Part shown: positions 1 to 64,000 of the stretch, piece after piece
Numbering within the stretch: the stretch's first letter is position 1
How the letters are laid out: each line of letters opens with the position of its first letter
Source: Blasia pusilla
Lineage: Eukaryota
Length of the DNA stretch: 64,000 bases
NCBI GenBank assembly: GCA_050084515.1
Contig: CM114271.1
Location: forward strand, 28,210,001-28,274,000
Reading direction: 5' to 3'
Position numbers and translations under genes: made by a program
Notes under the pieces: generated by a model
What the model was told of the DNA's origin: nothing
Database searches by the model: none
What the model saw: only the letters and a program-made list of their open reading frames with translations

Positions 1-204
1 CGGGTAATTTCGAGTTACCAAGGACTCCGACGGGTTTCAAGTGATGCGCAACCCTCTGCTTCCCAAATCTGGTAACATATTGCAACACAATTGAATGTGT
101 TACAAAATTGGATCCATTGTGTCAGACAATCTCCCCCACCGAATTCATCTTGTCAGTAAAAATCTGTCAGGAGTATCTATTTCCTATTCACTATAAATTA
201 AATA

Positions 205-246
205 TTCTCATTCTCATTCTCATTCTCATTCTCATTCTCATTCTCC
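205..246. repeat. (ATTCTC)n hexamer microsatellite
   Basis: About 7 tandem ATTCTC units seen directly. Confidence 0.9.
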
Positions 247-435
247 TCCCGTAGGAATCTTCTTGGAATGGATAATTATGTTAAGCTCACTTGTGGCACT
301 CATCTGGCGGCCCTTCCTCAATCAGAAATCATCCGACCCCAAGCTCGTGAGTCTTTCGTAGCAGTGGATGAAAATTTTCTGTCTGTTTGATTTCTTCTTC
401 AAATTGGAACCATCTTTGTATCCAAAGATGTTAGG

Positions 436-3400
436 GTGGAAGGTACGGAAGACATAATAGGTAAGACGGTCCAGCCAGTGACCTTGGACCGTAAAGTATG
501 GAATCTCCTACCTATCGCAAATGGTCAATACAGAGTTTACGGCCTGCCCCTGAATTCATCTGTTTCCCAAGTAGACGGTCTAGAATTTCCTAGTGCTCCG
601 AGCTCTACGTTTGCAACTCCAAGCTCTGCAGATCCGGCTTCGACTCCAACTTTGCACACTCGTAACAATGTTGTTCTTCCTGAAGAGATTCCGGATGTTA
701 TCAACCTCAGCGGATTTGTCGGACACCAATCGGGCCCTATGTCCGCCTACTCGTTCCTCTTGTGATTATCAGGCAATAGTTTGCTCGTCTCTGCCCTTGA
801 AAATGTTCAAGCACATTCTTGTCGATTTAGCCGCCACCCCGCATTTACGATGGTAATTGCATTTTTGAGTTGCCTCCACTTGTCGCTGCTCCTGCTCAAA
901 AGAAGGATGGAGGCGCTGAAGGGTATGGGATGTAAAGTCTGATTGTCATCGATGGTGCAGGCTTCAACGGACAAAGTGCTTCCATCCCGATGGTCCTTGG
1001 ATTGTCTCCCGCCGCCAATGCGTGGGAGCCTTGGAGTGTAGAAGTCCAAAGCATGCCCGTATCTAGAGCGCAACGGGCGAGTCAATACGCCATAATTCCC
1101 CCAAGAATGCAGAAACTCCATACGAGGTGGGTGCCACAATACGCCGGGAGGCCATCGATGTCCTCATTGTCGCACGCCTTCGTTGGAGCGTGTCCCTGCA
1201 TACATATTTTTCATTGTCCATGACTTGGGCTCCACGCCGAGTATACAAGGTCGGGCGGTTCATGTTGGCTCCCACACTCATCCCGTGACCGATGCAATTC
1301 AAAGACACATCAAGGAGGATGTGGCGAAGAAAGTAGCCGAGGTCTTTGAAACTCTCCGGGTTCAAAGCCTGGGGTGATCAAGCTCACAACGGCATCACAA
1401 ATTTGTGAACAATTGCTTGGAATCCCTGGATAGGGCGAGATCACGCCGGTTGAGGAGAAACAACTCTAGGAAAATCTCGCATTTCTCGCTGATCCTGAAT
1501 GCTTCTGGAATTTGCTACGCCGATACTGAGTTCGATGGAAAGACGGCCGAAATGGATGCCATCGCGTAATCAAGGCCAACTCCAGATTTCCATTCATTCA
1601 GAGATGGCGTTCATGGGCCAAGGAGGCGAGGGATCCAGGGCCTATGTCTTCAAAATGTCAACCACAGGTTCCTCGAGTGGCCTTGATCTTATAGATCGAA
1701 TGAGGGAAGGGAAAGATCTTTACGGGAGCTGGGTCAGCTTTGATATTTGCTCAGAGTCTTTGAACGGATGGTTGACGATGGGTGCTCACGTTTATGACCA
1801 TGTGGAGAAGGGACTCAAAACTATATTTGTGTGTGAAGTAAAGCGTAAGATGTTGGCGGTTTGAAGATGTCTTTGGATACTCTTATTGGAGGTGGTGAAG
1901 GAAAACAAAAGGCCACCTCCGGAAATTTATGGGTTCATGGCGGATAATGCACAACCTGGGTGGATTGCTATCCGGGAAGTGTTGGGTGGAGAGGTTCAAC
2001 CGAGAGGAAAGGTCGGATGCTTTCCATTGGCAACGATCGTGACCAGTACACCAAATCTTGCATCAAGGAGAATAAGAGGACAGAGCATGTCACTCTACTC
2101 CAACGCTGCAAGGAAAGCAAAACCTTGAAGCAGGCCATGGACTGCCAGGAAGAACTTCATGGGTGGTGGAGGAAGCATGCGATTGAGGGGAAGTACAAAG
2201 AGTTGTGCTCTTGGTTGAGTTGGTGGATTGTACGTATGAGACAATGGGGAAACTTCATGCGGCAGGTGAGTTCACTATTTTGTCTTGTCAAGCTCACGCT
2301 GAGAATTGTTTGTAAAGTTGTAGCTTAGGGTGAGAAGCGTGGGAATTATATGGATTTCAAACCCAAGAAACCAAGAAAGCTGTCGGATGCGACGGGTTGC
2401 ACGAGTGTGCAACCCGACGGAAACGGACGGGTTGCCCGAGTGTGCAACTCGACGGAAACCGACGGGTTGCATCCAGATGTTTGGTATCGTCCCGAGTGTG
2501 CAACCATTCGGGACCCGACGGGTCACTGAGTCGTTCATGGGATGCCTCGGCCTTGCAACCCGTCAGGTTCCAACGGGTTGCAGTAGGTGGGTTTAAGGTT
2601 ACAACACGTCGGGACCCGACGGGTCGCAAAGTCGTTCATGGGATGCCTCGGGCCTGCAACCCGTCTGGTTCCGACAGGTCGCTTATTTCTTTGACTCCTG
2701 GGTTATTTTCGTTCGCTTCTAACATTGCCGTCTTTGCAGGGATTGAACGTTCATGAAAATGCCCTCTGCCCCAACACAAGTGGAGCAGAAAGTGTTCATT
2801 CCTCTTGGAGGTCGTCACAAGCATGCCAACGAATTTCACTTGTGGAGGCATGCCAACAAGACCAGGCAAGAGCAATGCTACGATCTGCAGACATCCCATA
2901 TCTTCCTCACAAAAGGCATAACAAAAGGAAAAGGGCCGTCGATCTACGAGCTCTATGTCGTATGGTAATTTGTGAGATCTGGTGATGAAAAATTGTATGT
3001 CAAAGCCTTCAACCGGTGCGTAGCTGGAACTCCACTCAAGCAAGACGTACACATAGGTGGGGATATTCGTGGGCGGGTTTCAAGACGTCCCATACAGATG
3101 GTGGTAGAGCAGTCGAACGAGACTCGTGGAGACCAGATAAGTATCTTGACTTGGCGGTGAAGAGGCAGAATCGAGGAACAAACCGGTGATTGATTTGGAT
3201 GAGGAAATTACACCGCCAGGTATTCGGGGACCCCGGACCCGCCCCAAATCCGTGATGGAGTTACTTCTCCAAAATCAGTGAATGTTTTATTTCAAAAGCC
3301 CTCCGTTCTTCGGAAGTTCGCAACATCCCCGCCACCCGGGTGGTTCAACAATATGGGATTCGGTAATGGAGGTGGATTGCAACCTAAAACGGTGGCATAT

Positions 3401-4235
3401 ATCTCGAGCAACCCGGACGTGGACCCACCTGCAGGCAAAGCATCCGATGGCATTAGGAGAGCATGCGGCACTTTCCTAAATAAGAATGCATAAGGATTGG
3501 GACGACCACTACCTGGGTTTTGGGGACTCAAAACCTTTGATCGTTCCACGAGGACCGGGATCAATTGAAGTACTTCTTCTGCCCAAATGAATCTTGCGCT
3601 TTCCGGAAGTCTTATCCGGCTGCCATTGGAGCTCCCGGGAATACCCCCACGATTTGGCCCATTGCCGCAGGCACGAACTGCACTCAAGAAGTGGAAAATC
3701 TTACAAGTGCCGGTTTCAGACTCAGAGACGGGGAAGTTCGGAGCATGTTCAGATTACAGAGACCTTCGTGATTTGTATTCAACCCAAGATTGATGTCAAC
3801 ATATACCCGGAGAAGGTGGATGATCTCAATCCATTATTTCTGTTTGAGTCTAGAAATGGGGTGAAGAGAAATAGAATGTGTAGGCCAACGGTGGAGAGAG
3901 CAAAACGAATTGCAGCAGCTCGGGAGGCAAAAATGGAGATCATCGCCACGAAAGATGTCCCGAGTGGCAATGGAATAGGAAGGATGTATTGGGTCAGAAC
4001 AACATCAGTAAATTCAAGTGTCACAGGGGTGTATGTGGTGCACATCTGTTGCTTTCCCACATGTTCATGTGATGACTTTGTCCAAAGAGAGACAAGTGGC
4101 AAAAGGTATTTCCCTTGTAAGCACATGTACTATGTGTTGCTGGTAGTTTTAAGAGAGTCGGAGGTAGGAGTAGGAATCCACCAACCAATTCTTTCCCTCA
4201 AAGAAGTTCGAAGTATTTTAAACAAACCACTTTGA
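436..4235 (+). pseudogene. Mutator-like (MULE) DDE transposase with C-terminal SWIM zinc finger; spliced and frameshifted
   Basis: Fragmented ORFs carry MULE-like motifs in order: WVSFD, FMADNAQPGWIAIREV, a frameshifted C-x-FHW at about 2018-2030, PNTSGAESVHSSW (T/N..ES.H), and SWIM CSCDDF...PCKH at about 4061-4125. GT-AG intron 2266-2739 joins WGNFMRQ in frame to GLNVHENALCPNT. Confidence 0.7.
2360..2704. mobile_element. Foldback/MITE-like insert inside the transposase intron
   Basis: Imperfect terminal inverted repeats AACCCAAGAAACCAAGAAA and TTTCTTTGACTCCTGGGTT. The interior is built from CCGACGGGTTGCA / TGCAACCCG motifs in both orientations. Similar motifs occur at 1-55. Confidence 0.55.
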
Positions 4236-4864
4236 GGATGCAAAATGAGGTTTTAGATTGTACTTTTATTTTTTTCTCAACCTTCACTGTGAGCTTGAAC
4301 TCTATTCAGCCCGGGGCAAATGATAGATTTTTTTCCAGACCTTGGATGGAAAAAGTGATTGGTTCCACACTTATGATTCCACTAATTTCTCAGTTTTGTA
4401 AATTTTGTGCAATTTGCAACTCGTCGGACTCAAAGGGGTTGCCAAAATATGGAAGAGGAAAAAAAAACTGTGGGATTGTTTAATAAATGAACAAAAAAGT
4501 GCAAAAAAATTCACACAAAAAGTTTCCTCTCTTCAACCCAACGGAAATTCTCTTCAAAAAAAAATATCTATTTCGGTTGAAGGTAGTTTCCTCTCTCCTC
4601 TCTCCTCTCTTCCTCTCTCCTCTCTCCTCTCTTCCTCTCTTCCTCTCCTCTTACCGCACCTCGATCGATTAGTGCCTAGTTGTAGATCACCGGATATATA
4701 GACACTAAGATCTTCTCTCAACGATGGATTTTAGGTAGCCGTAGGTAATCGTAGGCTACACCATTTATTTGTTTGTGGATGCATGAAAACTCCTACTCTA
4801 TTTTACACTTTTGATTCTTTTCTTTTCTTTAACAAAATTATTACCATTGACGGAAATCCACAAC

Positions 4865-5660
4865 TTATATGCGTTGGTGATGATCAAGCACCTCTCAAAG
4901 TAGATAGAGTTTTTTGCATGTTTCGATAAGCTTGATGAGTGAGGGATGGACCTAAAATTGCTATGGTTGGCAATGAGATATGAGTTTAGTAGGCAAATAT
5001 CCTTGGGATCCTTTTCACCTTAGTTTTGATCTATGAACGAGATCCGAATTTACCCCTGGCCAATTTTCTTGATTCTACTGAGGTGTTGAACCTCGATAGC
5101 TATGATGTGTGGGTCATCAAGGTTCCCAAAGGTCAAAGACATACCAAAGAATCATATTGATTGTGCTTGAGAATCTGACAATTATAGATTATCGAGACAC
5201 ACTGAGGTATGTAAACATTTAAGGAGGATATTATTAATAGAGGGTTTTGAGTTTCCATCTGTAGACTATCTCTACTTACAAAAAATGGTGCCGAAAATTT
5301 TGGATGTGATAGCAACTTAGCAAGGTACATTATTTTAAGGGTATGCGAAGTCTTACCCTAGGGATTCTCCTCTTGGAGATGTTTGGACAATATGGTTGAA
5401 TGTGTGGGTTTATTTTTTTTGTGTTTGATTAATGACAATAATATATGTTTGTTAGCAATGAATATCCACATAACACTTTGGGGGATATTGGAGGTCCAGC
5501 CAAGCAGGTCAAGGATAACCCTTTGAGCATTAGGGCAACCTACAAGTGCACGTTTCCTCTTGATTTGGGCCCATTTAGAATCTATTTGAGAAACCTACTA
5601 TTTACCGTAAGTTTCTTATTTAGATAGAAAGAAAGTTACCCTTGGCCCGCTATTGTCCAT
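4865..5660 (+). mobile_element. Highly decayed 3' remnant of the DNMT/PHD Gypsy family (integrase fragment, repeat A, start of repeat B)
   Basis: 4865-5130 resembles the integrase DNA at 18110-18570. 5374-5475 resembles repeat A (starts TGGAGAT). 5480-5660 resembles repeat B. Confidence 0.55.
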
Positions 5661-8258
5661 ATTCTCCCAAGCATTCCTACATTACAAATGCTTTACCTTT
5701 GGCCTCCATAGTGGTAAGGGGCATGACCTTCCATAATCTATATACTAGTAAGAATATTGAGTTTTTGAATGTTTTGACGTGAATGCATCCTTTTTGAGAT
5801 TAGTGACCAATTCTAGCATTACCAACATTGGCTTTGGGTTATTAAAGGGGACCTGCGTTGCAAAATGGTAAGCATTGCTCTATGATGTTTCTCTTAAGGG
5901 CACCTTATTAGTTCGTTTTATCCCGCGTCCAGTCATGATCATTTAACAGGCCCCTTGCTCCCCACTTCCCACAACACAAATCCAACTCTGGCATTTCGCC
6001 GTGAAAGCTGGGACACCCCTTGACCTATTGCAGATTGCATGGATGTGCCACGCCCTGGAGTAAGGCGGCAGGCGAAACAAATGCATGGCAGCCTTAGACC
6101 CTGCTTACTACATGCCGAGTCCAATCCCGATCAGGAGGGAAACACAATCGCCACCACGAGGACTGGAAGATAAGAAGATGACTGTTCGCCTTCTCTGTAG
6201 TCATTCCCACAACACTTAGGCCAGCAGCCTATTCACCAAAGATTAACGGAATTCCTCAGTAAACGGGAAGTATGCGGTTAGCAAGTTTAATTTGAAAGGC
6301 ACTGGCATGAAAGTCAACAAGTTGTTCTAAATTTGACACACGTTCTGGACCCCTACACTCGTTCTTCAACAGTGAGGTCATAGTCTCTGATTCTGTGGAA
6401 ACTATTTCTCTCAACTGACCCATCTCTTTCTCGGTGGTCAGATGCGTGAGAATTGACTGATCGAGGCACCCGTTGCGTGTTAGACACTCGGTGATCTGCC
6501 ATGGCTCATGAGAGCCTCCGGCTTAGTTACATGAAAGGCTCTTATTTCTCACTCTGTAGTCAACTCTAGATTCCTCACCTTCCAGCCATGTTCGCTAGAT
6601 TCGTTCAAAGGCAAGCCCTGTTCCATAACATAACGAGCAGAGGGATTCCCAAAACAAAAGAATGTCACCGTGCGAGTGGCAAGCGGTTGATTAACGACTT
6701 CAGAAGTTATTTATGCCTTCTCCAAACGAGTTTCAGATAATATGCTTTAACTTGAACCAGAGAGAAAATTTAAGCTTAACCTCTAACCTGGAAGACCCGT
6801 TGAGCGATGGCCTGCGGGCTCTATCGGCTACATAGGCGCTTCCAGCGCGGACAATAAAAATATATATGTGTAGAAAAAGGATGGGAAACCATCACGATAC
6901 AAAAGAGGGGGGCATGAGACCCACAAAAATAGACATCAAGAGGCCGGAACCGGCCCCGAGGAGAAAGAAAGGGGCCTCATCGCGGATAATCGGAAAAGGA
7001 ACTCACACTTAATCATGCCAGCAACTCCGAAATCGACTATCAATGGACTGTTCATATGCTGCACTTCTGATCATGCTGAGCAATAATGTATCGTTATTAT
7101 GATCGACTTATCATTGTTCTCACGTCTATCTACACTTGACGTCATACTGTGATGTATAATGATCGACATTTCTCATTCCGGTTTCGGAAATTCAGATCGA
7201 TCATTAATCCTTCCTCGCATTCAAGACCTCAATCACCAACTGCGGCAATATTATAATGCAAAAACGCCGGCTCCAGTTGTAGATCTTATCAATTATTACG
7301 GCGTCTGGCTTTCAAACACTCAGATGCCTTTCACGCTGTTCCTTATTACGCTGTTGTAATGAACAGCGTGAAAGGCATCTGAGCGAAATTCCGTAGAACT
7401 GCACAGCACCTCGAAAACGTCTCCAGCAGTACGCAGGTATTTGTTCAAAAAACCAGCGAAGGTCATCCCTTCCACATTCATGCTCTCAAACCATCCTCCT
7501 TGTAGCTGACTGTATCCACGTACACCTCGCACATAGCCGCTACGCCCGAGAAACACTACAGGGTTTCCAGGCACTCCCGAGCGTCTCCTATTCTCCTCAC
7601 GACCCCTACCACGCCTCACCGCCGCGCCAAAATTTAAAGCCACGGCCCACCGCGGCAGGCGGGGTCCCGACTCGCGTCTACCGGTTGCTGACCGCAGTAG
7701 CCAGACCTGGAAGTCACGGCCATCGGACCTGAGAAGGCTCGAATATTCCGTCGCACATGGTTTGTGAAAAATAGAGGTGATAGCAGCTGTTTATATTAGC
7801 GCGTATCGCTATGCTTACTCCCAGATTAGGAGGGGAGCGGATGGCGCCAGCGAAGACTTCCCGACACTTGTTTTTCCCCTCTCTCGCAAAGAAAAGAAAC
7901 AAGCGTCTTCCTCTGGTTAAAATAGCATTTCCTGTGCTTTCAACCAGTCGGACACGTTTCCTTGAGTCACTCGGGTCATTCCGGACGTCAATTAAGTTAG
8001 TTCGCTCGGGTTCAATTAAGTAAGGTCACTCCTAGTCGGTCTTGGGGGTCACACGTTTTAAGGTGACCATGGAGCCTTCAAGGCATCTTGCATTGGACAA
8101 AATTTATATTACTAATCAAAAGTGCATATGTTATGAAAGTTCAATTTTTTTAGCAAGTGAGGACAGTTATTGAGCAATCTCTTATTCCAAAATTAAGTTA
8201 CGGCTCCATGAATTAATCCGGGCATAACATAACACGGGCATTCCCCCAATAATAACTA

Positions 8259-8288
8259 CTAGTAAGAATGCCCGTGCGATGCACCAGC
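8259..8288 (-). mobile_element. Helitron 3' terminus
   Basis: Minus strand reads GTGCATCGCACGGGCATTCTTACTAG|T, a short hairpin followed by CTAG that matches the typical plant Helitron 3' end. Confidence 0.6.
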
Positions 8289-10089
8289 GCCAAATTTTAG
8301 CACTTAAAACCTTTTACATAAAGTCGATAACAACAAGGGTTTCACACCTTCAAGTTGGATTTAGTTCAACATTTAAACAGATTTCTTCCGCTGTGACTCG
8401 CACTGCTAAATGGTACAAATTACAACGACGTGTTCTACTCTAAGTCTGAGTCCCACAACCGCACGACACCAATTGTTTCTGCAACCTAACTTTAACAACT
8501 CGATGGACATGTACACATAACCCCATGGTAGAAAACGGAAATTTTGTCCCTTGATCAAGTCTGTTTCCATCTTCTCCTATCCAAATTTCCATAGACTCTC
8601 AGACTAGATTCACCCAAGTTTGAACGTCGCTCATTTGAGGTAACGATGACTTTAGGTCCCACGCCACCACAAGTATGCAATATTGGGCGGCCTTAAGAGT
8701 TCGTCGAGGACATACAACACGAACAAACATGTTTACCGTAAGATATAAAAATAAACAATTTAACCAATTTGATAGGAACAATAGCAAACCTCGTCTAGTA
8801 AATTTGTTCCCAGTAAGTCCACCTTCGCTTCGTTTGGTAGCAAAATCCGATGTACTTCGTCCGAGCTCTTTTCAGCTGCGCACCCCTAGCTCTGCCTTTG
8901 GTAACTCAAGAGGTACTCCAAAGCTTTGCCAAATACATGCTCCATATAACTTACAGATTCCTATCCATTTTATCAAAGATTGGCCTACCATATCTCTCTA
9001 AAGTAAGAAAAATGTGTGTGGATGGCGGAAGAGCTGCAATGTTACTTTTACAGGTGTCCCTGCATATTTACATTCCAATCTTGTTGAAACACCTGATGGT
9101 GCTATTTTAGAAAGGGGCTTCCTTTTCAAGGGAGGCTTCACTTCTTCAAGAGGGGAGCTACTAAACTAAGTAACTCCTCCCATCTCGAATTACAGTGTAG
9201 ATAACAACTATTTTATTGTCTAAACTAAGCCACGATCAGAAATTAAACTTGATCAATTATGATGAAAAAATTCTTGTTTTTCTTCTCATTAAGAATTTTT
9301 TTCTTTTTCTCTTGTAAATTAAAATTTTTGTTGTAATTAAAGAAGTTGTTCTTCAACAAGAATATACACTAGTGCACAACCGCGCTCTCCACAAGATCAT
9401 TGGATCAACCACCATACACATTCAAAATAATTTCTTGCTATTTTTAAAATATTTTTTTCCCATATTATTATCAAAAATATTTTTGTGTAATCCAAGTGCT
9501 ATGTCTCAATCAAATGGGTGTTTGAAAATGAAGAAGGCGTTTTCCCATAATAATATAAATCATGAATTTATTGTCATATTCGATCACAGTTATGGAAATG
9601 AAAATAAAATAATTCAATATTTTGGTTGGATATTTGGGAAAATGAAAATTTCACTTAATGATAATTTTAGCTGAAATTTCTTTCAACCAAAGAATATTTT
9701 TTGCAATGAATTTGTAAAATTTAATATGAAAAAATGGCATAAAAATAACAGAGATAGATTTGAGGTTAATAAAATTTCACTTCAATTCAAGAAATTCATA
9801 TTTTTTGTCTTATAAATTTTTGGAAAAAAAATCCTTTTTGAACCCCCATGTCTTAGTTAAGAAAATAAAATAGTATTCATTCTTTTAAAATTTTTATCTG
9901 TGTCACAATTATTCTCTTTTGGTTATTTCTCATTTTCTTGAATATATTAATTTATTCTCCCTTGAAACAAAAATTGGAGATTGAATATTTAAATTTTTGT
10001 GCAAATTTTTTTTAATGAACAAAAATGAGTAATGTGGAAAAATAATGAATAGGAGGAGAACTTAGGAACATTGCGTAAAGATCCTTATT

Positions 10090-10810
10090 CTAAATCTTCC
10101 GTAGAGCACCTTCAAGGAGATTGGAAGATTTTCTCAAGAGGTCAAGAACACGGTTGCACAAAAACGGACAAGTGCATCCCTAAGACGGATATGGACACAC
10201 AAGTTTTGACATGTCCACAGACATGGGTTGCAAAAGTTCGGGCCCACACTTATAATTCATGGTGGAAGGTAGGGCAAGGACGTTCGGGGCAATAAGGGGG
10301 AAGAGAGTGCAGGTGGGAGGAGGGAAAAACAAGAAACTACAGATCACCAAGGCAAGTCGCGGATAAGAAAGAAGGGGGAGATTGGGCCCACATTCACAAG
10401 TCCTTATAAAACATGAACGTAAGTCCAAGGATATGGAGATGTCCGCGAACACGCAAATTTTCCATATGCAACCTTGGTCGAGGATGATGTATTGAGGATT
10501 CGAGTAACTTGAGAGAGTAGGTTTTAGTAGGTTTTCCCTTCGTTTTGGCTCATTCGGAGCTATATAGAGAAAACTACTATTTCACGTAAGTTTCTATTAT
10601 GGTTAAACTTAACTTTCTACTTTGAGAATTCATCCTTGACCCCCTGTAAAAGATCAAGAGCCAAGGAGGTAACTTCCAAGCATATGTTACCATGGAGAGG
10701 GCTTGGGGGTTTACCAAAAGACAAAGAGCCTTGGAGCTCATTCTATCTTTTTTGAACTTCTTGGCATGAGGCAACGGAGCTATGGTCCTCCTTGCCTTGT
10801 GAGATTTCTC
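10090..10810 (+). repeat. Repeat B (5' LTR-like unit) of the DNMT/PHD Gypsy family, interrupted by a MITE
   Basis: Similar to 19391-19860, 42878-43150 and the reverse complements of 51746-52276 and 61549-62116 (for example TCAAGAGCCAAGGAGGT and GAGCTCATTCT). Confidence 0.75.
10149..10476 (+). mobile_element. hAT-type MITE, copy 1
   Basis: TIRs CACGGTTGCA...TGCAACCTTG (9/10 match). Flanked by a degenerate 8-bp TSD GTCAAGAA/GTCGAGGA. Removing it restores the GAGGTCGAGGATGA of repeat B. Confidence 0.75.
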
Positions 10811-10829
10811 GCAATGTCCCCCACAAAGT

Positions 10830-12520
10830 TGAGCGGATGGATAGAGTCTTTCCAAAAGAGAGCACAAGTCCAAGCTGGTTTTCGACCATATCTTGGCCCT
10901 ACGTGTTCTATGGGAGAAATCTAAGGGCAATGGGAAAGCTTGGTATTGTGGTTTCATCTATTTGAGGAAAAAATTTGATACATGCCCTCGTAAGCTCTTA
11001 TGGGATATGCTGCAAACCATTGGAGTTCCAATAAATCTCCTAGCTACCGTGGCCACATTGTACCAATCCGTTTGGGCGAAAATCAAAGATTCTCAAACTC
11101 AAGAGATCTTGAGTAGTATGGGAGTCATTCAAGGTTGCTCTCTCTCCCCTACTCTATTTGGAGTTTTCATAGATGACATTGAGAAGTGGTTGGAGGAATG
11201 TGAAAGTGAAGGTGTGAATCTTGGAGACTTTGTTACCAAAGCTTTATTATATGCACATGATATCATATTACTAGCACAGGATGCCATTAGTTTACAGAAA
11301 AACCTTGACACTTTGGAATTTTTTGGTACAAAGAATCAGATGGAATTTAACATGGAGAAGTCTAAAGTCATTATAATGGGCATTATATCTAAGTTTTCGT
11401 TCCTTTAGAAAGGTCTATAAATAGAATAAGTGAAGAGTTATAAGTATCTAGGCATTGCTTTCTCTCATGACTATAGTTGGGTTGTTTGCCTTCAAAAGAG
11501 AGTAGAAGCAGTTTACAAAGCTCTATATTCGCTTTTAAATTAGTGTAGAAAAGCTCATCTTTTATCTTTAAGTCTCAGGAAGTTCTTATTTAGGAACTCA
11601 GTTGTCCATGTGGTCTTATTTGGGATCCAAGTTTGGGGCCCTACTTGCAAGAAAAGAGGTTGCTAGCGCGTGGAAAGGATGCAAAAGATTTTCTTACAAG
11701 AAGAATTGGGTGTGAGAATCCAAACTTCTTCTGCTATTCTTCTGGCGGAAACATGTTGTCTTCCTCTTGAGGCGGAAGCTCTCTCCTCGACCATCACTTA
11801 TATCACAAGGGTGAGATCTCTTAATATTTCTCGCCTCCCTCATCAAGCTTTACGAGCCATATGCTCAATAGGATGGATTACAGATGTGGTGACTAAGTCT
11901 ACAAAGTGGAATATGGCTGAACAAGATTGGGACTTGAAACTGGTGGCACTCCGCGAGCATCTACAGAAGCAATTTCTCAAGACTCTTTGGAGCAATACAA
12001 CCAGCGCACAAAAATGGAGTATTATCAACTTCATATTAATCCTATGCTTGTATAATATGAAAAAGGATACCTACTTGCTGGGCATCTTCACAAATGTATG
12101 AAGGCTCTTGACTTGCAGGCCAGGGATCTCTTGTTCATATTATACAAGCATAAGATTAACACTCCACTTTCTTACGTCATATTATCGCACGTCATAAGAC
12201 TGGGTCTCATAGACTAGGAATTGAGGAAGGAAGATGGCTAAACATTGATACAAATGAACAAATTTGTAGGTTATGTGATGTAGGAGGTATTGAGGATGAA
12301 GAGCATGTGTTTGTTACGTGTCCTAGGTATGAAGAGATTAGATAAGCTCATAAAATAGATGTGGGGAATTTCTACTCTTTACTACAACTAGTACCTTATG
12401 ATTTAGGTTGTTATATCGGGGATGTCATTATTCATTGCGCAAGTGGTGCTTTAGGCATTGACTAGGATAAGACTTATAGGGTCTTTTCATGTCTCGGTTT
12501 ATTACTTATATTTTTTTTTA
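10830..12520 (+). pseudogene. 5'-truncated non-LTR retrotransposon (RTE/RTEX-like LINE): RT plus C-terminal zinc finger
   Basis: RT motifs FIYLRKKFD, GVIQGCSLSPTLF, LLYAHD (YADD) and YKYLG. C-terminal TGSHRLGIEEGRW and CRLCDVGGIEDEEHVFVTC. Multiple in-frame stops. Confidence 0.85.
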
Positions 12521-12729
12521 GCCATTGGGATAGTTGCATTTTCTTGTCGGAGTTCTTTGGAAAGTTGAGGAGCATCCACGACTTCCATACGCACGTGGAG
12601 GAAAGTTTGCGAGAGGCATTTACTCACCTACGTTGGCTGATGAGTGTATCTCAAGGGGTGACCAAGGCCCTAATCATCTAGGCATGGTTTTGGTTATTGG
12701 AAGAAGATGTGTGGAAATAGGTGAGGGTC

Positions 12730-15700
12730 CCTAAGGGATGCAATAATCATATTGCGTACCTCACCTATGTTGAGAGATATCTTTGAGATGGCTAAGTTCA
12801 TTGAGCATAACATGGCCGAGGAGAATTGAGAAGCCATGAGTTACATGAGATATCTATCAAAGTTGCCTACACCACCAGTGCAACAATGTGTATCTTCAGA
12901 GAGGAATACGACACAGTGAGTTAAGGGGGGTAATCATGAGCATGTCCCACAACAACCTACGCCATCATATGCCAATGAGAAGCAACCATGAGTTGTTTGT
13001 TGGGCATGTGGTGGAGCCCATCTCCAACCTGATTACAACCATCACTTATAAGGGTAGTGGATGCGTGCCCACTAGGAGTGTTCCAGTGTGACCATTGTCA
13101 AGGATATGTTCATAGGCGCACTTGACATTTTAGCCTACATCTTGAGCTATGTTCACATCAAGGGACAAAGAGGGCACCACATAGAGTTGGGAGTCTGTTA
13201 GGGTCAGGGTGAGACCGAAGGTCATGCACTAGGTGATCCCATTGGAGGAAAAAGAGCTGAATTTTTCTATAAGAGAGGTGGATATGCCCGTGGAGGATGT
13301 GCATGTAGAGATGTGCTTCCTAAATGAGTCAAGGGGGATTAATGGCATGAGGCTAGGATGGCTGCTCCGATAGAGCAATTACAACAAAAACTTTTTAGGA
13401 TGGCGTTGAGGTTACCTAATGCCAAGTCAATGACATTGACCTCATATGTAATAGCTAGAGACAAGGTTGGATGTGTAGAGTTGAAAAGACGAAGACAACC
13501 GCTATCATTATCCGTGGAGTAGCCCTAGAGATGGTTTGAGGGAGGGAGGGGGAGCCAAGAAATAGACTAGGCTTCCTCAATTAGTCATTTACATTGTCCA
13601 ATGCAATGAGGATCCTAATCACACTTCTTGGAGGATGGATGTTGTTGGTATGAAACCACGATGGTCGATGGGAGAAGCAAGCACGATGACTCCTATTATT
13701 CATTTTCAGGCGGAGCCCTTATCGAATACGTTGTTGGGAGCGGCCATTGCTATGAATCGCACCCATTGGTCTTCAATCTAGGATGTTGTTACATTGGGAG
13801 GTACGCGCATCAAGGAGTTTTGGCTGGCTACTACGCTTTGTGAGCATGGAGATGGTGTTACTGCCTTGCCCTGAGAGCTTTTTACAGAGGAGATGGTGGA
13901 CTTGCCCTTGGAGCCTTTTGCTAAGGCCGTATATCTCAAATTGATGGTAGGTTGTAGATGGTACGACCCATAATAGATTGTGCCATGGTCTCTTCCATTT
14001 GGTGAGTCGAGGAGGTAGAGTGATTTTTCTACAATGTGTCTTGCTAGACTAAGGAGCACAACCCCTTATGTTGGGGAGGCGGCGTTTACAATATTGGGCC
14101 TGATTAATGTGGAGCATTTTCCATTCAACATATAGACATCCTTGGGTGGAGTGATTATGAGGTAGTTTATCCCTCCACATTGAGGTCGTGGTGAGGATTT
14201 GACCACAACATCTGTAAGATGAGTCTATGATGCGAGCCAAGGCAATAGTGACCAATGCAAAGGCCTATGACATCTTGGTTGGCGATGCAATGTTGTACCT
14301 GATGGATTTAACCCTCGATTATATGGAGGATTCAATCCTATGGAGCATGATGGCAGTAATATGACGGGTGACTACGCTTGTTAGCTGTTTGATTCATGAG
14401 TGGAGGGATCAAGAAACAATCAAGAGAGGTGATAACTCACACAACATTCAATATCGCCATCACTTGGCACAGTAGGGCAAGTCGATGAAAATAACACATC
14501 AATGGTTCATACCCCTACATGCTATAGAGAAAAGTGTTATGGCAGATATTCTGTTGAGGAGAGGTGCATTTTAGGGCTCAAGTCAGGAGCTTCAATGCTT
14601 AGCTGATAACCATGTGTAGATGGCATGGAGTGAGATCTTTGCTCCACAGCATGACAAGTCAATGGAGCCTTAGGTAGCAAGGAGTGTTTTGATGTCATCA
14701 TGTCACCCTTGGATACAACACTGATTGTATGGCACATCCAAGAGAAGGATACTAAATTGTTGGATCTCTTTGGAGGGATCAACCCTCGGTTGGTTGCTAT
14801 TTTGCAGGTTTGAGTGCATATGTAGTAGTATTTGTATGTGGAACATCTGAGGTTGCAAGGCACATCTCACTATGACATGTGGCGTAGTTGCAACCTCATT
14901 TTTCCAACCCAAAACCTTTGGTATCGGCCGTACGGAGTTACCAGCTAGAGTTTCTTATCGAGGGATATTTCCTTGCTAGGGATCAAATCAATGACCATTT
15001 GGAGGTTGGCCATGTGAGATCTGGTTGAGAATTGGATTGGATGAGGTGGTGGTTTATCTTACACTCGATCCATGTTGTTTTGGGAGATGATGAGGGTCTT
15101 GCGCCACTTGCAAAAAAATTGGTCCCTTTCTCCAACTTACGTTGTAGAGATTCTAGGTCGTGAGTGGTGTTGAGTACACATCAGGTTCATGAAAGTTGGC
15201 CAAAAGATGTTTTTAGATGCGGAAACTGCAGGTTCACGAGCACATCGTCTGCTTTTGTACTAGACCAACTTGGTGCCATATGAGATGTTGAGGGCGTCGT
15301 ATGCGAGAGTGGCGCGTCCCTGCCATTATTTTGTCGATTCCATTTTGGATCCTCGATGGCAATCACAAGTAGTGAGGCACAATGATCGACCTATGTTGAT
15401 GGTGGTCAACACGATTGGCAATCTAAGGGCAATCTTTCCCGCTTTTGAGATTTTTCCCGCTTCCTATGCGTATAAGGAGTTTGGTCTTGGCTTGGTTTGG
15501 GATGACCAAGTAGCTGCTAGAGCCCAACGTCAAGTAGCTGCTAGAGCCCAACGTCAATGAGAGAGAGTGAGCATTGGAGTTCTCCACAAGAGTGACAACA
15601 GTACCGTTACTATCACATGCATCTCAATCTCATGTCTGAGGACCTAAACTACTAGAAATGCATTCTCAACTTAGTACTAGGTAAGCAATATCAGATACAA

Positions 15701-18700
15701 TTGCAACATATGACCTCTGGTGCACTAGTTAGCCATGTATCTATTAAGACGGTTGAGGCAGTGGTTGGGGGTGATATTTGAGGAGATTGACACTTTAAAG
15801 ATGATCAAGAGAGACATCTTTGGACTTCTAGGGATGTGTTGTAGGTACATCAAGAAGTGGGGCAACCATAGGGGCGAGCTCCATCTCAAGGAGTATTAGG
15901 AGGTGAGAGATCCGACTTGGTTGTAGAGGAGAAACCAACTTCTATTGGTTGCAATAGGGTTGCAACATATATAGCAACCAAAACCATCTATGGTACCTAC
16001 CGTAGTCACAATGGCGATTTAGGAGTATGATATGGGCCCTAATTTGACAAGAGGAACGAGATACATCAGTCCCTTATGAGTCATAAGAGTTTTTTAGCAT
16101 TCAATATGCATGATTTGGGTACAATGAAGGGTCCAAGATTCTGCATTGAGTTGTCTAGCGACATGCTGATCTTTCAACCGCCCTACAAGTACAGTGATAG
16201 TAAGAGGGATGTGATTCATAGCAGAAGTTGACAGGTGCTTGAGACATGACAAGTGGAGATGTTGCGTAAAGAGTGTGCATTTGCCATTGTCATGCCCACC
16301 AAGAAGGATGGGCATGGCAATTGGACGAATAGGTCGATGTGTAGAGATTATCAACCTATCAATGCCATTCAATGGCTAGATAGGGTTTAATAGGTATGTC
16401 ATGCCCACTCCTAAGGAGACCTTTAATACTATTGGGCATTCAAAGGTCTAGAGTTCTAAAGATCTTTGAGATGAATAGCATGAACTCCCTATCAGATTTA
16501 AAGATAAGAAGAAGAAGACATTTTGCAAATTTTGGGCATCGATCCTCACGAGAAGAATTTTTTCTACCAATGGGCTCTTACCATCAGGGTTAAAGAAGGC
16601 CTTGTCAAAGTTTTAGAGGGTAATGGATAGGACCTTGGCTAGTCTAGATTTTACTAGATATTACATTAATGACATTGTAGTCTTTAGCGCCACAATTGAG
16701 GAGTATGAGGAACATCTAAAGGAGGTGTTCCGACAATTGCAGTAATATGGTTTTAAGCTGAATCTAGGAAATTACAAGTTCTTCTACGAAAAAATTGAGC
16801 ATTTGGCTCATAAAATATATCAAAGTAGCCTTGGTGTTCCATAGATGAAGGTAGGTGTTATCTCATGCGTTCCACGCCCTACAAATATGAGTCGAGTTCA
16901 TGCATTCATGGGATTGGAAAATTTATATCGACGGTACGTTTGATTTCTAAGCTACTAACCTTGATGAGCAAGGTGGATCTCAAGTGGTAGAGCGGGGATG
17001 AGAAAGAGAGAGCATTTCAGGTGCTCAAGGATAGATTGATGTTTGTGTCTATATTGAGCACACCTATCACAAGCCATCCTTTCCAATTGCACACAAATTA
17101 GAGTATGTTGGACCTTGGAGCAATGCTCACCCAACATGATGCTGAGGATAGAAAGTTCATGGTGCCTTGCGCTAGTCACTTGAATACAATTTCAGTGGTG
17201 AAGTATAGCTTGTATATGGATGAGTGTTTTGCTGCAATACATGATATCTTGCATTTTAGATGTAACTTATTCAGAAATCCCTTGACCATCATTACTGATC
17301 ATCAACCACTCAAGTGATTGATGTAGTCCGAAAGCTTACATGAAAACTAGCTATGTGGGTTTTATTGTTGCACGGATATGATTTCCAATTGTTAAATCAA
17401 CCAAGGATGCTCCACCATGATGTAGATTGGTTAATTCTTAACCCATGCTCGGATCATTAAGATGCAACTAGAGCTTGAAGGCATGGAGAGACTGATGAGG
17501 AGATGGTGTTTGGATGGCACGTGTCAACATATTTGGGTTTGTTCGCTATGGACAACCAAAGTGTTGGGACTTTGATGGGGAGGTCCAATGGAGGGCCCTT
17601 AGATCCATAGGTCGGCGAGAAGGTGACAGATAGTCAAGATATCAACAAGGATTGGGTTAGTCTTGCAATATTTGCATACTTGCAAGCTAGGTTGTGAGTA
17701 TAGGGGGTTTTAGAGAGCAAGACCATATCCCATAATAAGTCAGACGATTCCAACGGGAGGGAACACATATGGATGTCTACGAGTTTTAAAGGTAGTAGAG
17801 TATGCTTAGTGCCTCATACTTTATAAAGAGCACCATTATTGTAGCACATCCATAAGGAGTTGGAACACTTGAGAGTAAAGCAGACTTATAATTTGCTCCA
17901 AATATTGTACTAGTGGCAAGGTATGCACACTAATGTTCAGTAGGTATTTCCAAATATATGGTATGTCATCAAGTTGGAGCATTATTCTGATTCATTGAGT
18001 ACTCTGGCTCCACTATTGCACCCACTCATGATTATGGGTTTAGGCTATGTATGGAGTTCGGATTTTGCATGATCTTTATTTTTCACCGAGCGTCATAGTC
18101 ATTTTGTGGTGATGATGGTCAAGCACTTCTTAAAAGTAGATAGAGTTTCTTGCATTTTTTGATAAGCAAGTAAGGAAGTAGATCCTAGATCGGGTGTTGA
18201 GTCATTATGGCGTACCAATTGATATGTTAATGAACCATGGCATAGAGTTTCACAAGGAGTTTCAGACCTTGTATGTCCAAGTGTTTATTAACCACTGCAC
18301 TACTTTGCAAGATCACCCTAAGAAAAATGGACTAGCGGAGAGAAGTGTTAAAATAATGACGAGAGGTTTACGCAAGTATGGCTTGCACAGATATCACCTA
18401 GGTGATATCTACAATTGCCATGATTGATGATGGGATACAAATTTAGCAAGCAAACATCCTTAGTGTCTCTTACCTTACTTGTTGCTTTATGTACAAGATC
18501 CTCATTTATCTACAGTCATTTTTCATGATGCTAGTGAGGTGTTGAACCTTGACGATCATAATATAAGGATGTGAGCATGTTCTCAAAGGGTTGATCAAGT
18601 TATTTTGGAGAGTTATGCCCATGATCTTCAAGAACTTGGTGATTAAGCAACATCATGATATGTTGATGTATGAAACTTTTTGGGAATGTGATTATCGACC

Positions 18701-19073
18701 AATGATTTGGAGATTTTATCAAGGAGACTACATCTACTTCCAATGTTGGATGTGAAAGTAGGGCCCACCATCTTGAGAATATGCGAGGTATTGCCGTCCG
18801 GTGTTCTCTTCTTGAAGGGTCGTAATTTAATCGTTTAGAAGCACCATGTGCGTGACTATGGGCCAAGTCACCTTCTTAACATTGATGGTTAAATTAATAT
18901 GAGCTTAGCAGTAGTTCGTGTAGGCTTATATTGTATGTCATGTGGATATGCCCGCGGTGTAGCCACTATACTAGTTTTTTCATGGATGTTCGAGAGTGTG
19001 GCACTTGATGTGTTTGAAACTACCTCTCACTAGGGTTCCTTAGGGACGATGGACCTATTCTAGACGTACATAG
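12730..19073 (+). pseudogene. Decayed Ty3/Gypsy gag-pol: gag, protease, C5-DNA methyltransferase, RT, RNase H, integrase, PHD finger
   Basis: Gag knuckle remnants at about 12995-13130, protease VLLD*GAQPLML at about 14040, DNMT motifs at 14757-15650, RT YIND at about 16660, RNase H IITDHQPLK, integrase NGLAER, and PHD remnant CMSCG...GCSRVWHLMCLKLPLTRVP*GRW at about 18930-19060. Confidence 0.85.
14757..15660 (+). pseudogene. DNMT3/DRM-like C5 cytosine methyltransferase domain within pol (decayed)
   Basis: Motif I LLDLFGGI (14757), motif IV GGWPC (15001-15015), LFWEMMRVLRHLQ, motif VIII FLDAETAGSRAHRLLLY*TNL, and a motif IX-like ERE remnant. Colinear with 57036-57990. Confidence 0.8.
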
Positions 19074-19265
19074 AGAAGGTAACAGGTAGTCATAGATCTA
19101 GACTTGCATTGGTGACATGGATGACAAGAAGACGACTAATATTAATGGGGCCACATGAGCACTTGACCCTTTTGCTCTTAGCGTCCTAGAGATGTGTGTC
19201 ATAGTAGGTAAGGATAGATAGCTATATGGAGTTAGAGGGACCTAACCATCAGCTAAGGAGAGGAT

Positions 19266-20375
19266 TAGAAATATTCTCGTACATAATTGTCTCGTTGTTT
19301 ACATACCATGGATACGGTATCTTGTGTGTTTTTGTTTATAATTGGTGACAAGGATGTATGTTGTATAATAATATATATACGCATGATAATTTTCATATAG
19401 ATTTTAGGATGGATTAATGAGTATCCTTAAAGCACCTTCAAGGAGATTGGAGGACATACTCAAGAGGTTGAGGATGACGTGTTAAGGCCTCAAGTAACCT
19501 GAGAGAATAGGTTTCCCCTTGGTTTTGGCTCGTTTGAAGCTTTTTATAAAAATATCCTAATTGGAGTATATTTCTATTATGATTATAATTGATTTTCCAA
19601 TTTCGAAAGAAATCTTTGATCCCCCCATATTAAGTGAAGAGCCAATGAGATAACTTGTGAGCATACGTTACCATTGAGAGAGCTTGGGAGAGGGAATGGG
19701 GTATACCCTAAGAGAGGAAGCTTTGGAGCTCATTCTTGCTTTATTTAACCTCTTCGCATGAGGTGGCAGAGCTATGGTCCTCCTTATCTTATGAGTAACA
19801 CAAGTCTTTGATCAACAGATTGAGTTTGGAACTTTGGTTTGACATGAGAGAGATGGATTTTTTGTAAGAGCTTTAAAGTCATCTTAATTTATTGGGGATA
19901 TTTTGACAAGGTTGGATGTGGATAAAGTCCATGTCCGTGGACTTACGTTCGTCCGATGGAAGGACTTGTCACATCTTATTTTCACGCAGGTAGACTTCTA
20001 TCGCGTCGACGGCATAGAGAGTCAACTGTTGAGCCCTACATGTATCTCATCCCCCCCACTTGCCTCCATATTCCGTACTTTCCCGTTTCTTCCTTTCCCC
20101 ACCTTCACTCCCTCCTCCCTCGATAATTAATTTCCTATCCTCCCCTTCCTTGCCTTGCTCCACAAGCTATAAGTATGGGCCCCACTTCTAATACTAATTT
20201 TTTTGTAGACATGTCCGCGCTAAGGATGAACTTGTCTGTTTTTGTACAACCATGTATTTTGGTACACGAGCGCCTCAGTATTCAGATGATATAACTGAAT
20301 ATGGTATCTTGTGTGTTTGTGTTTATATGTGGTGACAAAAATTTATGTTGTGTAGCAATATGTATGCGCATGAAA
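19266..20375 (+). repeat. 3' terminal A-B-A repeat block of the + strand copy
   Basis: A 19266-19388 follows a purine tract, B runs about 19391-19860, and A' 19893-20375 is split by a MITE. Confidence 0.7.
19907..20254 (-). mobile_element. hAT-type MITE, copy 2 (same family as 10149-10476)
   Basis: Ends CAAGGTTGGA...TACAACCATG. TSD TATTTTGA/TATTTTGG. Terminal sequences are the reverse complement of copy 1. Confidence 0.75.
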
Positions 20376-21329
20376 AGAATAACGTTGCAGCATTGCCATG
20401 ACCAGAGCAATTGGCGCCCTCTTATACACACCCAAATCTTTTATCAACCCAAAGTGCTTCATGGAGGCTATGAGAGCTTTGCTGCAAAAAATGTGCGGGA
20501 AAACAAAACATTAAGGGATTTCATGAAGCTGTTTTCTTATTATAACATAAAGGGAAATACATCAAGTTTTCAATTTTATAGCCCTCAAAGCTTATATGTA
20601 GTTTAAATTATGAACTAATGCCATCAATATTTGTTTTTGGGATTGTCGCATACTCCTAATAGTCCCAAGAGTGTCGCTGGGAGAGGATCATATGAGGAAA
20701 AAAAAAGACTAAATCACTAATTATAAATCTTGACTATAAAAAGTGGTTTGGTCTGTCCATGCGCAAAATGTTTTGGACAATATGGGCAGTATTTCTTTCG
20801 AATACGATCTGTCCCCTTGACGACAACAAATTTGAAACGGAACTCTCCTTGCCTAGTATTATACTACCTTTGCTAGAAATGTGGCTTTACAAATGTGGGT
20901 TTTGCAATGTCCAGAATCTTTAATTTCTAAAATGTGCAACTACTTAAATGTGAAGGTCTTAATTTAAGAACTTAGGGTCATATTTCATCATCTCAAAACT
21001 CTTTCATATAATCTTGATATGTTATTTGGAAATAAAATATTAGGTCACTAATTTTATGCATCTCTCACTTAGCTTCCATTCTTAAAATTTGGACTTCCAT
21101 AAGCATTAATGTTTTAATGTTTTTAGTTCAAATTTATTTTTGATTTTCCACGGGGAGCTTCTCTCTGCAGTGGTTTCTGAGAAATGAAGGCTAATCATAG
21201 GCCCCATAAATTTTGGTGAGTGGATAATATTAAAGGTCTCCTTTTATAAAAATTTTCCAAACATGGTAGGATTCTGTGTAAGGATAGTGTATATATAAAT
21301 AGGTCATTGCTTTCCTTGAGAAAAAAATG

Positions 21330-22120
21330 ATTTGAATTGAAATTTTTTCTACATAATATCTTTGACAACTATCCATATCCATCAACTGTGGAGCTTGTGT
21401 AGGAAATGTATTTTCTAGAAAGATCTTCGATTTTAATGAAGGAACTGACCTATCACATTACTATTGCAATCTAAGTTGCTTGAATTAAAACTTAGGATTC
21501 AATGTTTCCAATTCCAGTATAAGCAAATCATAATTTCCTAATTTGGATATTAGTGACGAGTTCGTACACTACTTGGGAATAAGCTTACTCGATCTTCATC
21601 TACTTTTAGATATGCTCTTTATTCAAGAAAGGTTTTTTCCTCCTTCCTACCATCAAACTTAAAATGGATCATCCAAGAAAAGAAATTGATTTGGAACTTA
21701 AGTTCTAAATAAGGTTATAGATCATTTCTACATACTACATTTGACAACCATCCACATCTATCAAAATTTTGATCATATATGGGAAATACTTTCCGGAAAA
21801 TCATATCTAATTTGAATGGAAGTTCTAACCTTTGATATTAGCATTAAGGTCTAAGTTCCTTCAATTGGAAATAAGGATCCAATTCAAGCAGGAGGAACTT
21901 CTAATTTCCTAATTTGGATATTTGGGACCAATCTTTACACTACCTTGGAATAGCATTGCAATATCATAATTTATTTTTAAACACAATGTATTGTTCAAAG
22001 GTTTTTGTGTCCTTTTAATAATCAGAATTGGAATAGATTGTCCCTAAATGGAGATAAATTTAAAACTTGAGTTCCAAATCATCTTGTAGATCATTCTATG
22101 TACTACCTTAGATAGCAAGC
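21330..22120. repeat. Degenerate tandem repeat of about 370 bp, with an inverted partial copy at about 23200-23295
   Basis: AATTTCCTAATTTGGATATT at about 21532 and 21904. TTTGACAAC...CCA.ATC at about 21360 and 21740. 23203-23292 resembles the reverse complement of 22017-22110. Confidence 0.6.
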
Positions 22121-22124
22121 CATA

Positions 22125-23100
22125 CAACAAGGGATTTTCTCTTGCTTGCGGTTGATTTGCAAGTCCAATTATCAACTTTGCGATTGTTTTGCAACTATTT
22201 TTTGAGTGTAGCTTGTGCGATTAGCTTGCACCTAACACGCAACTTGGAAATCTTGGTTTTTTTGCGAGTCTTGACACATGCAAGCTATTTTTTAATCATA
22301 TTTGTTATAAGACAACCGCATATAACATTGCAACTACCAATCCCCATGGAGTTGCAAAGAAGATTGTGTAGACTCACAAAATATGAGTTCCAAGACTCGC
22401 AACTAAGCTGCAATTGGGACTACTTTGCAAGTCCTTACATGAATTCTTAGCCATAAATTCCCCTTTTTCCTCCAATCGGCTCAATTTCCTCTTTTTCTCC
22501 TAGCTTTCTAAGACTCTTCTCCTCACTTCAAAACTAGGTTCTTCCTATAGTGAAGCTAACTCTAATTTGTTTTTTGGTGGGATTTTTCTCTTATGTTGAG
22601 GAACATGTTGATGCGAGAAGTTTTTTTCTTCCATATTTTTTTTCCAAAATTCTTAAAATGAAGGAGGATAAAAATATATGCTCAAGAAACAATTGGAAAG
22701 ATCCAAATCTCTCTTGAAATATGTCTCATAGACCCAAAACTGAGTCCAAATGGAGCAAAAAAGGGTAGAAAAAAACTAGTTTGCGACTATGGTTCAACTC
22801 TATTTTTGCATTTTTTTGTGATTACACAAACTCGCAAGTCAGACACTCTTTTTGAGCCAAGTGTGAGTACTGGGCGGTTGAGTTGTAGCTCTGTTGCAAT
22901 TGATTTGCAAGTCATTGCGACTGTCTTGTAAGTATGATAAAACGACACTTTAGAGCCATAACATAGTTGCAGAATGCGGCTCAAAATTTTAATCATGTGA
23001 CCATCACAATCACAAATTTGCGATTATCGTGGGTCTATGTAGCCATTGTGTTGCGAGTGGTTTGTGGTTGTTGGCACTCATAAAATTTCCTCAAATGTAT
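22125..23100. mobile_element. Non-autonomous DNA-transposon-like segment with subterminal TTGCAA/TGCGA/GTTGCA motif arrays at both ends
   Basis: Dense short repeated motifs at 22140-22440 and 22780-23060 flank an AT-rich core. No clear TSD. Confidence 0.4.
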
Positions 23101-26100
23101 ACTCAAACTTCTAAGTGTGTATGGGAAGCGTTGTCCAAAAATTGACATCCAAAAACCTTTCCCATTCAAGCTTGAATATTGATGCATTTAGTCTACTATC
23201 AAAGGGAGGATGTAGAATGATTTATAAGGTGATTTGGAACTCAACTTCGGAAGTAATCTCCATTCTTAGAAAATCCATTCCAATTCTTATTATCCAAATA
23301 ATTCGACTAACCCTCCACCTCTATCTTCCACTCCTACACAATGTGTATATAAGTTTTATGATCTTCTTACTCACTCTAATTAAGAACTTTTTTATTTGTA
23401 TAGGGGTTAAGTTGAGCGATGGTCAAGCGAGCTTGATCACTTGAGGCAAGACAATTTAAAATAACACAACAACTTATCTCTTAACAATTAACAACCTACC
23501 AAGTAACGCTTGTTCACAATGTGGAGGGTATGTGGTAAATCAAAATCTTGAACATATCATAAATGTAGTAAATTGTGCTGGAACTAACTCTAAGGAATTC
23601 TCTAGAGCATTTTCGATGCTCCCTTCTCTCTAGATGTTCATCAATACAAAAAAGGCATGTAAACTCTATGGATCTAGGTAGAATGAACCAAGGACTTGAG
23701 GTGGACCTCGACACACTAGAACAAATACATAAATGACGGTATGTGACAATGGGATGGAGGTTAACACTGGAAGGAAACAAGATTTCCAAATTAAGAGAAA
23801 TCGATTCCATAATCTCCTCATCCTCATTATGAAAATCTATGATGGAGGAAATAGGAGCTGAAATAAATGAAATAAACTAAGAGGAACTAAGTTTTGGAAT
23901 AGAGAATTAAAATATCCACTTTATTATAGAAACAAACCTCAAAAGAGGATTTCAGATATGAAATTATGAATCATCCATGTTATCATTGGAGAGTACCTCT
24001 TCATTTAAAAATCACTTTTTTCTTTTTACATATGTCTTTTTCAAGCGATAGAGTCATTCTAATTCAATGGCACCTTACTAGTGTAAAATTATATATGCAC
24101 CAGCTAGTAAAAGCATAAGCAAACCGAGAACGAGGGATGGTGAATGAGGGACGGGAGATCATATATTTGGCAGAGAACGGGCAATGAAGCAAATTTCCAT
24201 GACTGATAGCAGTCACGGAACCGGCTGACCCGGACGGAGTTTGCTCCGTCAATAATAGACCAGCCGAATGTAACGGACTGAAACCAGCCAAAACGGGCCG
24301 GATTCCTGGCGGTGGTGGCTCCGGCCGCCAAGAATTCAAGTCTTGGCGTCGCCGCGGCTGAATGGCTAGGCATGGCTTTTCCGGAAGGTTCGAGACAACG
24401 CGGGGTTTACATCTATCCCATTACTGAGGCAAGGGTATGCGTGCTTTGGCAGTACTCGGCTGTCCTGTGGATTCTGTCGGGTGCGCTTTCGAGTAGTGAA
24501 GTCAACAGGTGCGGATTCACTACGGAATAGTGAGTGACCTAAATTGTAGCATGTGTCCACTTCCCCTCATGCCCGAAGTCCGTACAATCAGGGAGTGATT
24601 TTCGCGGTCAGGTAATTGCTTCCAGGTCCTATCGCTGGGCCTGCGAATTTTTTCTTCTGTACGCTGCGCAGTCCGAACTGAAGATTTGCTTGGACACTAG
24701 CGCGACCAGGACTCGACAGTTTCAACGAAGTCTGTCACCAACGGCTAATCCTCGTTGCATTTGTTCTCTTCGTATTGTGAGGATCCGTGTTGACCGAGTC
24801 CATCATGTTACTGTTTCCCGACTGGAGGAGAGAACTCCTCGCTCTGTCATCACCTCTTGTGACTTGTTTTTCCGACTGTTTAATGTTTTCTTCGTGTCCC
24901 TTTTCCAATATGGCAGGAAACAGTGTATGCACGTTTTTTAACCCTTTGTAGACAGTAAAGAGACGTTGCGCAGCGATCTCGTGAAATAGAGTAAGAAGAA
25001 TGCACCGTATGTGTAGCTCAGAACTCAGGAAAGCCAAACGCAGGATCAGATTGGCGACCCATGTGTACAAAAGGGAACTCGCATATTCTCATCAGTAAGC
25101 CGGAAATAGGCAAATGCTAGGAAAGATATTATGACTCTGAATATCTCTCGAGCAGCACCTCGAGAGGCTCTCGAGGTGCTGCTCGAGAGCCTTTGATAAT
25201 TGGTGCCGAGCGTCACACGCACAGAAGAAGAAATGTTGATGCGCTTCCAAGGGTTTAATCCCAGGGTAATCAAGGGTAGATTCCTCTCTGCATGTGCTTC
25301 TATTAAGTACTATACGCCATTTTCGGCAGACGGCAGATAGCCTACATCCACCCTGTGAGTGTGAGTGTAGGCTTACACTTCGTCAGAAAGTGGATAGATA
25401 TTATTGCCAGTGGAAGAGAGTGCTATCCATGTACTCGGATGGCTGAAATGGCCTACGGTTTAAGGTCGATGAACCGCTAAAGTTCAAGTTCTATACCTCC
25501 ACCTACTTCTCAGAACGTCCAGGACTCCTCTTTTGATTTGTAGTCGTTGTGCAGGATCAAACAAGTTGATGGACGGTATCCTAAACCTAGTCACATCCCC
25601 AGTAGCTGCAAAACACCGAGCTGTAGGGTGCTTACCTGACAATCAGGAACATGAGAAGTCTTCCTAAATGTCAAAGGGTCGCTTTTGTCAGTGCCCCAGC
25701 TCACGGAGGATTCCTCCATCCAACGGCTTTCCTTAGAGCTTCAACGAATAGCAAGCTCCCCGCATGAGGGTTCACGAGCTCCTAACCAGATGATCAGGAC
25801 TCTGCGAATCTGGTAAACCCCTGTGAACCCATTAGAATTGGCAATTGGAACCATGTAGTGTGCCTTGAACATTGCCTTCAAGCATATCCACAACCCAGTG
25901 AGACGTAGCTGTCAGTAGGTTAAAGTGGAAATGGGGTCTGGGAGGTAGACAAAAAAACTACAATTGAACTCCGTTTCTCAAAACTACTACCTGGCCGGGA
26001 AGAGCAAACTTTTGGATTGGGAAAAGCCTAATTGTGGCGAAAAATCAACATTATTATCGAAGACCTCAATGACAACCAGGTGGCGAACCAGAGATGGCGG

Positions 26101-27524
26101 CCCGTCACATGAAAAAATCATTTTCAGCAAGCTGAGAAACTAGGCCTACAGCATGGATCCTAGACGGCTATTCTTCGTAAGTGAGACAGCAGAAGCAATC
26201 AATCCTTAAAACTAATGAGAGTTGCGCTTGCACGCATCTCACAACAAGTTCACGATCCTGCAAATTTCCTTGTTTCGGAGATTACCGAAAGATGACCTTG
26301 AGTTCAAGCTGGGAAAACAGGATTTTGTACGCAAGTGACTCTTTCAGAGTCTCTATGCTCTTAGATGAGACCATGAATCTGCTCAAGCTCTGCGTGGTAA
26401 CCAAAAACAATCTTACACTTCCAGCCTCGCCCCGTCGTTGCGGTACCCGTGAAGAGACGCCTCGTGATAGTAGGGCTCAAGGCTCTCGGATAGAACGTTC
26501 ATGTGTAGGAAGATCGCCGTTCCCCGGTAACAGAAATCAAGAATCAGCTGCAGTGGACGGACATCAGAAGATTTTCTGAAGGATGAGGTCAGCTGAGGAC
26601 ATCAAAAGTGTTCAGCAGCTGATGACGGATTTCTTGTTCGGTACGAACCCCAATCGCACTTCCATTCAGTTTCACAAACCCTTAAGCCATCTCACCTGTT
26701 ACAATCTTTAGCGAGTGGATGGGTTTTCCGACAGACACCACTACAAAGCTTTGGTAAGTGGTCCGGACTCGTACTGACGTCCTGCCCAGTTCCACAGTTT
26801 ACTTATCTCTCCATCAACTGAAATATCCTCTCTGCATGTATCGGTAGGGTTGTGGCATTACGTTCCATTTCTCATGGACATCAACACAAGCAAAATGCTC
26901 ACGAACAATTGAGAGAGAGTGGCTGTCCCACACGACATTTGTGACACCAAACCGACCAAATTCAGGTTTTCATATCCATCGGTGCGAAAACAGAAATGGG
27001 ACAGCCCTCGAGAAAGAATAGCCCACACGAACTGGTGACACGAAACTGGTTAAAAAAAGCTGTGACAAAGAGGATCAGTGACCTTAAGGAGCATCAGAAT
27101 CAGACATCCTCACAAAACCCATCGATCCAACCAAAGATAAATAAGCACCTCCAGCCAAAAGTTGGATTCTATCCTGATAAACAATTGAGCACAAGGCTCC
27201 GGAAGCTTTACATGCGCTGCAATATATCACCGATTGTGGTACACAGATTTGTGGAAAAAGGTTAAAAGTATAGCATGTGTAAGCGGAAGGCTTCAATCTA
27301 TACCCTTCTCGTCAACGTTCCACCCCCGCTCTTAATGAATAGCTCCTAGTTGGCCTAGCCTGCCCCGAATTGACAATTGCTTGATGCACTATTGACAATG
27401 TAACAAATATAGACAGGGGCAAGTACTTGCCCAGATTGACTGCTTGACAATCTCTGTATATCTACCTAATGTTCAAAGTGTTGATCCTAATTGTGGCAAT
27501 GACGACGAGAGACGTGGACGTCTC

Positions 27525-29186
27525 TTAGGCATTTACAACATACTCTGCAAATGTGCTGATGCGGGTTGCAAGTTCGGGTGACAAGTGCGAAACTGCTCGC
27601 CTGTGATCACGACTGCGGTCCACCGTCAACATTTCCGCCACGTCTCGCATACTCCACCCTGCTGCTCTCAAAGTAGCTTGAAGGAGTTCGGCCTGTCTTG
27701 ACAGGGCAATTAGAATTGATTGTTTATCCGCTAAACAATCGTCGTACTTCTTGGCAGCGGGTCGCGGCTCCATCATGTCATCGATTTCATGCTCCTTCCA
27801 TCCTCCTCTCCGGAGACGGACGGTCATATCCTCCATGTAATCCATCATCCAATTTGGCATTAACGTGTTTCTATATTTCGTCTGACCCTGATCCTCCCAG
27901 CAGGGCGAAAAGTTAGCCAGATCCATATCCACCTTCTGAGCAGAAAACAAATTCTCAGACACAAGAATGTTCGACGATTGACGTTTCTCAGTAAGCTCGC
28001 TCCAAAACTCTATGCGCCGAGCCGACTTCGTCACAAAGGCCGGCGAATTCATCGAGAAATGGGCAAGGGTCTTGCTGGACAGGGGCGTGTCCTCAAAAAA
28101 ACTGAATCTAGAGACACAATCTTGGGTAGGGTTCTTTGCCACACCCGTCATTGATCGAGAAATGGTGCTACTATGTCTATGCGGATTGTAGTCATAACCT
28201 TTGGAGCTGGCTCGTCTGCCCAAATTATCCAAACTCTTGAAGAGGCCATCCGAGTGCTTGGAAAGAGAGTCCAGACTACGCCCCCATGACTCGAAATCCT
28301 TCTCCGTACCTCCCTCCCATTTTCTCTCGGTCTCGTCGGTGCCATTTTCCCCTAGGGCATCCGACCCACGCCGAGATGCACCATTTTCGTAGTGCCCTTC
28401 TTGCGTTTCATTTTCACCGCTTCTGATTGACAAAATGAAGTTTTCTTTTCCAGTGACTCTGCCTCTGTCCTTGAACAAATCTCGACCACTGCCCATTCTT
28501 GAAATGACCATTCTGTTTCCACCATCCTCGATCCAGTCATTCAAGTCTGGCAAATTCGTCGGGGGCTGATAGTCATGCGGAACGAAAAGCTCTCGCTGGA
28601 AGAAATCTGCGACATCGACGCCACAAATGAGCACGTCTCTGCGATGTACAAAAAAGATCGGGTTGCCGGCGATGTTGGGAGAAGTAGGGATATAGCAATG
28701 GCTATACACTGGCACCAAAGTTGCAACTTTCCTCAGAGCTACCAGAGCTATTCGGACTGCTTGGTCCGTGTCCACAGGCCGAGGACCCCATTGCTTCCAC
28801 CAAGCATTTCCTCTGGCCACTTCGTACAGAAGCCCAGCTATGGGAAGATCAAACCTCATCTGGAGCTTATGATTGTCATGACGCCAATTCGGGAAGCCCT
28901 CTCCGACTGGAAGGCCCTCCTGCAGAATAGCCCTCAAATCAGGAGGAAATGTGAAACAAAAGGCTGCTTCCACTCTAGCGAATTCCTCATCTGTGAGGCC
29001 TTTGTCGATGGGGACACGGCAATTTCTCAAGTGGTCTATGACAGTGCGCGCGTAAGCAGCAAATGAGACGTAACAACGACGACCCCCACTACTGGGTGGA
29101 GTAGCACCAGCATGCGCTCGAGCCGAGAGGCGCTTCAGGCCCGCGACGTGCGCCTTCGAACTAATCCGGTGCCCCACGTCCACCAT
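27525..29186 (-). CDS. Plant SMI1/KNR4-like domain protein (At3g50340/At5g67020-type family), 553 aa, intronless
   Basis: Longest intact ORF. ATG at 29186 gives MVDVGHR, like the family's MVDV start. Conserved core GLTDEEFARVEAAFCFTFPPDLRAILQEGLPVGEGFPNWR, LVPVYSHCYIP..P..AGNPIFFV, RRIEFWS and LRRGGW/LRAAGWS. The ORF track start at 29225 is a non-ATG extension. Confidence 0.9.
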   Translation of the reverse strand: MVDVGHRISSKAHVAGLKRLSARAHAGATPPSSGGRRCYVSFAAYARTVIDHLRNCRVPIDKGLTDEEFARVEAAFCFTFPPDLRAILQEGLPVGEGFPNWRHDNHKLQMRFDLPIAGLLYEVARGNAWWKQWGPRPVDTDQAVRIALVALRKVATLVPVYSHCYIPTSPNIAGNPIFFVHRRDVLICGVDVADFFQRELFVPHDYQPPTNLPDLNDWIEDGGNRMVISRMGSGRDLFKDRGRVTGKENFILSIRSGENETQEGHYENGASRRGSDALGENGTDETERKWEGGTEKDFESWGRSLDSLSKHSDGLFKSLDNLGRRASSKGYDYNPHRHSSTISRSMTGVAKNPTQDCVSRFSFFEDTPLSSKTLAHFSMNSPAFVTKSARRIEFWSELTEKRQSSNILVSENLFSAQKVDMDLANFSPCWEDQGQTKYRNTLMPNWMMDYMEDMTVRLRRGGWKEHEIDDMMEPRPAAKKYDDCLADKQSILIALSRQAELLQATLRAAGWSMRDVAEMLTVDRSRDHRRAVSHLSPELATRISTFAEYVVNA

Positions 29187-31439
29187 TTCTCCCCAGTTAA
29201 AATTCCTTCCTTTCCAAACCAACACTTCTCACGTCATGCTCATCGGTTGACTACCGAGTGTTTATCTCCACGTTTGGATGCTTCGCTTCTCTATTAGATA
29301 CGGTCTTTGGACTGTCGCCCATATCCCCAACAGGCCGTCCGCTTCCGATCCTTCCAAGCTCAGCCTGACCTCCAAAGCCACTCCACTCTGAAACAAAAGA
29401 ACCTTCAATCTTCTCCTAAATCCACGCCCTGCTGCCCTCTAGAACGAAAGCATCCGAGACACGGAAACACGGAGAATCGAACTCTCACCCGTGAGACCAT
29501 CGCCCAGGGCAGTCCTCACTTTCTTCAACGGTAGGAACGCCAAAAGTAAGAATTCATGGAGTCGAATACAGCTCGGCTCCAGAATAGTCGCCCATGCACT
29601 TATGTACCATGGTATCCCAATTACAGCCGCTCATGGTGTGCGGAGCGGTTTCCACGGCAGCCATTCCGCCAACATTCGTCTGATGAACCACACGGACGTC
29701 GTTGTCTGTCCTCAAGAAGAAGTAACGCACTCGATTGAGCACTTGCGCCGATGACCACCGCTGCGGGCACAGAACTCCACGGCCTAAAAACTCACAAACA
29801 ACCACAGCCGACAATGTGACGAAAGGCCACACCGAAATCCAGATGACAAGTATGCCAACGACCCAACGATCGGAAACTTCTGCGCGCTCCGGGAGAAGTG
29901 ATATTGTAGAGTCGAGCGAAGGAGTGGAAGAGGACTAGAAGCCGATAGATGCCAAGCTGTGCGAGAGAAGCGTGGGATGAAGCGAACGAAGAGGGATGCT
30001 GGCGAATTAATTCGAACCAACGAGCCACGTGAGAACGGAAACAAACGAAGTCCCCTTCCCAGGACGGATTGGAGGACGGATCTAACGGGAACCTGAATCA
30101 CACGGGCTCAAGCTGTCTCCGCCTGCCCTGGCTTGGTTGGGTCCGGTTTGGCTTGGCTTTAGCTCGGGTTGCTTGGCTGCCGGCTTCCTCCGGCTTCCTC
30201 CCTCCCACTCGACTCTCTTTCTAGAAAAAGCGCCTCCGCTGTTGAAGAAGCAGGCGAGAGGCGACGAGGAGAAACCAACTACTTACTTACTACTGTACAA
30301 CTCGTTCAGATGTACGCGAGAAAAGAAAAGACCTATCTTCCCCCTACTAATGTCCGCGCAACAATTACCCTACCTACGACGGTCCCGCATCCAGCGGCGC
30401 GTCCATGAAGAGGCCTGCATTCAGAAAACACAGAGCCGCAGCGCAGCAGTGATCAGTGCAGTGCAACCTTCACCACCGTCTCAGCCGAGCCTGATAAAGC
30501 CACAACGGACCGCAGACAAACAAGACAGAGTCAGGATGGGGGTGTGCGCAGAGGAGGCAGCGAGCGAGAGAGAAAGAGAGGAGGAGCTGAGGGCAGGCAG
30601 ACGTTGGGACTGCCCTCAGGCCCCATGACAAAGTACTTACGCGCGACCGGACTACTCTCTCTCTCTCTCTCTCAGGGTTCCAACACCCCAACAGTGCCTG
30701 TCCACGTGTCATGTCATCACATACATCACCTGTACATGCATCATGGATAGACGGATGGATGGTCACGTACCTGCCTGGCTTCCCTGCACCTTATCGCAAT
30801 TCGCAACGGACGTCTCTCTCTCTCTCTCTCTCTCTCTCTCCTTCCCGTCTCCTTCGCATACTGTACCTTACTTTCCGGGGCGAGACGGGGACCGGCGTGA
30901 ATTCGGACGAGATGAGACTTCCTCGCATGCGCCATTGCGCCCATCGCACGAGTCGGTGGATCCTCTCAGGCTTGTTATTAACCACTTCAATGCTTGGGTG
31001 CGATCTTGTCTCCTTCTCATTCGCATCGGACGAACGCAGCGGCGTCCTCACCTCCACCGGTACTGCGGTCGCCGTCAAGCATGACGCATTTCGTTTGGTA
31101 CCTTCACCGCTTTGTTCTAGAATTTCTCTCGCTACAAACACACACACACTCATAAAACGCACATATAATAAGGACGGGTTCATACCTCTACTACAGGGCT
31201 GGATGTTTTTCTTTATTACTTCGATTGTCCCTTGGAATGACCTGATTCCCTTCTGCAAACCAGAGGATTTTGAAACCCTTTTGGGCTAAGAATACCTGCT
31301 TTAATGAATAAGGAAAGATGCACTTTCGATAGAAACGAGTGATGGAAAACCCATCGGAAGTACAAAAGAGGGGGACTCAAAGAGTCAAAACCTGAAGGCC
31401 ACAACACGACCAGAAAAGGAAGAAGGGGGCATTCCCCCC

Positions 31440-32510
31440 CCTAACGACGAAACTCACCAACAGCAGAGACAATATCAGCAACAACAAGAGAGCTATGACT
31501 ACTACTAAGTGGGCCTCTAGCGCGGCGTCTCCCCTGAGCCTGAGCCCGCCGCAAAATCCCATTAGCCTGGGCACGCTGCAACGCTATGGAGACCCGCGCT
31601 GTACAATACAGAATCGCAGAGCTAAGGACAACCCATTTCTCGAGTGGAGATGATGGGCGCGATCCGTGAACGAAAGTCGAACCTCTCCCCCCCATAGCCC
31701 CATACATCTCTATGGCCGTGGGGATGAAGATGTGTCCTCGTGTAGTCGATCAGTAGATATGTGTCTTCTTCGCCGCCGCCGCCGCCGCCGCTCCTTGTAG
31801 CATTCGCCCTTGGGCCACCACTTGGGCTCTGACCGCCTCCCGCGTAGGATCTGTGACTACCACGTCCGCCACAACCACCTCAGCCTCACGTGTCATGTAG
31901 AGATCGGCACGAATGAGGGAATCCCGCAGGAGTAGTGCCTCTCTCTCTGACATGGAAGCCACTCTCCCGAGCAATACGAACATGATATCCCGACCTTTGC
32001 ATCGTGAGTGGCTATCCTCACCCCCAATCGGATAGCGTGCCAAATGCACACCAAGTGGATCAGGCTCGGCGACACTCGCAATGTGTCGAACCAACCACCG
32101 ATGGTTGGGGAGGCCCAAGCGGAACCGCATTTGTGGTATAGGTAAGTGGTGCGATCGAAAGCTGGGAGAAGGGGCGCGCCCCTACCCATGAGCCTGCCCC
32201 TTTCGGAGCAAGAGCGACACGGGCCCTAACCTCCATGGGGATATTCCGTCAGGACATAGTGCCTCTAAAAACTGCCTCAAAGTGGGCTTCCATCAAGGAA
32301 GATTGGAGCCCAGGACCGACCGGAGGTAACTAAGGAGGAGAAAGTGGGGAGAACGGCTCGGCCTCAACTCGAAGGAATCTCTACAAGCTGTGAGTGAAGA
32401 CTGAAGTGGGAAAGAGCCATCCTCGACCTGGGAGACGTAGTGTAGAAGGAGCGGTCTATCTCTAACCAAAAATCGGGAGCAAAGGAGCCTCACTCTCCTT
32501 TCCATGCGCA
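31440..32510 (-). pseudogene. 3' fragment of a CRE-like non-LTR retrotransposon (restriction-like endonuclease domain)
   Basis: RFRLGLP, then DPLGVHLARYPIGGE (decayed zinc knuckle), RADL...ADVVVTDP, AAAAAAKK..Y, FIPTAIEMYGAMGG and SIALQRAQA. This is the ordered RLE-domain signature. Frameshifted. Confidence 0.7.
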
Positions 32511-34098
32511 CACATTTTTAATATAATAATAAGGAACTATTATTATTAGAAGCTTTTAATAACATATTTCTGAAGGGCATGTAATATTTGAGAAGAGGAA
32601 AATGTTTCCACATCTAAAAGTATAACACAAGTTGTTTTACGTCAAAACACTTCCTTCACGGAAACATGTTTGAGCCCATGACATGTTGTGTTCATCCGTC
32701 ATTTTTTAAATAAGATCGATTTTGGTTGAGAGTAATTCCACCCTATTTTGACTGCCATCAAAGATTCCAATCTCTTATCATTTAAGTCCACGTGGACTAA
32801 AAATCATTCTGTGTCTATACATTCTTATCGCGTAAGTCTAGTGTAAAAAATGAAATTTTCAATATGATTTCTCCAAATCCGAAACATGAGATTTTTATCT
32901 CATTGTTTCGGTGGAAAAATATGTTAATTGCTGTATCCACCGAAAACCATTTAAAATCTCAAATATAAAATGATTAACTGAAAGAAATGTGTGATCACAC
33001 AACTACTTCATGTGTTTTATAATCTTCCACAAAGTTCTATTCGGTTATATACGCAGCAGATTCTGTGTATTTTATTTAATTATAGATGAACAGTGGGAAT
33101 GATGATACGCACGGCAATTTATCGTGGGTCCGTCTTCCGCCTCTAAGTCTCTTAATTGTACGTATATACAGCTCTATAGAACAACTAGGTCCACGTGTTG
33201 GATCCTCTGCTCATCTTGTCTTAGCAGCATCCTTGGTACGAACGAACGAACGAAAGAAACGAAAACAAAAACAGCCTACCACATCATAATAATATCAAGG
33301 GAGTAGCTCGCTAACTAGCCTCGTCATTGGGTCCCGGCGGTAATTATTTACATGTACTTTGAGAAAGTGCAAACGCAATCAATGTCAGTATAATATAAAC
33401 CTGTTCCCAATACCAACACGAGGCAATCAGATCGTCGTCGAGTGACTCGAGTCCTTCTGCTGGTCACAAAACAAATGATGACGCCCCCCCCCGGGCCACC
33501 CCCCACCCTAGGAAAGAGGGAAGTCTCCCTCTTGTCGTGCTGGGCTCGAGCAAGGCGAGACTGGATCGGAAGATTCGGAACCAACAGGTGCAGTTTCGAG
33601 CTTACGGACTGCAGCGTCGAGCTTGGCCTCGTCTCCGATACGGTGTACGTTGTCGGAAGGTCGGGTGCTCCCAGAGGCAGGGTGGCCGTGAGAAGCGCCG
33701 ATTGCCGGGAAGCGCCTCGTCCCGGAGCACGAGGAGACGAGTTCATACTTCATAGCCAAGGATGCAAATGTGGCACGAACTTCCTTGACGTTCCTTCTCT
33801 TTGTGAACCCTTTCCAATCAGTCGCTCGTCATTTCCGCTGCTCCGTCCTTACCCAAGCACGACCATGTTATGAATGCCCGTAGAATTCGCGGGAGTCCGG
33901 CGTCCGCACTCCTGACCTCGGAGCTCGTCAGGATGCGAATCAAGGCTAGGGTAATTTAGTTGATTAAATTTAGCTCCGGAATGTCTTCAGCTTGCATATT
34001 CGCTTTGGTCAGGAAGAAACTATTATACGTGGAAGAAGGGATCCGTTAGTTGCAAAGTAGACAAATCCCTGGGGAAGAAATACTCGAGTTTTTATTTG

Positions 34099-34254
34099 TA
34101 TATATATATCCTAATTGGAGATGCCTTTTTAGTTCTCCTCCGTTTGACACGTGTGAATGCATGTCTCTGAAATTTTTTTATCAAGTTAGTTGGGATCGTA
34201 TTGAAACATGACAATTTTACACGGGGATCCGTGCATCTTACGGGTCCTTACTAG
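34099..34254 (+). mobile_element. Putative miniature non-autonomous Helitron
   Basis: TATATATATCCTAA start. 3' hairpin GGATCCGTG-catct-TACGGGTCC followed by TTA-CTAG|T. Confidence 0.5.
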
Positions 34255-37200
34255 TAATAAAGAAGCGGGGAGTACATGGCGACTGGACACATATTGAGGC
34301 CCATAATGCAAACTAGCAAGTAAAGCTTGGCTGGCTGTCTAAACACAAGTCACATGTTTTAGGATCGACCTTCTTAGAACTATTCCATCCCATTCCATCC
34401 ACCCGAGACACACCCGCAGTTTGACTCATTCACATCCCTTCAGGATGAATCGACAACCACCACTGAATCCTGGCCACATATGAGAAACTATCAAGCGTGT
34501 CGAGAATCCTTGGGAACGAAATTTGCTTTGTTTCCAAAAGCTAAAGCACAAAGTGACGAAGTCTCCGAATTTCTTCCGCTCTTTATCGAAAATCGTAGTT
34601 TTCATACTATTCTTCTTGGGACTCGAGTTTACGAGTGGTCACGGCGGGTGGCGTAATGCATTACTGAAGGAACGGCAGATTGTTAAAAGCTGAAATTTGT
34701 CACTAGCGTGGGTGGGCAGCAATTTGGCTCTCAAAATCTATCATTTTGAAGCAGATGCTTATAGGGATTCGCTTTACCAAGATTAGCGAAAAAGCGCAAT
34801 CCGCGCGAGATTAACCCCTTCCGCCTTTCTTTCTCCGATGGTTTGTAACTCTGTACAACTCGGGGGACGGTTGCAGTAAGCTAGAGTACTGCGGGTGAAA
34901 CTAGACCGTATTACCGTAAAGCGTCCCTTCATTGTCGTCACATGCCATCTCGGTCTTTCACGCTTCCACATAAGTCCAATAAAGTACTCTGAGAAAGGGA
35001 TGGACTTCCCAGTTCGGCGTCAGTGTGCACGAAATAAAGGACGCTTCCGGGAATTCCCCAGGATGAGTCCTGGACAATGACGGCTCCACCTTCACTTCAC
35101 CATCCAGTAGTATCCACACTGCGCAAGTTCACAGAGCAGCACCGCAGCCATAGTGGGCATAGTTTATCCCATCAGGCCCCACCCGCTTCGAGATGGAGAT
35201 ACCCACGAGTGATGATTCTTGCGTGAGGATGAGGTCGACACCAATCACCCCATGCCCACGGTGACACGGCTTGCTCTTCTCCCCTCTGCTCACACGCTCG
35301 AGCGGGCCAGAAAATTAACAAAAGTGAGGTCAGCAGCGCAGTAATTCTGGTGCGTGTGAACCAGATTTCATTATGGTCGGACCTAATCCCGAGGGTAATC
35401 TTTCTGGGGTTCCCTTGCTAATGTAGTCGCCTTTATTAGAAGTCAGTTTCGGACAGTCACACTTGTTATCGGATATCAGGTAACTCAGGTTGCTATAAAT
35501 TTATTTCAACCGTTAGTATCGGCAAGATATGCTTTTCGATACGGCCTCCAAAAAAGATCTGCTATCAAGGCTCCGGTCCTCCTCTCTCGCTCGCTGTCTT
35601 CCCTAAACCCTAAATGCCCCCTTCTTCTTTTGCATACTTGACTTGACTCTTTGGGTCCCTCTTTTGTTTTTCTCAAGTATTGATGTTCATCATTTGTCTT
35701 CCTCCCCCTTTGCACTTCGTAGAGCTTCCCCTCAGTTTCCTTCCAGCATCCTCTTTTGCTCATCCCCTCTTTTCTCTTCCACCAGCTTGGATTCACAGAG
35801 AGATCTGAATAAGAGTGGAAGCAGAATGTAATCACCCAGCCACAGCCTGGAATCAGAATGGGAGAACGAAACCATCCTTGCACTTGTCCTCGTCAATGAC
35901 GGCATATCGTCACGGAGCTGAATCGAGGACCCCGTGCTCCACGTCTCAACTTCCAACTCCACGATGACCCCCAAACCAAAGGCACCGGTTTTAGAAAACC
36001 CTAATCGTCGAGCTTTCTTCGTACTACCCTACCGCCCCACGTACCCGCAGTTTAATGCCTAGCGAGTACAGCACTCACCGAAGGCCTTCCCAGTCCGTAA
36101 CCGGTTGTCGCACGCTGTCGCAGTGTCGCACCTCCGGCCGGCGGGAATCCGTTCACTTCCGGGCCCCGTTGTCCCCATGTTCTGTTCCTGTTCCTACACG
36201 GTCATCGGCCTCTGTAATGGGCCGGCCTCGAGGTGCCATGTGCTCATGGACTGCTGGAGTGATCGTTTAGGCTTCGTCGCGTTGGTCCACCAGGAGCTGC
36301 TAGGTCTGACCCCGCCACGTCAACACGTGTGCGAAACAAGAATGGGGCCAGTAAGTGAGAATGGAAGGTGGAAAAATAGGGAAGAAAATAGTTGGAAATA
36401 AAATGGGGGGTGACAAAAAAAGGTAGGCGGTGTATTTGTGAGAGAAGTGCAAATAGACGTTATGTAATTGTGGAAGTAGGAATGACAATTTTGTTGACGT
36501 ACCATATGGTAGTGTAATGTAAAATGTGTCATATCAGAAGAAGATTATTTAGTTGAGAACTGAAAATTGGGAAAGTTGATAGGGAATGAGAAGTGAAATA
36601 GAGGATATGAATGTACTGGATGGAATTATATGGCCTTTGAGTACACGAGCAATGAAGATCAGAAAGTTTGAAGTAGGTAGATTCAATTGGTGTCAGGGAT
36701 GGAGGTGCACAAGGTTTGAAGTCGAGTAGGAATTTGAAATCTGACCCTAAACAAAAAAAAAATTGATAGTGTGTCTTTTCTATTTCTCTTGTATGATAAT
36801 CTAGTTCGCATTTGTCATAAGTAATTTGAGCGATTTGTAGGAGTTCCATATGTTAAATGCAAAGTGTGCGATTAGTGAAAAAGAAATTGTGATGAGAGCA
36901 TACGCGTAGATATTTTGTGTTTGTGTGAACATACTTAAATACAGGAAAGTTGAAAGTAAGAGACAACACAAGAGACTTAGAGTGAGGTTTTCAGAATGCA
37001 CATAGAAGATAAAAGAAGTTGCAAAGATTATATGTAGATGGATAAGTAATGTATGTGAAAATGAATGAAAAGGAAGGATGGTAAGCAGTTGAATCATCAT
37101 ATAATTTGATGTAGAGTAGTTTACACAAATTACTATCAAAATGTTTGCATAAATTGAGTGAACATAGAAAGATGGAAAGGAGATGGACAACCATGAAAAA

Positions 37201-39719
37201 ACAACATGCAAAGTAGTAAAAATCAAGTGCAATGAGAGACATCCTTTAGAAAATTGAAATACATACGTAATTAACTCAGCCAAAAATAAACTAATAGTAG
37301 AAAAGAAGAGAGACACCGAAGCTACTATCAAAATGGTTGCATAAATTGATTGAACATGGAAACATTGAAAGCAGATGGATAACCATGAAGAAAAACATGC
37401 AAAGTACTTAACTGACATTATCTACTAAACTGAAATACATGAGTAAGAGAACTTATGAAGCAATAAGTTAATTGTAGAAAAGCATAGAGACACATTGAAT
37501 TATGCAATCGAGCAAAAGGACTAGAAAGTGTATAGTGAAAATACAAAAATAAATGTCATGCTGTATTCACTACTGGAAGTGTGTCATGATAGTAAAATTA
37601 ACATGAAAGTAGTGTTAATGCCAAAGTTGATAGAGTGAAATTTGGTTCTATCACTCACATTACGGTAGTTTATGGCATGAAAGAACAAAACTTGAGAACC
37701 ATATGATAGTAACAAATCCTATCACTATCCGAGTAGTGCCTGAATTATATTAGCCTGCAGTTGAAGCTTTGGGTTGCCAACAATCATAGGCTACACATCT
37801 TTCACGAAGTCCTTGAAGTAGGAACTTCCATCCTTTAACTTCTCAGAATAGTAGTTAATGTGCTCGTTTTGCTTGTCAATCTCTTCATACAGAGATGAAG
37901 CAAGATCTTCATGTAACCTTAACTATATCTCCAAATTTCCAATTTGAGATTCAGCTTCATAGAGTCTTGACTCAATTTCTTCATGGATTTCCATTGGAAC
38001 AAAGTTGGTTTAGTGTTTAGTAGCACGACTAGTGGAAGTACTACCATGGCGAGCTCTCCTAAATGGTCTCCTGCAGCGAACCTGTAAACATCATAGGCGT
38101 TGAAGGGAAATGAGCGAAAGAAAGTGTAGGTGAAAGTGACAAAAACATAAAACAAAGTGGTGGTGAAAAGGGTGGAGGGGGATGGGGTTGTATCATCATC
38201 AAAATGTGTAGGTGTAATGAAATCCAATTTAGATAATGGAAGAGAGTGTGGTATGTTGATATCATAAGTAGCTTATGAGAGAAAAAATTGATGTGCATAA
38301 AAATGAGATCCACAACAATACATTAGAAGAAAATATTTGAGTAAGTAGCCATGGTGTAAGTGAAAATTGTGAGATTTTCAAAATTTATATGAAAAGTGTG
38401 GGGGAAAAAAAACAACGTAGATTAAAAGCTACAATCTGAAATGGCCGAGATATAGCACACTGAAGTGTAAAGAAGTAGTGCATGAGCCTGCACAGAAGGA
38501 GACAAAATTACAGAGTATAGTGTAAAGTAGATTATGAAAACACGAAGATAATGGAAATGGTAGGAGTGATATCTTATGAAAATGCTAGATAATAATAGAT
38601 GGAGAGGAAAGTGTTGTACATGATAATTTCATGCACACTTATGCTTTCCTGGCCAGTTGACCAGATCGGTATCAATGTATGGATTGATTTCATGGTTGTG
38701 TGAAGAATGTAAGTCAAAATCTAGAAGGATTGGAATTGTGTTTGTCTTGCAGGAATCTATAGTTGTGACTGGGAGATGTGGTAGATCACCATTACTCTTT
38801 GCCAATTTCATGTGTGTGATTGAGTAGATGGGAGGCCTTGACTCAAGTGAGCTTAATTAGCATATGCAACAATAAACGGAACTCGCGTGTGAGTGGTCTC
38901 AACTGATCTAGCTTAATTACGCCTGATGCAAGAGAGAAAAGTTTGTTCGTCTCAGTACAAGTTAGAGAAGTCTCCTTATAGTCAATCTTTTTAAACGTAA
39001 GTGCTTCCTTCTAGAGACCTACAATGCAAGAAGATTATGTTAGTAGATGGAGAAACAAAGACAAATGTTGTGTCTTAATGAAGTGTACATTGCAAATAAT
39101 AGAAATCAATGAGTAGGTAAAGGGGAAATACTTGAGGCAAGGGCGGCTTTATTATGCATCTTGAACTTGTGATTTGAATCCTGGTCTTGGGCGATAATTG
39201 TCTGGACTTTCATGATAGTGACCCCATTTTCCTGAAAAGCGGGAACATGACTGAGGTTGTCACAAAACCTCATGTGGTTCCCACTTGGTTGGACGAAGCG
39301 TGGTGCTTGTACTTTTGGTATATGCTTGATGTCGTTAAGGATCATGGAGGAAAAATCCATATAGCTTGTAGGAACCCGTTGGGTGAGAGTTAGAAATAGT
39401 AAGGTAGGAAAATATACTTAGCTTTGAGAGTAAGTTGAATTTACATGTGAAGGAGGTGGTGCAAAATCAGCATGATAAGGTGGAGAGAAGCTAGGCTCAT
39501 TCTCATGGGTCGGCAAGGTACTTATATCGGATTTCTGAATTTTCTCCATGTAAGACAAACTCTGGTTTGGAGCTGCTCCTCCAATGACTTTCTTACACCT
39601 GGACCTTGTGGTACTATCACTTGAAGCCATTCTGGAATATGAATACAATTATAGTGAAAGTAGTAAGTGCAACTCAAACTTGTTGTCCATATGTAATAAA
39701 ATCAAAAGATTGCACGATA

Positions 39720-40640
39720 TCTAGTATCCTCCATTGACTTCTAGTGCACATCCATGAGAGCATGCAATACACCATAGTTGGTGCGAAAGCAACTTTGATA
39801 ACTAGAAGGCATTTTCATGTGTAGTTGAACCCTGACTTTTATGGGTATTCAGTGCATACCCACGAGACAAGGGAACAAAAAATTTAGTACTTTTGGTTTG
39901 AACTATATCGAAGAATATAATAGTTTGATCTAGTGATGTCTATAGTGTGAGCTGAGGAACATATGCGGACAAAAATAATAGAAACTTCATCATTTAGCAG
40001 CATGCACTTTCAAGTTTATTTTGGGAGTAAGCATTACCTTGCAACCTACTGCAACAAAGGGTATCTCATGAAAATTAGGATCTTGCAACCAGTCTAGGAA
40101 ATCAAGAGATGCAGGTGCTTCTGATAAGATCTAAATGTTAATTATAAAAGCATTTCCAAATAGTCATCATAGGGTTTTGATTATTGAACGAGTGAACATC
40201 AAATCAGTGAAATATTATGCTGGTGTCATTTGTAATAAAATCTACTACATTGTCTTATGTAACAAAACAGTCTTTAAGGCAACCATGAATTTCTTGATTA
40301 GAAGGTAATATGGTTCTAATAGTAGTAAGAAACATTAGGTGTCGTAAATCATCTTAATGTCTCATAGGGGTAGTTAATTCATATGTTGTGGCATCTTGTA
40401 AGAACATAAATGATGACAAGTGGCAAATATGACAAATATCATGGAAATCTATGGGCACACATAAGGGGAAGCTGACACATATCACCAACAAGGATGAAAA
40501 TCTTGGAAGAAAATGGCTTATTCCCTTTGCATGGACTACATTCATTCAATCTCATGACTATAATCTGAAGAAGGCGTGGTGTTAACATTGAATATTCATC
40601 AATGATGATAACATTGGCTTTCTGAAGTTTCATCTAACTA
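39720..40640 (-). pseudogene. PIF1-family (Helitron-type) helicase remnant
   Basis: VIIIDEYSML (Walker B), ILVGDMCQLP (motif III) and FVPLSRGYALNTHKSQGST (motif V, about 39825-39880). Heavily disrupted. The upstream part is cut off by the LTR-like insertion at 40681. Confidence 0.75.
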
Positions 40641-40680
40641 TCTAATGTAACTTAAAGTTGAGAAATATCGCCAAGAACTA

Positions 40681-41647
<967 letters not shown>

Positions 41648-42619
41648 TTCATAACCAAAAAAAACCAAATAGGCGCCAAGCGGAACTCTAGTGGACTCAC
41701 GCTAAGATGATCACGACTTGGAGAGGCTTTTGGAAAAGTCCAAGAGACGAAACGCGGAACAGAGTTGTGCATTTCATGCGTTAGTGATTGTGACCAGGAA
41801 ACCTAGACCAAACGCGAATCAAGACTTAAGATGAGTTGAGTCTTGGAAGGTTGGTTGCCAAAGAGGTGAGAACCAATTTTGGAATACGAATAGCGTTTGG
41901 GGAATTTGATTGTATTTTGGACCATAACTTTTTAGCCCCAAGATACGGTAGGGACAAAAAAAGGACGCGTTGGACATCTTAGCTTGAGATGCTTCCAACG
42001 CACCAAAGATCTCAGCAAACGCATAAGTACAAGCAGAGATATTGGCCGAAAATGAGTGTGAGAGCAATCGGGTTGAGGGCCAATCTGAGGGGCCCGGCTG
42101 TCTTTCCCTAAAAGTACTAGTAAGGGGGAGTCTCTCCAAGATGTCTTGAAACACAAACCTCACTTTGAGCACCAAACGACGTCTCAAGGGCACGAGATGG
42201 AACTTGAGTTTCGCATTGGAACTCGAAACCCAAACCTGATCCAAGGGAGTGGATTTTGTAAGCCACACTTGGATTTCAACCCGTGATTCATTTTGTGTGA
42301 GTCTCGATTAGGGACTCATTGGATGTCCATTGGACAATTGGAACCGCCATGTGCAAAACACCGTTTGAGGTTCCCGAACAAACCATAAAGTCTCTCCCAA
42401 GTCTTTCGAGACTTGCCTATGTTATAAACCGCAAAACTAGGAAGATTGAGCTTGATGAGAAGCCAAGTTGAGGACTCGGCAAGTTAGAAACGTTGATTAA
42501 TCTAGAACCGACTAATATGAGTGCATATTTGGATAAGGATTGGTGTTGAGAGCGTGACCTATTGAACGCATGCTTCCGCAACAACAAAAATCAACGTTCA
42601 AGGAGAGTAGGCATACGAC

Positions 42620-42876
42620 ACTCTCTCTTAGAGGTAAACCCCCTTCCCTCTCCCAAAATATCTCCACGGTAACATATGCTCACACGTCACTTCCTTGGCT
42701 CTTTATGTGATATAGCGGGTCAAGGGCCACTTCCCGAATTGAAAAGTTAACCATACACAAAATGGAAACTTTAAAAAAATAGTAAGTGTCTCTACATGGC
42801 TCCAAATGAGCCGAAACGAAGGGGAGACCACCTCTCTCACATTATCCGTGGCCTGAGTAGGTCATCATCCACCTCT
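42620..42876 (-). repeat. Partial repeat B, inverted relative to 42878-43309
   Basis: Matches 51950-52205 and 61790-62045 in the same orientation. Confidence 0.8.
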
Positions 42877-42877
42877 T

Positions 42878-43171
42878 AATTTCCCATTTTTAGTATAGTT
42901 GTCTTTCTACTTTGGGAAATGGCCCTTGATCCGCTACATCAGGTCAAGAGCCAAGGAGGTGACCTACGAGCATAGGTTATCTTGGAGAGAGCTTAGGAGA
43001 GGGAAGGGGATATACCTCCAAGAGAGAGAGAGCTTGAGAGCTCATTCTCTCTTTATTGAACTTCTTGGGATGAGGTGCCGGAGTCACGGTCCTCCTTGCC
43101 TTGTGTGTGTAACCCAAGCCTCTCATTAGGAGAGTGGGTTTGGTTTGACATGAGAGTGGGTTTGGTTTGAC

Positions 43172-43232
<61 letters not shown>

Positions 43233-46200
43233 TGTGCACATTTGTGAGATCTTGTTGATGGAGAGATCTACTTGATTTATAAAGGGAGAATGAATATTTG
43301 AGGGCTACAATGGAGGAGCTCGCTGGCTTCTTGATGTGGTTGCAGGTTGGGGATTGTGTACTCCGTTCATCAGATCATGGGAGTGTTAATAGGAGCGAGA
43401 GTTTTTTTATTTTTGTGCTTTGTTTTACTGGTGTTTTGTACAAACAAGTGGCGCGTGGAAGCGCTACCAATTTTTGGTAGAGATCGAGTATGGGGGCAGG
43501 TTGCTCCATACCGATGCTCTCAAGAGCACCTTGTAGCTCTATGGTTTCTATTTTTAAAGGTTTCCAATTTTCTTTGGGAGAAATCAACATTGCAACGCTA
43601 CTCAATTTTGTTCGGAGTGAAGACTTTGGGCTGCCCAACAATCCTTGTGAATTTTTGCAGGAAGGTTTAATGGAGAAATTAAACCGATTTGACGCAGATG
43701 TAGATCAGGAAGGTATGCACATTTTCAAAGAAATGAAATGTGATTTTAGCATCTAAGCACAAATTTGTGATAAATTTTGCAAGGCTGCCATAGCCACCAC
43801 CTTGGGAAGAGTGAAATTTCAAAATTCTTTTGGTGAATCCTTATTGAGAGGTAGAAAAAGTGAAAACCATGTTTATTTAGAGGGTAATCAAGTGACTTGT
43901 GTTATTTAAGACGGAAAGAGAGTGAAAAATTATCTTTGGGTTGTTGCCCTATATTTGGGGGAGGGGCTAGTGGAAAATCCAAGTTGAGGCAACTTGGGAG
44001 GGTTGATCCGTAGCTGGCGGGGGGATGTTCTAGTAGAATTCCAGAAAGAAAATTTGAGAAGAGATTATTACACATTCGAGGGCCCATCGAGTTTAGGCCC
44101 GTGGAATAGTGTGTCATGCTATCGGGCCAAGTCAAGGAGGAAGGGTCCACCGTAGACTGCAGTCTTTCGCTGTCAGGGCCGGCCGTTGGTTCCCTACCGC
44201 TCTACGTCAAAGGTCCGTCTCCGTTTGAAGCATACCATTTTCTTCCATGTTTTCAGCTATGCCACCACAGCCCGACCCTGAACTTCCTGCAACTAGCCCC
44301 GCGGCTGCCCTATTTCCGTTCCAATTTGTTCTGACCTTGCCTTACAACCAGATATTCTCCGTCGGGTTTCTTTGTGCAGTCCGCCAAAGCCATCATAGGC
44401 TACCGCAACCTTAGCTCCCTTGTCTCCGACTGTTGCAACCCATGACTCCCCTATCTTTGGCCATCCCGGTAACTGCCTGCGTCCAACCGTCCAGAGTTCC
44501 GATGCGAGAGTCGCGACTTCGCCGCCCCGAGTGTTGACTCTTGGCTTTATGCCTCTCGGCACACAGCCAATGACTCTGGGCTCAATCGCGACCGAGCATA
44601 TCAGACCTACGTCAATTCGGTGGCCTCTGTCCATGACGTCAACGACCGGCCTATGTCATTCCTCCACCGTCAAAAATAGGATTATGGGTCAATTGTTGAG
44701 GAGCAACATCGACATTTGTTCATGTTACCTATTGTGATCTTTTTCCTTGCACTTGTGAGGGAATTCCGAGTATTTGGTAGTTATTTGGGGAAATTGGGTT
44801 TCTTGCAGATGCTAAGAGCGTAGTTGATGTATGGATTTAGGGGACATAGACGTATGTGGGATGTCTAGAGTTGAGGGGATGTTCTGTCGATGAGATAAAA
44901 GATCAGTCAATTTGTCATACCACGCCGCTTGTTGTCGCACGGTACACGTCTCAGTGAGAGGGAATGTAGATTGAGTGTCGCATGTTTGGGTTAAGTGATT
45001 GAGAGATTACTCGTGAGATGGGCACGAGGATCATCATGGCATCCTTTCGAGACTTTGAGAGGCGAGGTGGTGAACCTAAGAGTAGCTCTAGAGGATTTAA
45101 GCGGAGTGGGGTGAGGTTTCAAGGGTTGGTCTCTACCTGAGGGACCACCTCAACCTCCTTCTATGTCGTCCTTAGACGTGGGGGAGGGCGTAGAGGAGTT
45201 TCTTAGTGATTCATTGCACACAATGAGTGATCCTACCACTCACTGAGGGGTAGAAAACACGTAGATTTTCGGATTTTGTAGGCACGATAGAGTTGCACGA
45301 CTTTATTGCGGAGTTTAGGAGTTGGTGTGATTCACAACGGGCTAGGAACTCCAAAGATTTAACTCAATCCGTTCACAACATGGAACGGAATGTTCCATCA
45401 TTTAGAGGAGACTCCCATGGACGATTATCATGAGTTTTCTCAGAGATATGCCCATGAGATTGAGGCATGGAAACTCTACTATGACCTACACTATGTATTA
45501 TGAACGAAGCCATTTCTAGATGAAGGGGAGGAGCTAGAAGAGGCTACTTCCTCTTCCACCTGTCATGTGCTAGGAGGGGTTACGCGGACTGGAGCGGTCG
45601 CATCGTCCAATTGAGTTTGTCATAGGTTCAACCCCGTGGTTGAGTTCTTTGCGGAGTTGCAGTGGAACGACCAAGGGGTGAGGACGGAGAAGTTGTGGAG
45701 CATCCACGACTTCAATAGGCGCATGCATTGGTGAGAGTTTATGGGAGGCATTTACTTGCCAGCGTTGGCTGATTAGTGTCACTCAAGGAGTGATAGAGTC
45801 CCAAGATATCCAGACATGGTACGCGATGCTAGACCAAGACGTGCAAAAATTGGTGAGGGATGCGGTCCTGCTAATACACACCTTATCTATGTTAAGAAAT
45901 GGTTTTTGAGACCGCGGAGTGTGTTGAGCGCAATATGGATGAGGAGAGCGTAGCAATCATGGGTCACATCGGAGAGAAGTCACGATTTCCTGCACCACCA
46001 ATGCAACAATGTCAATTTGAGGAGAGGACTGTGGCACCACAAGCTCAAGGAGGATATTGGGATCTTGCGCCACCGAGACTTGCGCCATCATACGTGGCTC
46101 AGCGTTAGCCGCCAAGGATTATTTGTTGGGCATATGGTGGAGCTCATCACCAGCGGGATTGCACCCATCATAGTAGTGGATGTGTGACTTAGCCTGAAGG

Positions 46201-48250
46201 AGGAGATGGGTCCGCACCATGAGTTTATCAGTGTGACCATTGTCAATGGTATGGTCATACACATGCGCAGTGTTTAAGCCAATACCCTGAGTTACACCCC
46301 AATCGAGGGCTAGAGAGGGCACCTGAGCGAGTTGGCATTCTAGGTGGGTCTAGAGGTCATGCGCCAGATGGTCTCGTTGGGGGATGAGGAGTTGGATTTC
46401 CCCGAGTGGAGTTTCCCGTGGATGAGGTAGAGGTCTATCACCTAGACGCGTCGAGGGAGACGTCGGGTGTGAAGCTCAGATGGCTGCTCCGATACAGCAA
46501 ATTCCCCTAAGGCATTGAGGTTACCCGATGTCGGATAAGTGGCATTGATGTTTGATGGAGTAGCCAGAGACATGGAGGATCCTCTACAGCTCGAGGCATC
46601 CTTTGTTGCTACGCTTGGAGCAACTAAAGAGTTGGATCCACATAGAGGGAAGGCCATGAAACAAACTAGGATTCCTTAGTCTTTTACTTTGTTCGAGGTG
46701 ATGAGGACTTATTGATGGGTCCTGATCATAATTCCCGGAGAGCTCATGTTGTTGGTATGCAAGCACGGAGTGGGATAGGAGAAGTAAGTGCGACAACTCC
46801 TAGTGCTAGTGCTCAAATGGAGCCCATGTCGAGTATGCTATTGGGGATGGCCACTACAATGTACCGCGCCCCATTATTTTCTGCTTCCAATGTTATGATG
46901 TTGGGAGGTACGCCCGTTGAGGTTTTCCGGTTGGCTGTTGCGCTATATGCACGTGGAGTTGGTGTTCTTGTGTCATGATTAGAGTTGATCACAGATGAGG
47001 TGGTGGACCTGCCCTTGGAACTTGTGCTCGGGCCGTCCACCTCAGATTCATGGCATGCTGTGACTGCCAGGATGGCAAAGATGCCCTCTAGACCCGCGAT
47101 AGAGCTCGTCATGATGTTGCAAGGAGTTGATTTTCTGGATAATTGAGGAGAGGTATTCCATATGGTTAGTCTAGGAGATACACTTTTTTTCCCCCATCGC
47201 ATCTTGATGGATTTTGAAGTGCAACCCCTGATGTTGGGGAAAGTAGCATTTACAGGGTTGGGCCTAATGGGGACCGATGTGGAGCGTTGCCCATTCAGGA
47301 TACAAACATCCTTGGATGGAGTGAATAGGACGCAATTTTGTCAGCGGACAAGAGGTCGTGGTAAGGATTCTTCCAGGATATCCATCAAATAAACCCATGG
47401 TACTAGCCAAGGCGATAGTGATTGATGCTATTGGGTATGCAAAGGTCTTTAGTTCGATGGATCTTCGAGTCGGATATCCTTATTGGAGGACAGGCAAAAG
47501 ATGGCATTTAGGGCCATCGATCCTTACGAAAAGGATTGTTTGTACCAATGGCGGTTCTTACCATTTGGGATAAAAAATATCCTGGTAGAGTTTCAGAGGG
47601 TCATGGATAAGAACTTGGCAGGTTTGGATTTTGCTAGGTATTATATGAATGACATTGTAGTACCACGGTTGAGGACCATGGACACTAGGAGAAGGTGTTT
47701 AGAAAATTGCAGTTACATGGGCTGAAGTTACATCTAGGCAAGTGCAAGTTCTTCTATGACCAAATTGAGTACCTGAGTCATACAATATACCCAAGTGGCC
47801 TTGGTATGCATCAATCAAAGGTAGAGGCTATCTCAAGCATTCCATGCCCTATAGATGTGAGTCGAGTTTGTACATGCATGGGATTTGCAATCTTCTATTG
47901 ACATTAGGTCAAGGATTTCAGTTTGATTATGAAGCCACTAACCTTGCCGACCAAGGTGGATGATCAGTGGTACTTGGGGGATGAGTAGGAGAGAGCATTT
48001 CAGTTGCTCAAGGATAGGTTGACGTCCGTGCCCATAATGAGGAGATCGATCACGGGCGTCCTTTCCAGTTTCAGGCATATTTGAGCATGTTGGGGCTCCG
48101 TGCGATGCTCATCGAGAAAGACGGTGAGGGTAGAGAGTTTTTGGTGGCTTGCGCTAATTTCTCGAAGAATGTTGCAGGGGCCAAGTATAGCTCGTATAAG
48201 GGTGAGTGTTTGGTTATAGTGTGGATTCTTGCGCATTTTAGATGTTATTT
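42878..48250 (+). mobile_element. DNMT/PHD-family Gypsy copy: partial B (ends CTACA at 43309), leader, gag, protease, then a deletion into RT/RNase H
   Basis: Gag similar to 49030-50200, protease RILMDFEVQPLMLG, RT fragments LDFARYYMND and LHGLKLHLGKCKFF, RNase H YSSYKGECL. (GA)n at 43154-43226. Confidence 0.8.
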
Positions 48251-48469
48251 ATTCGGCTACTGCCGCCGCCTAGCATTGCTCAGAGCCGCGCTCAGCAGTT
48301 GTCCATCCTTTGGTTGCCATTTCCGCCATTACGGAGTGGAGTTTCTTCCACAACCATCGTTGTTTCTCTGACTTGCACCGCCACCACGTACTTTGGTTTG
48401 GCCGCCACCGTCATCGCTAGTGCCACACCGAACCGTTGAACTTGCACCGCACATCAAGGAGGTTTGAGT

Positions 48470-51400
48470 AGCGTCAGTACAAGAGGAGTACGACTTTCTG
48501 ATTGGAGGAGTTGTCTCCACAATCGGGTTGGGGTCGAGATTTCCAGTTGCCGAGGAGCGACATCGACATTGTTGTCAGGTTACCCATTCTAGTCTCTTAC
48601 CTTGCATGTGTGAGGGATTCTCGGGTATTGGGAAGTTAATTGGGATATTGGGTTTTGTGTTGATGCTAGGAGCATCGATGATGTATGGGTTTAGGGGACA
48701 TAGACATGTGTGGGATTTCCAAATTTGAGGATGGTTTTTCGATGAGACGATAGATCAATTGATTTTCCGCACCACGCTGCTTGTTGCCGCACAACACTCG
48801 TCTTAGTGAGAGAGTGTAGATTGAGTGCCATATGTTTAGTTTGAGTAATTGAGGGATTACTCACAAGATTGAGAGTGATCGTATGAAAAGGGAGGGCACA
48901 AGGGCCATCACGGCGTCCTTTTAGGATTTTGAGAAGCGAGGTAGTGGACCTAAGAGTAGCTCTTGAGGGTTTACCCGAAATGGTGCGCGGTTTCGAGGGT
49001 CTCCATGTGAGAGACCTCCTCAATCTCCTTCAATGTCATCTTCAGACAAGGGGGAGAGTATAGAGGATTGTGTTAGTGATCCACCATACACATTGAGTGG
49101 TCCTACCAGTTGGGCGTACGAGATGGACGATCGGGGTAGAGGACCGCGTAGGTTTGCGGGTGTTGTAGACACTATAGAGCTACACGACTTCATTGCGGAG
49201 TTTAGGAGTTGGTGTGACTCACAACGGGCTAGGAACTCTAGAGCGTTCAACCCGTTTACAACATGGAAAGGTATATTCCATTTAGAGGGGGTGCCCATGA
49301 ACGATTACCATGAGTTCTCCCACATATATGCCTAGGAGATTGAGGCATGGCGACTCTACTATGACCCACACTATGTGTCATGGACGGAGCCGTTCCTCAG
49401 TCAAGAGAGGCTACTTCCTCTTTTGCAAGTGATGTTTTAGGAGGGGTCACTTGCACAAGAGCTGTTGCATCGTCTAGACGGGTTTGTCTTAGGTTCAACC
49501 CCGTGGTTGAGTTCTTTGCTGAGTTGAGGGCGGGCTACCAAGGGGTACGGACGGAGAAGTTGCAGAGCATCCATGACTTCTAGAGGCACCCGGATGAGAG
49601 TTTGCGTTAGGCTTACACTCGCTTGCGCCGGTTGATCAACGTCACTCAGGGGGTGACAGGGGCTCAAGTTATCCAGTCATGGTATGCAATGTTGGATCGG
49701 ACCCTGTGGACACGGGTGTGGGAGGGACTGCTTCTTATGAACACCTTCCCTACATTGAGAGATGTTTTTAGGACTGCCGAGAACATTGAACGCAACATGG
49801 CAGAGGAGAGAGTAGCCACCATGGGTTGTGGGCGAGAGCATTCACGATTGTCTGCATCACCAGTGCAACAACGTGGACTCCGAGATAGGTCGATTGTGGC
49901 ACCACGAGCTTAGAGAGGATACCGGGAGGCCGTACCACAGAGACCTGCGCCTTCATATATGGCTTAGCAGCAACCACTTACGATTACTTGTTGGTCATGT
50001 GGTGGAGCCCATCATTAGCGTGATTGCACTTGTCAAGGTCATGAACGTGTGCCTCAGCATGGAGGAGGAGATGGTTCTGCCCCATGAGGTTATCAGTGTG
50101 ACTATTGTTAGAGGTATGGTCATACACACGCCAGGTGTTTCAGTTTACATCTTAAGTTACGTCCGGATCGAGGGCCAGAGAGGGCACCAAAGCGAGTAGC
50201 AAGTCCGGGTGGGCTTAGATATTGTGCCCTTGGTGGTCCTGTTGGGGGACGAGGAGCGGGAGTTGCCCGAAAGGATGGTGGAGCTGCCGGTGGAGGAGGT
50301 AAAGTCCCACCACCTAGACGCGTCGAGGGAGATGCCACACGTGAGGTTGGGATGGCTGCTCAAATACAATAGATATAGGAGCATTGCCACTATGGCCTTA
50401 AGGTTACCGGATGCCGCATCCGTGTCATCGACATCACATGGAGCAGAGATATGGAGGATCCTAGTTAGATGTGCGGGGTTGCCCAGATGGAGGCTGCCAT
50501 AGTTGTGATGCATAGAGTAGTTGTAGAGTTGGATCCATAGCAAGTAGAATCCAGGAAACATACCAGACTACCTTTGTCTTTCAAGTTGATCGATGCGATG
50601 AGAATCCCATTGATGGGTCTTGATCAGAGTTTCTGGAAGGTTGGTGATGTTGTTGGTGTGCAGGCATGGAGGGCAATGGGAGAAGCAAGTGCAATGAATC
50701 CTATTGCTGATGCTCAAGAGGGGCATGTGTCGAGCACGTTGTTGGGGGCGGCCACCGTTGTGTATCGCGCTTATTCACTTTCTGCTTCCGATGTTATGAA
50801 GTTGGGAGGTACGCCCGCCAAGGTTTTCCGGCCGGCCGCTATGCTGTGTGAGCATGGAGTTGGAGTTCTTGCATCACGTTCAGAGGTGATTGCAGAGGAG
50901 ACGATGGACTTGCCCTTGGAGCTAATGCTCGGGCCGTCCACGTCAGATTCATGGCAGGTTGCGGCTGCTAGAATGCCGGAGATGTCCGCTAGGCCTGCGA
51001 TAGAGCATGCCATGGCTTCTCCTGGTGTTTTTTTTTTCTAGATAACCAGGGAGAGGTCTTCCAGTTGAAGAGTCCAGGAGGTAGAGCTTTTAGTCCGCAA
51101 CGCATCTTGTTGGATTCAGGAGCGCAAACCCTGATATTGGGGAAAGCGTCATTTAGAGGATTTGGCTTGACGAGAGCCGATGTGGAGCGTTGTCCATTCC
51201 GGATGCAGACATCCTTGGGTGGAGTGAGTACCACATAGTATATCACCCGACAAGAGGTCGTGGTGAGGATTCGCCCGAGACATTGTACAGATGAGTCCGT
51301 GGTGCGAGCGAAGGCGATAGTGACTAATGCAGAGTCCTACGACGTCTTGGTTGGTGGAGCAGTGTTATACCCAATGGGATTTTCCCTGGATTACTTGGAG

Positions 51401-51630
51401 GAGTCAGCGTCCTACAGACCAGGATGGCAGTCAAGTGATGGGTGCCTTAGCTATTTACACGTTTGGTTCACAGGTGGAGTGATCGAGCGACGGCCAGGAG
51501 AGATGGCGACCTTAGGAGCATTTAGCTGTGCCATCACTTGGCCTAGTGATTTGATTGAGGGACATGTTCATGTAGAGGATATTCCCGTTCCTGATATTTC
51601 TATGGAGAGGAGTGTCATGGTAGCCGCATC
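48470..51630 (+). mobile_element. Second tandem family copy: leader, gag with two zinc knuckles, aspartic protease; truncated at 51630
   Basis: Gag ELHDFIAEFRSWCD, knuckles CWSCGGAHH*RDC and CDYC*RYGHTHARC (about 49988-50137), protease RILLDSGAQTLILG (about 51100) and YDVLVG. Confidence 0.85.
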
Positions 51631-52596
51631 TGTCGTGCGTATACACATTGCTACACAACATACATCGTTGTCATCGAACACACACAATCCCAAGCTAACT
51701 CATGGCATCCATACACATAGGCGAGAAGTACTAAAATATCTCCAATCTCTCATTCTCTCTTTGTAAAGTAAGATCCAATCTCTCTCTACACCATCTCACA
51801 CCATTGCTCTCAAAGGTGTGCACTCTCCCTCATGTCAAACCAAACCCACTCTCCTCATGAGAGGCTTGGGTTACACTCACAAGGCAAGGGACCATAGTTC
51901 CGCCGTCTCATGCCAAGATGTTCAACAAAGACATAATGAGCTCTTAAGCTCCCTCTCTTGGAGGTATACCCCCTTCCCTCTCCCAAGCCCTCTCAACGGT
52001 AACCTATGCTTGCAGGTCACCTCCTTGGCTCTTGACATGCTGTAGCGGGTCAAAGGCTACTTCCCAAAGTGGAAAGTCAACTATCCCCAATATGGAAACT
52101 TAACCGAAATAGTGAGTTTCTCTATATGGCTCCAAATGAGCCGAAACGAAGGGAAACCCTGCTCTCTCTGGTTTCCCGGGGCCTCAGCAGGTCATCCTCG
52201 ACCTCCTGGGCCTGTCCTCCACTACTAGTGAAAACGCTATACTAGATCCCACCGATCTATCCTAACATTCGTGATAACTATCGTGCGCATACACATTGCT
52301 ACACAACATACATCGTTGTCATTGAACACACACAAACACACACGATCCCATGCTAACTCATGGCATCCATACATAGAGGCGAGAAGTACCAAAATATCTC
52401 CAATCGCCCCCCTAGTTGGTGGTTAGGTCCCTCTAACTCCAGATAGCCATATTTCCCTACCTACCATGACATACATCTCTAGGACGCTAAGAGCATAAAG
52501 GTCGGGTGCTCATGTGGCCCCATCCTTAGTCGCCTTCCTGTCATCCATGTCATAGAAAAATTTGGAATCGAAACCTACCTAGTATCTCCTCTATGT

Positions 52597-53845
52597 TCAT
52601 CTAGGACACATCCATCGTCCCCGAGGAACCCTAGTGAGAGATGGCGCCAGACATGCCATATGCCAATCTCTCGAACATCCATCACAGACTAGCATCGTGG
52701 CAGAACCACACAACATACAACGCAAGCCTGCAAGAACTACTGCTAAGCTCGGATCTATTGTACCATAAATGTTAGGAAGGTGACATGGCGCACAATTACG
52801 CACATGGTCCTTCCATACCATACCATCGCGTCCCTCTAGCAAGAGAACATCGGATGGCAAAACGTCATGCACTCTCAGGATAGTGCGCCCTGCAGTCACA
52901 TCCAATGTCGTCACTATCGTCTGCTGCAAGTAGACATAATCTCCCTGATGAAACCTCCACATAGCTGGTCGATAACCAGCACCGCGAATAGTCGCATACC
53001 TCAACGTATCCTGATGCTGCGCAATCGCCAAGTTCTCGAACGCCATGGGCATCACTCTCCGAAATAACTCAACCCTTTGACAACATGCTCGCATCCATAC
53101 ATCTGGGTTATCAAGGTCCAGCACCTCACCAGCATCTCGACGAATGGCCGTAGGTAAATCTAGCTCTCGGCCATAAAGTAGCAAGTACGGTGAAAAAGAC
53201 GCTAAGGATGCCTGCCTATTGAATCTGTATCCCATCGCCAACCATGGCAACTGGAGGTCCCAATCTCCTAGGTGCATCTCTGCAAGCCATACTTGCTTAA
53301 ACCCCTCTTCACTGTCTACACAACTCTCTCCGCTAATCCATCCGCCTCGAGATGATCTTGCGAAGTCGTGCGATGGCCGATCAGCGCCTGATCACACAAG
53401 GTCAGGAACTCACCGCAAAACTCGGTACCTTGGTCTGTCAACACCTCAGCCGGTGCACCATAATGACTCAGCACTCTGTTAAGGAAGGCATAAGCTACTC
53501 CCTCACTCGCTTTTTCAGGAAATGCAACCAACTTGATCCACTTTGAGAAGTGCTCGACCATCACCAACACATAACGACTGTGTTTTGCAAAATCCAAACT
53601 CCATCTATACCCTAAGCCTATGATCGGTAATGGATGCAAGTGTGGAGTCCAAGCATTGAACGTTGCTCGGACCCGATCACACACCATGCACCTGGCAACA
53701 AATTGTTGAACGTCAGTCTGCATGCCTCGCCACCAATACTGAGTCTGGAGCAAGCTGTACGTCCGCTTCACCCCAAAGTGACCCAACTCCTCGTGAGCAT
53801 GCTGCACTAGTCGTGCTCTTTGCAAAGGATGCGGCACTACGCTGC
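52597..53845 (-). pseudogene. Gypsy integrase with C-terminal PHD finger
   Basis: HHCC (HEELGH...CMVC) and D-D-E core (WSLDFA, LTDQGTEF, DGLAER). PHD CMLC...CDGCSRDWHMACLAPSLTRVPRGRWMCPR at 52600-52719. Disrupted between the two ORFs near 53280-53316. Confidence 0.9.
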
Positions 53846-55230
53846 GTGGTGCGGTAAATCGGCTAATCAATCATCTCATGAACAACATATACCCTCAACT
53901 ATGGACATCCCACACACGTCTATGTGTCTTAAACCCATACATCAATGATGCTCTGTGCACCACACGAAACCCAATGTCCCCAAATAACTGCCCAATACCC
54001 AGAAATTCCCTCACACGTATAGGGGAAAAGACGAGAATGGATAACCTAACAACAATGTCGATGTTGCTCCTCACCAATTGTAAACCTCAACCCCAACTCG
54101 GTCGTGAAGACAAACTCCTCCAATCAGCAAGCCGCACTCCTCTTGTATTGATGAGGAGTCAGACAAGCAGTCAGACGAAGACGAAGACTTCAAAGACTTC
54201 AAAGACTTCATGGGTTTGAATCACAGAGGGGATTCAAACCCATGGGTCTTTTTGGGTTGGGAAAATTTTTTGCCCAATGATTGGCTGCCCCGCAATTATA
54301 ACAAAAATTCCTCTAAATAGGTGGGGTGAACGCCACGGGTCCCATGATCTGCCGTAGAGGCCTTTGCTCTCTAAATTCTGGTGGCACGTATCTTGGGATC
54401 TAGCTGCAAGAAGTACTAGCCCCTTAGTTTTGGGGTACTCTCTAGGCAGGAGGATCCTCCGCCACTAGTTCCCGTCTTACACCAAGTGGGGGTCCTACGA
54501 CTTGTTCTACTCCCATTCCCCACTTTCTTGCTACCTCTCCTTGCTTGGAAGATCTGGTCATCCCCGGTAGTGGACCCAAAATTCCCTTACCTTTTTCCTT
54601 ATGTAATGTATAACTCAAGGAAAAAGCTACTCTTTCTATCGCAAAGAACTAAGTTCGTTCCCAAGAGACCACTATTTGCTGAGTAACGAGAGGTTTTATA
54701 AAGAATATCAAGAATAAACTCCTTCTTCAATAAAATGCTTCCCTAACTACAACGATAGTGTCTTATGAGTGCAAAAGAATAAAAGGCTTTTCTTTACTCT
54801 TGGAAAAGACTCTTCTCAAGTGCATACGAAGACTCTTGCAAATCTGCAATAACAAAGCTCCACGAAGACCTCAAAGAGATCTCAAGAATAGCGGCTCCCC
54901 CTACTTTCAGAACTATCTTCTGGAATTGTGAAACTACAAGACTCAACTCTCATCTCTACTGCAGCCCAATAAGATCCACATTCAGTTCCGCACTTTAGAA
55001 AGAATGAAAGAAGACTCTTCTTCTACATCAAAGAGTGGAAAGAACTCATAAGTAGTACAAGCGTCTGAAAGTAAAAGACTCTTCAACTTGGATCATCCCC
55101 CAACAAAACTCCTTACACTCTCACCAAGACTGCGAGTAAACTCAAGATACACAAAACAGTATTGAGGAGTTCAAGATACAAGGGAAAACGATGAATCTGT
55201 CATGGCAAGTTACTCACTATCTAACAACTT
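53846..55230 (-). mobile_element. Insertion splitting the RNase H-integrase linker: duplicated family leader segment (about 53846-54148) plus a foreign LTR-like block (about 54149-55226)
   Basis: 53880-54125 is similar to 60270-60495. The foreign block reads TGTTAGATAG...CATCA on the minus strand. No TSD found. Confidence 0.55.
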
Positions 55231-55232
55231 TC

Positions 55233-56800
55233 CTACGCTTCTCTGCCATCCTCCAAAACCCTCAAATTATGTGTCCCCTCCCAATGGAACCGTCTGGCCC
55301 GCTGGAGGATCCGATCCCGCTCTCTAGCACCCACAATGCTCGCAACACTGCCAGTACAAAGGTACTCCAAGACTACTCCATCATCATAAATATCTCGGCC
55401 ATTTGTCTTCTCCTCACTGGCCTCGGGATCCAAGGACTCTCCACTAGACCTCGCCATCGAAGTTTCCACACTCTGGCTCTCCATAGCCAACATGCCTACA
55501 TAGGCTGATGCGTGCCATCCTGATACTGACTCCTCATCACTCTCTCCATGCCATCGAGCTCCAGTTGCATCTCGCTGACTCGGGCATGGGTTACGACTCA
55601 ACCCATCTGCATCTTGGTTGGGCGTCCCATGTCTATGTACCACCTAAAAATCATACTCCTCCAACAAGAGAGCCCATCTCGCAAGCTTCCCTGTAAGCTT
55701 GTCGGACTCCATCAACCACTTCAGTGGTTGATGATCAATGATGATGGTAAAGGGATTGCCGAATAAGTAACACCTGAAATGCGCGACAACCCACACCGCA
55801 GCCAAGCACTCACCCTCATACGAGCTATACTTTTCCTCTACAGCATTATTTGAGCGGCTAGCGTAAGCCACCACAAATTCTCTACCCTCATCATCATGTT
55901 GGGTAAGCACCGCTCCAAGCCCCAACATGCTCCAATCTGTGTGCAACGGGAAAGGACGCCCACTGATTGGTCTCCGGTGCGGACGTCAACCTGTCCTTGA
56001 GCAACTGAAATAATCCCTCGTGCTCATCCCCCTAGTGCCACTTGTGATCCACTTTGGTCAGCAAGGTCAGCGGCTTCGCAACCGAACTGAATCCATTGAA
56101 GTACCACCGATAGAAGTTTTCCAATCCCATGAATGCGCAAACACGGCTCATATCTATAGGGCTTGGAATGCGTGAGATAGCCTCTGCCTTTGTCTACTGA
56201 ACACCAAGGCCCCCTTGGTATATTGTATGACCCAAGTACTCAATCTGGTCATAGAAGAACTTGCATTTTCCTGGATGTAGCTTCAGCCCATGTAATTGCA
56301 ATCGTCGAAACATCTCCTCTAGATGTCGCTCATGCTCCTCAACCGTGGCGCTAAAGACTACGATGTCATCAGTATAACACCTAGCAAAATCCAAACGAGC
56401 CAAGATCCTATCCACGATCCTCTGAAACTTAGCTAGGGCGTTCTTTAACCCAAATGGTAAGAACCGCCACTCGTGCAAACAATCCTTCCCGTGAGGATCG
56501 ATGCCCCAAAATGCCGTCTTCTGCCTGTCCTCCAATCTTAAAGGCAGCTGATGGTATCCGGCTCGCAAATCCAATGAATTGAAAACATTTGCATGACCAA
56601 TCGCATCAAAGATCTCCTCAAGGGTGGGCATGGCATACCTATTGGACTTTGTTTGCCGATTGATAGGTCAAAAATCCCCACACATCCGCCTATCCATCTA
56701 GTTGCCATGCACATCCTTCTTGTCGGGCATGACAATGGCAGATGCATACTCGCCATGCGACATCTCCACTAGTCAAGTCCTGGCTCCTACTCTGAATCAG
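55233..56800 (-). pseudogene. Gypsy reverse transcriptase and RNase H
   Basis: MPTLEEIFD, SLDLRAGYHQ, DRQKTAF, LPFGLKNA, CYTDD, KCKF, YLGH. RNase H HTDWS..GLGAVL, YASR, YSSYEGECLA, DHQPLKWL, ADGLSR. Confidence 0.92.
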
Positions 56801-57329
56801 AGCCCTCTCCATATCACTATACCTGTATCGGCGTATCACTTGACAACTCAATGCGGATCCTCGGTCCCTTCAGCGTACCCAAATCCTCCATGCTAAACGC
56901 AAAGCACCTCCTATAACTCCTGAGGAACTGATGTATTTGGCGCCGCTCTCCTCCTGTCAACTTAGGGCCCATATTTGGCTCCCAAGTCTCCATCGTGACT
57001 ATGGTAGGACTCTCCGGCGTGGATATCAGTGGTTGCTATGGTGCAACCCTGTCTCGAACAACAACACTCAACCGCTCTCTTGCAGCCAACTGCAAACTCT
57101 GATCTCCTCCACATGCACTGCCCGGAACCACGCTCGATGCTGTGGCTATCATCTCTTGGTGTACCTGCAAAACATCCCAAGAAGTCCAAGGGAGTCTCTC
57201 TCGATCTCCCTTGGTGTATCGATCTCCTCGGGTCTCGCCCCCAGCCACTGCCTCCATCGTCTCGATAGGCATGGGGCTCACCAACGCAACCGATGTGATC
57301 TGACGCGATCTCATCCGACGCTGCATAGC

Positions 57330-57990
57330 CACTTCCAAGCTGAAGATCCATGTCAACCAGTTCAGGTCCATCGCCTGACCCAAGACATGGCATCGTGATG
57401 CCTCTGACATTGACGTGACTGCCGTCAAACCTGGGGGAAATCCCATCGCGCGCTCTCTCTTGTTGGCGTTGGGCTTTACCAACCTCTGAACCTGGTCATC
57501 CCAAACCAAGCCAGGACCGACCTCCTTGTATGCATAGGAAGCGGGAAAACTCACAAACATGGGAAAGGCTGCCTGCGGCCTGCCTACCTCGTTGACCAAA
57601 GTCAACGCTGGTTGATCATCGTGCCTCATTGCGTGTGATCGACGACCAGGATCCATAATGGAATCCCCTAACAAATGGGAGGGGCGCTCCACTCTTGCAT
57701 ACGCCCTCCGTAACACTGCATGGGGCACCAATTTGGTCCACCATAGACGCGGGCGATGGGCTCAAGAACCAACACTCGCTGCATCCAAGAAAACTGCTGG
57801 GCCGATCCAGGCACGCACCTGATGAGCACTCGTCACCACCCATGACATGGAGTCTTCTAAGATGGGCACATTCTCCAGAATGTAGGCTAGAGAACAAGAT
57901 TGGTGCTCCTGCAATTGCCGTAAGACCCTCAACATCTCCCAAAATAACCTCGAACAAGTAGCAGCCAACTCGCAGCCTCGTCCAGCACTC
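57330..57990 (-). pseudogene. C-terminal half of the DNMT3/DRM-like methyltransferase domain (motifs VI, VIII, IX, X)
   Basis: One frame with a single TGA: SRLFWEMLRVL, YILENVP, FLDAASVGS*AHRPRLWWTKL, RERAMGFPPGLT, RCHVLGQAMD. Confidence 0.88.
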
Positions 57991-58199
57991 GATCCCATCG
58001 CTCGCTCTCTCTCGTTGGCATTGGGCTCCACCAACCACTGAACCTAGTCATCCCAAACCAAGCCAGGACCGGCCTCCTTGTATGCATAAGAAGCGGGAAA
58101 ACTCACAAACGTGGGCAAGGCTGCCCGTGGTCTGCCTAAACGTGATGCAGGAACTCCAAATCCACGCTCACATAGCGTAGCGGCCAGCCGAAAAGCCTC

Positions 58200-60010
58200 A
58201 GCGGGCTAACCCCCCAACGTCATAACATCGGAAGCACAAAATAAAGGAGCGCGGTACACAATGGTGGCCGCCCCCAACAACGTGCTCGACACATGCCCCT
58301 CCTGAGCATCAACAATAGGAGTCGTCGTATTCGCTTCTCCCATCGCCCTCCGTGCCTGCACACCAACAACATTACCAACTCTCCAAGAACTGTGATCAGG
58401 ACCCATCGGTGGGGTCCTCATCGCCTCGGACAAGGTGAAAGAGTGAGGAAGCCTAGTTTGTTTCCTGGCTTCCCCTCGCTGTGGATCCAACTCTGCAGCT
58501 GCTCCACGCGTTCCAACTATGGCTTCCTCCATCTTGGCAACCCCGCACATCCAACCTGGATCCTCGATATGTCTGGCTGCTCCATATGATGTCGATGCCA
58601 CGGATCCAGAATTGGGTAATCTCAATGCCATAGCGGCAATCTGCTCCTGTAGTTGATGTATCTGAGCAGCCATCCTAGCCTCACGCCTGGCATCTCCCTC
58701 GACGCGTCTAGGTGGTAGGACTCTACCTCCTCCACAGGCAGCTCCAACACCCTGTCGGAAAACTCCAGCTCCTTGTCCCCCAACAGGACCACCTGGTGCA
58801 CGATCTCTAGGCCCACCCGGACTGGCTACTCGCTCTGGTGCCCTCTATGGCCCTCGGTCCGGACGTAACTCAGTATGTAAATTGAAACACGTGGCGCGTG
58901 TATGACCATACCTCTGACAATAGTCACACTGATAACCTCTTGGTGCAGCACCATCTCCTCCTCTATGTTGACGCACACGTTCATGACCCTAACGAGTGCA
59001 ATCGCGCTGATGATGGGCTCCACCACATGACCAACAAGTAATAGTAGGCGGCTGCTGCTGAGCCCATATGGAGGCGCAGGTCTCTGTGGCACGGCCTCCC
59101 GGAATCCTCCCTGAGCTCGTGGTGCCACACTCAACCTATCGCGGAGTCCACGTTGCTGCACAGGTAGTGTAGACAATCGTGACTGCTCTCGCGCAAAATC
59201 CATGGTGGCTACGCTCTCCTCTGCCATGTTGCGCTCAATGTTCTCGGCGGTCCTAAAAACATCTCTCAACAAAGGGGAGGTGTTCATAAGAAGTACCCCC
59301 TCCCGCACTCGTGTCTGCAGGTTCCGGTCCAATTTTGCGTACCATGATTGGATATCTTGAGCCTCTGTCACCCCTTGAGTGACGTTAATCAACCGGTGCA
59401 AGCGAGAGTAAGCCTCACGCAAACTCTCACCCGGGCGCCTGTGGAAGTCGTGGATGCTCCACAACTTCTCCGTCCGTACCCCTTGGTAGCTACCCTCAAC
59501 TCAACAAAGAAATCAACCATAAAGTTGAACCTAGGACGAACCCGACTGGATGATGCAACTGCCCCAATCCGACTCACCCCTCCTAGTACATCACTAGTGG
59601 AAGACGAAGTAGCCTCTCCCAACTCCTCCTCCTCATCTCGCAATGGCTCTGTCCATGACACGTAATGTGGGTCATAGTAGAGCCTCCACGGCTTGATCTC
59701 ATGTGCATATCTCTGAGAAAACTCATGGTAATCATCCATGGGCGCCCCCTCTAAATGTTGGAACATACCGTTTCATGATGTAAACGGGTTGAACTCTCTA
59801 GAGTTCCTGACCCGCTAGGAGTCGCACCAACTCCTAAACGTCGTGATGAAGTCGTGCAACTCTCTGGTGCCTATTGCATCTGAGAACCTGGGCGGCCCTC
59901 TACCCCAATCGTCCATCTCGTACGCGCAACTAGTAGGACCATTCACAATGTGTGGCGATATGCTCACAAACTCCTCTACACCCTTCCCCTCGTCTAACGA
60001 TGATACAGAA
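58200..60010 (-). pseudogene. Gag with two zinc knuckles
   Basis: Homologous to 49030-50900 (FQHLEGAPMDDYHEF, DFHRRPGESLREAYSRL). Knuckle DNA at about 58890-59040. Confidence 0.85.
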
Positions 60011-61597
60011 GGAGGTCGAGGGGGTCCCTCACGTGGAGACCCTCAAAACCTCACGACACTCCGTGTAAACCCTCTAAAGTTACTCTCAGGTTCATCACCT
60101 TACCTCTAATGACCCTCGTGCCCTTGCATACGCTCCCTCTCCCCTCTGTGAGTAATCACTTAGACTAAACAATCGGTCTACACTCCCTCTCACCGAGTTG
60201 TGTGGCATGCGGCAACGGACGGCGTGGTGCGAAAAATCAACCACGCTATCATCTTATCGACAACCTACCCATCAACTCTGGACATCCCACACAAGTCTAT
60301 GTCCCTTAATCCACATACATAAACGATGTTCTCGGCATCCACACAAACCCAATATGTCAGATAATTGCCCAGTTCTCACAATTCCCTCACACGTACTGGG
60401 CAAAAGACCACGATGGGTAACCTCAACAAATGTTGAATCGCTCCGCATCAACTGCAAACCTCGACCCCAACTTGGTCGTGAAGCCAAACTCCTCAAACCA
60501 GCAAAATACAATTTTCTCCACAATGATGGCTCCGCGATCGAGACGGTGCGGTGCGGCCACGAGCGGCATGGCGCGGAAATTGGTGGCGCGTTGCGGCTAC
60601 GGGCGTCACGTCACGATACTCGATCTTTGTGGAGCGGCTACCAACTCAAAACATAGTAATGCGTCTAGAAAACTCGGACCCCATAAATCACTCGGTCACA
60701 CGTCGTCGTGAGTAGTACTCCAGTCGATCGATGATAAGCTCCACAAAGGTGTGACGAAGGCGGCCTGAACAACTACTTGGCGGTGTATATATGTGACTTG
60801 TCAACGGCCGTTTCTCCCAACCTAAACAACGGTAACAGTCAGTCGACGGCAGATTGACGGGTAATGGGCCAACTGACGGGTTGAAGGGCCTGGTAAAGGG
60901 TTGACAGCCTGGCGACGGGTGGACGGCCTGGCGACGAGTCGACGGCTTAGCCGATGGCAACGGCAATGGGTTGACGGCTTGGCGATGGGTTGACAGACGA
61001 GACGACGGCGACGGCGATGGCGACGGTGGTCGACGGTGATGGCGCCGCCATGGGTTGGCTGCTTTAGGGTTTCAATTTTTACCCAAAAATTGGCAGTTTA
61101 CAAATTGGCCATAACTTTCTGGTTGCAACTTCAAATCGCGCACCATTCTTGCAAAACGTGCACAGCTTCAAGATCTACGATGGCGTCAAAAAATATTTTG
61201 AATCAAAAAATCCAATAAAAATTGATGGAGATTGTCGTAAACCCCAACGTTTCTTTCTTCTACACAAAATCTGATTTCTCCCAACAAAAATGTAAAACCT
61301 GTGAAAAAGACAAATTAGAAAGCTACCTGGTGCTCTTGAGAGCATTGGCATGGGTAATCCGCCCCCACACTCAAATTCTACCAACATTTAGGCAGTGCTT
61401 CCGCGCGCCACTCTCTCGTACAAAAAAACGGTAAAGGAAAACAACAAACTAAATAACTCTTGCTCTCGTGAGCACTCCCATGAGTCATGAAGCAGGGAAC
61501 ACTGTCCCTAACCTGCAAACACATCGAAACTCTAGCAAGCTCCCGCATTGTAACTCTCATTCTCTCTTTGTAAAGTAAGATCCAATCTCTCTCTACA

Positions 61598-61599
<2 letters not shown>

Positions 61600-61670
<71 letters not shown>
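61600..61670. repeat. (CT)n microsatellite inside repeat B
   Basis: Seen directly. Confidence 0.95.
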
Positions 61671-61672
<2 letters not shown>

Positions 61673-62116
61673 GTCAAACCAAACCTACTCTCCTAATCAG
61701 AGGCTTAGATTACACTCATAAGGCAAGGGACCAAAGCTCTGCCGCCTCAAGCCAAGAGGTTTAACAAAGAGAGAATGAGCTCTCAAGCTCTCTCTCCTTG
61801 AGGTATACCCCTCCCCTCTCCCAAACTCTCTCCATGGTAACCTATTCTCCCAAGTCACCTCCTTGGCTCTTGACCTGATGTAGGAGGTCAAGGGCCACCT
61901 ACCAAAAATATAAAGTCGGTCATATACTCAAAATGGTACTTATCTAAAATAGTAAGTTTCTCAATATGGCTCCAAATGAGCCGAAACGAAGGGGAAACCT
62001 ACTCTCTCAGGTTTCCCGAGGCCTCAGGAGATCATCCTCGACTTACTTAGCGTGTCCTCCACTACTCACGTAGACGCTCTACTAGATCTCACCAATCTAT
62101 CCTAGAAGGCATGACA

Positions 62117-62382
62117 CAAGCTTCCCTGTAAGCTTGTCGAACTCCATCAACCACTTCAGTGGTTGATGATCAGTGATGATGGTAAAGGGGTTGCTGGATA
62201 AGTAACACCTAAAATGCGCGACAGCCCACACCATAGCCAAGCACTCACCCTCATACAAGCTATACTTTGCCTCTGTAGTGTTTTTCGAGTGGCTAGTGTT
62301 AGCCACCACAAACTCTCTACCCTCATCATCATGCTGGGTGAGCACCCCTCCAAGCCCCAACATGCTCCAATCTGTGTGCAAC
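62117..62382 (-). pseudogene. RNase H fragment of the DNMT/PHD family
   Basis: LHTDWSMLGLGGVLTQHDDEGREFVV...DHQPLKWL, very similar to 55680-55946. Confidence 0.85.
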
Positions 62383-64000
62383 TCTTCGGAGTCTGTGGAC
62401 CCCGTCGTGCCATCCATGGAGGCTTTGGTGTTTGTAGAGGATGCTTCGTCCTTGGAAGAAGAACTAGTTTGCAAAGAACCTCGTCGTTGATGACGCTGTC
62501 TTCGCATTTTTTGGGATTTCTCGGAGGCCTCGTACGCCTCTGCGGATGCTATAACTGCTTCCAAGGAATCTCGTTGGCCTCATCGGCAGTATTGGTCCAT
62601 TTCTTTGGACAGTCCCGATACAAACCAATCTACCAATTGTGAGGTAGTGGTGTGTTCAAGTTTATTTACAAGGCTACGGAACCTTTGGGTGTATTCCCTG
62701 AGAGTTTCCTTCTTTTTACGTTTCACGTCGCGAAGCTTCGTCAGAATCTTGTCCTCGAACTCATGGTTACGGAACTCATGAAGAAAGGACTCGAGTACCC
62801 TTTTCCAGGTTTCCGTGACATCCGCTCCCAGACCCTAGTACCATTGGCTTGCTCGCTTCTTAAGCACGCCAGGAAAGACTCGCAACAAATCCTCCCCTAA
62901 GCCTTCCCCATTAGCCTTAGCTACTTGGGTAAATTCAAGCACAAAGTTGTCAACATCATCTCGCCGTCCGCCTGCAAACGTGGGGTATCTTAACAGCGTC
63001 TTTCTAGTGTTGGCCATTGGGAAATTTCTGCTCCTGGATGCTCGGGAGGGAGGAGGGAGCGGTTCCGATCTGGTTGATTTGGTCGGCTCCTTTTCCCCCG
63101 AGTCCCCAAAGGGATTCCAGGTTGCCTCTCTATCCGACTGCAAACTGGCAGGAGACGTGTTGGGGAGCGTATTCCTGTCCCTCCTCTTGATCTTGGGCTT
63201 TGTGCGAGCCCGAAGACTGGGAGATATCCCTGGCGGTCTCCAAGACGAGTGATCTTCCTGTTGCTTAGTGCGTCGATCAGCTCGGTGATCTCGCGATGAG
63301 GGCCGGGGAGACTTCCATGAGTCTTTTCTGGGATTCGGGAGCTTGCTTCTGCACCCATGATCGCCACAAGGTAGGGGTCCATGGAGGGAACTTGGATCTT
63401 CCTAATTCCTAGAGGAGTGTGCGGGTGCTCTTAATCTACCTGCCAAGTTTTCCTCCCATAAACAGAAGTACCGGGTCATCACCAAGTAGAACTGACCTTC
63501 ATAGGCGAAGCACTATTCGGTGACTAGTTCTTTGACAATACTAATAAGTTGTTCTATCTTTTCTAGCACCAATGCAGCAAACCGATTGTTATCTTCTTTC
63601 ATCCATTGTCTTAAGGGGATAGCTAGAGATAGCAGATGGTCTTCAGTAAGAACTAGATGGTTGGGTCTCCTAGGAGACGAGGCTTCTTTCCCCGCTCTTG
63701 GGTCTCCCATGAGTCTCTCTCTCTTCCCATCAAAGCTTATGATCCCCGGCAGCGGCGCCAAAATGTTTTATCTCTTATATGTAATGTACAATGAGTAACA
63801 GAATTGATCTTTTTACATTAATTTAATGACTTCGATCCCCAAGAGGATCATTGTGTGGTGGAAAGAGAGTTCAAATTTACAATTCTCTTGTAATAAGTGT
63901 ATTTAAGTGTGCATGATTTAGATTCAATGTCTTATCAATATCTTTGGATCTTTCTTAGTACCAAGGTTTCTTTCCTCTATTCTCTCTAGTGGAGTTGATA
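62383..64000 (-). mobile_element. 5' part of an Athila/Tat-like Gypsy element: LTR end (63764 to beyond the window), PBS, decayed gag
   Basis: LTR ends ...AAAACA and is followed by TTT-TGGCGCCGCTGCCGGGGATC. Gag-like YPTFAGGRRDDVDNFVLEF...LKKRASQWY. Confidence 0.7.
63741..63760 (-). other. Primer binding site, tRNA-Asp type
   Basis: TGGCGCCGCTGCCGGGGA lies 3 nt downstream of the LTR CA end and resembles the Athila-type PBS TGGCGCCGTTGCCGGGGA. Confidence 0.75.

Follow-up and report, generated by a model that had tools for sequence, protein, structure and literature searches.

Since plants silence transposons chiefly by cytosine methylation, it is paradoxical that a transposon should encode a de novo methyltransferase of its own. 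The purpose of such a transposon-borne DNMT has been a standing question since the 2018 report of KnitGypsy-Dnmt3 from Klebsormidium nitens, a Gypsy element whose Pol ORF includes a DNMT3-related domain (de Mendoza et al. 2018, PMC5890265). According to the main text of that paper, the K. nitens members were placed in a divergent Dnmt3-related clade, their copies showed a Ka/Ks below 0.2, and the acquisition was placed 'in the K. nitens lineage'. The KnitGypsy-Dnmt3 domain produced no de novo methylation in yeast, a result that the authors considered inconclusive, as human DNMT3B failed too, and the K. nitens methylome was described as ordinary and plant-like despite the presence of such elements (PMC5890265). 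Two further retrotransposons with a cytosine methyltransferase, SymbioDIRS-Dnmt3 and SymbioLINE-Dnmt, are described from Symbiodinium in the same source, and the SymbioDIRS domain carried out de novo CG methylation in yeast (PMC5890265). These belong to the DIRS and LINE classes and to another eukaryotic supergroup, and their captures were independent according to the authors; on this description, they are set apart from the family studied here (PMC5890265). In the texts searched, a single charophyte alga was the only example named from the plant lineage.

The DNA analyzed here is a stretch of 64,000 nucleotides (the window) from Blasia pusilla (GCA_050084515.1, contig CM114271.1, positions 28,210,001 to 28,274,000), a liverwort. 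A host ORF at 27528-29228 (minus strand) is 73% identical to a protein of Marchantia paleacea, 58% to one of Riccia and 55% to one of Calypogeia, and an initial annotation of the window was thus right to call the host gene land-plant-type. The same annotation had proposed that the window contains a Gypsy retrotransposon encoding a DNMT3-like methyltransferase between protease and RT.

RESULTS

Element copies in the window

Four copies of the element (A to D) were delimited, with the following features.

10098-19853, plus strand: copy A, DNMT-bearing Ty3/gypsy element in heavy decay (self-BLAST)
10098-10803, plus strand: copy A 5′ LTR in two matching pieces (10098-10142 and 10476-10803), repeating 19424-19853
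10845-12345, plus strand: LINE-like (non-LTR) RT fragment inside copy A, upstream of gag (named by eye)
12562-13955, plus strand: copy A gag region (64% nucleotide identity to gag of copies B, C and D; tblastn with P0158 residues 96-423)
13987-14431, plus strand: copy A aspartic protease region (tblastn with P0158 residues 618-736, E 6e-10)
14685-15660, plus strand: copy A DNMT3-type C5 methyltransferase domain (motif reading, tblastn, hhalign, stop count)
16034-17475, plus strand: copy A RT and RNase H (tblastn with P0167 and P0014)
17804-19052, plus strand: copy A integrase with a C-terminal PHD-finger remnant (18984-19052)
19424-19853, plus strand: copy A 3′ LTR, direct repeat of the 5′ LTR
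44690-48260, plus strand: copy C, mid-RT fused to gag and protease (self-BLAST, tblastn)
48474-51746, plus strand: copy D, gag and protease, ending about 45 residues before the DNMT domain, at the start of the copy B LTR
51747-62104, minus strand: copy B, sister copy, with LTRs at 51747-52264 and 61554-62104
52600-53870, minus strand: copy B integrase (PF17921, PF00665) and C-terminal PHD finger (Pfam)
about 52600-52719, minus strand: copy B PHD finger (PF00628, 33.5 bits)
55644-56833, minus strand: copy B RT (PF00078, 96 bits) and RNase H (PF17917, 121 bits) (Pfam, tblastn)
57039-58043, minus strand: copy B C-terminal part of the DNMT domain (post-IV helix, motifs VI to X) and linker to RT, in one frame
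57993-58147, minus strand: copy B duplicated piece, the region before and including motif IX, standing in place of protease and DNMT motifs I to IV

The LTR pairs of copies A and B are direct repeats with 70.9% identity over 340 columns and 77.8% identity over 553 columns, respectively. Inspection of the inner edges of copy B's LTRs by eye revealed no recognizable PBS or PPT; the copies are decayed and the LTR ends inexact. Copies A and B are about 70% identical to each other and hold the DNMT domain at the same position, while 13864-15063 of copy A is without counterpart in copy B. The Pol order RVT_1, RT_RNaseH, Integrase_H2C2, rve was obtained for copy B by Pfam and the same order for copy A by tblastn. 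As read from the sequence, the Gag-Pol order is gag, protease, DNMT3-type methyltransferase, RT, RNase H, integrase and PHD finger.

DNMT sequence was kept between protease and RT in two of the four window copies, and the other two are deleted or truncated there. The protease region of copy A has 73% nucleotide identity to 51057-51505 of copy D. For copy C, tblastn placed P0167 residues 27-197 at 46829-47347 and residues 829-874 at 47525-47662; the internal deletion takes the rest of the protease, the DNMT domain and the RT N-terminus. We rejected the reading of copy C as an ancestral form without a DNMT: since the junction also lacks the end of the protease and the start of RT, copy C is a deletion derivative.

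The region as a whole is a nest of broken elements. In the LINE-like fragment, three ORFs read like RT (10845-11408, 11667-12101 and 12160-12345).

Methyltransferase motifs and their decay

The motifs were read at the following positions (asterisks denote stops).

14757-14780, plus strand: copy A motif I, LLDLFGGI (frame 3)
15001-15015, plus strand: copy A motif IV, GGWPC (frame 1)
15075-15095, plus strand: copy A LFWEMMR (LFWEM helix between IV and VI)
15216-15248, plus strand: copy A motif VIII, DAETAGSRAHR, then TNLVPY at 15264-15281
15544-15582, plus strand: copy A motif IX remnant, EPNVNERE*ALEF (frame 1)
15613-15642, plus strand: copy A motif X remnant, SHASQSHV*G
57927-57947, minus strand: copy B LFWEMLR
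57867-57884, minus strand: copy B motif VI, YILENV
57735-57785, minus strand: copy B motif VIII, DAASVGS*AHRPRLWWT
57423-57476, minus strand: copy B motif IX, KPNANKRERAMGFPPGLT
57360-57395, minus strand: copy B motif X, RCHVLGQAMDLN

The ordered C5-methyltransferase motifs I, IV, VIII and IX that had been noticed in copy A, between protease and RT of a Gypsy element, were thereby recovered, and motif X could be added to the series (14757-15660, plus strand). The minus-strand sister supplies motifs VI, VIII, IX and X, as had also been claimed. Motif coordinates ascend in order in both copies. Motif VI (ENV) is gone from copy A, where its site (15138-15158) reads YVVEILG, and the frame offset of motif IV reflects a pair of local frameshifts. 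The copy A domain contains about 10 stops altogether, all of them TGA or TAG: 8 are in frame in the frame-3 stretch (one of these underlies the stretch read in frame 1) and 3 in the frame-1 stretch. At least three frameshifts, a strong CpG depletion and a longest sense ORF of 98 aa complete the picture of this copy. Copy B decayed less (longest sense ORF, 264 aa), and its motifs VI to X share one frame with a TGA at 57762-57764, inside motif VIII, as the sole stop. Copies A and B are non-functional relics and long dead.

Homology searches nevertheless placed both copies. In tblastn searches against the window, the Marchantia protein P0158 matched 14685-15503 of copy A with 40% identity over 292 aa (E 4.6e-44) and copy B with 54% identity over 272 aa (E 5.8e-80). 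The copy A read-through (X at stops) aligned to the family profile over 263 columns (hhalign probability 99.9%, E 1.1e-36), and a phmmer search with copy B against 1.84 billion representatives returned 760 matches at E ≤ 0.001, 31 of them at E ≤ 1e-30. Direct Pfam scans stayed below the PF00145 gathering cut-off of 22 bits: a 93-aa piece of copy B reached 11.4 bits (E 0.21), and neither the window translation P0001 nor the copy A read-through gave a PF00145 match. The window copies are therefore decayed PF00145 members by their tblastn and hhalign matches and not by Pfam score.

Relationship of the domain to DNMT3

Whereas the window translations fell below the cut-off, the PF00145 assignment expected from the initial annotation was borne out in less damaged relatives. 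The cut-off was passed by relatives L017 (49 bits), L003 (36 bits) and L015 (31 bits), by Marchantia P0158 (35.6 bits) and by Klebsormidium P0081 (58.4 bits). Scores above it were obtained in four of five long relatives and in 6 of 10, 6 of 8 and 4 of 4 members of further sets, as well as in 4 domain-holding ORFs (6 scanned) and both of 2 locus ORFs. In L017, the nearest near-intact relative, motifs I, IV, VI, VIII, IX and X are all present.

Searched against PDB sequences, the family profile matched DNMT3A best (91.7 bits, E 4e-25), followed by DNMT3B (82 bits), plant DRM (63 and 51 bits), M.HhaI (41 bits) and DNMT2 (21 bits); none of the 57 PDB matches at E ≤ 0.01 was a DNMT1 chain. Copy B itself reached DNMT3A only at an E value of about 0.19 by phmmer. 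The family profile and DNMT3A align collinearly over motifs I to X, and the domain is therefore not permuted. An AlphaFold model of L017 (pLDDT 83.8) was compared with known structures by Foldseek: the rows listed down to rank 50 were all DNMT3A, DNMT3B or DNMT3C, and the best match had an E value of 7e-20 and a target TM of 0.81-0.84. By score ranking, motif order, predicted fold and the published Klebsormidium tree, DNMT3 is the nearest group to the domain, ahead of DNMT1/CMT, DNMT2, DRM and bacterial enzymes, a placement that is a score ranking and not a rooted phylogeny.

Of DNMT3 and DRM, whose resemblance was noted at the outset, DNMT3 is the better match by profile and model. Plant DRM shares the DNMT3-related catalytic fold and forms the second-best group in the PDB profile search, but it is circularly permuted, and only its motif I-V half aligns (profile positions 98-239), whereas the window copies and their relatives run from I to X. 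The host DNMT3 enzymes (mammalian DNMT3A/B/C; MpDNMT3b, Mp5g09290, of Marchantia) have the motif order I to X in common with the family, and DNMT3A/B/C are its best profile and fold matches. They differ in that DNMT3A is about 21% identical to the family domain (structural alignment of the L017 model), that no PWWP or ADD was found by Pfam in the scanned polyproteins, and that host DNMT3 is a stand-alone multi-exon gene, whereas the family domain is embedded in a retrotransposon Pol. Among the listed matches of three protein searches (best 150; 38; 120 of 234), there was no host DNMT3 or DRM sequence; the best 120 of 234 matches to the third family profile look like family members by names, identities and Pfam labels.

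Position in Pol, phylogeny and selection

The domain occupies a fixed in-frame position in pol, as the initial annotation had supposed, and is not an exon captured at one locus. Protease-DNMT or DNMT-RT adjacency was found in 51 of 200 family proteins. P0014 is a single ORF of 2188 aa running gag-protease-DNMT-RT-RNase H-integrase; L017 has gag-protease, DNMT and RT-RNase H-integrase in one frame with 2 stops; partial orders are seen in Klebsormidium P0081 (zf-CCHC, protease, DNMT) and Marchantia P0167 (DNMT, RT, RNase H). The full layout recurs in Klebsormidium, Closterium, Sphagnum, Calypogeia and Marchantia. A sister group (68 of 200 family proteins) has the DNMT directly before the integrase (RNase H-DNMT-integrase-PHD); this branch is present in chlorophytes (Scenedesmus), and its intact ORFs are as long as 3329 aa.

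In a domain tree without a host DNMT3/DRM root, copy B fell into a 21-row clade (support 100) with Marchantia, Calypogeia and Sphagnum, with the Closterium and Klebsormidium clades outside it. All 43 rows of the protease-DNMT-RT layout, together with K. nitens and copy B, are separated from the rest of the tree by a branch with support 99. The lineage with this layout appears to extend from Klebsormidium and Closterium to the mosses and liverworts, with the RNase H-DNMT-integrase branch as its probable sister.

Among diverged relatives, Nei-Gojobori dN/dS over the domain was 0.17 between L017 and L003 and 0.16 between L017 and L015, with dS near saturation (1.7) in these informative pairs, while the linker after the domain gave 0.57-0.65. 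The close pair L003 vs L015 had a dN/dS of 0.84, as expected from decay after insertion, and dS between copy B and its relatives was saturated (pS 0.76-0.81), so that no ratio was computable. The dN/dS check that had been suggested spoke for selection among the diverged relatives. We consider it probable that the domain functions, or once functioned, as an enzyme under selection.

KnitGypsy-Dnmt3 is the closest described system. Like the window family, it has a non-permuted DNMT3-related domain inside a Gypsy Pol ORF, it groups with copy B on one side of the tree, and purifying selection on the domain is common to it and to the relatives of the window copies. Its member P0081 (KFL_013780020; zf-CCHC, protease, DNMT) is a homologue of copy B (phmmer 7.8e-24, tblastn 3.7e-26). 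Its host, however, is a charophyte alga and not a liverwort, and an identity of about 34% was found with the Klebsormidium domain. The LTRs of the window copies are ordinary direct repeats, whereas the K. nitens repeats are DIRS-like in arrangement according to a figure legend (PMC5890265). A PHD finger follows the integrase in the window copies, while 'PHD' has 0 occurrences in the main text of PMC5890265. A chromatin reader is likewise fused to the integrase C-terminus in chromoviruses; there it is a chromodomain, which directs integration (cited in bioRxiv 10.1101/2021.11.30.470311), whereas the reader of the window family is a PHD finger (PF00628).

Possible roles of the domain and alternative explanations

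We consider it very probable that the region is the decayed DNMT3-type domain of a Ty3/gypsy LTR retrotransposon with the lineage and layout of KnitGypsy-Dnmt3, live members of which might methylate themselves. In live members, the enzyme would be made within Pol, beside the enzymes for cDNA synthesis and insertion, and would place de novo 5-methylcytosine on the element's own new cDNA or on the fresh insertion. Within the family reading, we put this self-methylation step forward tentatively, as a possibility a little short of an even chance.

The domain could instead be kept because it acts not on the element's own cDNA but on the chromatin of the host, whether at the integration site, close to it or throughout the genome; it might, for example, mark the landing site or disturb host silencing. 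In the 68 sister proteins with the DNMT directly before the integrase, the enzyme would sit in the integration complex; the integrase C-terminus has a conserved PHD finger, which is a fold that reads histone tails; and effects on insertion-site chromatin and the host methylome are discussed in the main text of PMC5890265. We regard this role as rather unlikely, as the methylome of K. nitens is ordinary although its genome harbors such elements.

A function apart from DNA methylation appears improbable; RNA methylation, binding to DNA and a structural part in Pol processing are the candidates. Such a function would fit the inactivity of the Klebsormidium domain on DNA in yeast, a negative that its authors themselves called inconclusive. 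It would also fit the catalytic motif IV of 36 of 123 family domains, which has EC where PC is canonical; the chemistry of these family members could be altered. However, 103/123 domains have a recognizable motif IV dipeptide with Cys at its end, the catalytic signatures HR.R..W (108/123) and ERE (112/123) are widely kept, and the profile is far nearer to DNMT3A than to the tRNA enzyme DNMT2.

It is very hard to uphold that the region derives from the host, either as a piece of a DNMT3 or DRM gene or as an exon captured a single time, and simply adjoins retrotransposon debris. The sub-threshold Pfam scans of the window and the nesting of broken elements would be compatible with it; yet two copies only about 70% identical have the domain at the same position, the adjacency to protease or RT recurs in several plant and algal genera, single ORFs from gag to integrase enclose the domain, and MpDNMT3b of Marchantia is a separate gene, Mp5g09290 (bioRxiv 10.1101/2021.02.12.428880). 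Chance resemblance in decayed sequence, which the shortness of the individual motifs and the other frame of motif IV might suggest, is refuted by the tblastn and hhalign E values of copies A and B and has a negligible probability.

The family in land plants

The relatives in Marchantia, Calypogeia and Sphagnum extend the range beyond a charophyte alga, as had been anticipated, and, with those in Closterium, argue for an acquisition that, on sequence comparison, would be older or wider than 'the K. nitens lineage'. The streptophyte Gypsy-DNMT3 kind is known; the land-plant range is new, in that no statement of it was found in the literature searched, where, with supplements and subscription journals outside the scope, no paper named liverwort or moss copies. 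Most known copies of the family are dead: an ORF of at least 400 aa on the match strand was found in only 6 of 44 bryophyte-type metagenome loci. In Marchantia polymorpha, at least 16 database entries belong to the element type, mostly annotated as hypothetical proteins; the entries come from three annotation sets, and distinct loci may be fewer. The M. polymorpha copies form a tight cluster, and since their terminal branches measure 0.003-0.08, the family may have been active recently in this species. A broader proposal, which we judge possible but not likely, is that Gypsy-DNMT3 elements are an old green-plant retrotransposon lineage in which DNMT3 as methylation writer is combined with a histone-reader fold, the PHD finger, possibly with recent activity in Marchantia. 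If this is true, what a transposon-encoded DNMT does becomes a question that can be put to a land plant amenable to genetics. As the window and its relatives show, the element type is present in land plants, among them M. polymorpha, a tractable host for function tests.

The direct value of the window is that of a pointer to the family and of an example of decay with a strong GC-to-AT bias and CpG loss. An excess of G over C on the sense strand was considered as a further decay signal and rejected; it is common to the sense strands of all four copies and looks like a family trait.

Four copies of one Ty3/gypsy family

Self-BLAST of the window resolved four copies (A to D), all of one retrotransposon family. 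Copies A and B were ~70% identical, with B the less decayed; its longest sense open reading frame (ORF) was 264 amino acids (aa), versus 98 aa in copy A. Pfam searches on open pieces of copy B identified RVT_1 (96 bits), RT_RNaseH (121 bits), Integrase_H2C2 (67 bits), rve (41 bits), and, downstream of the integrase, a PHD finger (33.5 bits). DNMT sequence was kept at the same place in two of the four copies (A and B); C and D are deleted or truncated there, and no intact protease-reverse transcriptase (RT) junction lacking the domain was found among the four.

Retrotransposon features of the window (coordinates, strand, description)
~10098-19853, +, copy A; LTRs present; gag, protease, DNMT stretch, RT, RNase H, integrase
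10845-12345, +, LINE-like reverse-transcriptase fragment inside copy A, between 5′ LTR and gag; assigned by eye
13987-14431, +, copy A protease
14757-14780, +, copy A motif I, LLDLFGGI
15001-15015, +, copy A motif IV, GGWPC; frame 1, flanks in frame 3
15075-15095, +, copy A LFWEMMR
15216-15248, +, copy A motif VIII, DAETAGSRAHR, then TNLVPY
15544-15582, +, copy A motif IX remnant, EPNVNERE*ALEF
15613-15642, +, copy A motif X remnant
44690-48260, +, copy C; protease joined to mid-RT
48474-51746, +, copy D; ends after the protease at the start of the copy B LTR
51747-62104, −, copy B
57993-58147, −, copy B duplication of sequence from around motif IX; ~130 bp, in place of protease and motifs I to IV

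Three-frame translation of 13900-16600 combined with a motif search placed the copy A motifs exactly where the initial annotation had read them, and the later motifs that it had ascribed to a minus-strand sister copy were recovered in copy B, which spans the post-IV helix through motif X in a single frame with one TGA. Copy A has no motif VI, the corresponding site reading YVVEILG. Its DNMT stretch carries eight stops in the frame-3 part and three in the frame-1 part, all 11 being TGA or TAG, and at least three frameshifts. The counterpart of copy A 13864-15063 (protease, motifs I to IV) is absent from copy B.

Before motif IX of copy A, a 24-bp unit stands in tandem (15514-15555, +), with LLEPNV read twice; a duplication just before motif IX is common to copies A and B at the same spot, possibly caused by slipping of the reverse transcriptase between templates. 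Related-element debris was observed at 62097-63430 (−), where an RNase H fragment (91% identity with the one in copy B) is fused behind gag-like ORFs, and at 4949-5314 (+), an integrase C-terminal fragment.

The LTR pairs are only 71% (copy A) and 78% (copy B) identical; therefore, both insertions are old. The CpG observed/expected ratio was 0.44 for copy A, 0.71 for copy B, and 0.88 for the host gene. Over 5778 aligned sites (A 12562-19448 versus B 52230-60500), G in B faced A in A at 393 sites (125 in reverse), and C in B faced T in A at 293 sites (127 in reverse). This asymmetry indicates a strong GC-to-AT load in copy A, as expected of methylated DNA, and we infer methylation as its cause. 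On the sense strand, G exceeds C in all copies, with a GC skew mostly of ~+0.1 to +0.2 sense-wise (10001-20000 and 44001-52000 for the plus-strand copies, 52001-62000 for the minus-strand copy), which suggests a family trait rather than the decay of one copy.

The Pol-borne domain is a DNMT3-type methyltransferase

The Pfam C-5 cytosine DNA methyltransferase profile (PF00145; gathering cut-off, 22 bits) gave 11.4 bits (E 0.21) on a 93-aa piece of copy B and no match on either the window translation P0001 or a copy A read-through with X at stops. Against PDB sequences, the best that phmmer of copy B reached was E ~0.19, for a match to DNMT3A split into two collinear segments. Against 1.84 billion representatives, the same query matched 760 proteins at E ≤ 0.001, 387 at ≤ 1e-10, and 31 at ≤ 1e-30. 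Relatives scanned in three sets exceeded the PF00145 cut-off in 4 of 5, 6 of 10, and 6 of 8 cases, the misses being C-terminal fragments, two damaged models, and P0025 (20.1 bits), and every locus ORF holding the domain passed. The PF00145 check proposed initially for a family consensus was thus borne out by the near-intact natural relatives used in its place and not by the window translations, which stayed below the cut-off. A Marchantia protein (P0158) aligned by tblastn with copy A (40% over 292 aa; E 4.6e-44) and copy B (54% over 272 aa; E 5.8e-80), and hhalign of copy A with the family alignment gave a probability of 99.9% (E 1.1e-36). Homology thereby settles the methyltransferase identity of the window domain, with window translations that do not pass PF00145.

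A family profile of 22 sequences, searched against PDB sequences (E ≤ 0.01), matched DNMT3A best (91.7 bits; E 4e-25), followed by DNMT3C and then DNMT3B (82 bits). Plant DRM scored 63 and 51 bits, in alignments limited to its motif I-V half, M.HhaI scored 41 bits, and DNMT2 scored 21 bits; no DNMT1 chain was among the 57 matches. Since the DNMT3A alignment is collinear from motif I through X, the domain is non-permuted, unlike DRM. The domain of L017 (L017:3195-4508), the nearest near-intact relative on a metagenome contig, was modeled with AlphaFold (24-row alignment; pLDDT 83.8, pTM 0.77), and each of the Foldseek rows listed among the best 50 was DNMT3A, B, or C (top match, E 7e-20, target TM 0.81 to 0.84, ~21% identity). 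As no host DNMT3 or DRM sequence was among the matches listed in the family protein searches to provide a root, assignment of the domain as DNMT3-type is based on score ranking, motif order, fold, and the published tree placing the Klebsormidium members (PMC5890265).

Relatives in land plants share the position of the domain

The one clear host gene examined (27525-29228, −) is an intact single-exon ORF (27528-29228) of 567 aa encoding a Knr4/Smi1-like plant protein, 73% identical to that of Marchantia paleacea, 58% to Riccia sorocarpa, 55% to Calypogeia fissa, and ~40% to mosses/vascular plants. This sequence marks the host as a Marchantia-type liverwort. For the DNMT domain, named relatives came from Calypogeia fissa, Sphagnum fallax, S. 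troendelagicum, Closterium sp. NIES-68, and K. nitens (KFL_013780020); Marchantia polymorpha contributed at least 16 database entries, mostly "hypothetical protein," spanning three annotation sets. No vascular-plant entries were among the matches listed. The domain order was zf-CCHC, protease, DNMT in Klebsormidium P0081 and Closterium P0027 and DNMT, RT, RNase H in Marchantia P0167; in P0014, a single 2188-aa ORF runs from gag through integrase with the DNMT between protease and RT. Together with copies A and B, these orders uphold the reading of a DNMT3-like domain in a fixed Pol position, and the host gene and the Marchantia, Calypogeia, and Sphagnum relatives uphold the suggested land-plant range.

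One relative, P0331 (52% identical to the L017 domain), carries the label [quoted passage not shown] and comes from a metagenome-assembled genome; its probable source is a eukaryotic contig misplaced in a bacterial bin.

Gypsy-DNMT3 elements have been described in K. nitens (PMC5890265) and are mentioned as present in "streptophytes" (PMC12344493; bioRxiv 10.64898/2026.05.21.726589). The main text of PMC5890265 contains none of the words "Marchantia," "Physcomitrella," "Sphagnum," and "liverwort," and no description of land-plant copies was found in the open-access main texts searched, including under Marchantia gene identifiers and MpDNMT3 and among citing articles in which Marchantia is mentioned. 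The window element is therefore a further member of Gypsy-DNMT3, which adds land plants to the known hosts and widens the picture of the lineage beyond "the K. nitens lineage."

Selection and proposed role of the domain

A scan of metagenome contigs confirmed 110 relatives, of which 80 were kept. Only 6 of the 44 bryophyte-type loci (L001-L044) had any match-strand ORF of ≥ 400 aa; L017 is nearly intact, with gag-PR, DNMT (PF00145, 49 bits), and RT-RH-INT in one frame with two stops. Nei-Gojobori estimates were made over the domain and over the linker after it.

Selection estimates for pairs of bryophyte-type loci
L017 vs L003: dN 0.28; dS 1.66; dN/dS domain 0.17, linker 0.65
L017 vs L015: dN 0.27; dS 1.70; dN/dS domain 0.16, linker 0.57
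L003 vs L015 (close pair): dN 0.052; dS 0.062; dN/dS domain 0.84, linker 0.65

The ratios of the diverged pairs are rough because dS is near saturation. For copy B against the same three loci (pN 0.26 to 0.29), pS was saturated (0.76 to 0.81), and no dN/dS is therefore given. The pattern fits a domain selected while lineages were active and decaying neutrally once inserted; for Klebsormidium copies, a Ka/Ks of < 0.2 is reported (PMC5890265).

The identity and type of the domain are established, as are its constant position in Pol and the conservation seen among diverged relatives. In live elements, the enzyme would be produced within Gag-Pol, adjacent to those that synthesize and integrate the cDNA, and could methylate cytosines de novo on new cDNA or a new insertion. 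In live members, the domain is likely to function as a DNA methyltransferase, and we tentatively propose that it acts mainly on the cDNA or insertion of the element itself. Self-methylation has been proposed for DIRS elements in PMC5890265, which lists host-DNA mimicry, deaminase protection, setting of insertion chromatin, and self-limitation as possible benefits. The same article reports CG methylation in yeast by Symbiodinium DIRS domains and none by KnitGypsy-Dnmt3, a result that its authors judged inconclusive.

Two Pol layouts

An unrooted tree of 123 domain rows (every named family protein, any other whose domain is nearly complete, and copy B) was computed by IQ-TREE quick search (LG+G4, SH-aLRT support). 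One branch (support, 99) splits all 43 protease-DNMT-RT rows from all 55 RNase H-DNMT-integrase rows; the 25 rows without an assigned layout occur on both sides. The protease-DNMT-RT side comprises Klebsormidium, Closterium, unnamed, and bryophyte clades, the last (21 rows; support, 100) including 11 Marchantia rows, Calypogeia, Sphagnum, and copy B, whose nearest row is Calypogeia P0156 (62% over 212 columns). The clade order looks like the host phylogeny, a resemblance that by itself does not test for vertical descent.

The sister group, which accounts for 68 of 200 family proteins, carries the domain further along Pol (RT, RNase H, DNMT, integrase, PHD). Some of its ORFs are intact, the longest reaching 3329 aa, and the chlorophyte Scenedesmus sp. 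PABB004 contributes entries called "pol"; examples of the group are the loci L045-L053 (L049:1865-11851, L050:3-5993) and the proteins P0013, P0025, P0031, P0034, and P0078. No description of this layout was found in the searched texts. The motif IV dipeptide was EC, not the canonical PC, in 36 of the 123 domains (7/43 protease-side, 22/55 integrase-side, and 7/25 unassigned), with the cysteine kept, and SC in three.

In the window, a PHD finger follows the integrase at 52600-52719 (−) and 18984-19052 (+), in the place where chromoviruses bear a chromodomain. The finger is conserved in the bryophyte-type loci L003, L007, L012, L018, L023, L025, L027, and L043 and in the RNase H-DNMT-integrase sister group.

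What the first reader, a model, noticed from the sequence alone, without database searches (positions are those of the whole stretch)
52597..52719. PHD finger fused to the integrase C-terminus: a writer plus reader pair in one retroelement
Seen: CMLC-x7-CDGC-x4-H-x2-C...W-x-CPR follows the C4HC3 PHD pattern, with a stop where the last Cys is expected. A remnant also sits at about 18930-19060. Known: chromoviruses carry a chromodomain at this position to target integration, many PHD fingers read H3K4 methylation state, and DNMT3 uses a PHD-like ADD domain. Inference: the element may choose chromatin with the PHD finger and write methylation with its DNMT.
Basis: partly seen in the sequence, partly recalled or inferred. 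Interest (0 to 1): 0.8.

Follow-up and report, generated by a model that had tools for sequence, protein, structure and literature searches.

The report
PHD finger on a retrotransposon integrase
A dead copy of a plant-lineage jumping gene ends its integrase in a real histone-reading PHD finger and also carries the remains of a DNA methyltransferase; the family was described in 2018, so this is a new member, not a new kind.

Summary
On the minus strand, 52600-52719 encodes a Pfam-significant PHD finger (PF00628, E 4.2e-8) directly after the integrase C-terminal domain. TGA replaces the eighth zinc ligand. A decayed second copy lies at 18930-19052.

The stop is private to this copy. 48 of 55 longer relatives have the full C4HC3 pattern. 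In nearly all laid RNA and DNA reads of the same species label the codon reads Cys.

The element is a Ty3/gypsy-type retroelement: gag, (protease), C5-DNMT, RT, RNase H, integrase, PHD. It has DIRS-like A-coding-B-A-B repeats and is related to KnitGypsy-Dnmt3 of Klebsormidium. The best named relatives are bryophytes (Marchantia, Calypogeia, Riccia, Sphagnum).

The window copy is dead:
- protease and DNMT motifs I-IV are deleted
- a 1.4 kb insertion splits pol
- there are frameshifts and at least 10 in-frame stops

Relatives about 90-95% alike are transcribed, with a strand bias that fits sense.

By sequence profile and by fold, the finger is closest to readers of the unmodified H3 tail (ATXR5, BHC80, KDM5A PHD1, CHD4, AIRE). 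Chromatin-guided integration, like the chromodomain of chromoviruses, is the best-supported function but is inferred. Coupling to the DNMT is untested.

Verdict: new member of a known kind, moderate interest.

The parts
52597..52719 (-). PHD finger (C4HC3) with ligands 1-7. TGA at 52597-52599 replaces the eighth Cys. The family's usual stop (TAG) follows two codons later, at 52591-52593.
   Evidence: Pfam PF00628 E 4.2e-8. Sequence read directly. Alignment with 15 relatives. AF2 model with mean pLDDT 71.7 and Foldseek best hit 5vab_A, TM 0.76. Reads give a Cys codon here.
52720..53274 (-). Integrase C-terminal domain plus a conserved 12-15 aa linker into the PHD; open frame with no stop.
   Evidence: tblastn of P0134 aa 2581-2807 to 53265-52600: 56.6% identity, 0 stops. 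70% identity to P0004.
53283..53843 (-). Integrase zinc-binding (H2C2) and catalytic core domains, in a different frame from the C-terminal domain (frameshift near 53274).
   Evidence: Pfam PF17921 E 1.6e-18 and PF00665 E 2.1e-10. Frames -3 then -2. Most RNA reads carry one extra letter at 53274: 95 of 115 and 79 of 108.
53843..55280 (-). About 1.4 kb insertion between the RNase H linker and the integrase, private to this copy. Its first 300 bp resemble the leader upstream of gag (60207-60504).
   Evidence: In copy 2 the flanks are 35 bp apart (17769 to 17804). Relatives have about 20 aa between the flanks. 52 RNA reads run off at 53842 into sequence that translates to the RNase H-integrase linker of relatives. 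The 78% repeat is.
55281..55985 (-). RNase H domain and the linker towards the integrase.
   Evidence: Pfam PF17917 E 2.2e-35. tblastn of P0134 aa 2100-2361.
55972..56826 (-). Reverse transcriptase (Y-T-D-D present), with 4 in-frame stops in the aligned stretch.
   Evidence: Pfam PF00078 E 2.4e-27. tblastn of P0134 aa 1834-2092.
56826..57992 (-). C-terminal two thirds of a C5 DNA methyltransferase (ENV, RPRLWW and RERAMGFP motifs) plus the linker to RT. The match starts just after the catalytic Pro-Cys motif of relatives; motifs I-IV are absent.
   Evidence: tblastn of P0015 aa 98-499 and P0134 aa 1400-1794. The PC motif of P0134 is at aa 1395. Pfam and PDB phmmer on the ORFs found nothing.
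57993..58292 (-). Partial duplicate of the DNMT C-terminal part, standing where the protease and DNMT N-terminus should be.
   Evidence: Direct repeat 57440-57586 / 57992-58138, 90% identical. tblastn. Copy 2 has 1284 bp (13864-15148) here, with protease and motif I remnants.
58136..60504 (-). gag-like region and leader, shared with gag-only fragments at 44690-46982 and 48495-50883 (+).
   Evidence: blastn 73-80% identity. No Pfam family.
61554..62104 (-). Repeat A1 (5' terminal repeat).
   Evidence: 78% identical to 51747-52264.
52278..52405 (-). Repeat B1.
   Evidence: 87% identical to 51630-51747.
51747..52264 (-). Repeat A2.
51630..51747 (-). Repeat B2. Together the repeats give the order A-coding-B-A-B.
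10098..20376 (+). Second, more decayed copy of a related family (about 70% nucleotide identity). It has protease and DNMT motif I remnants, a PHD remnant at 18930-19052, and B-A-B repeats at 19309-20376.
4841..5314 (+). Third integrase remnant of the family. No PHD was detected after it.
   Evidence: tblastn.

Best explanation
SHOWN. The stretch is the C-terminal PHD finger of the integrase of a Ty3/gypsy-type retroelement. Its lineage carries a C5 DNA methyltransferase inside gag-pol, in the order gag, protease, DNMT, RT, RNase H, integrase, PHD, and has DIRS-like A-coding-B-A-B repeats. This is the lineage published as KnitGypsy-Dnmt3, here in what is most likely a bryophyte. The window copy is a fossil: its PHD lost the eighth zinc ligand to a private nonsense change, and the element lost its protease and the catalytic half of the DNMT. 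Related copies in the same species are transcribed, with a strand bias that fits sense, and keep the Cys.

INFERRED. In working copies the finger stays attached to the integrase and binds the N-terminal tail of histone H3, most likely unmethylated at K4. That would tether the integration complex to chromatin lacking the active-promoter mark, as the chromodomain does for chromoviruses. The DNMT would then be a separate module acting on the element's own DNA. A physical reader-writer coupling is not needed and is not shown.
For: - PHD identity: Pfam PF00628 E 4.2e-8. The AF2 model of the window's own 52 aa (mean pLDDT 71.7) superposes on the ATXR5 PHD-H3 complex 5vab_A (TM 0.76, rmsd 0.9 A, 41% identity), on BHC80 2puy, on ORC1b with an unmodified H3 peptide, and on BAZ2A with an unmodified H3K4 peptide.
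- Profile against PDB sequences: CHD4 2.7e-22, KDM5A PHD1 2.5e-19, ATXR5 1.2e-18, then DPF3, KDM5B, WSTF, PHF21A, KAT6A, BAZ2A, UHRF1, ORC1b and AIRE. No BPTF, ING or TAF3 chain is among the best 60 shown of 107.
- Residue before the ligand His: Trp sits directly before it and Gly two before it in 50 of 56 intact short relatives. So there is no Trp at the cage position I recall for K4me3 readers.
- Family-wide feature: 51 of 55 longer relatives have PF00628 and 48 of 55 have the strict C4HC3 pattern. Ligands are invariant in 15 relatives.
- The stop is private: at 52597 the reads differ so that the codon reads Cys. RNA: 73 of 73 plus 6 of 6 (X22) and 108 of 108 plus 2 of 2 (X23). DNA contig depth: 60099 of 60354 (X1) and 7338 of 7338 (X4).
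- Transcription: first mates lie on + about 20 times more often than on -, which in the usual stranded library means RNA of the minus (coding) strand. Most reads are 90-95% alike, so they come from relatives.
- Architecture: P0134 has PR, DNMT, RT, RH, IN and PHD in one 2811-aa ORF.
- Link to KnitGypsy-Dnmt3: Klebsormidium nitens KFL_009030040 (P0051) matches at E 4.9e-36, and as a tblastn chain down to 7e-128. The A-coding-B-A-B repeats are as the legend of Fig. 4c in PMC5890265 describes.
- Position equals the chromodomain of chromoviruses (abstract of PMC3605345).
Against: - No binding, insertion-site or methylation data exist for this family's PHD.
- The streptophyte branch, which includes the window, has Leu-Arg or Leu-Lys directly before Cys1 (43 of 56). 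BHC80 and AIRE have acidic residues there that I recall as contacting H3K4, so K4me0 specificity may not hold.
- Similarity among short PHD fingers predicts the ligand only weakly. Several top hits (DPF3, KAT6A) read H3K14 acylation as tandem fingers.
- Whether the protease leaves the PHD on the integrase is unknown.
- The pile-up of family copies (45% of the window) could equally reflect poor removal rather than targeting.
- The pairing of A1 and A2 is uncertain: they are 78% identical, while A2 is 83-85% identical to solo repeats at 41-43 kb. The focal 'copy' may therefore be a composite.
- The strand argument assumes the usual library type.
Confidence: 0.6

Rival explanations
1. Reader-writer unit. 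The PHD works with the element's DNMT as the ADD domain works with DNMT3: it senses H3K4me0 and directs or licenses methylation of the new copy or of nearby chromatin.
For: - DNMT or a DNMT-like domain co-occurs with the IN-PHD in both branches. 8 of 55 relatives are flagged PF00145.
- P0027, which is not flagged, still aligns across the DNMT of P0018.
- An intact single ORF holds both domains.
- The nearest solved fingers read the unmodified H3 tail, the same mark that I recall for the DNMT3 ADD.
Against: - The two domains are separated by RT, RNase H and integrase (more than 1000 aa). Their order changes between branches: DNMT-RT-RH-IN-PHD versus RT-RH-DNMT-IN-PHD.
- Polyprotein processing would normally separate them.
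- The finger is always glued to the integrase C-terminal domain by a conserved linker.
- P0027 has Ala-Cys in place of the catalytic Pro-Cys, yet keeps the PHD.
Confidence: 0.2
2. The finger has a role that is not histone reading: integrase multimerisation, nuclear import, binding of a host factor, or shielding from host silencing.
For: The branch with the window lacks the acidic residues before Cys1. PHD-like fingers with non-histone partners exist, for example UHRF1 PHD with PAF15 (6iiw), which is listed.
Against: All the closest solved relatives, by sequence and by fold, are H3-tail binders. The Asp after Cys3 is nearly invariant, and the P-x-G-x-W stretch before Cys7 has invariant Pro and Trp.
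Confidence: 0.15
3. The IN-CTD-PHD piece is a domesticated host gene rather than part of a mobile element. About ten Marchantia loci are annotated as roughly 220-aa 'PHD-type domain' proteins.
For: Many short annotated proteins start inside the integrase C-terminal domain.
Against: In the window the piece is continuous with integrase, RNase H and RT and is flanked by terminal repeats. Of the 120 best-listed short hits (239 found at E <= 0.001), 64 fail the strict ligand pattern, 17 being partial and 47 having none, as expected of decaying copies. The window copy itself has a stop.
Confidence: 0.03
4. Chance Cys/His pattern, or a captured host exon present only in this copy.
For: None found.
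Against: Pfam E 4.2e-8. The same domain is at the same place in 48 of 55 relatives and in the second copy in the window.
Confidence: 0.01

Closest known systems
KnitGypsy-Dnmt3 of Klebsormidium nitens (de Mendoza et al. 2018, PMC5890265; I read section 9 and passages)
   Same: Gypsy-type RT, RNase H and DDE integrase with a DNMT inside pol upstream of RT. The repeat order A-coding-B-A-B is the same. There is direct sequence relation to K. nitens KFL_009030040. Another K. nitens protein of the family (GAQ92421.1, P0050) is named 'PHD-type domain-containing' by UniRef.
   Different: The host is probably a bryophyte; the best named hits are Marchantia, Calypogeia, Riccia and Sphagnum at no more than 78% identity. 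The paper's main text never mentions a PHD finger (0 occurrences). Its Fig. 4c and supplements, which I could not see, may show it. The paper places the acquisition in the K. nitens lineage; the spread seen here suggests it is older or wider.
Chromoviruses (Ty3/gypsy with a chromodomain at the integrase C-terminus)
   Same: A small histone-reader domain is fused directly after the integrase C-terminal domain. The proposed function, tethering integration to a chromatin state, is the same.
   Different: No chromodomain was found by Pfam. The likely mark is the unmodified H3 tail rather than H3K9me.
PHD fingers that read the unmodified H3 tail: ATXR5, BHC80/PHF21A, KDM5A/B PHD1, CHD4, BAZ2A/B, AIRE, UHRF1
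   Same: Best matches by profile (E 1e-13 to 1e-22) and by fold (TM 0.65-0.76, 36-46% identity). They share the ...LLCD.C...[WYF]H..CL.PPL...P.G.W.CP.C layout.
   Different: The finger is part of a retroelement polyprotein. The streptophyte branch has basic instead of acidic residues before Cys1. Binding is untested.
ADD domain of DNMT3 (recalled, not tested)
   Same: A PHD-type H3K4me0 reader found in the same protein product as a DNMT3-type methyltransferase.
   Different: ADD is a GATA-like plus PHD composite directly next to the catalytic domain. Here a single canonical PHD sits at the far end of the polyprotein, on the integrase.
EpiLTRs (bioRxiv 10.64898/2026.05.21.726589; passages read)
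   Same: LTR retroelements that combine a DNA methyltransferase with a chromatin reader.
   Different: EpiLTRs carry DAM plus a DNMT4-related DNMT plus a chromodomain.
PHD fingers in other retrotransposons: Gypsy-7a_cRei and REM1 of Chlamydomonas, CR1 LINEs (PMC9940879 legend; PMC8557442 and PMC6673714 passages)
   Same: PHD as an accessory domain of retroelements, called widespread in print.
   Different: In Gypsy-7a_cRei the legend lists PHD between RNase H and integrase, not after the integrase. No DNMT is reported there. The REM1 paper is not held.

Membership tests
PHD finger (Pfam PF00628) | Score above the curated Pfam cut-off | tested here: met
   33.5 bits against 24, E 4.2e-8, profile positions 1-46 of 47.
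PHD finger (Pfam PF00628) | Eight zinc ligands, C4HC3 | tested here: not met
   The window copy has 7 of 8, with TGA at the eighth. The feature is met in relatives (48 of 55) and in nearly all reads of the same species label.
PHD finger (Pfam PF00628) | PHD fold | tested here: met
   AF2 mean pLDDT 71.7. Foldseek: 16 PDB matches at E <= 0.001, all PHD fingers, best 5vab_A with TM 0.76.
Reader of unmodified H3K4 (BHC80/AIRE/ATXR5 type) | Closest solved relatives are of this type | tested here: met
   Entry titles name unmodified H3 peptides (5hh7, 4q6f, 3zvy).
Reader of unmodified H3K4 (BHC80/AIRE/ATXR5 type) | No aromatic-cage Trp two residues before the ligand His (position recalled) | tested here: met
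   Gly-Trp-His in 50 of 56 intact short relatives. The window has Asp-Trp-His.
Reader of unmodified H3K4 (BHC80/AIRE/ATXR5 type) | Acidic residue(s) just before Cys1 that contact K4 (recalled for BHC80 and AIRE) | tested here: not met
   The window branch has Leu-Arg or Leu-Lys (43 of 56). The long-tail branch does have Glu/Asp there.
Reader of unmodified H3K4 (BHC80/AIRE/ATXR5 type) | Binds H3 tail peptides, weakened by K4 methylation | not testable with these tools
   Needs a peptide array or ITC.
KnitGypsy-Dnmt3 lineage | Gypsy-type RT, RNase H and DDE integrase | tested here: met
   Pfam PF00078, PF17917, PF17921 and PF00665. The best PDB relative of P0015 is Ty3 (7q5b, 2.2e-94).
KnitGypsy-Dnmt3 lineage | C5-DNMT domain inside pol | tested here: met
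   A remnant with motifs from ENV onward lies at 57992-57300. It is intact in relatives (PF00145). The focal copy lacks motifs I-IV.
KnitGypsy-Dnmt3 lineage | DNMT is of the Dnmt3 clade | not tested
   The Atlas look-up says only C5 DNMT. The Dnmt3 assignment is taken from PMC5890265 for the K. nitens relatives.
KnitGypsy-Dnmt3 lineage | Repeat order A-coding-B-A-B | tested here: met
   Seen in both window copies.
KnitGypsy-Dnmt3 lineage | Sequence relation to K. nitens elements | tested here: met
   P0051: E 4.9e-36 and 54% identity over the integrase C-terminal domain; tblastn chain across DNMT to IN.
Chromovirus | Chromodomain at the integrase C-terminus | tested here: not met
   No chromodomain family was found in P0001 or in the intact relatives; a PHD is there instead.
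EpiLTR (2026 preprint) | DAM adenine methyltransferase plus DNMT plus chromodomain | tested here: not met
   No DAM or chromodomain family in P0134, P0015 or P0018 at E <= 0.01.

The most novel reading that the evidence does not exclude
This is an ancient clade of Ty3/gypsy elements that is still transcribed and spans the green lineage. Its hallmark is an integrase-PHD fusion, a counterpart of the chromoviruses, and it repeatedly travels with a DNMT or DNMT-like module. In bryophytes it would use an H3K4me0-type reader to land in silent chromatin, and its own DNMT3 to methylate the new copy. That would put the ADD-plus-methyltransferase logic of host DNMT3 on a mobile element, split between two mature proteins.
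Probability: 0.25. Interest if true: 0.7.

Novelty: new member of a known kind. Interest (0 to 1): 0.4.

Why it matters
It would extend DNMT3-carrying Gypsy elements from one charophyte alga to land plants. Named relatives are in liverworts and a moss, and transcripts of relatives were seen in the window's own unnamed host species.

It also points to a reader domain of these elements that the literature I could search does not discuss. If the finger guides integration, the family would be a second natural case, besides chromoviruses, of histone-mark-guided retrotransposon integration. Because relatives occur in Marchantia, a transformable model plant with published chromatin maps, the idea can be tested.

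For this window alone, the finding is a decayed copy in a nest of related fragments.

Tried and rejected
- Whole-genome search for further copies: no genome is held for this window.
- Earlier findings by place and by sequence: nothing.
- Pfam on the DNMT-region ORFs of the window: no family. phmmer of the ORF 57036-57761(-) against PDB: nothing even at E 10. The DNMT was recognised only through relatives.
- Typing the DNMT as Dnmt3: P0015 against PDB gave only RT, integrase and PHD chains among the 60 shown. The Atlas says only C5 DNMT.
- The look-up of sequencing runs: no RNA holder listed among the indexed runs. Raw-read RNA runs of the same species label were laid instead.
- Reading TGA as a recoded codon: rejected. 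The organism's own reads have a Cys codon there, and the copy carries many other stops.
- REM1 paper (PMC1291216): not held.
- Literature searches for Gypsy-DNMT3 with PHD, or in Marchantia: searches found no text describing a PHD on DNMT-carrying Gypsy elements, nor such elements in liverworts. These searches cover only the held library. Supplements and figures are closed, and Fig. 4c and Supplementary Figs. 13-14 of PMC5890265 may show the finger.
- Complex prediction was not used: no histone sequence was available from the allowed sources.
- Ka/Ks of the finger: not done, because no DNA of intact relatives was fetched.
Full report
**1. The observation**

The feature is on the minus strand. 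The open frame 52597-53391(-) (P0001) ends in C-MLC-GSATMLV-C-DGC-SRDW-H-MAC-(14)-C-PR followed by TGA. Pfam's PHD model (PF00628) matches residues 225-264 at E 4.2e-8 and 33.5 bits, against a cut-off of 24, covering profile positions 1-46 of 47.

The second site is also real. tblastn places P0001 on 18836-18976 and 18981-19052 of the plus strand, with a frameshift and stops. Read further, the last two ligand positions there are Tyr and Arg.

**2. More than chance, and the stop is private**

A search of longer proteins found 55 relatives.
- 51 of the 55 carry a precomputed PF00628.
- 48 of the 55 have the strict C4HC3 pattern at the same place.
- The seven exceptions are truncated or broken: P0019, P0022, P0028, P0037, P0050, P0051 and P0056.
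- In 15 relatives that are 50-71% identical to the window, all ligand columns are invariant. These proteins end W-x-C-P-x-C plus 0-11 residues.
- The window copy also lacks four residues of the loop between Cys2 and Cys3.

I laid two raw-read RNA runs and two DNA contig sets of the same species label on 52300-53900, at 88% likeness or more. At the third letter of the stop codon practically all reads differ, so that the codon reads Cys.

| Run | Type | Reads or depth showing Cys |
|---|---|---|
| X22 | RNA | 73 of 73 and 6 of 6 |
| X23 | RNA | 108 of 108 and 2 of 2 |
| X1 | DNA contig depth | 60099 of 60354 |
| X4 | DNA contig depth | 7338 of 7338 |

**3. What the element is**

Relatives map onto the window as one minus-strand element.

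| Part | Coordinates |
|---|---|
| gag-like region | 60504-58136 |
| Partial duplicate of DNMT sequence | 58292-57993 |
| C-terminal two thirds of a C5 DNMT | 57992 to about 57300 |
| Reverse transcriptase | 56826-55972 |
| RNase H | 55985-55644 |
| Integrase zinc-binding and core domains | 53843-53283 |
| Integrase C-terminal domain | 53274-52720 |
| PHD finger | 52719-52600 |

An intact relative, P0134 (2811 aa), has aspartyl protease, DNMT, RT, RNase H, integrase and PHD in one reading frame.

The terminal repeats are unusual. They run A1 (62104-61554), coding, B1 (52405-52278), A2 (52264-51747), B2 (51747-51630). Copy 2 shows the same B-A-B at 19309-20376. This is the arrangement that the legend of Fig. 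4c in de Mendoza et al. 2018 gives for KnitGypsy-Dnmt3 of Klebsormidium nitens: the repeats of a DIRS element with the domains of a Gypsy element. The K. nitens protein KFL_009030040 is a direct relative.

Named relatives are Marchantia polymorpha (about ten loci), Calypogeia fissa, Riccia sorocarpa, Sphagnum fallax and K. nitens. None exceeds 78% identity. The host is therefore probably a bryophyte, most likely a liverwort other than M. polymorpha. This rests on best hits only.

**4. State of the window copy**

It is dead.
- Compared with copy 2, about 1.3 kb holding the protease and DNMT motifs I-IV is missing and is patched by a 90% identical partial duplication. The match to relatives starts five residues after their catalytic Pro-Cys.
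- A 1.4 kb insertion (53843-55280) separates RNase H from integrase. It is private: 52 RNA reads run off at 53842 into sequence that translates to the linker of relatives.
- The frame changes near 53274, where most RNA reads have one letter more (95 of 115 and 79 of 108).
- The aligned stretches hold at least ten in-frame stops.
- A1 and A2 are only 78% identical, and A2 is closer to solo repeats at 41-43 kb. The copy is old and may be a composite.

About 45% of the window consists of fragments of this family.

**5. Expression of relatives**

In both RNA runs, first mates lie on the plus strand about twenty times more often than on the minus strand across integrase, PHD and the 3' repeats. In the usual stranded library this means RNA of the minus strand, which is the coding strand.

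Only 7 of 1389 laid reads (X22) and 2 of 1654 (X23) are 99% or more alike; most are 90-95% alike. The transcripts therefore come from related copies, not from this one. The strong strand bias argues against DNA contamination.

**6. What kind of PHD finger**

A profile of the 16 aligned fingers found 107 PDB sequences at E <= 0.001.

| PDB relative | E-value |
|---|---|
| CHD4 | 2.7e-22 |
| KDM5A PHD1 | 2.5e-19 |
| KMT2C / KMT2D | 2.5e-19 / 8.2e-19 |
| ATXR5 | 1.2e-18 |

These are followed by DPF3, KDM5B PHD1, PHF12, WSTF, PHF21A/BHC80, KAT6A, BAZ2A/B, UHRF1/2, ORC1b and AIRE. No BPTF, ING or TAF3 chain is among the 60 shown.

An AlphaFold2 model of the window's own 52 residues (mean pLDDT 71.7; residues 1-9 are low) matches the following best:
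- the ATXR5 PHD-H3 complex (5vab_A, TM 0.76, rmsd 0.9 A over 46 columns, 41% identity)
- BHC80 (2puy)
- MOZ and DPF2
- BAZ2B
- ORC1b bound to an unmodified H3 peptide (5hh7)
- UHRF1 and BAZ2A with unmodified H3

In 50 of 56 intact short relatives the residues before the ligand His are Gly-Trp. From memory, H3K4me3 readers have their cage Trp one position earlier.

Against a simple K4me0 assignment, the window's branch has Leu-Arg or Leu-Lys before Cys1 (43 of 56). BHC80 and AIRE, as I recall, use acidic residues there. The other branch of the family does have Glu/Asp at that spot.

**7. Mechanism**

Shown:
- the domain, its position, and its conservation on the integrase
- its presence in relatives whose RNA was seen
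- its co-occurrence with a DNMT in the lineage

Inferred:
- The finger stays on the integrase. The linker D-P-x-x-A-x-x-P-A-G-L-R/K-C is itself conserved.
- It binds the H3 N-terminal tail and steers integration away from H3K4-methylated, active chromatin. This parallels the chromodomain of chromoviruses, whose hallmark position is the same (abstract of PMC3605345; Gao et al. 2008, as cited).

The strong 'reader plus writer' reading is possible but less likely. The DNMT lies before RT in one branch (P0015, P0051, P0134, and the window). It lies between RNase H and integrase in the other (P0018, P0025, P0052). The finger, by contrast, never leaves the integrase. One relative keeps the finger while its DNMT-like domain has lost the Pro of the catalytic Pro-Cys. 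That fits the earlier scan note e1-2850094 on a dead DNMT fold in a diatom Gypsy.

**8. Comparison with what is known, and novelty**

- DNMT-carrying Gypsy elements are published (PMC5890265).
- Later texts from the same group speak of DNMT3 embedded in retrotransposons 'in streptophytes and dinoflagellates' (PMC12344493, passages).
- PHD fingers in retrotransposons are described as widespread (PMC6673714; PMC8557442; preprint 10.1101/2021.11.30.470311).
- A 2026 preprint describes LTR elements with methyltransferases plus a chromodomain.
- UniRef already labels Marchantia and Klebsormidium members 'PHD-type domain-containing'.

In the held library I did not find a text that notes the PHD finger on the DNMT3-Gypsy lineage or that reports this lineage in liverworts or mosses. 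Figures and supplements could not be seen. I therefore rate it a new member of a known kind, with a testable hypothesis attached. For this window it is a fossil copy.

**9. Verdict**

Interest is 0.4. The boldest reading not excluded is an ancient, still transcribed integrase-PHD clade that pairs H3K4me0-guided integration with self-methylation. I give it a probability of about 0.25.

Noticed in passing
51630-52405 and 61554-62104; copy 2 at 19309-20376: The terminal repeats are not simple LTRs. They have the DIRS-like order A-coding-B-A-B, although the element encodes a DDE integrase. The legend of Fig. 4c in PMC5890265 notes the same oddity for KnitGypsy-Dnmt3. How such ends are made and integrated by a DDE integrase is unexplained.
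   Followed up: partly
57440-57586 and 57992-58138: A 90% identical partial duplication inside the DNMT region stands where about 1.3 kb (protease and DNMT motifs I-IV, present in copy 2 at 13864-15148) is missing.
   Followed up: yes
53843-55280: A private 1.4 kb insertion sits in pol. Its first 300 bp resemble the element's own leader (60207-60504, 78%). The remaining roughly 1.1 kb matches nothing else in the window.
   Followed up: partly
whole window: About 45% of the 64 kb (28,976 bases) is made of fragments of this element family on both strands: 10098-20376, 41168-43586, 44690-51505 and 51630-62384. This is a nest of related copies.
   Followed up: partly
10845-11408 (+): A 187-aa open frame with a reverse transcriptase match (PF00078, E 6e-16) lies directly after the 5' repeat of copy 2, far upstream of that copy's own RT. 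It probably belongs to another inserted retroelement.
   Followed up: no
27525-29228 (-): The longest open frame of the window (567 aa) has no Pfam family at E <= 0.001; there is only a sub-threshold SUKH-1 hit.
   Followed up: no
relatives P0017-P0054 (not in the window): 32 of 48 intact longer relatives continue for 110-450 aa after the finger. The start of this tail is conserved (G-I/V-T...). In P0018 a stretch near the C-terminus looks like a small beta-barrel reader (my impression only). This may be a second reader domain in that branch.
   Followed up: no
relative P0027 (not in the window): Pfam does not flag a DNMT, but the protein aligns with P0018 across its whole DNMT between RNase H and integrase.
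   Followed up: partly
relative P0122 (cluster of P0008): A 1043-aa member of this eukaryotic retroelement family is filed in NCBI under 'uncultured Synechococcales cyanobacterium'. This probably reflects eukaryotic (plant or alga) DNA binned into a bacterial metagenome genome.
   Followed up: no
61578-61668: A (GA)n microsatellite lies inside the 5' repeat region of the focal copy and is absent from the 3' repeat.
   Followed up: no
62118-62384 (-): An isolated RNase H fragment is 91% identical in DNA to the focal copy's RNase H and abuts its 5' repeat. It is the remnant of yet another copy, closer to the focal one than copy 2 is.
   Followed up: no
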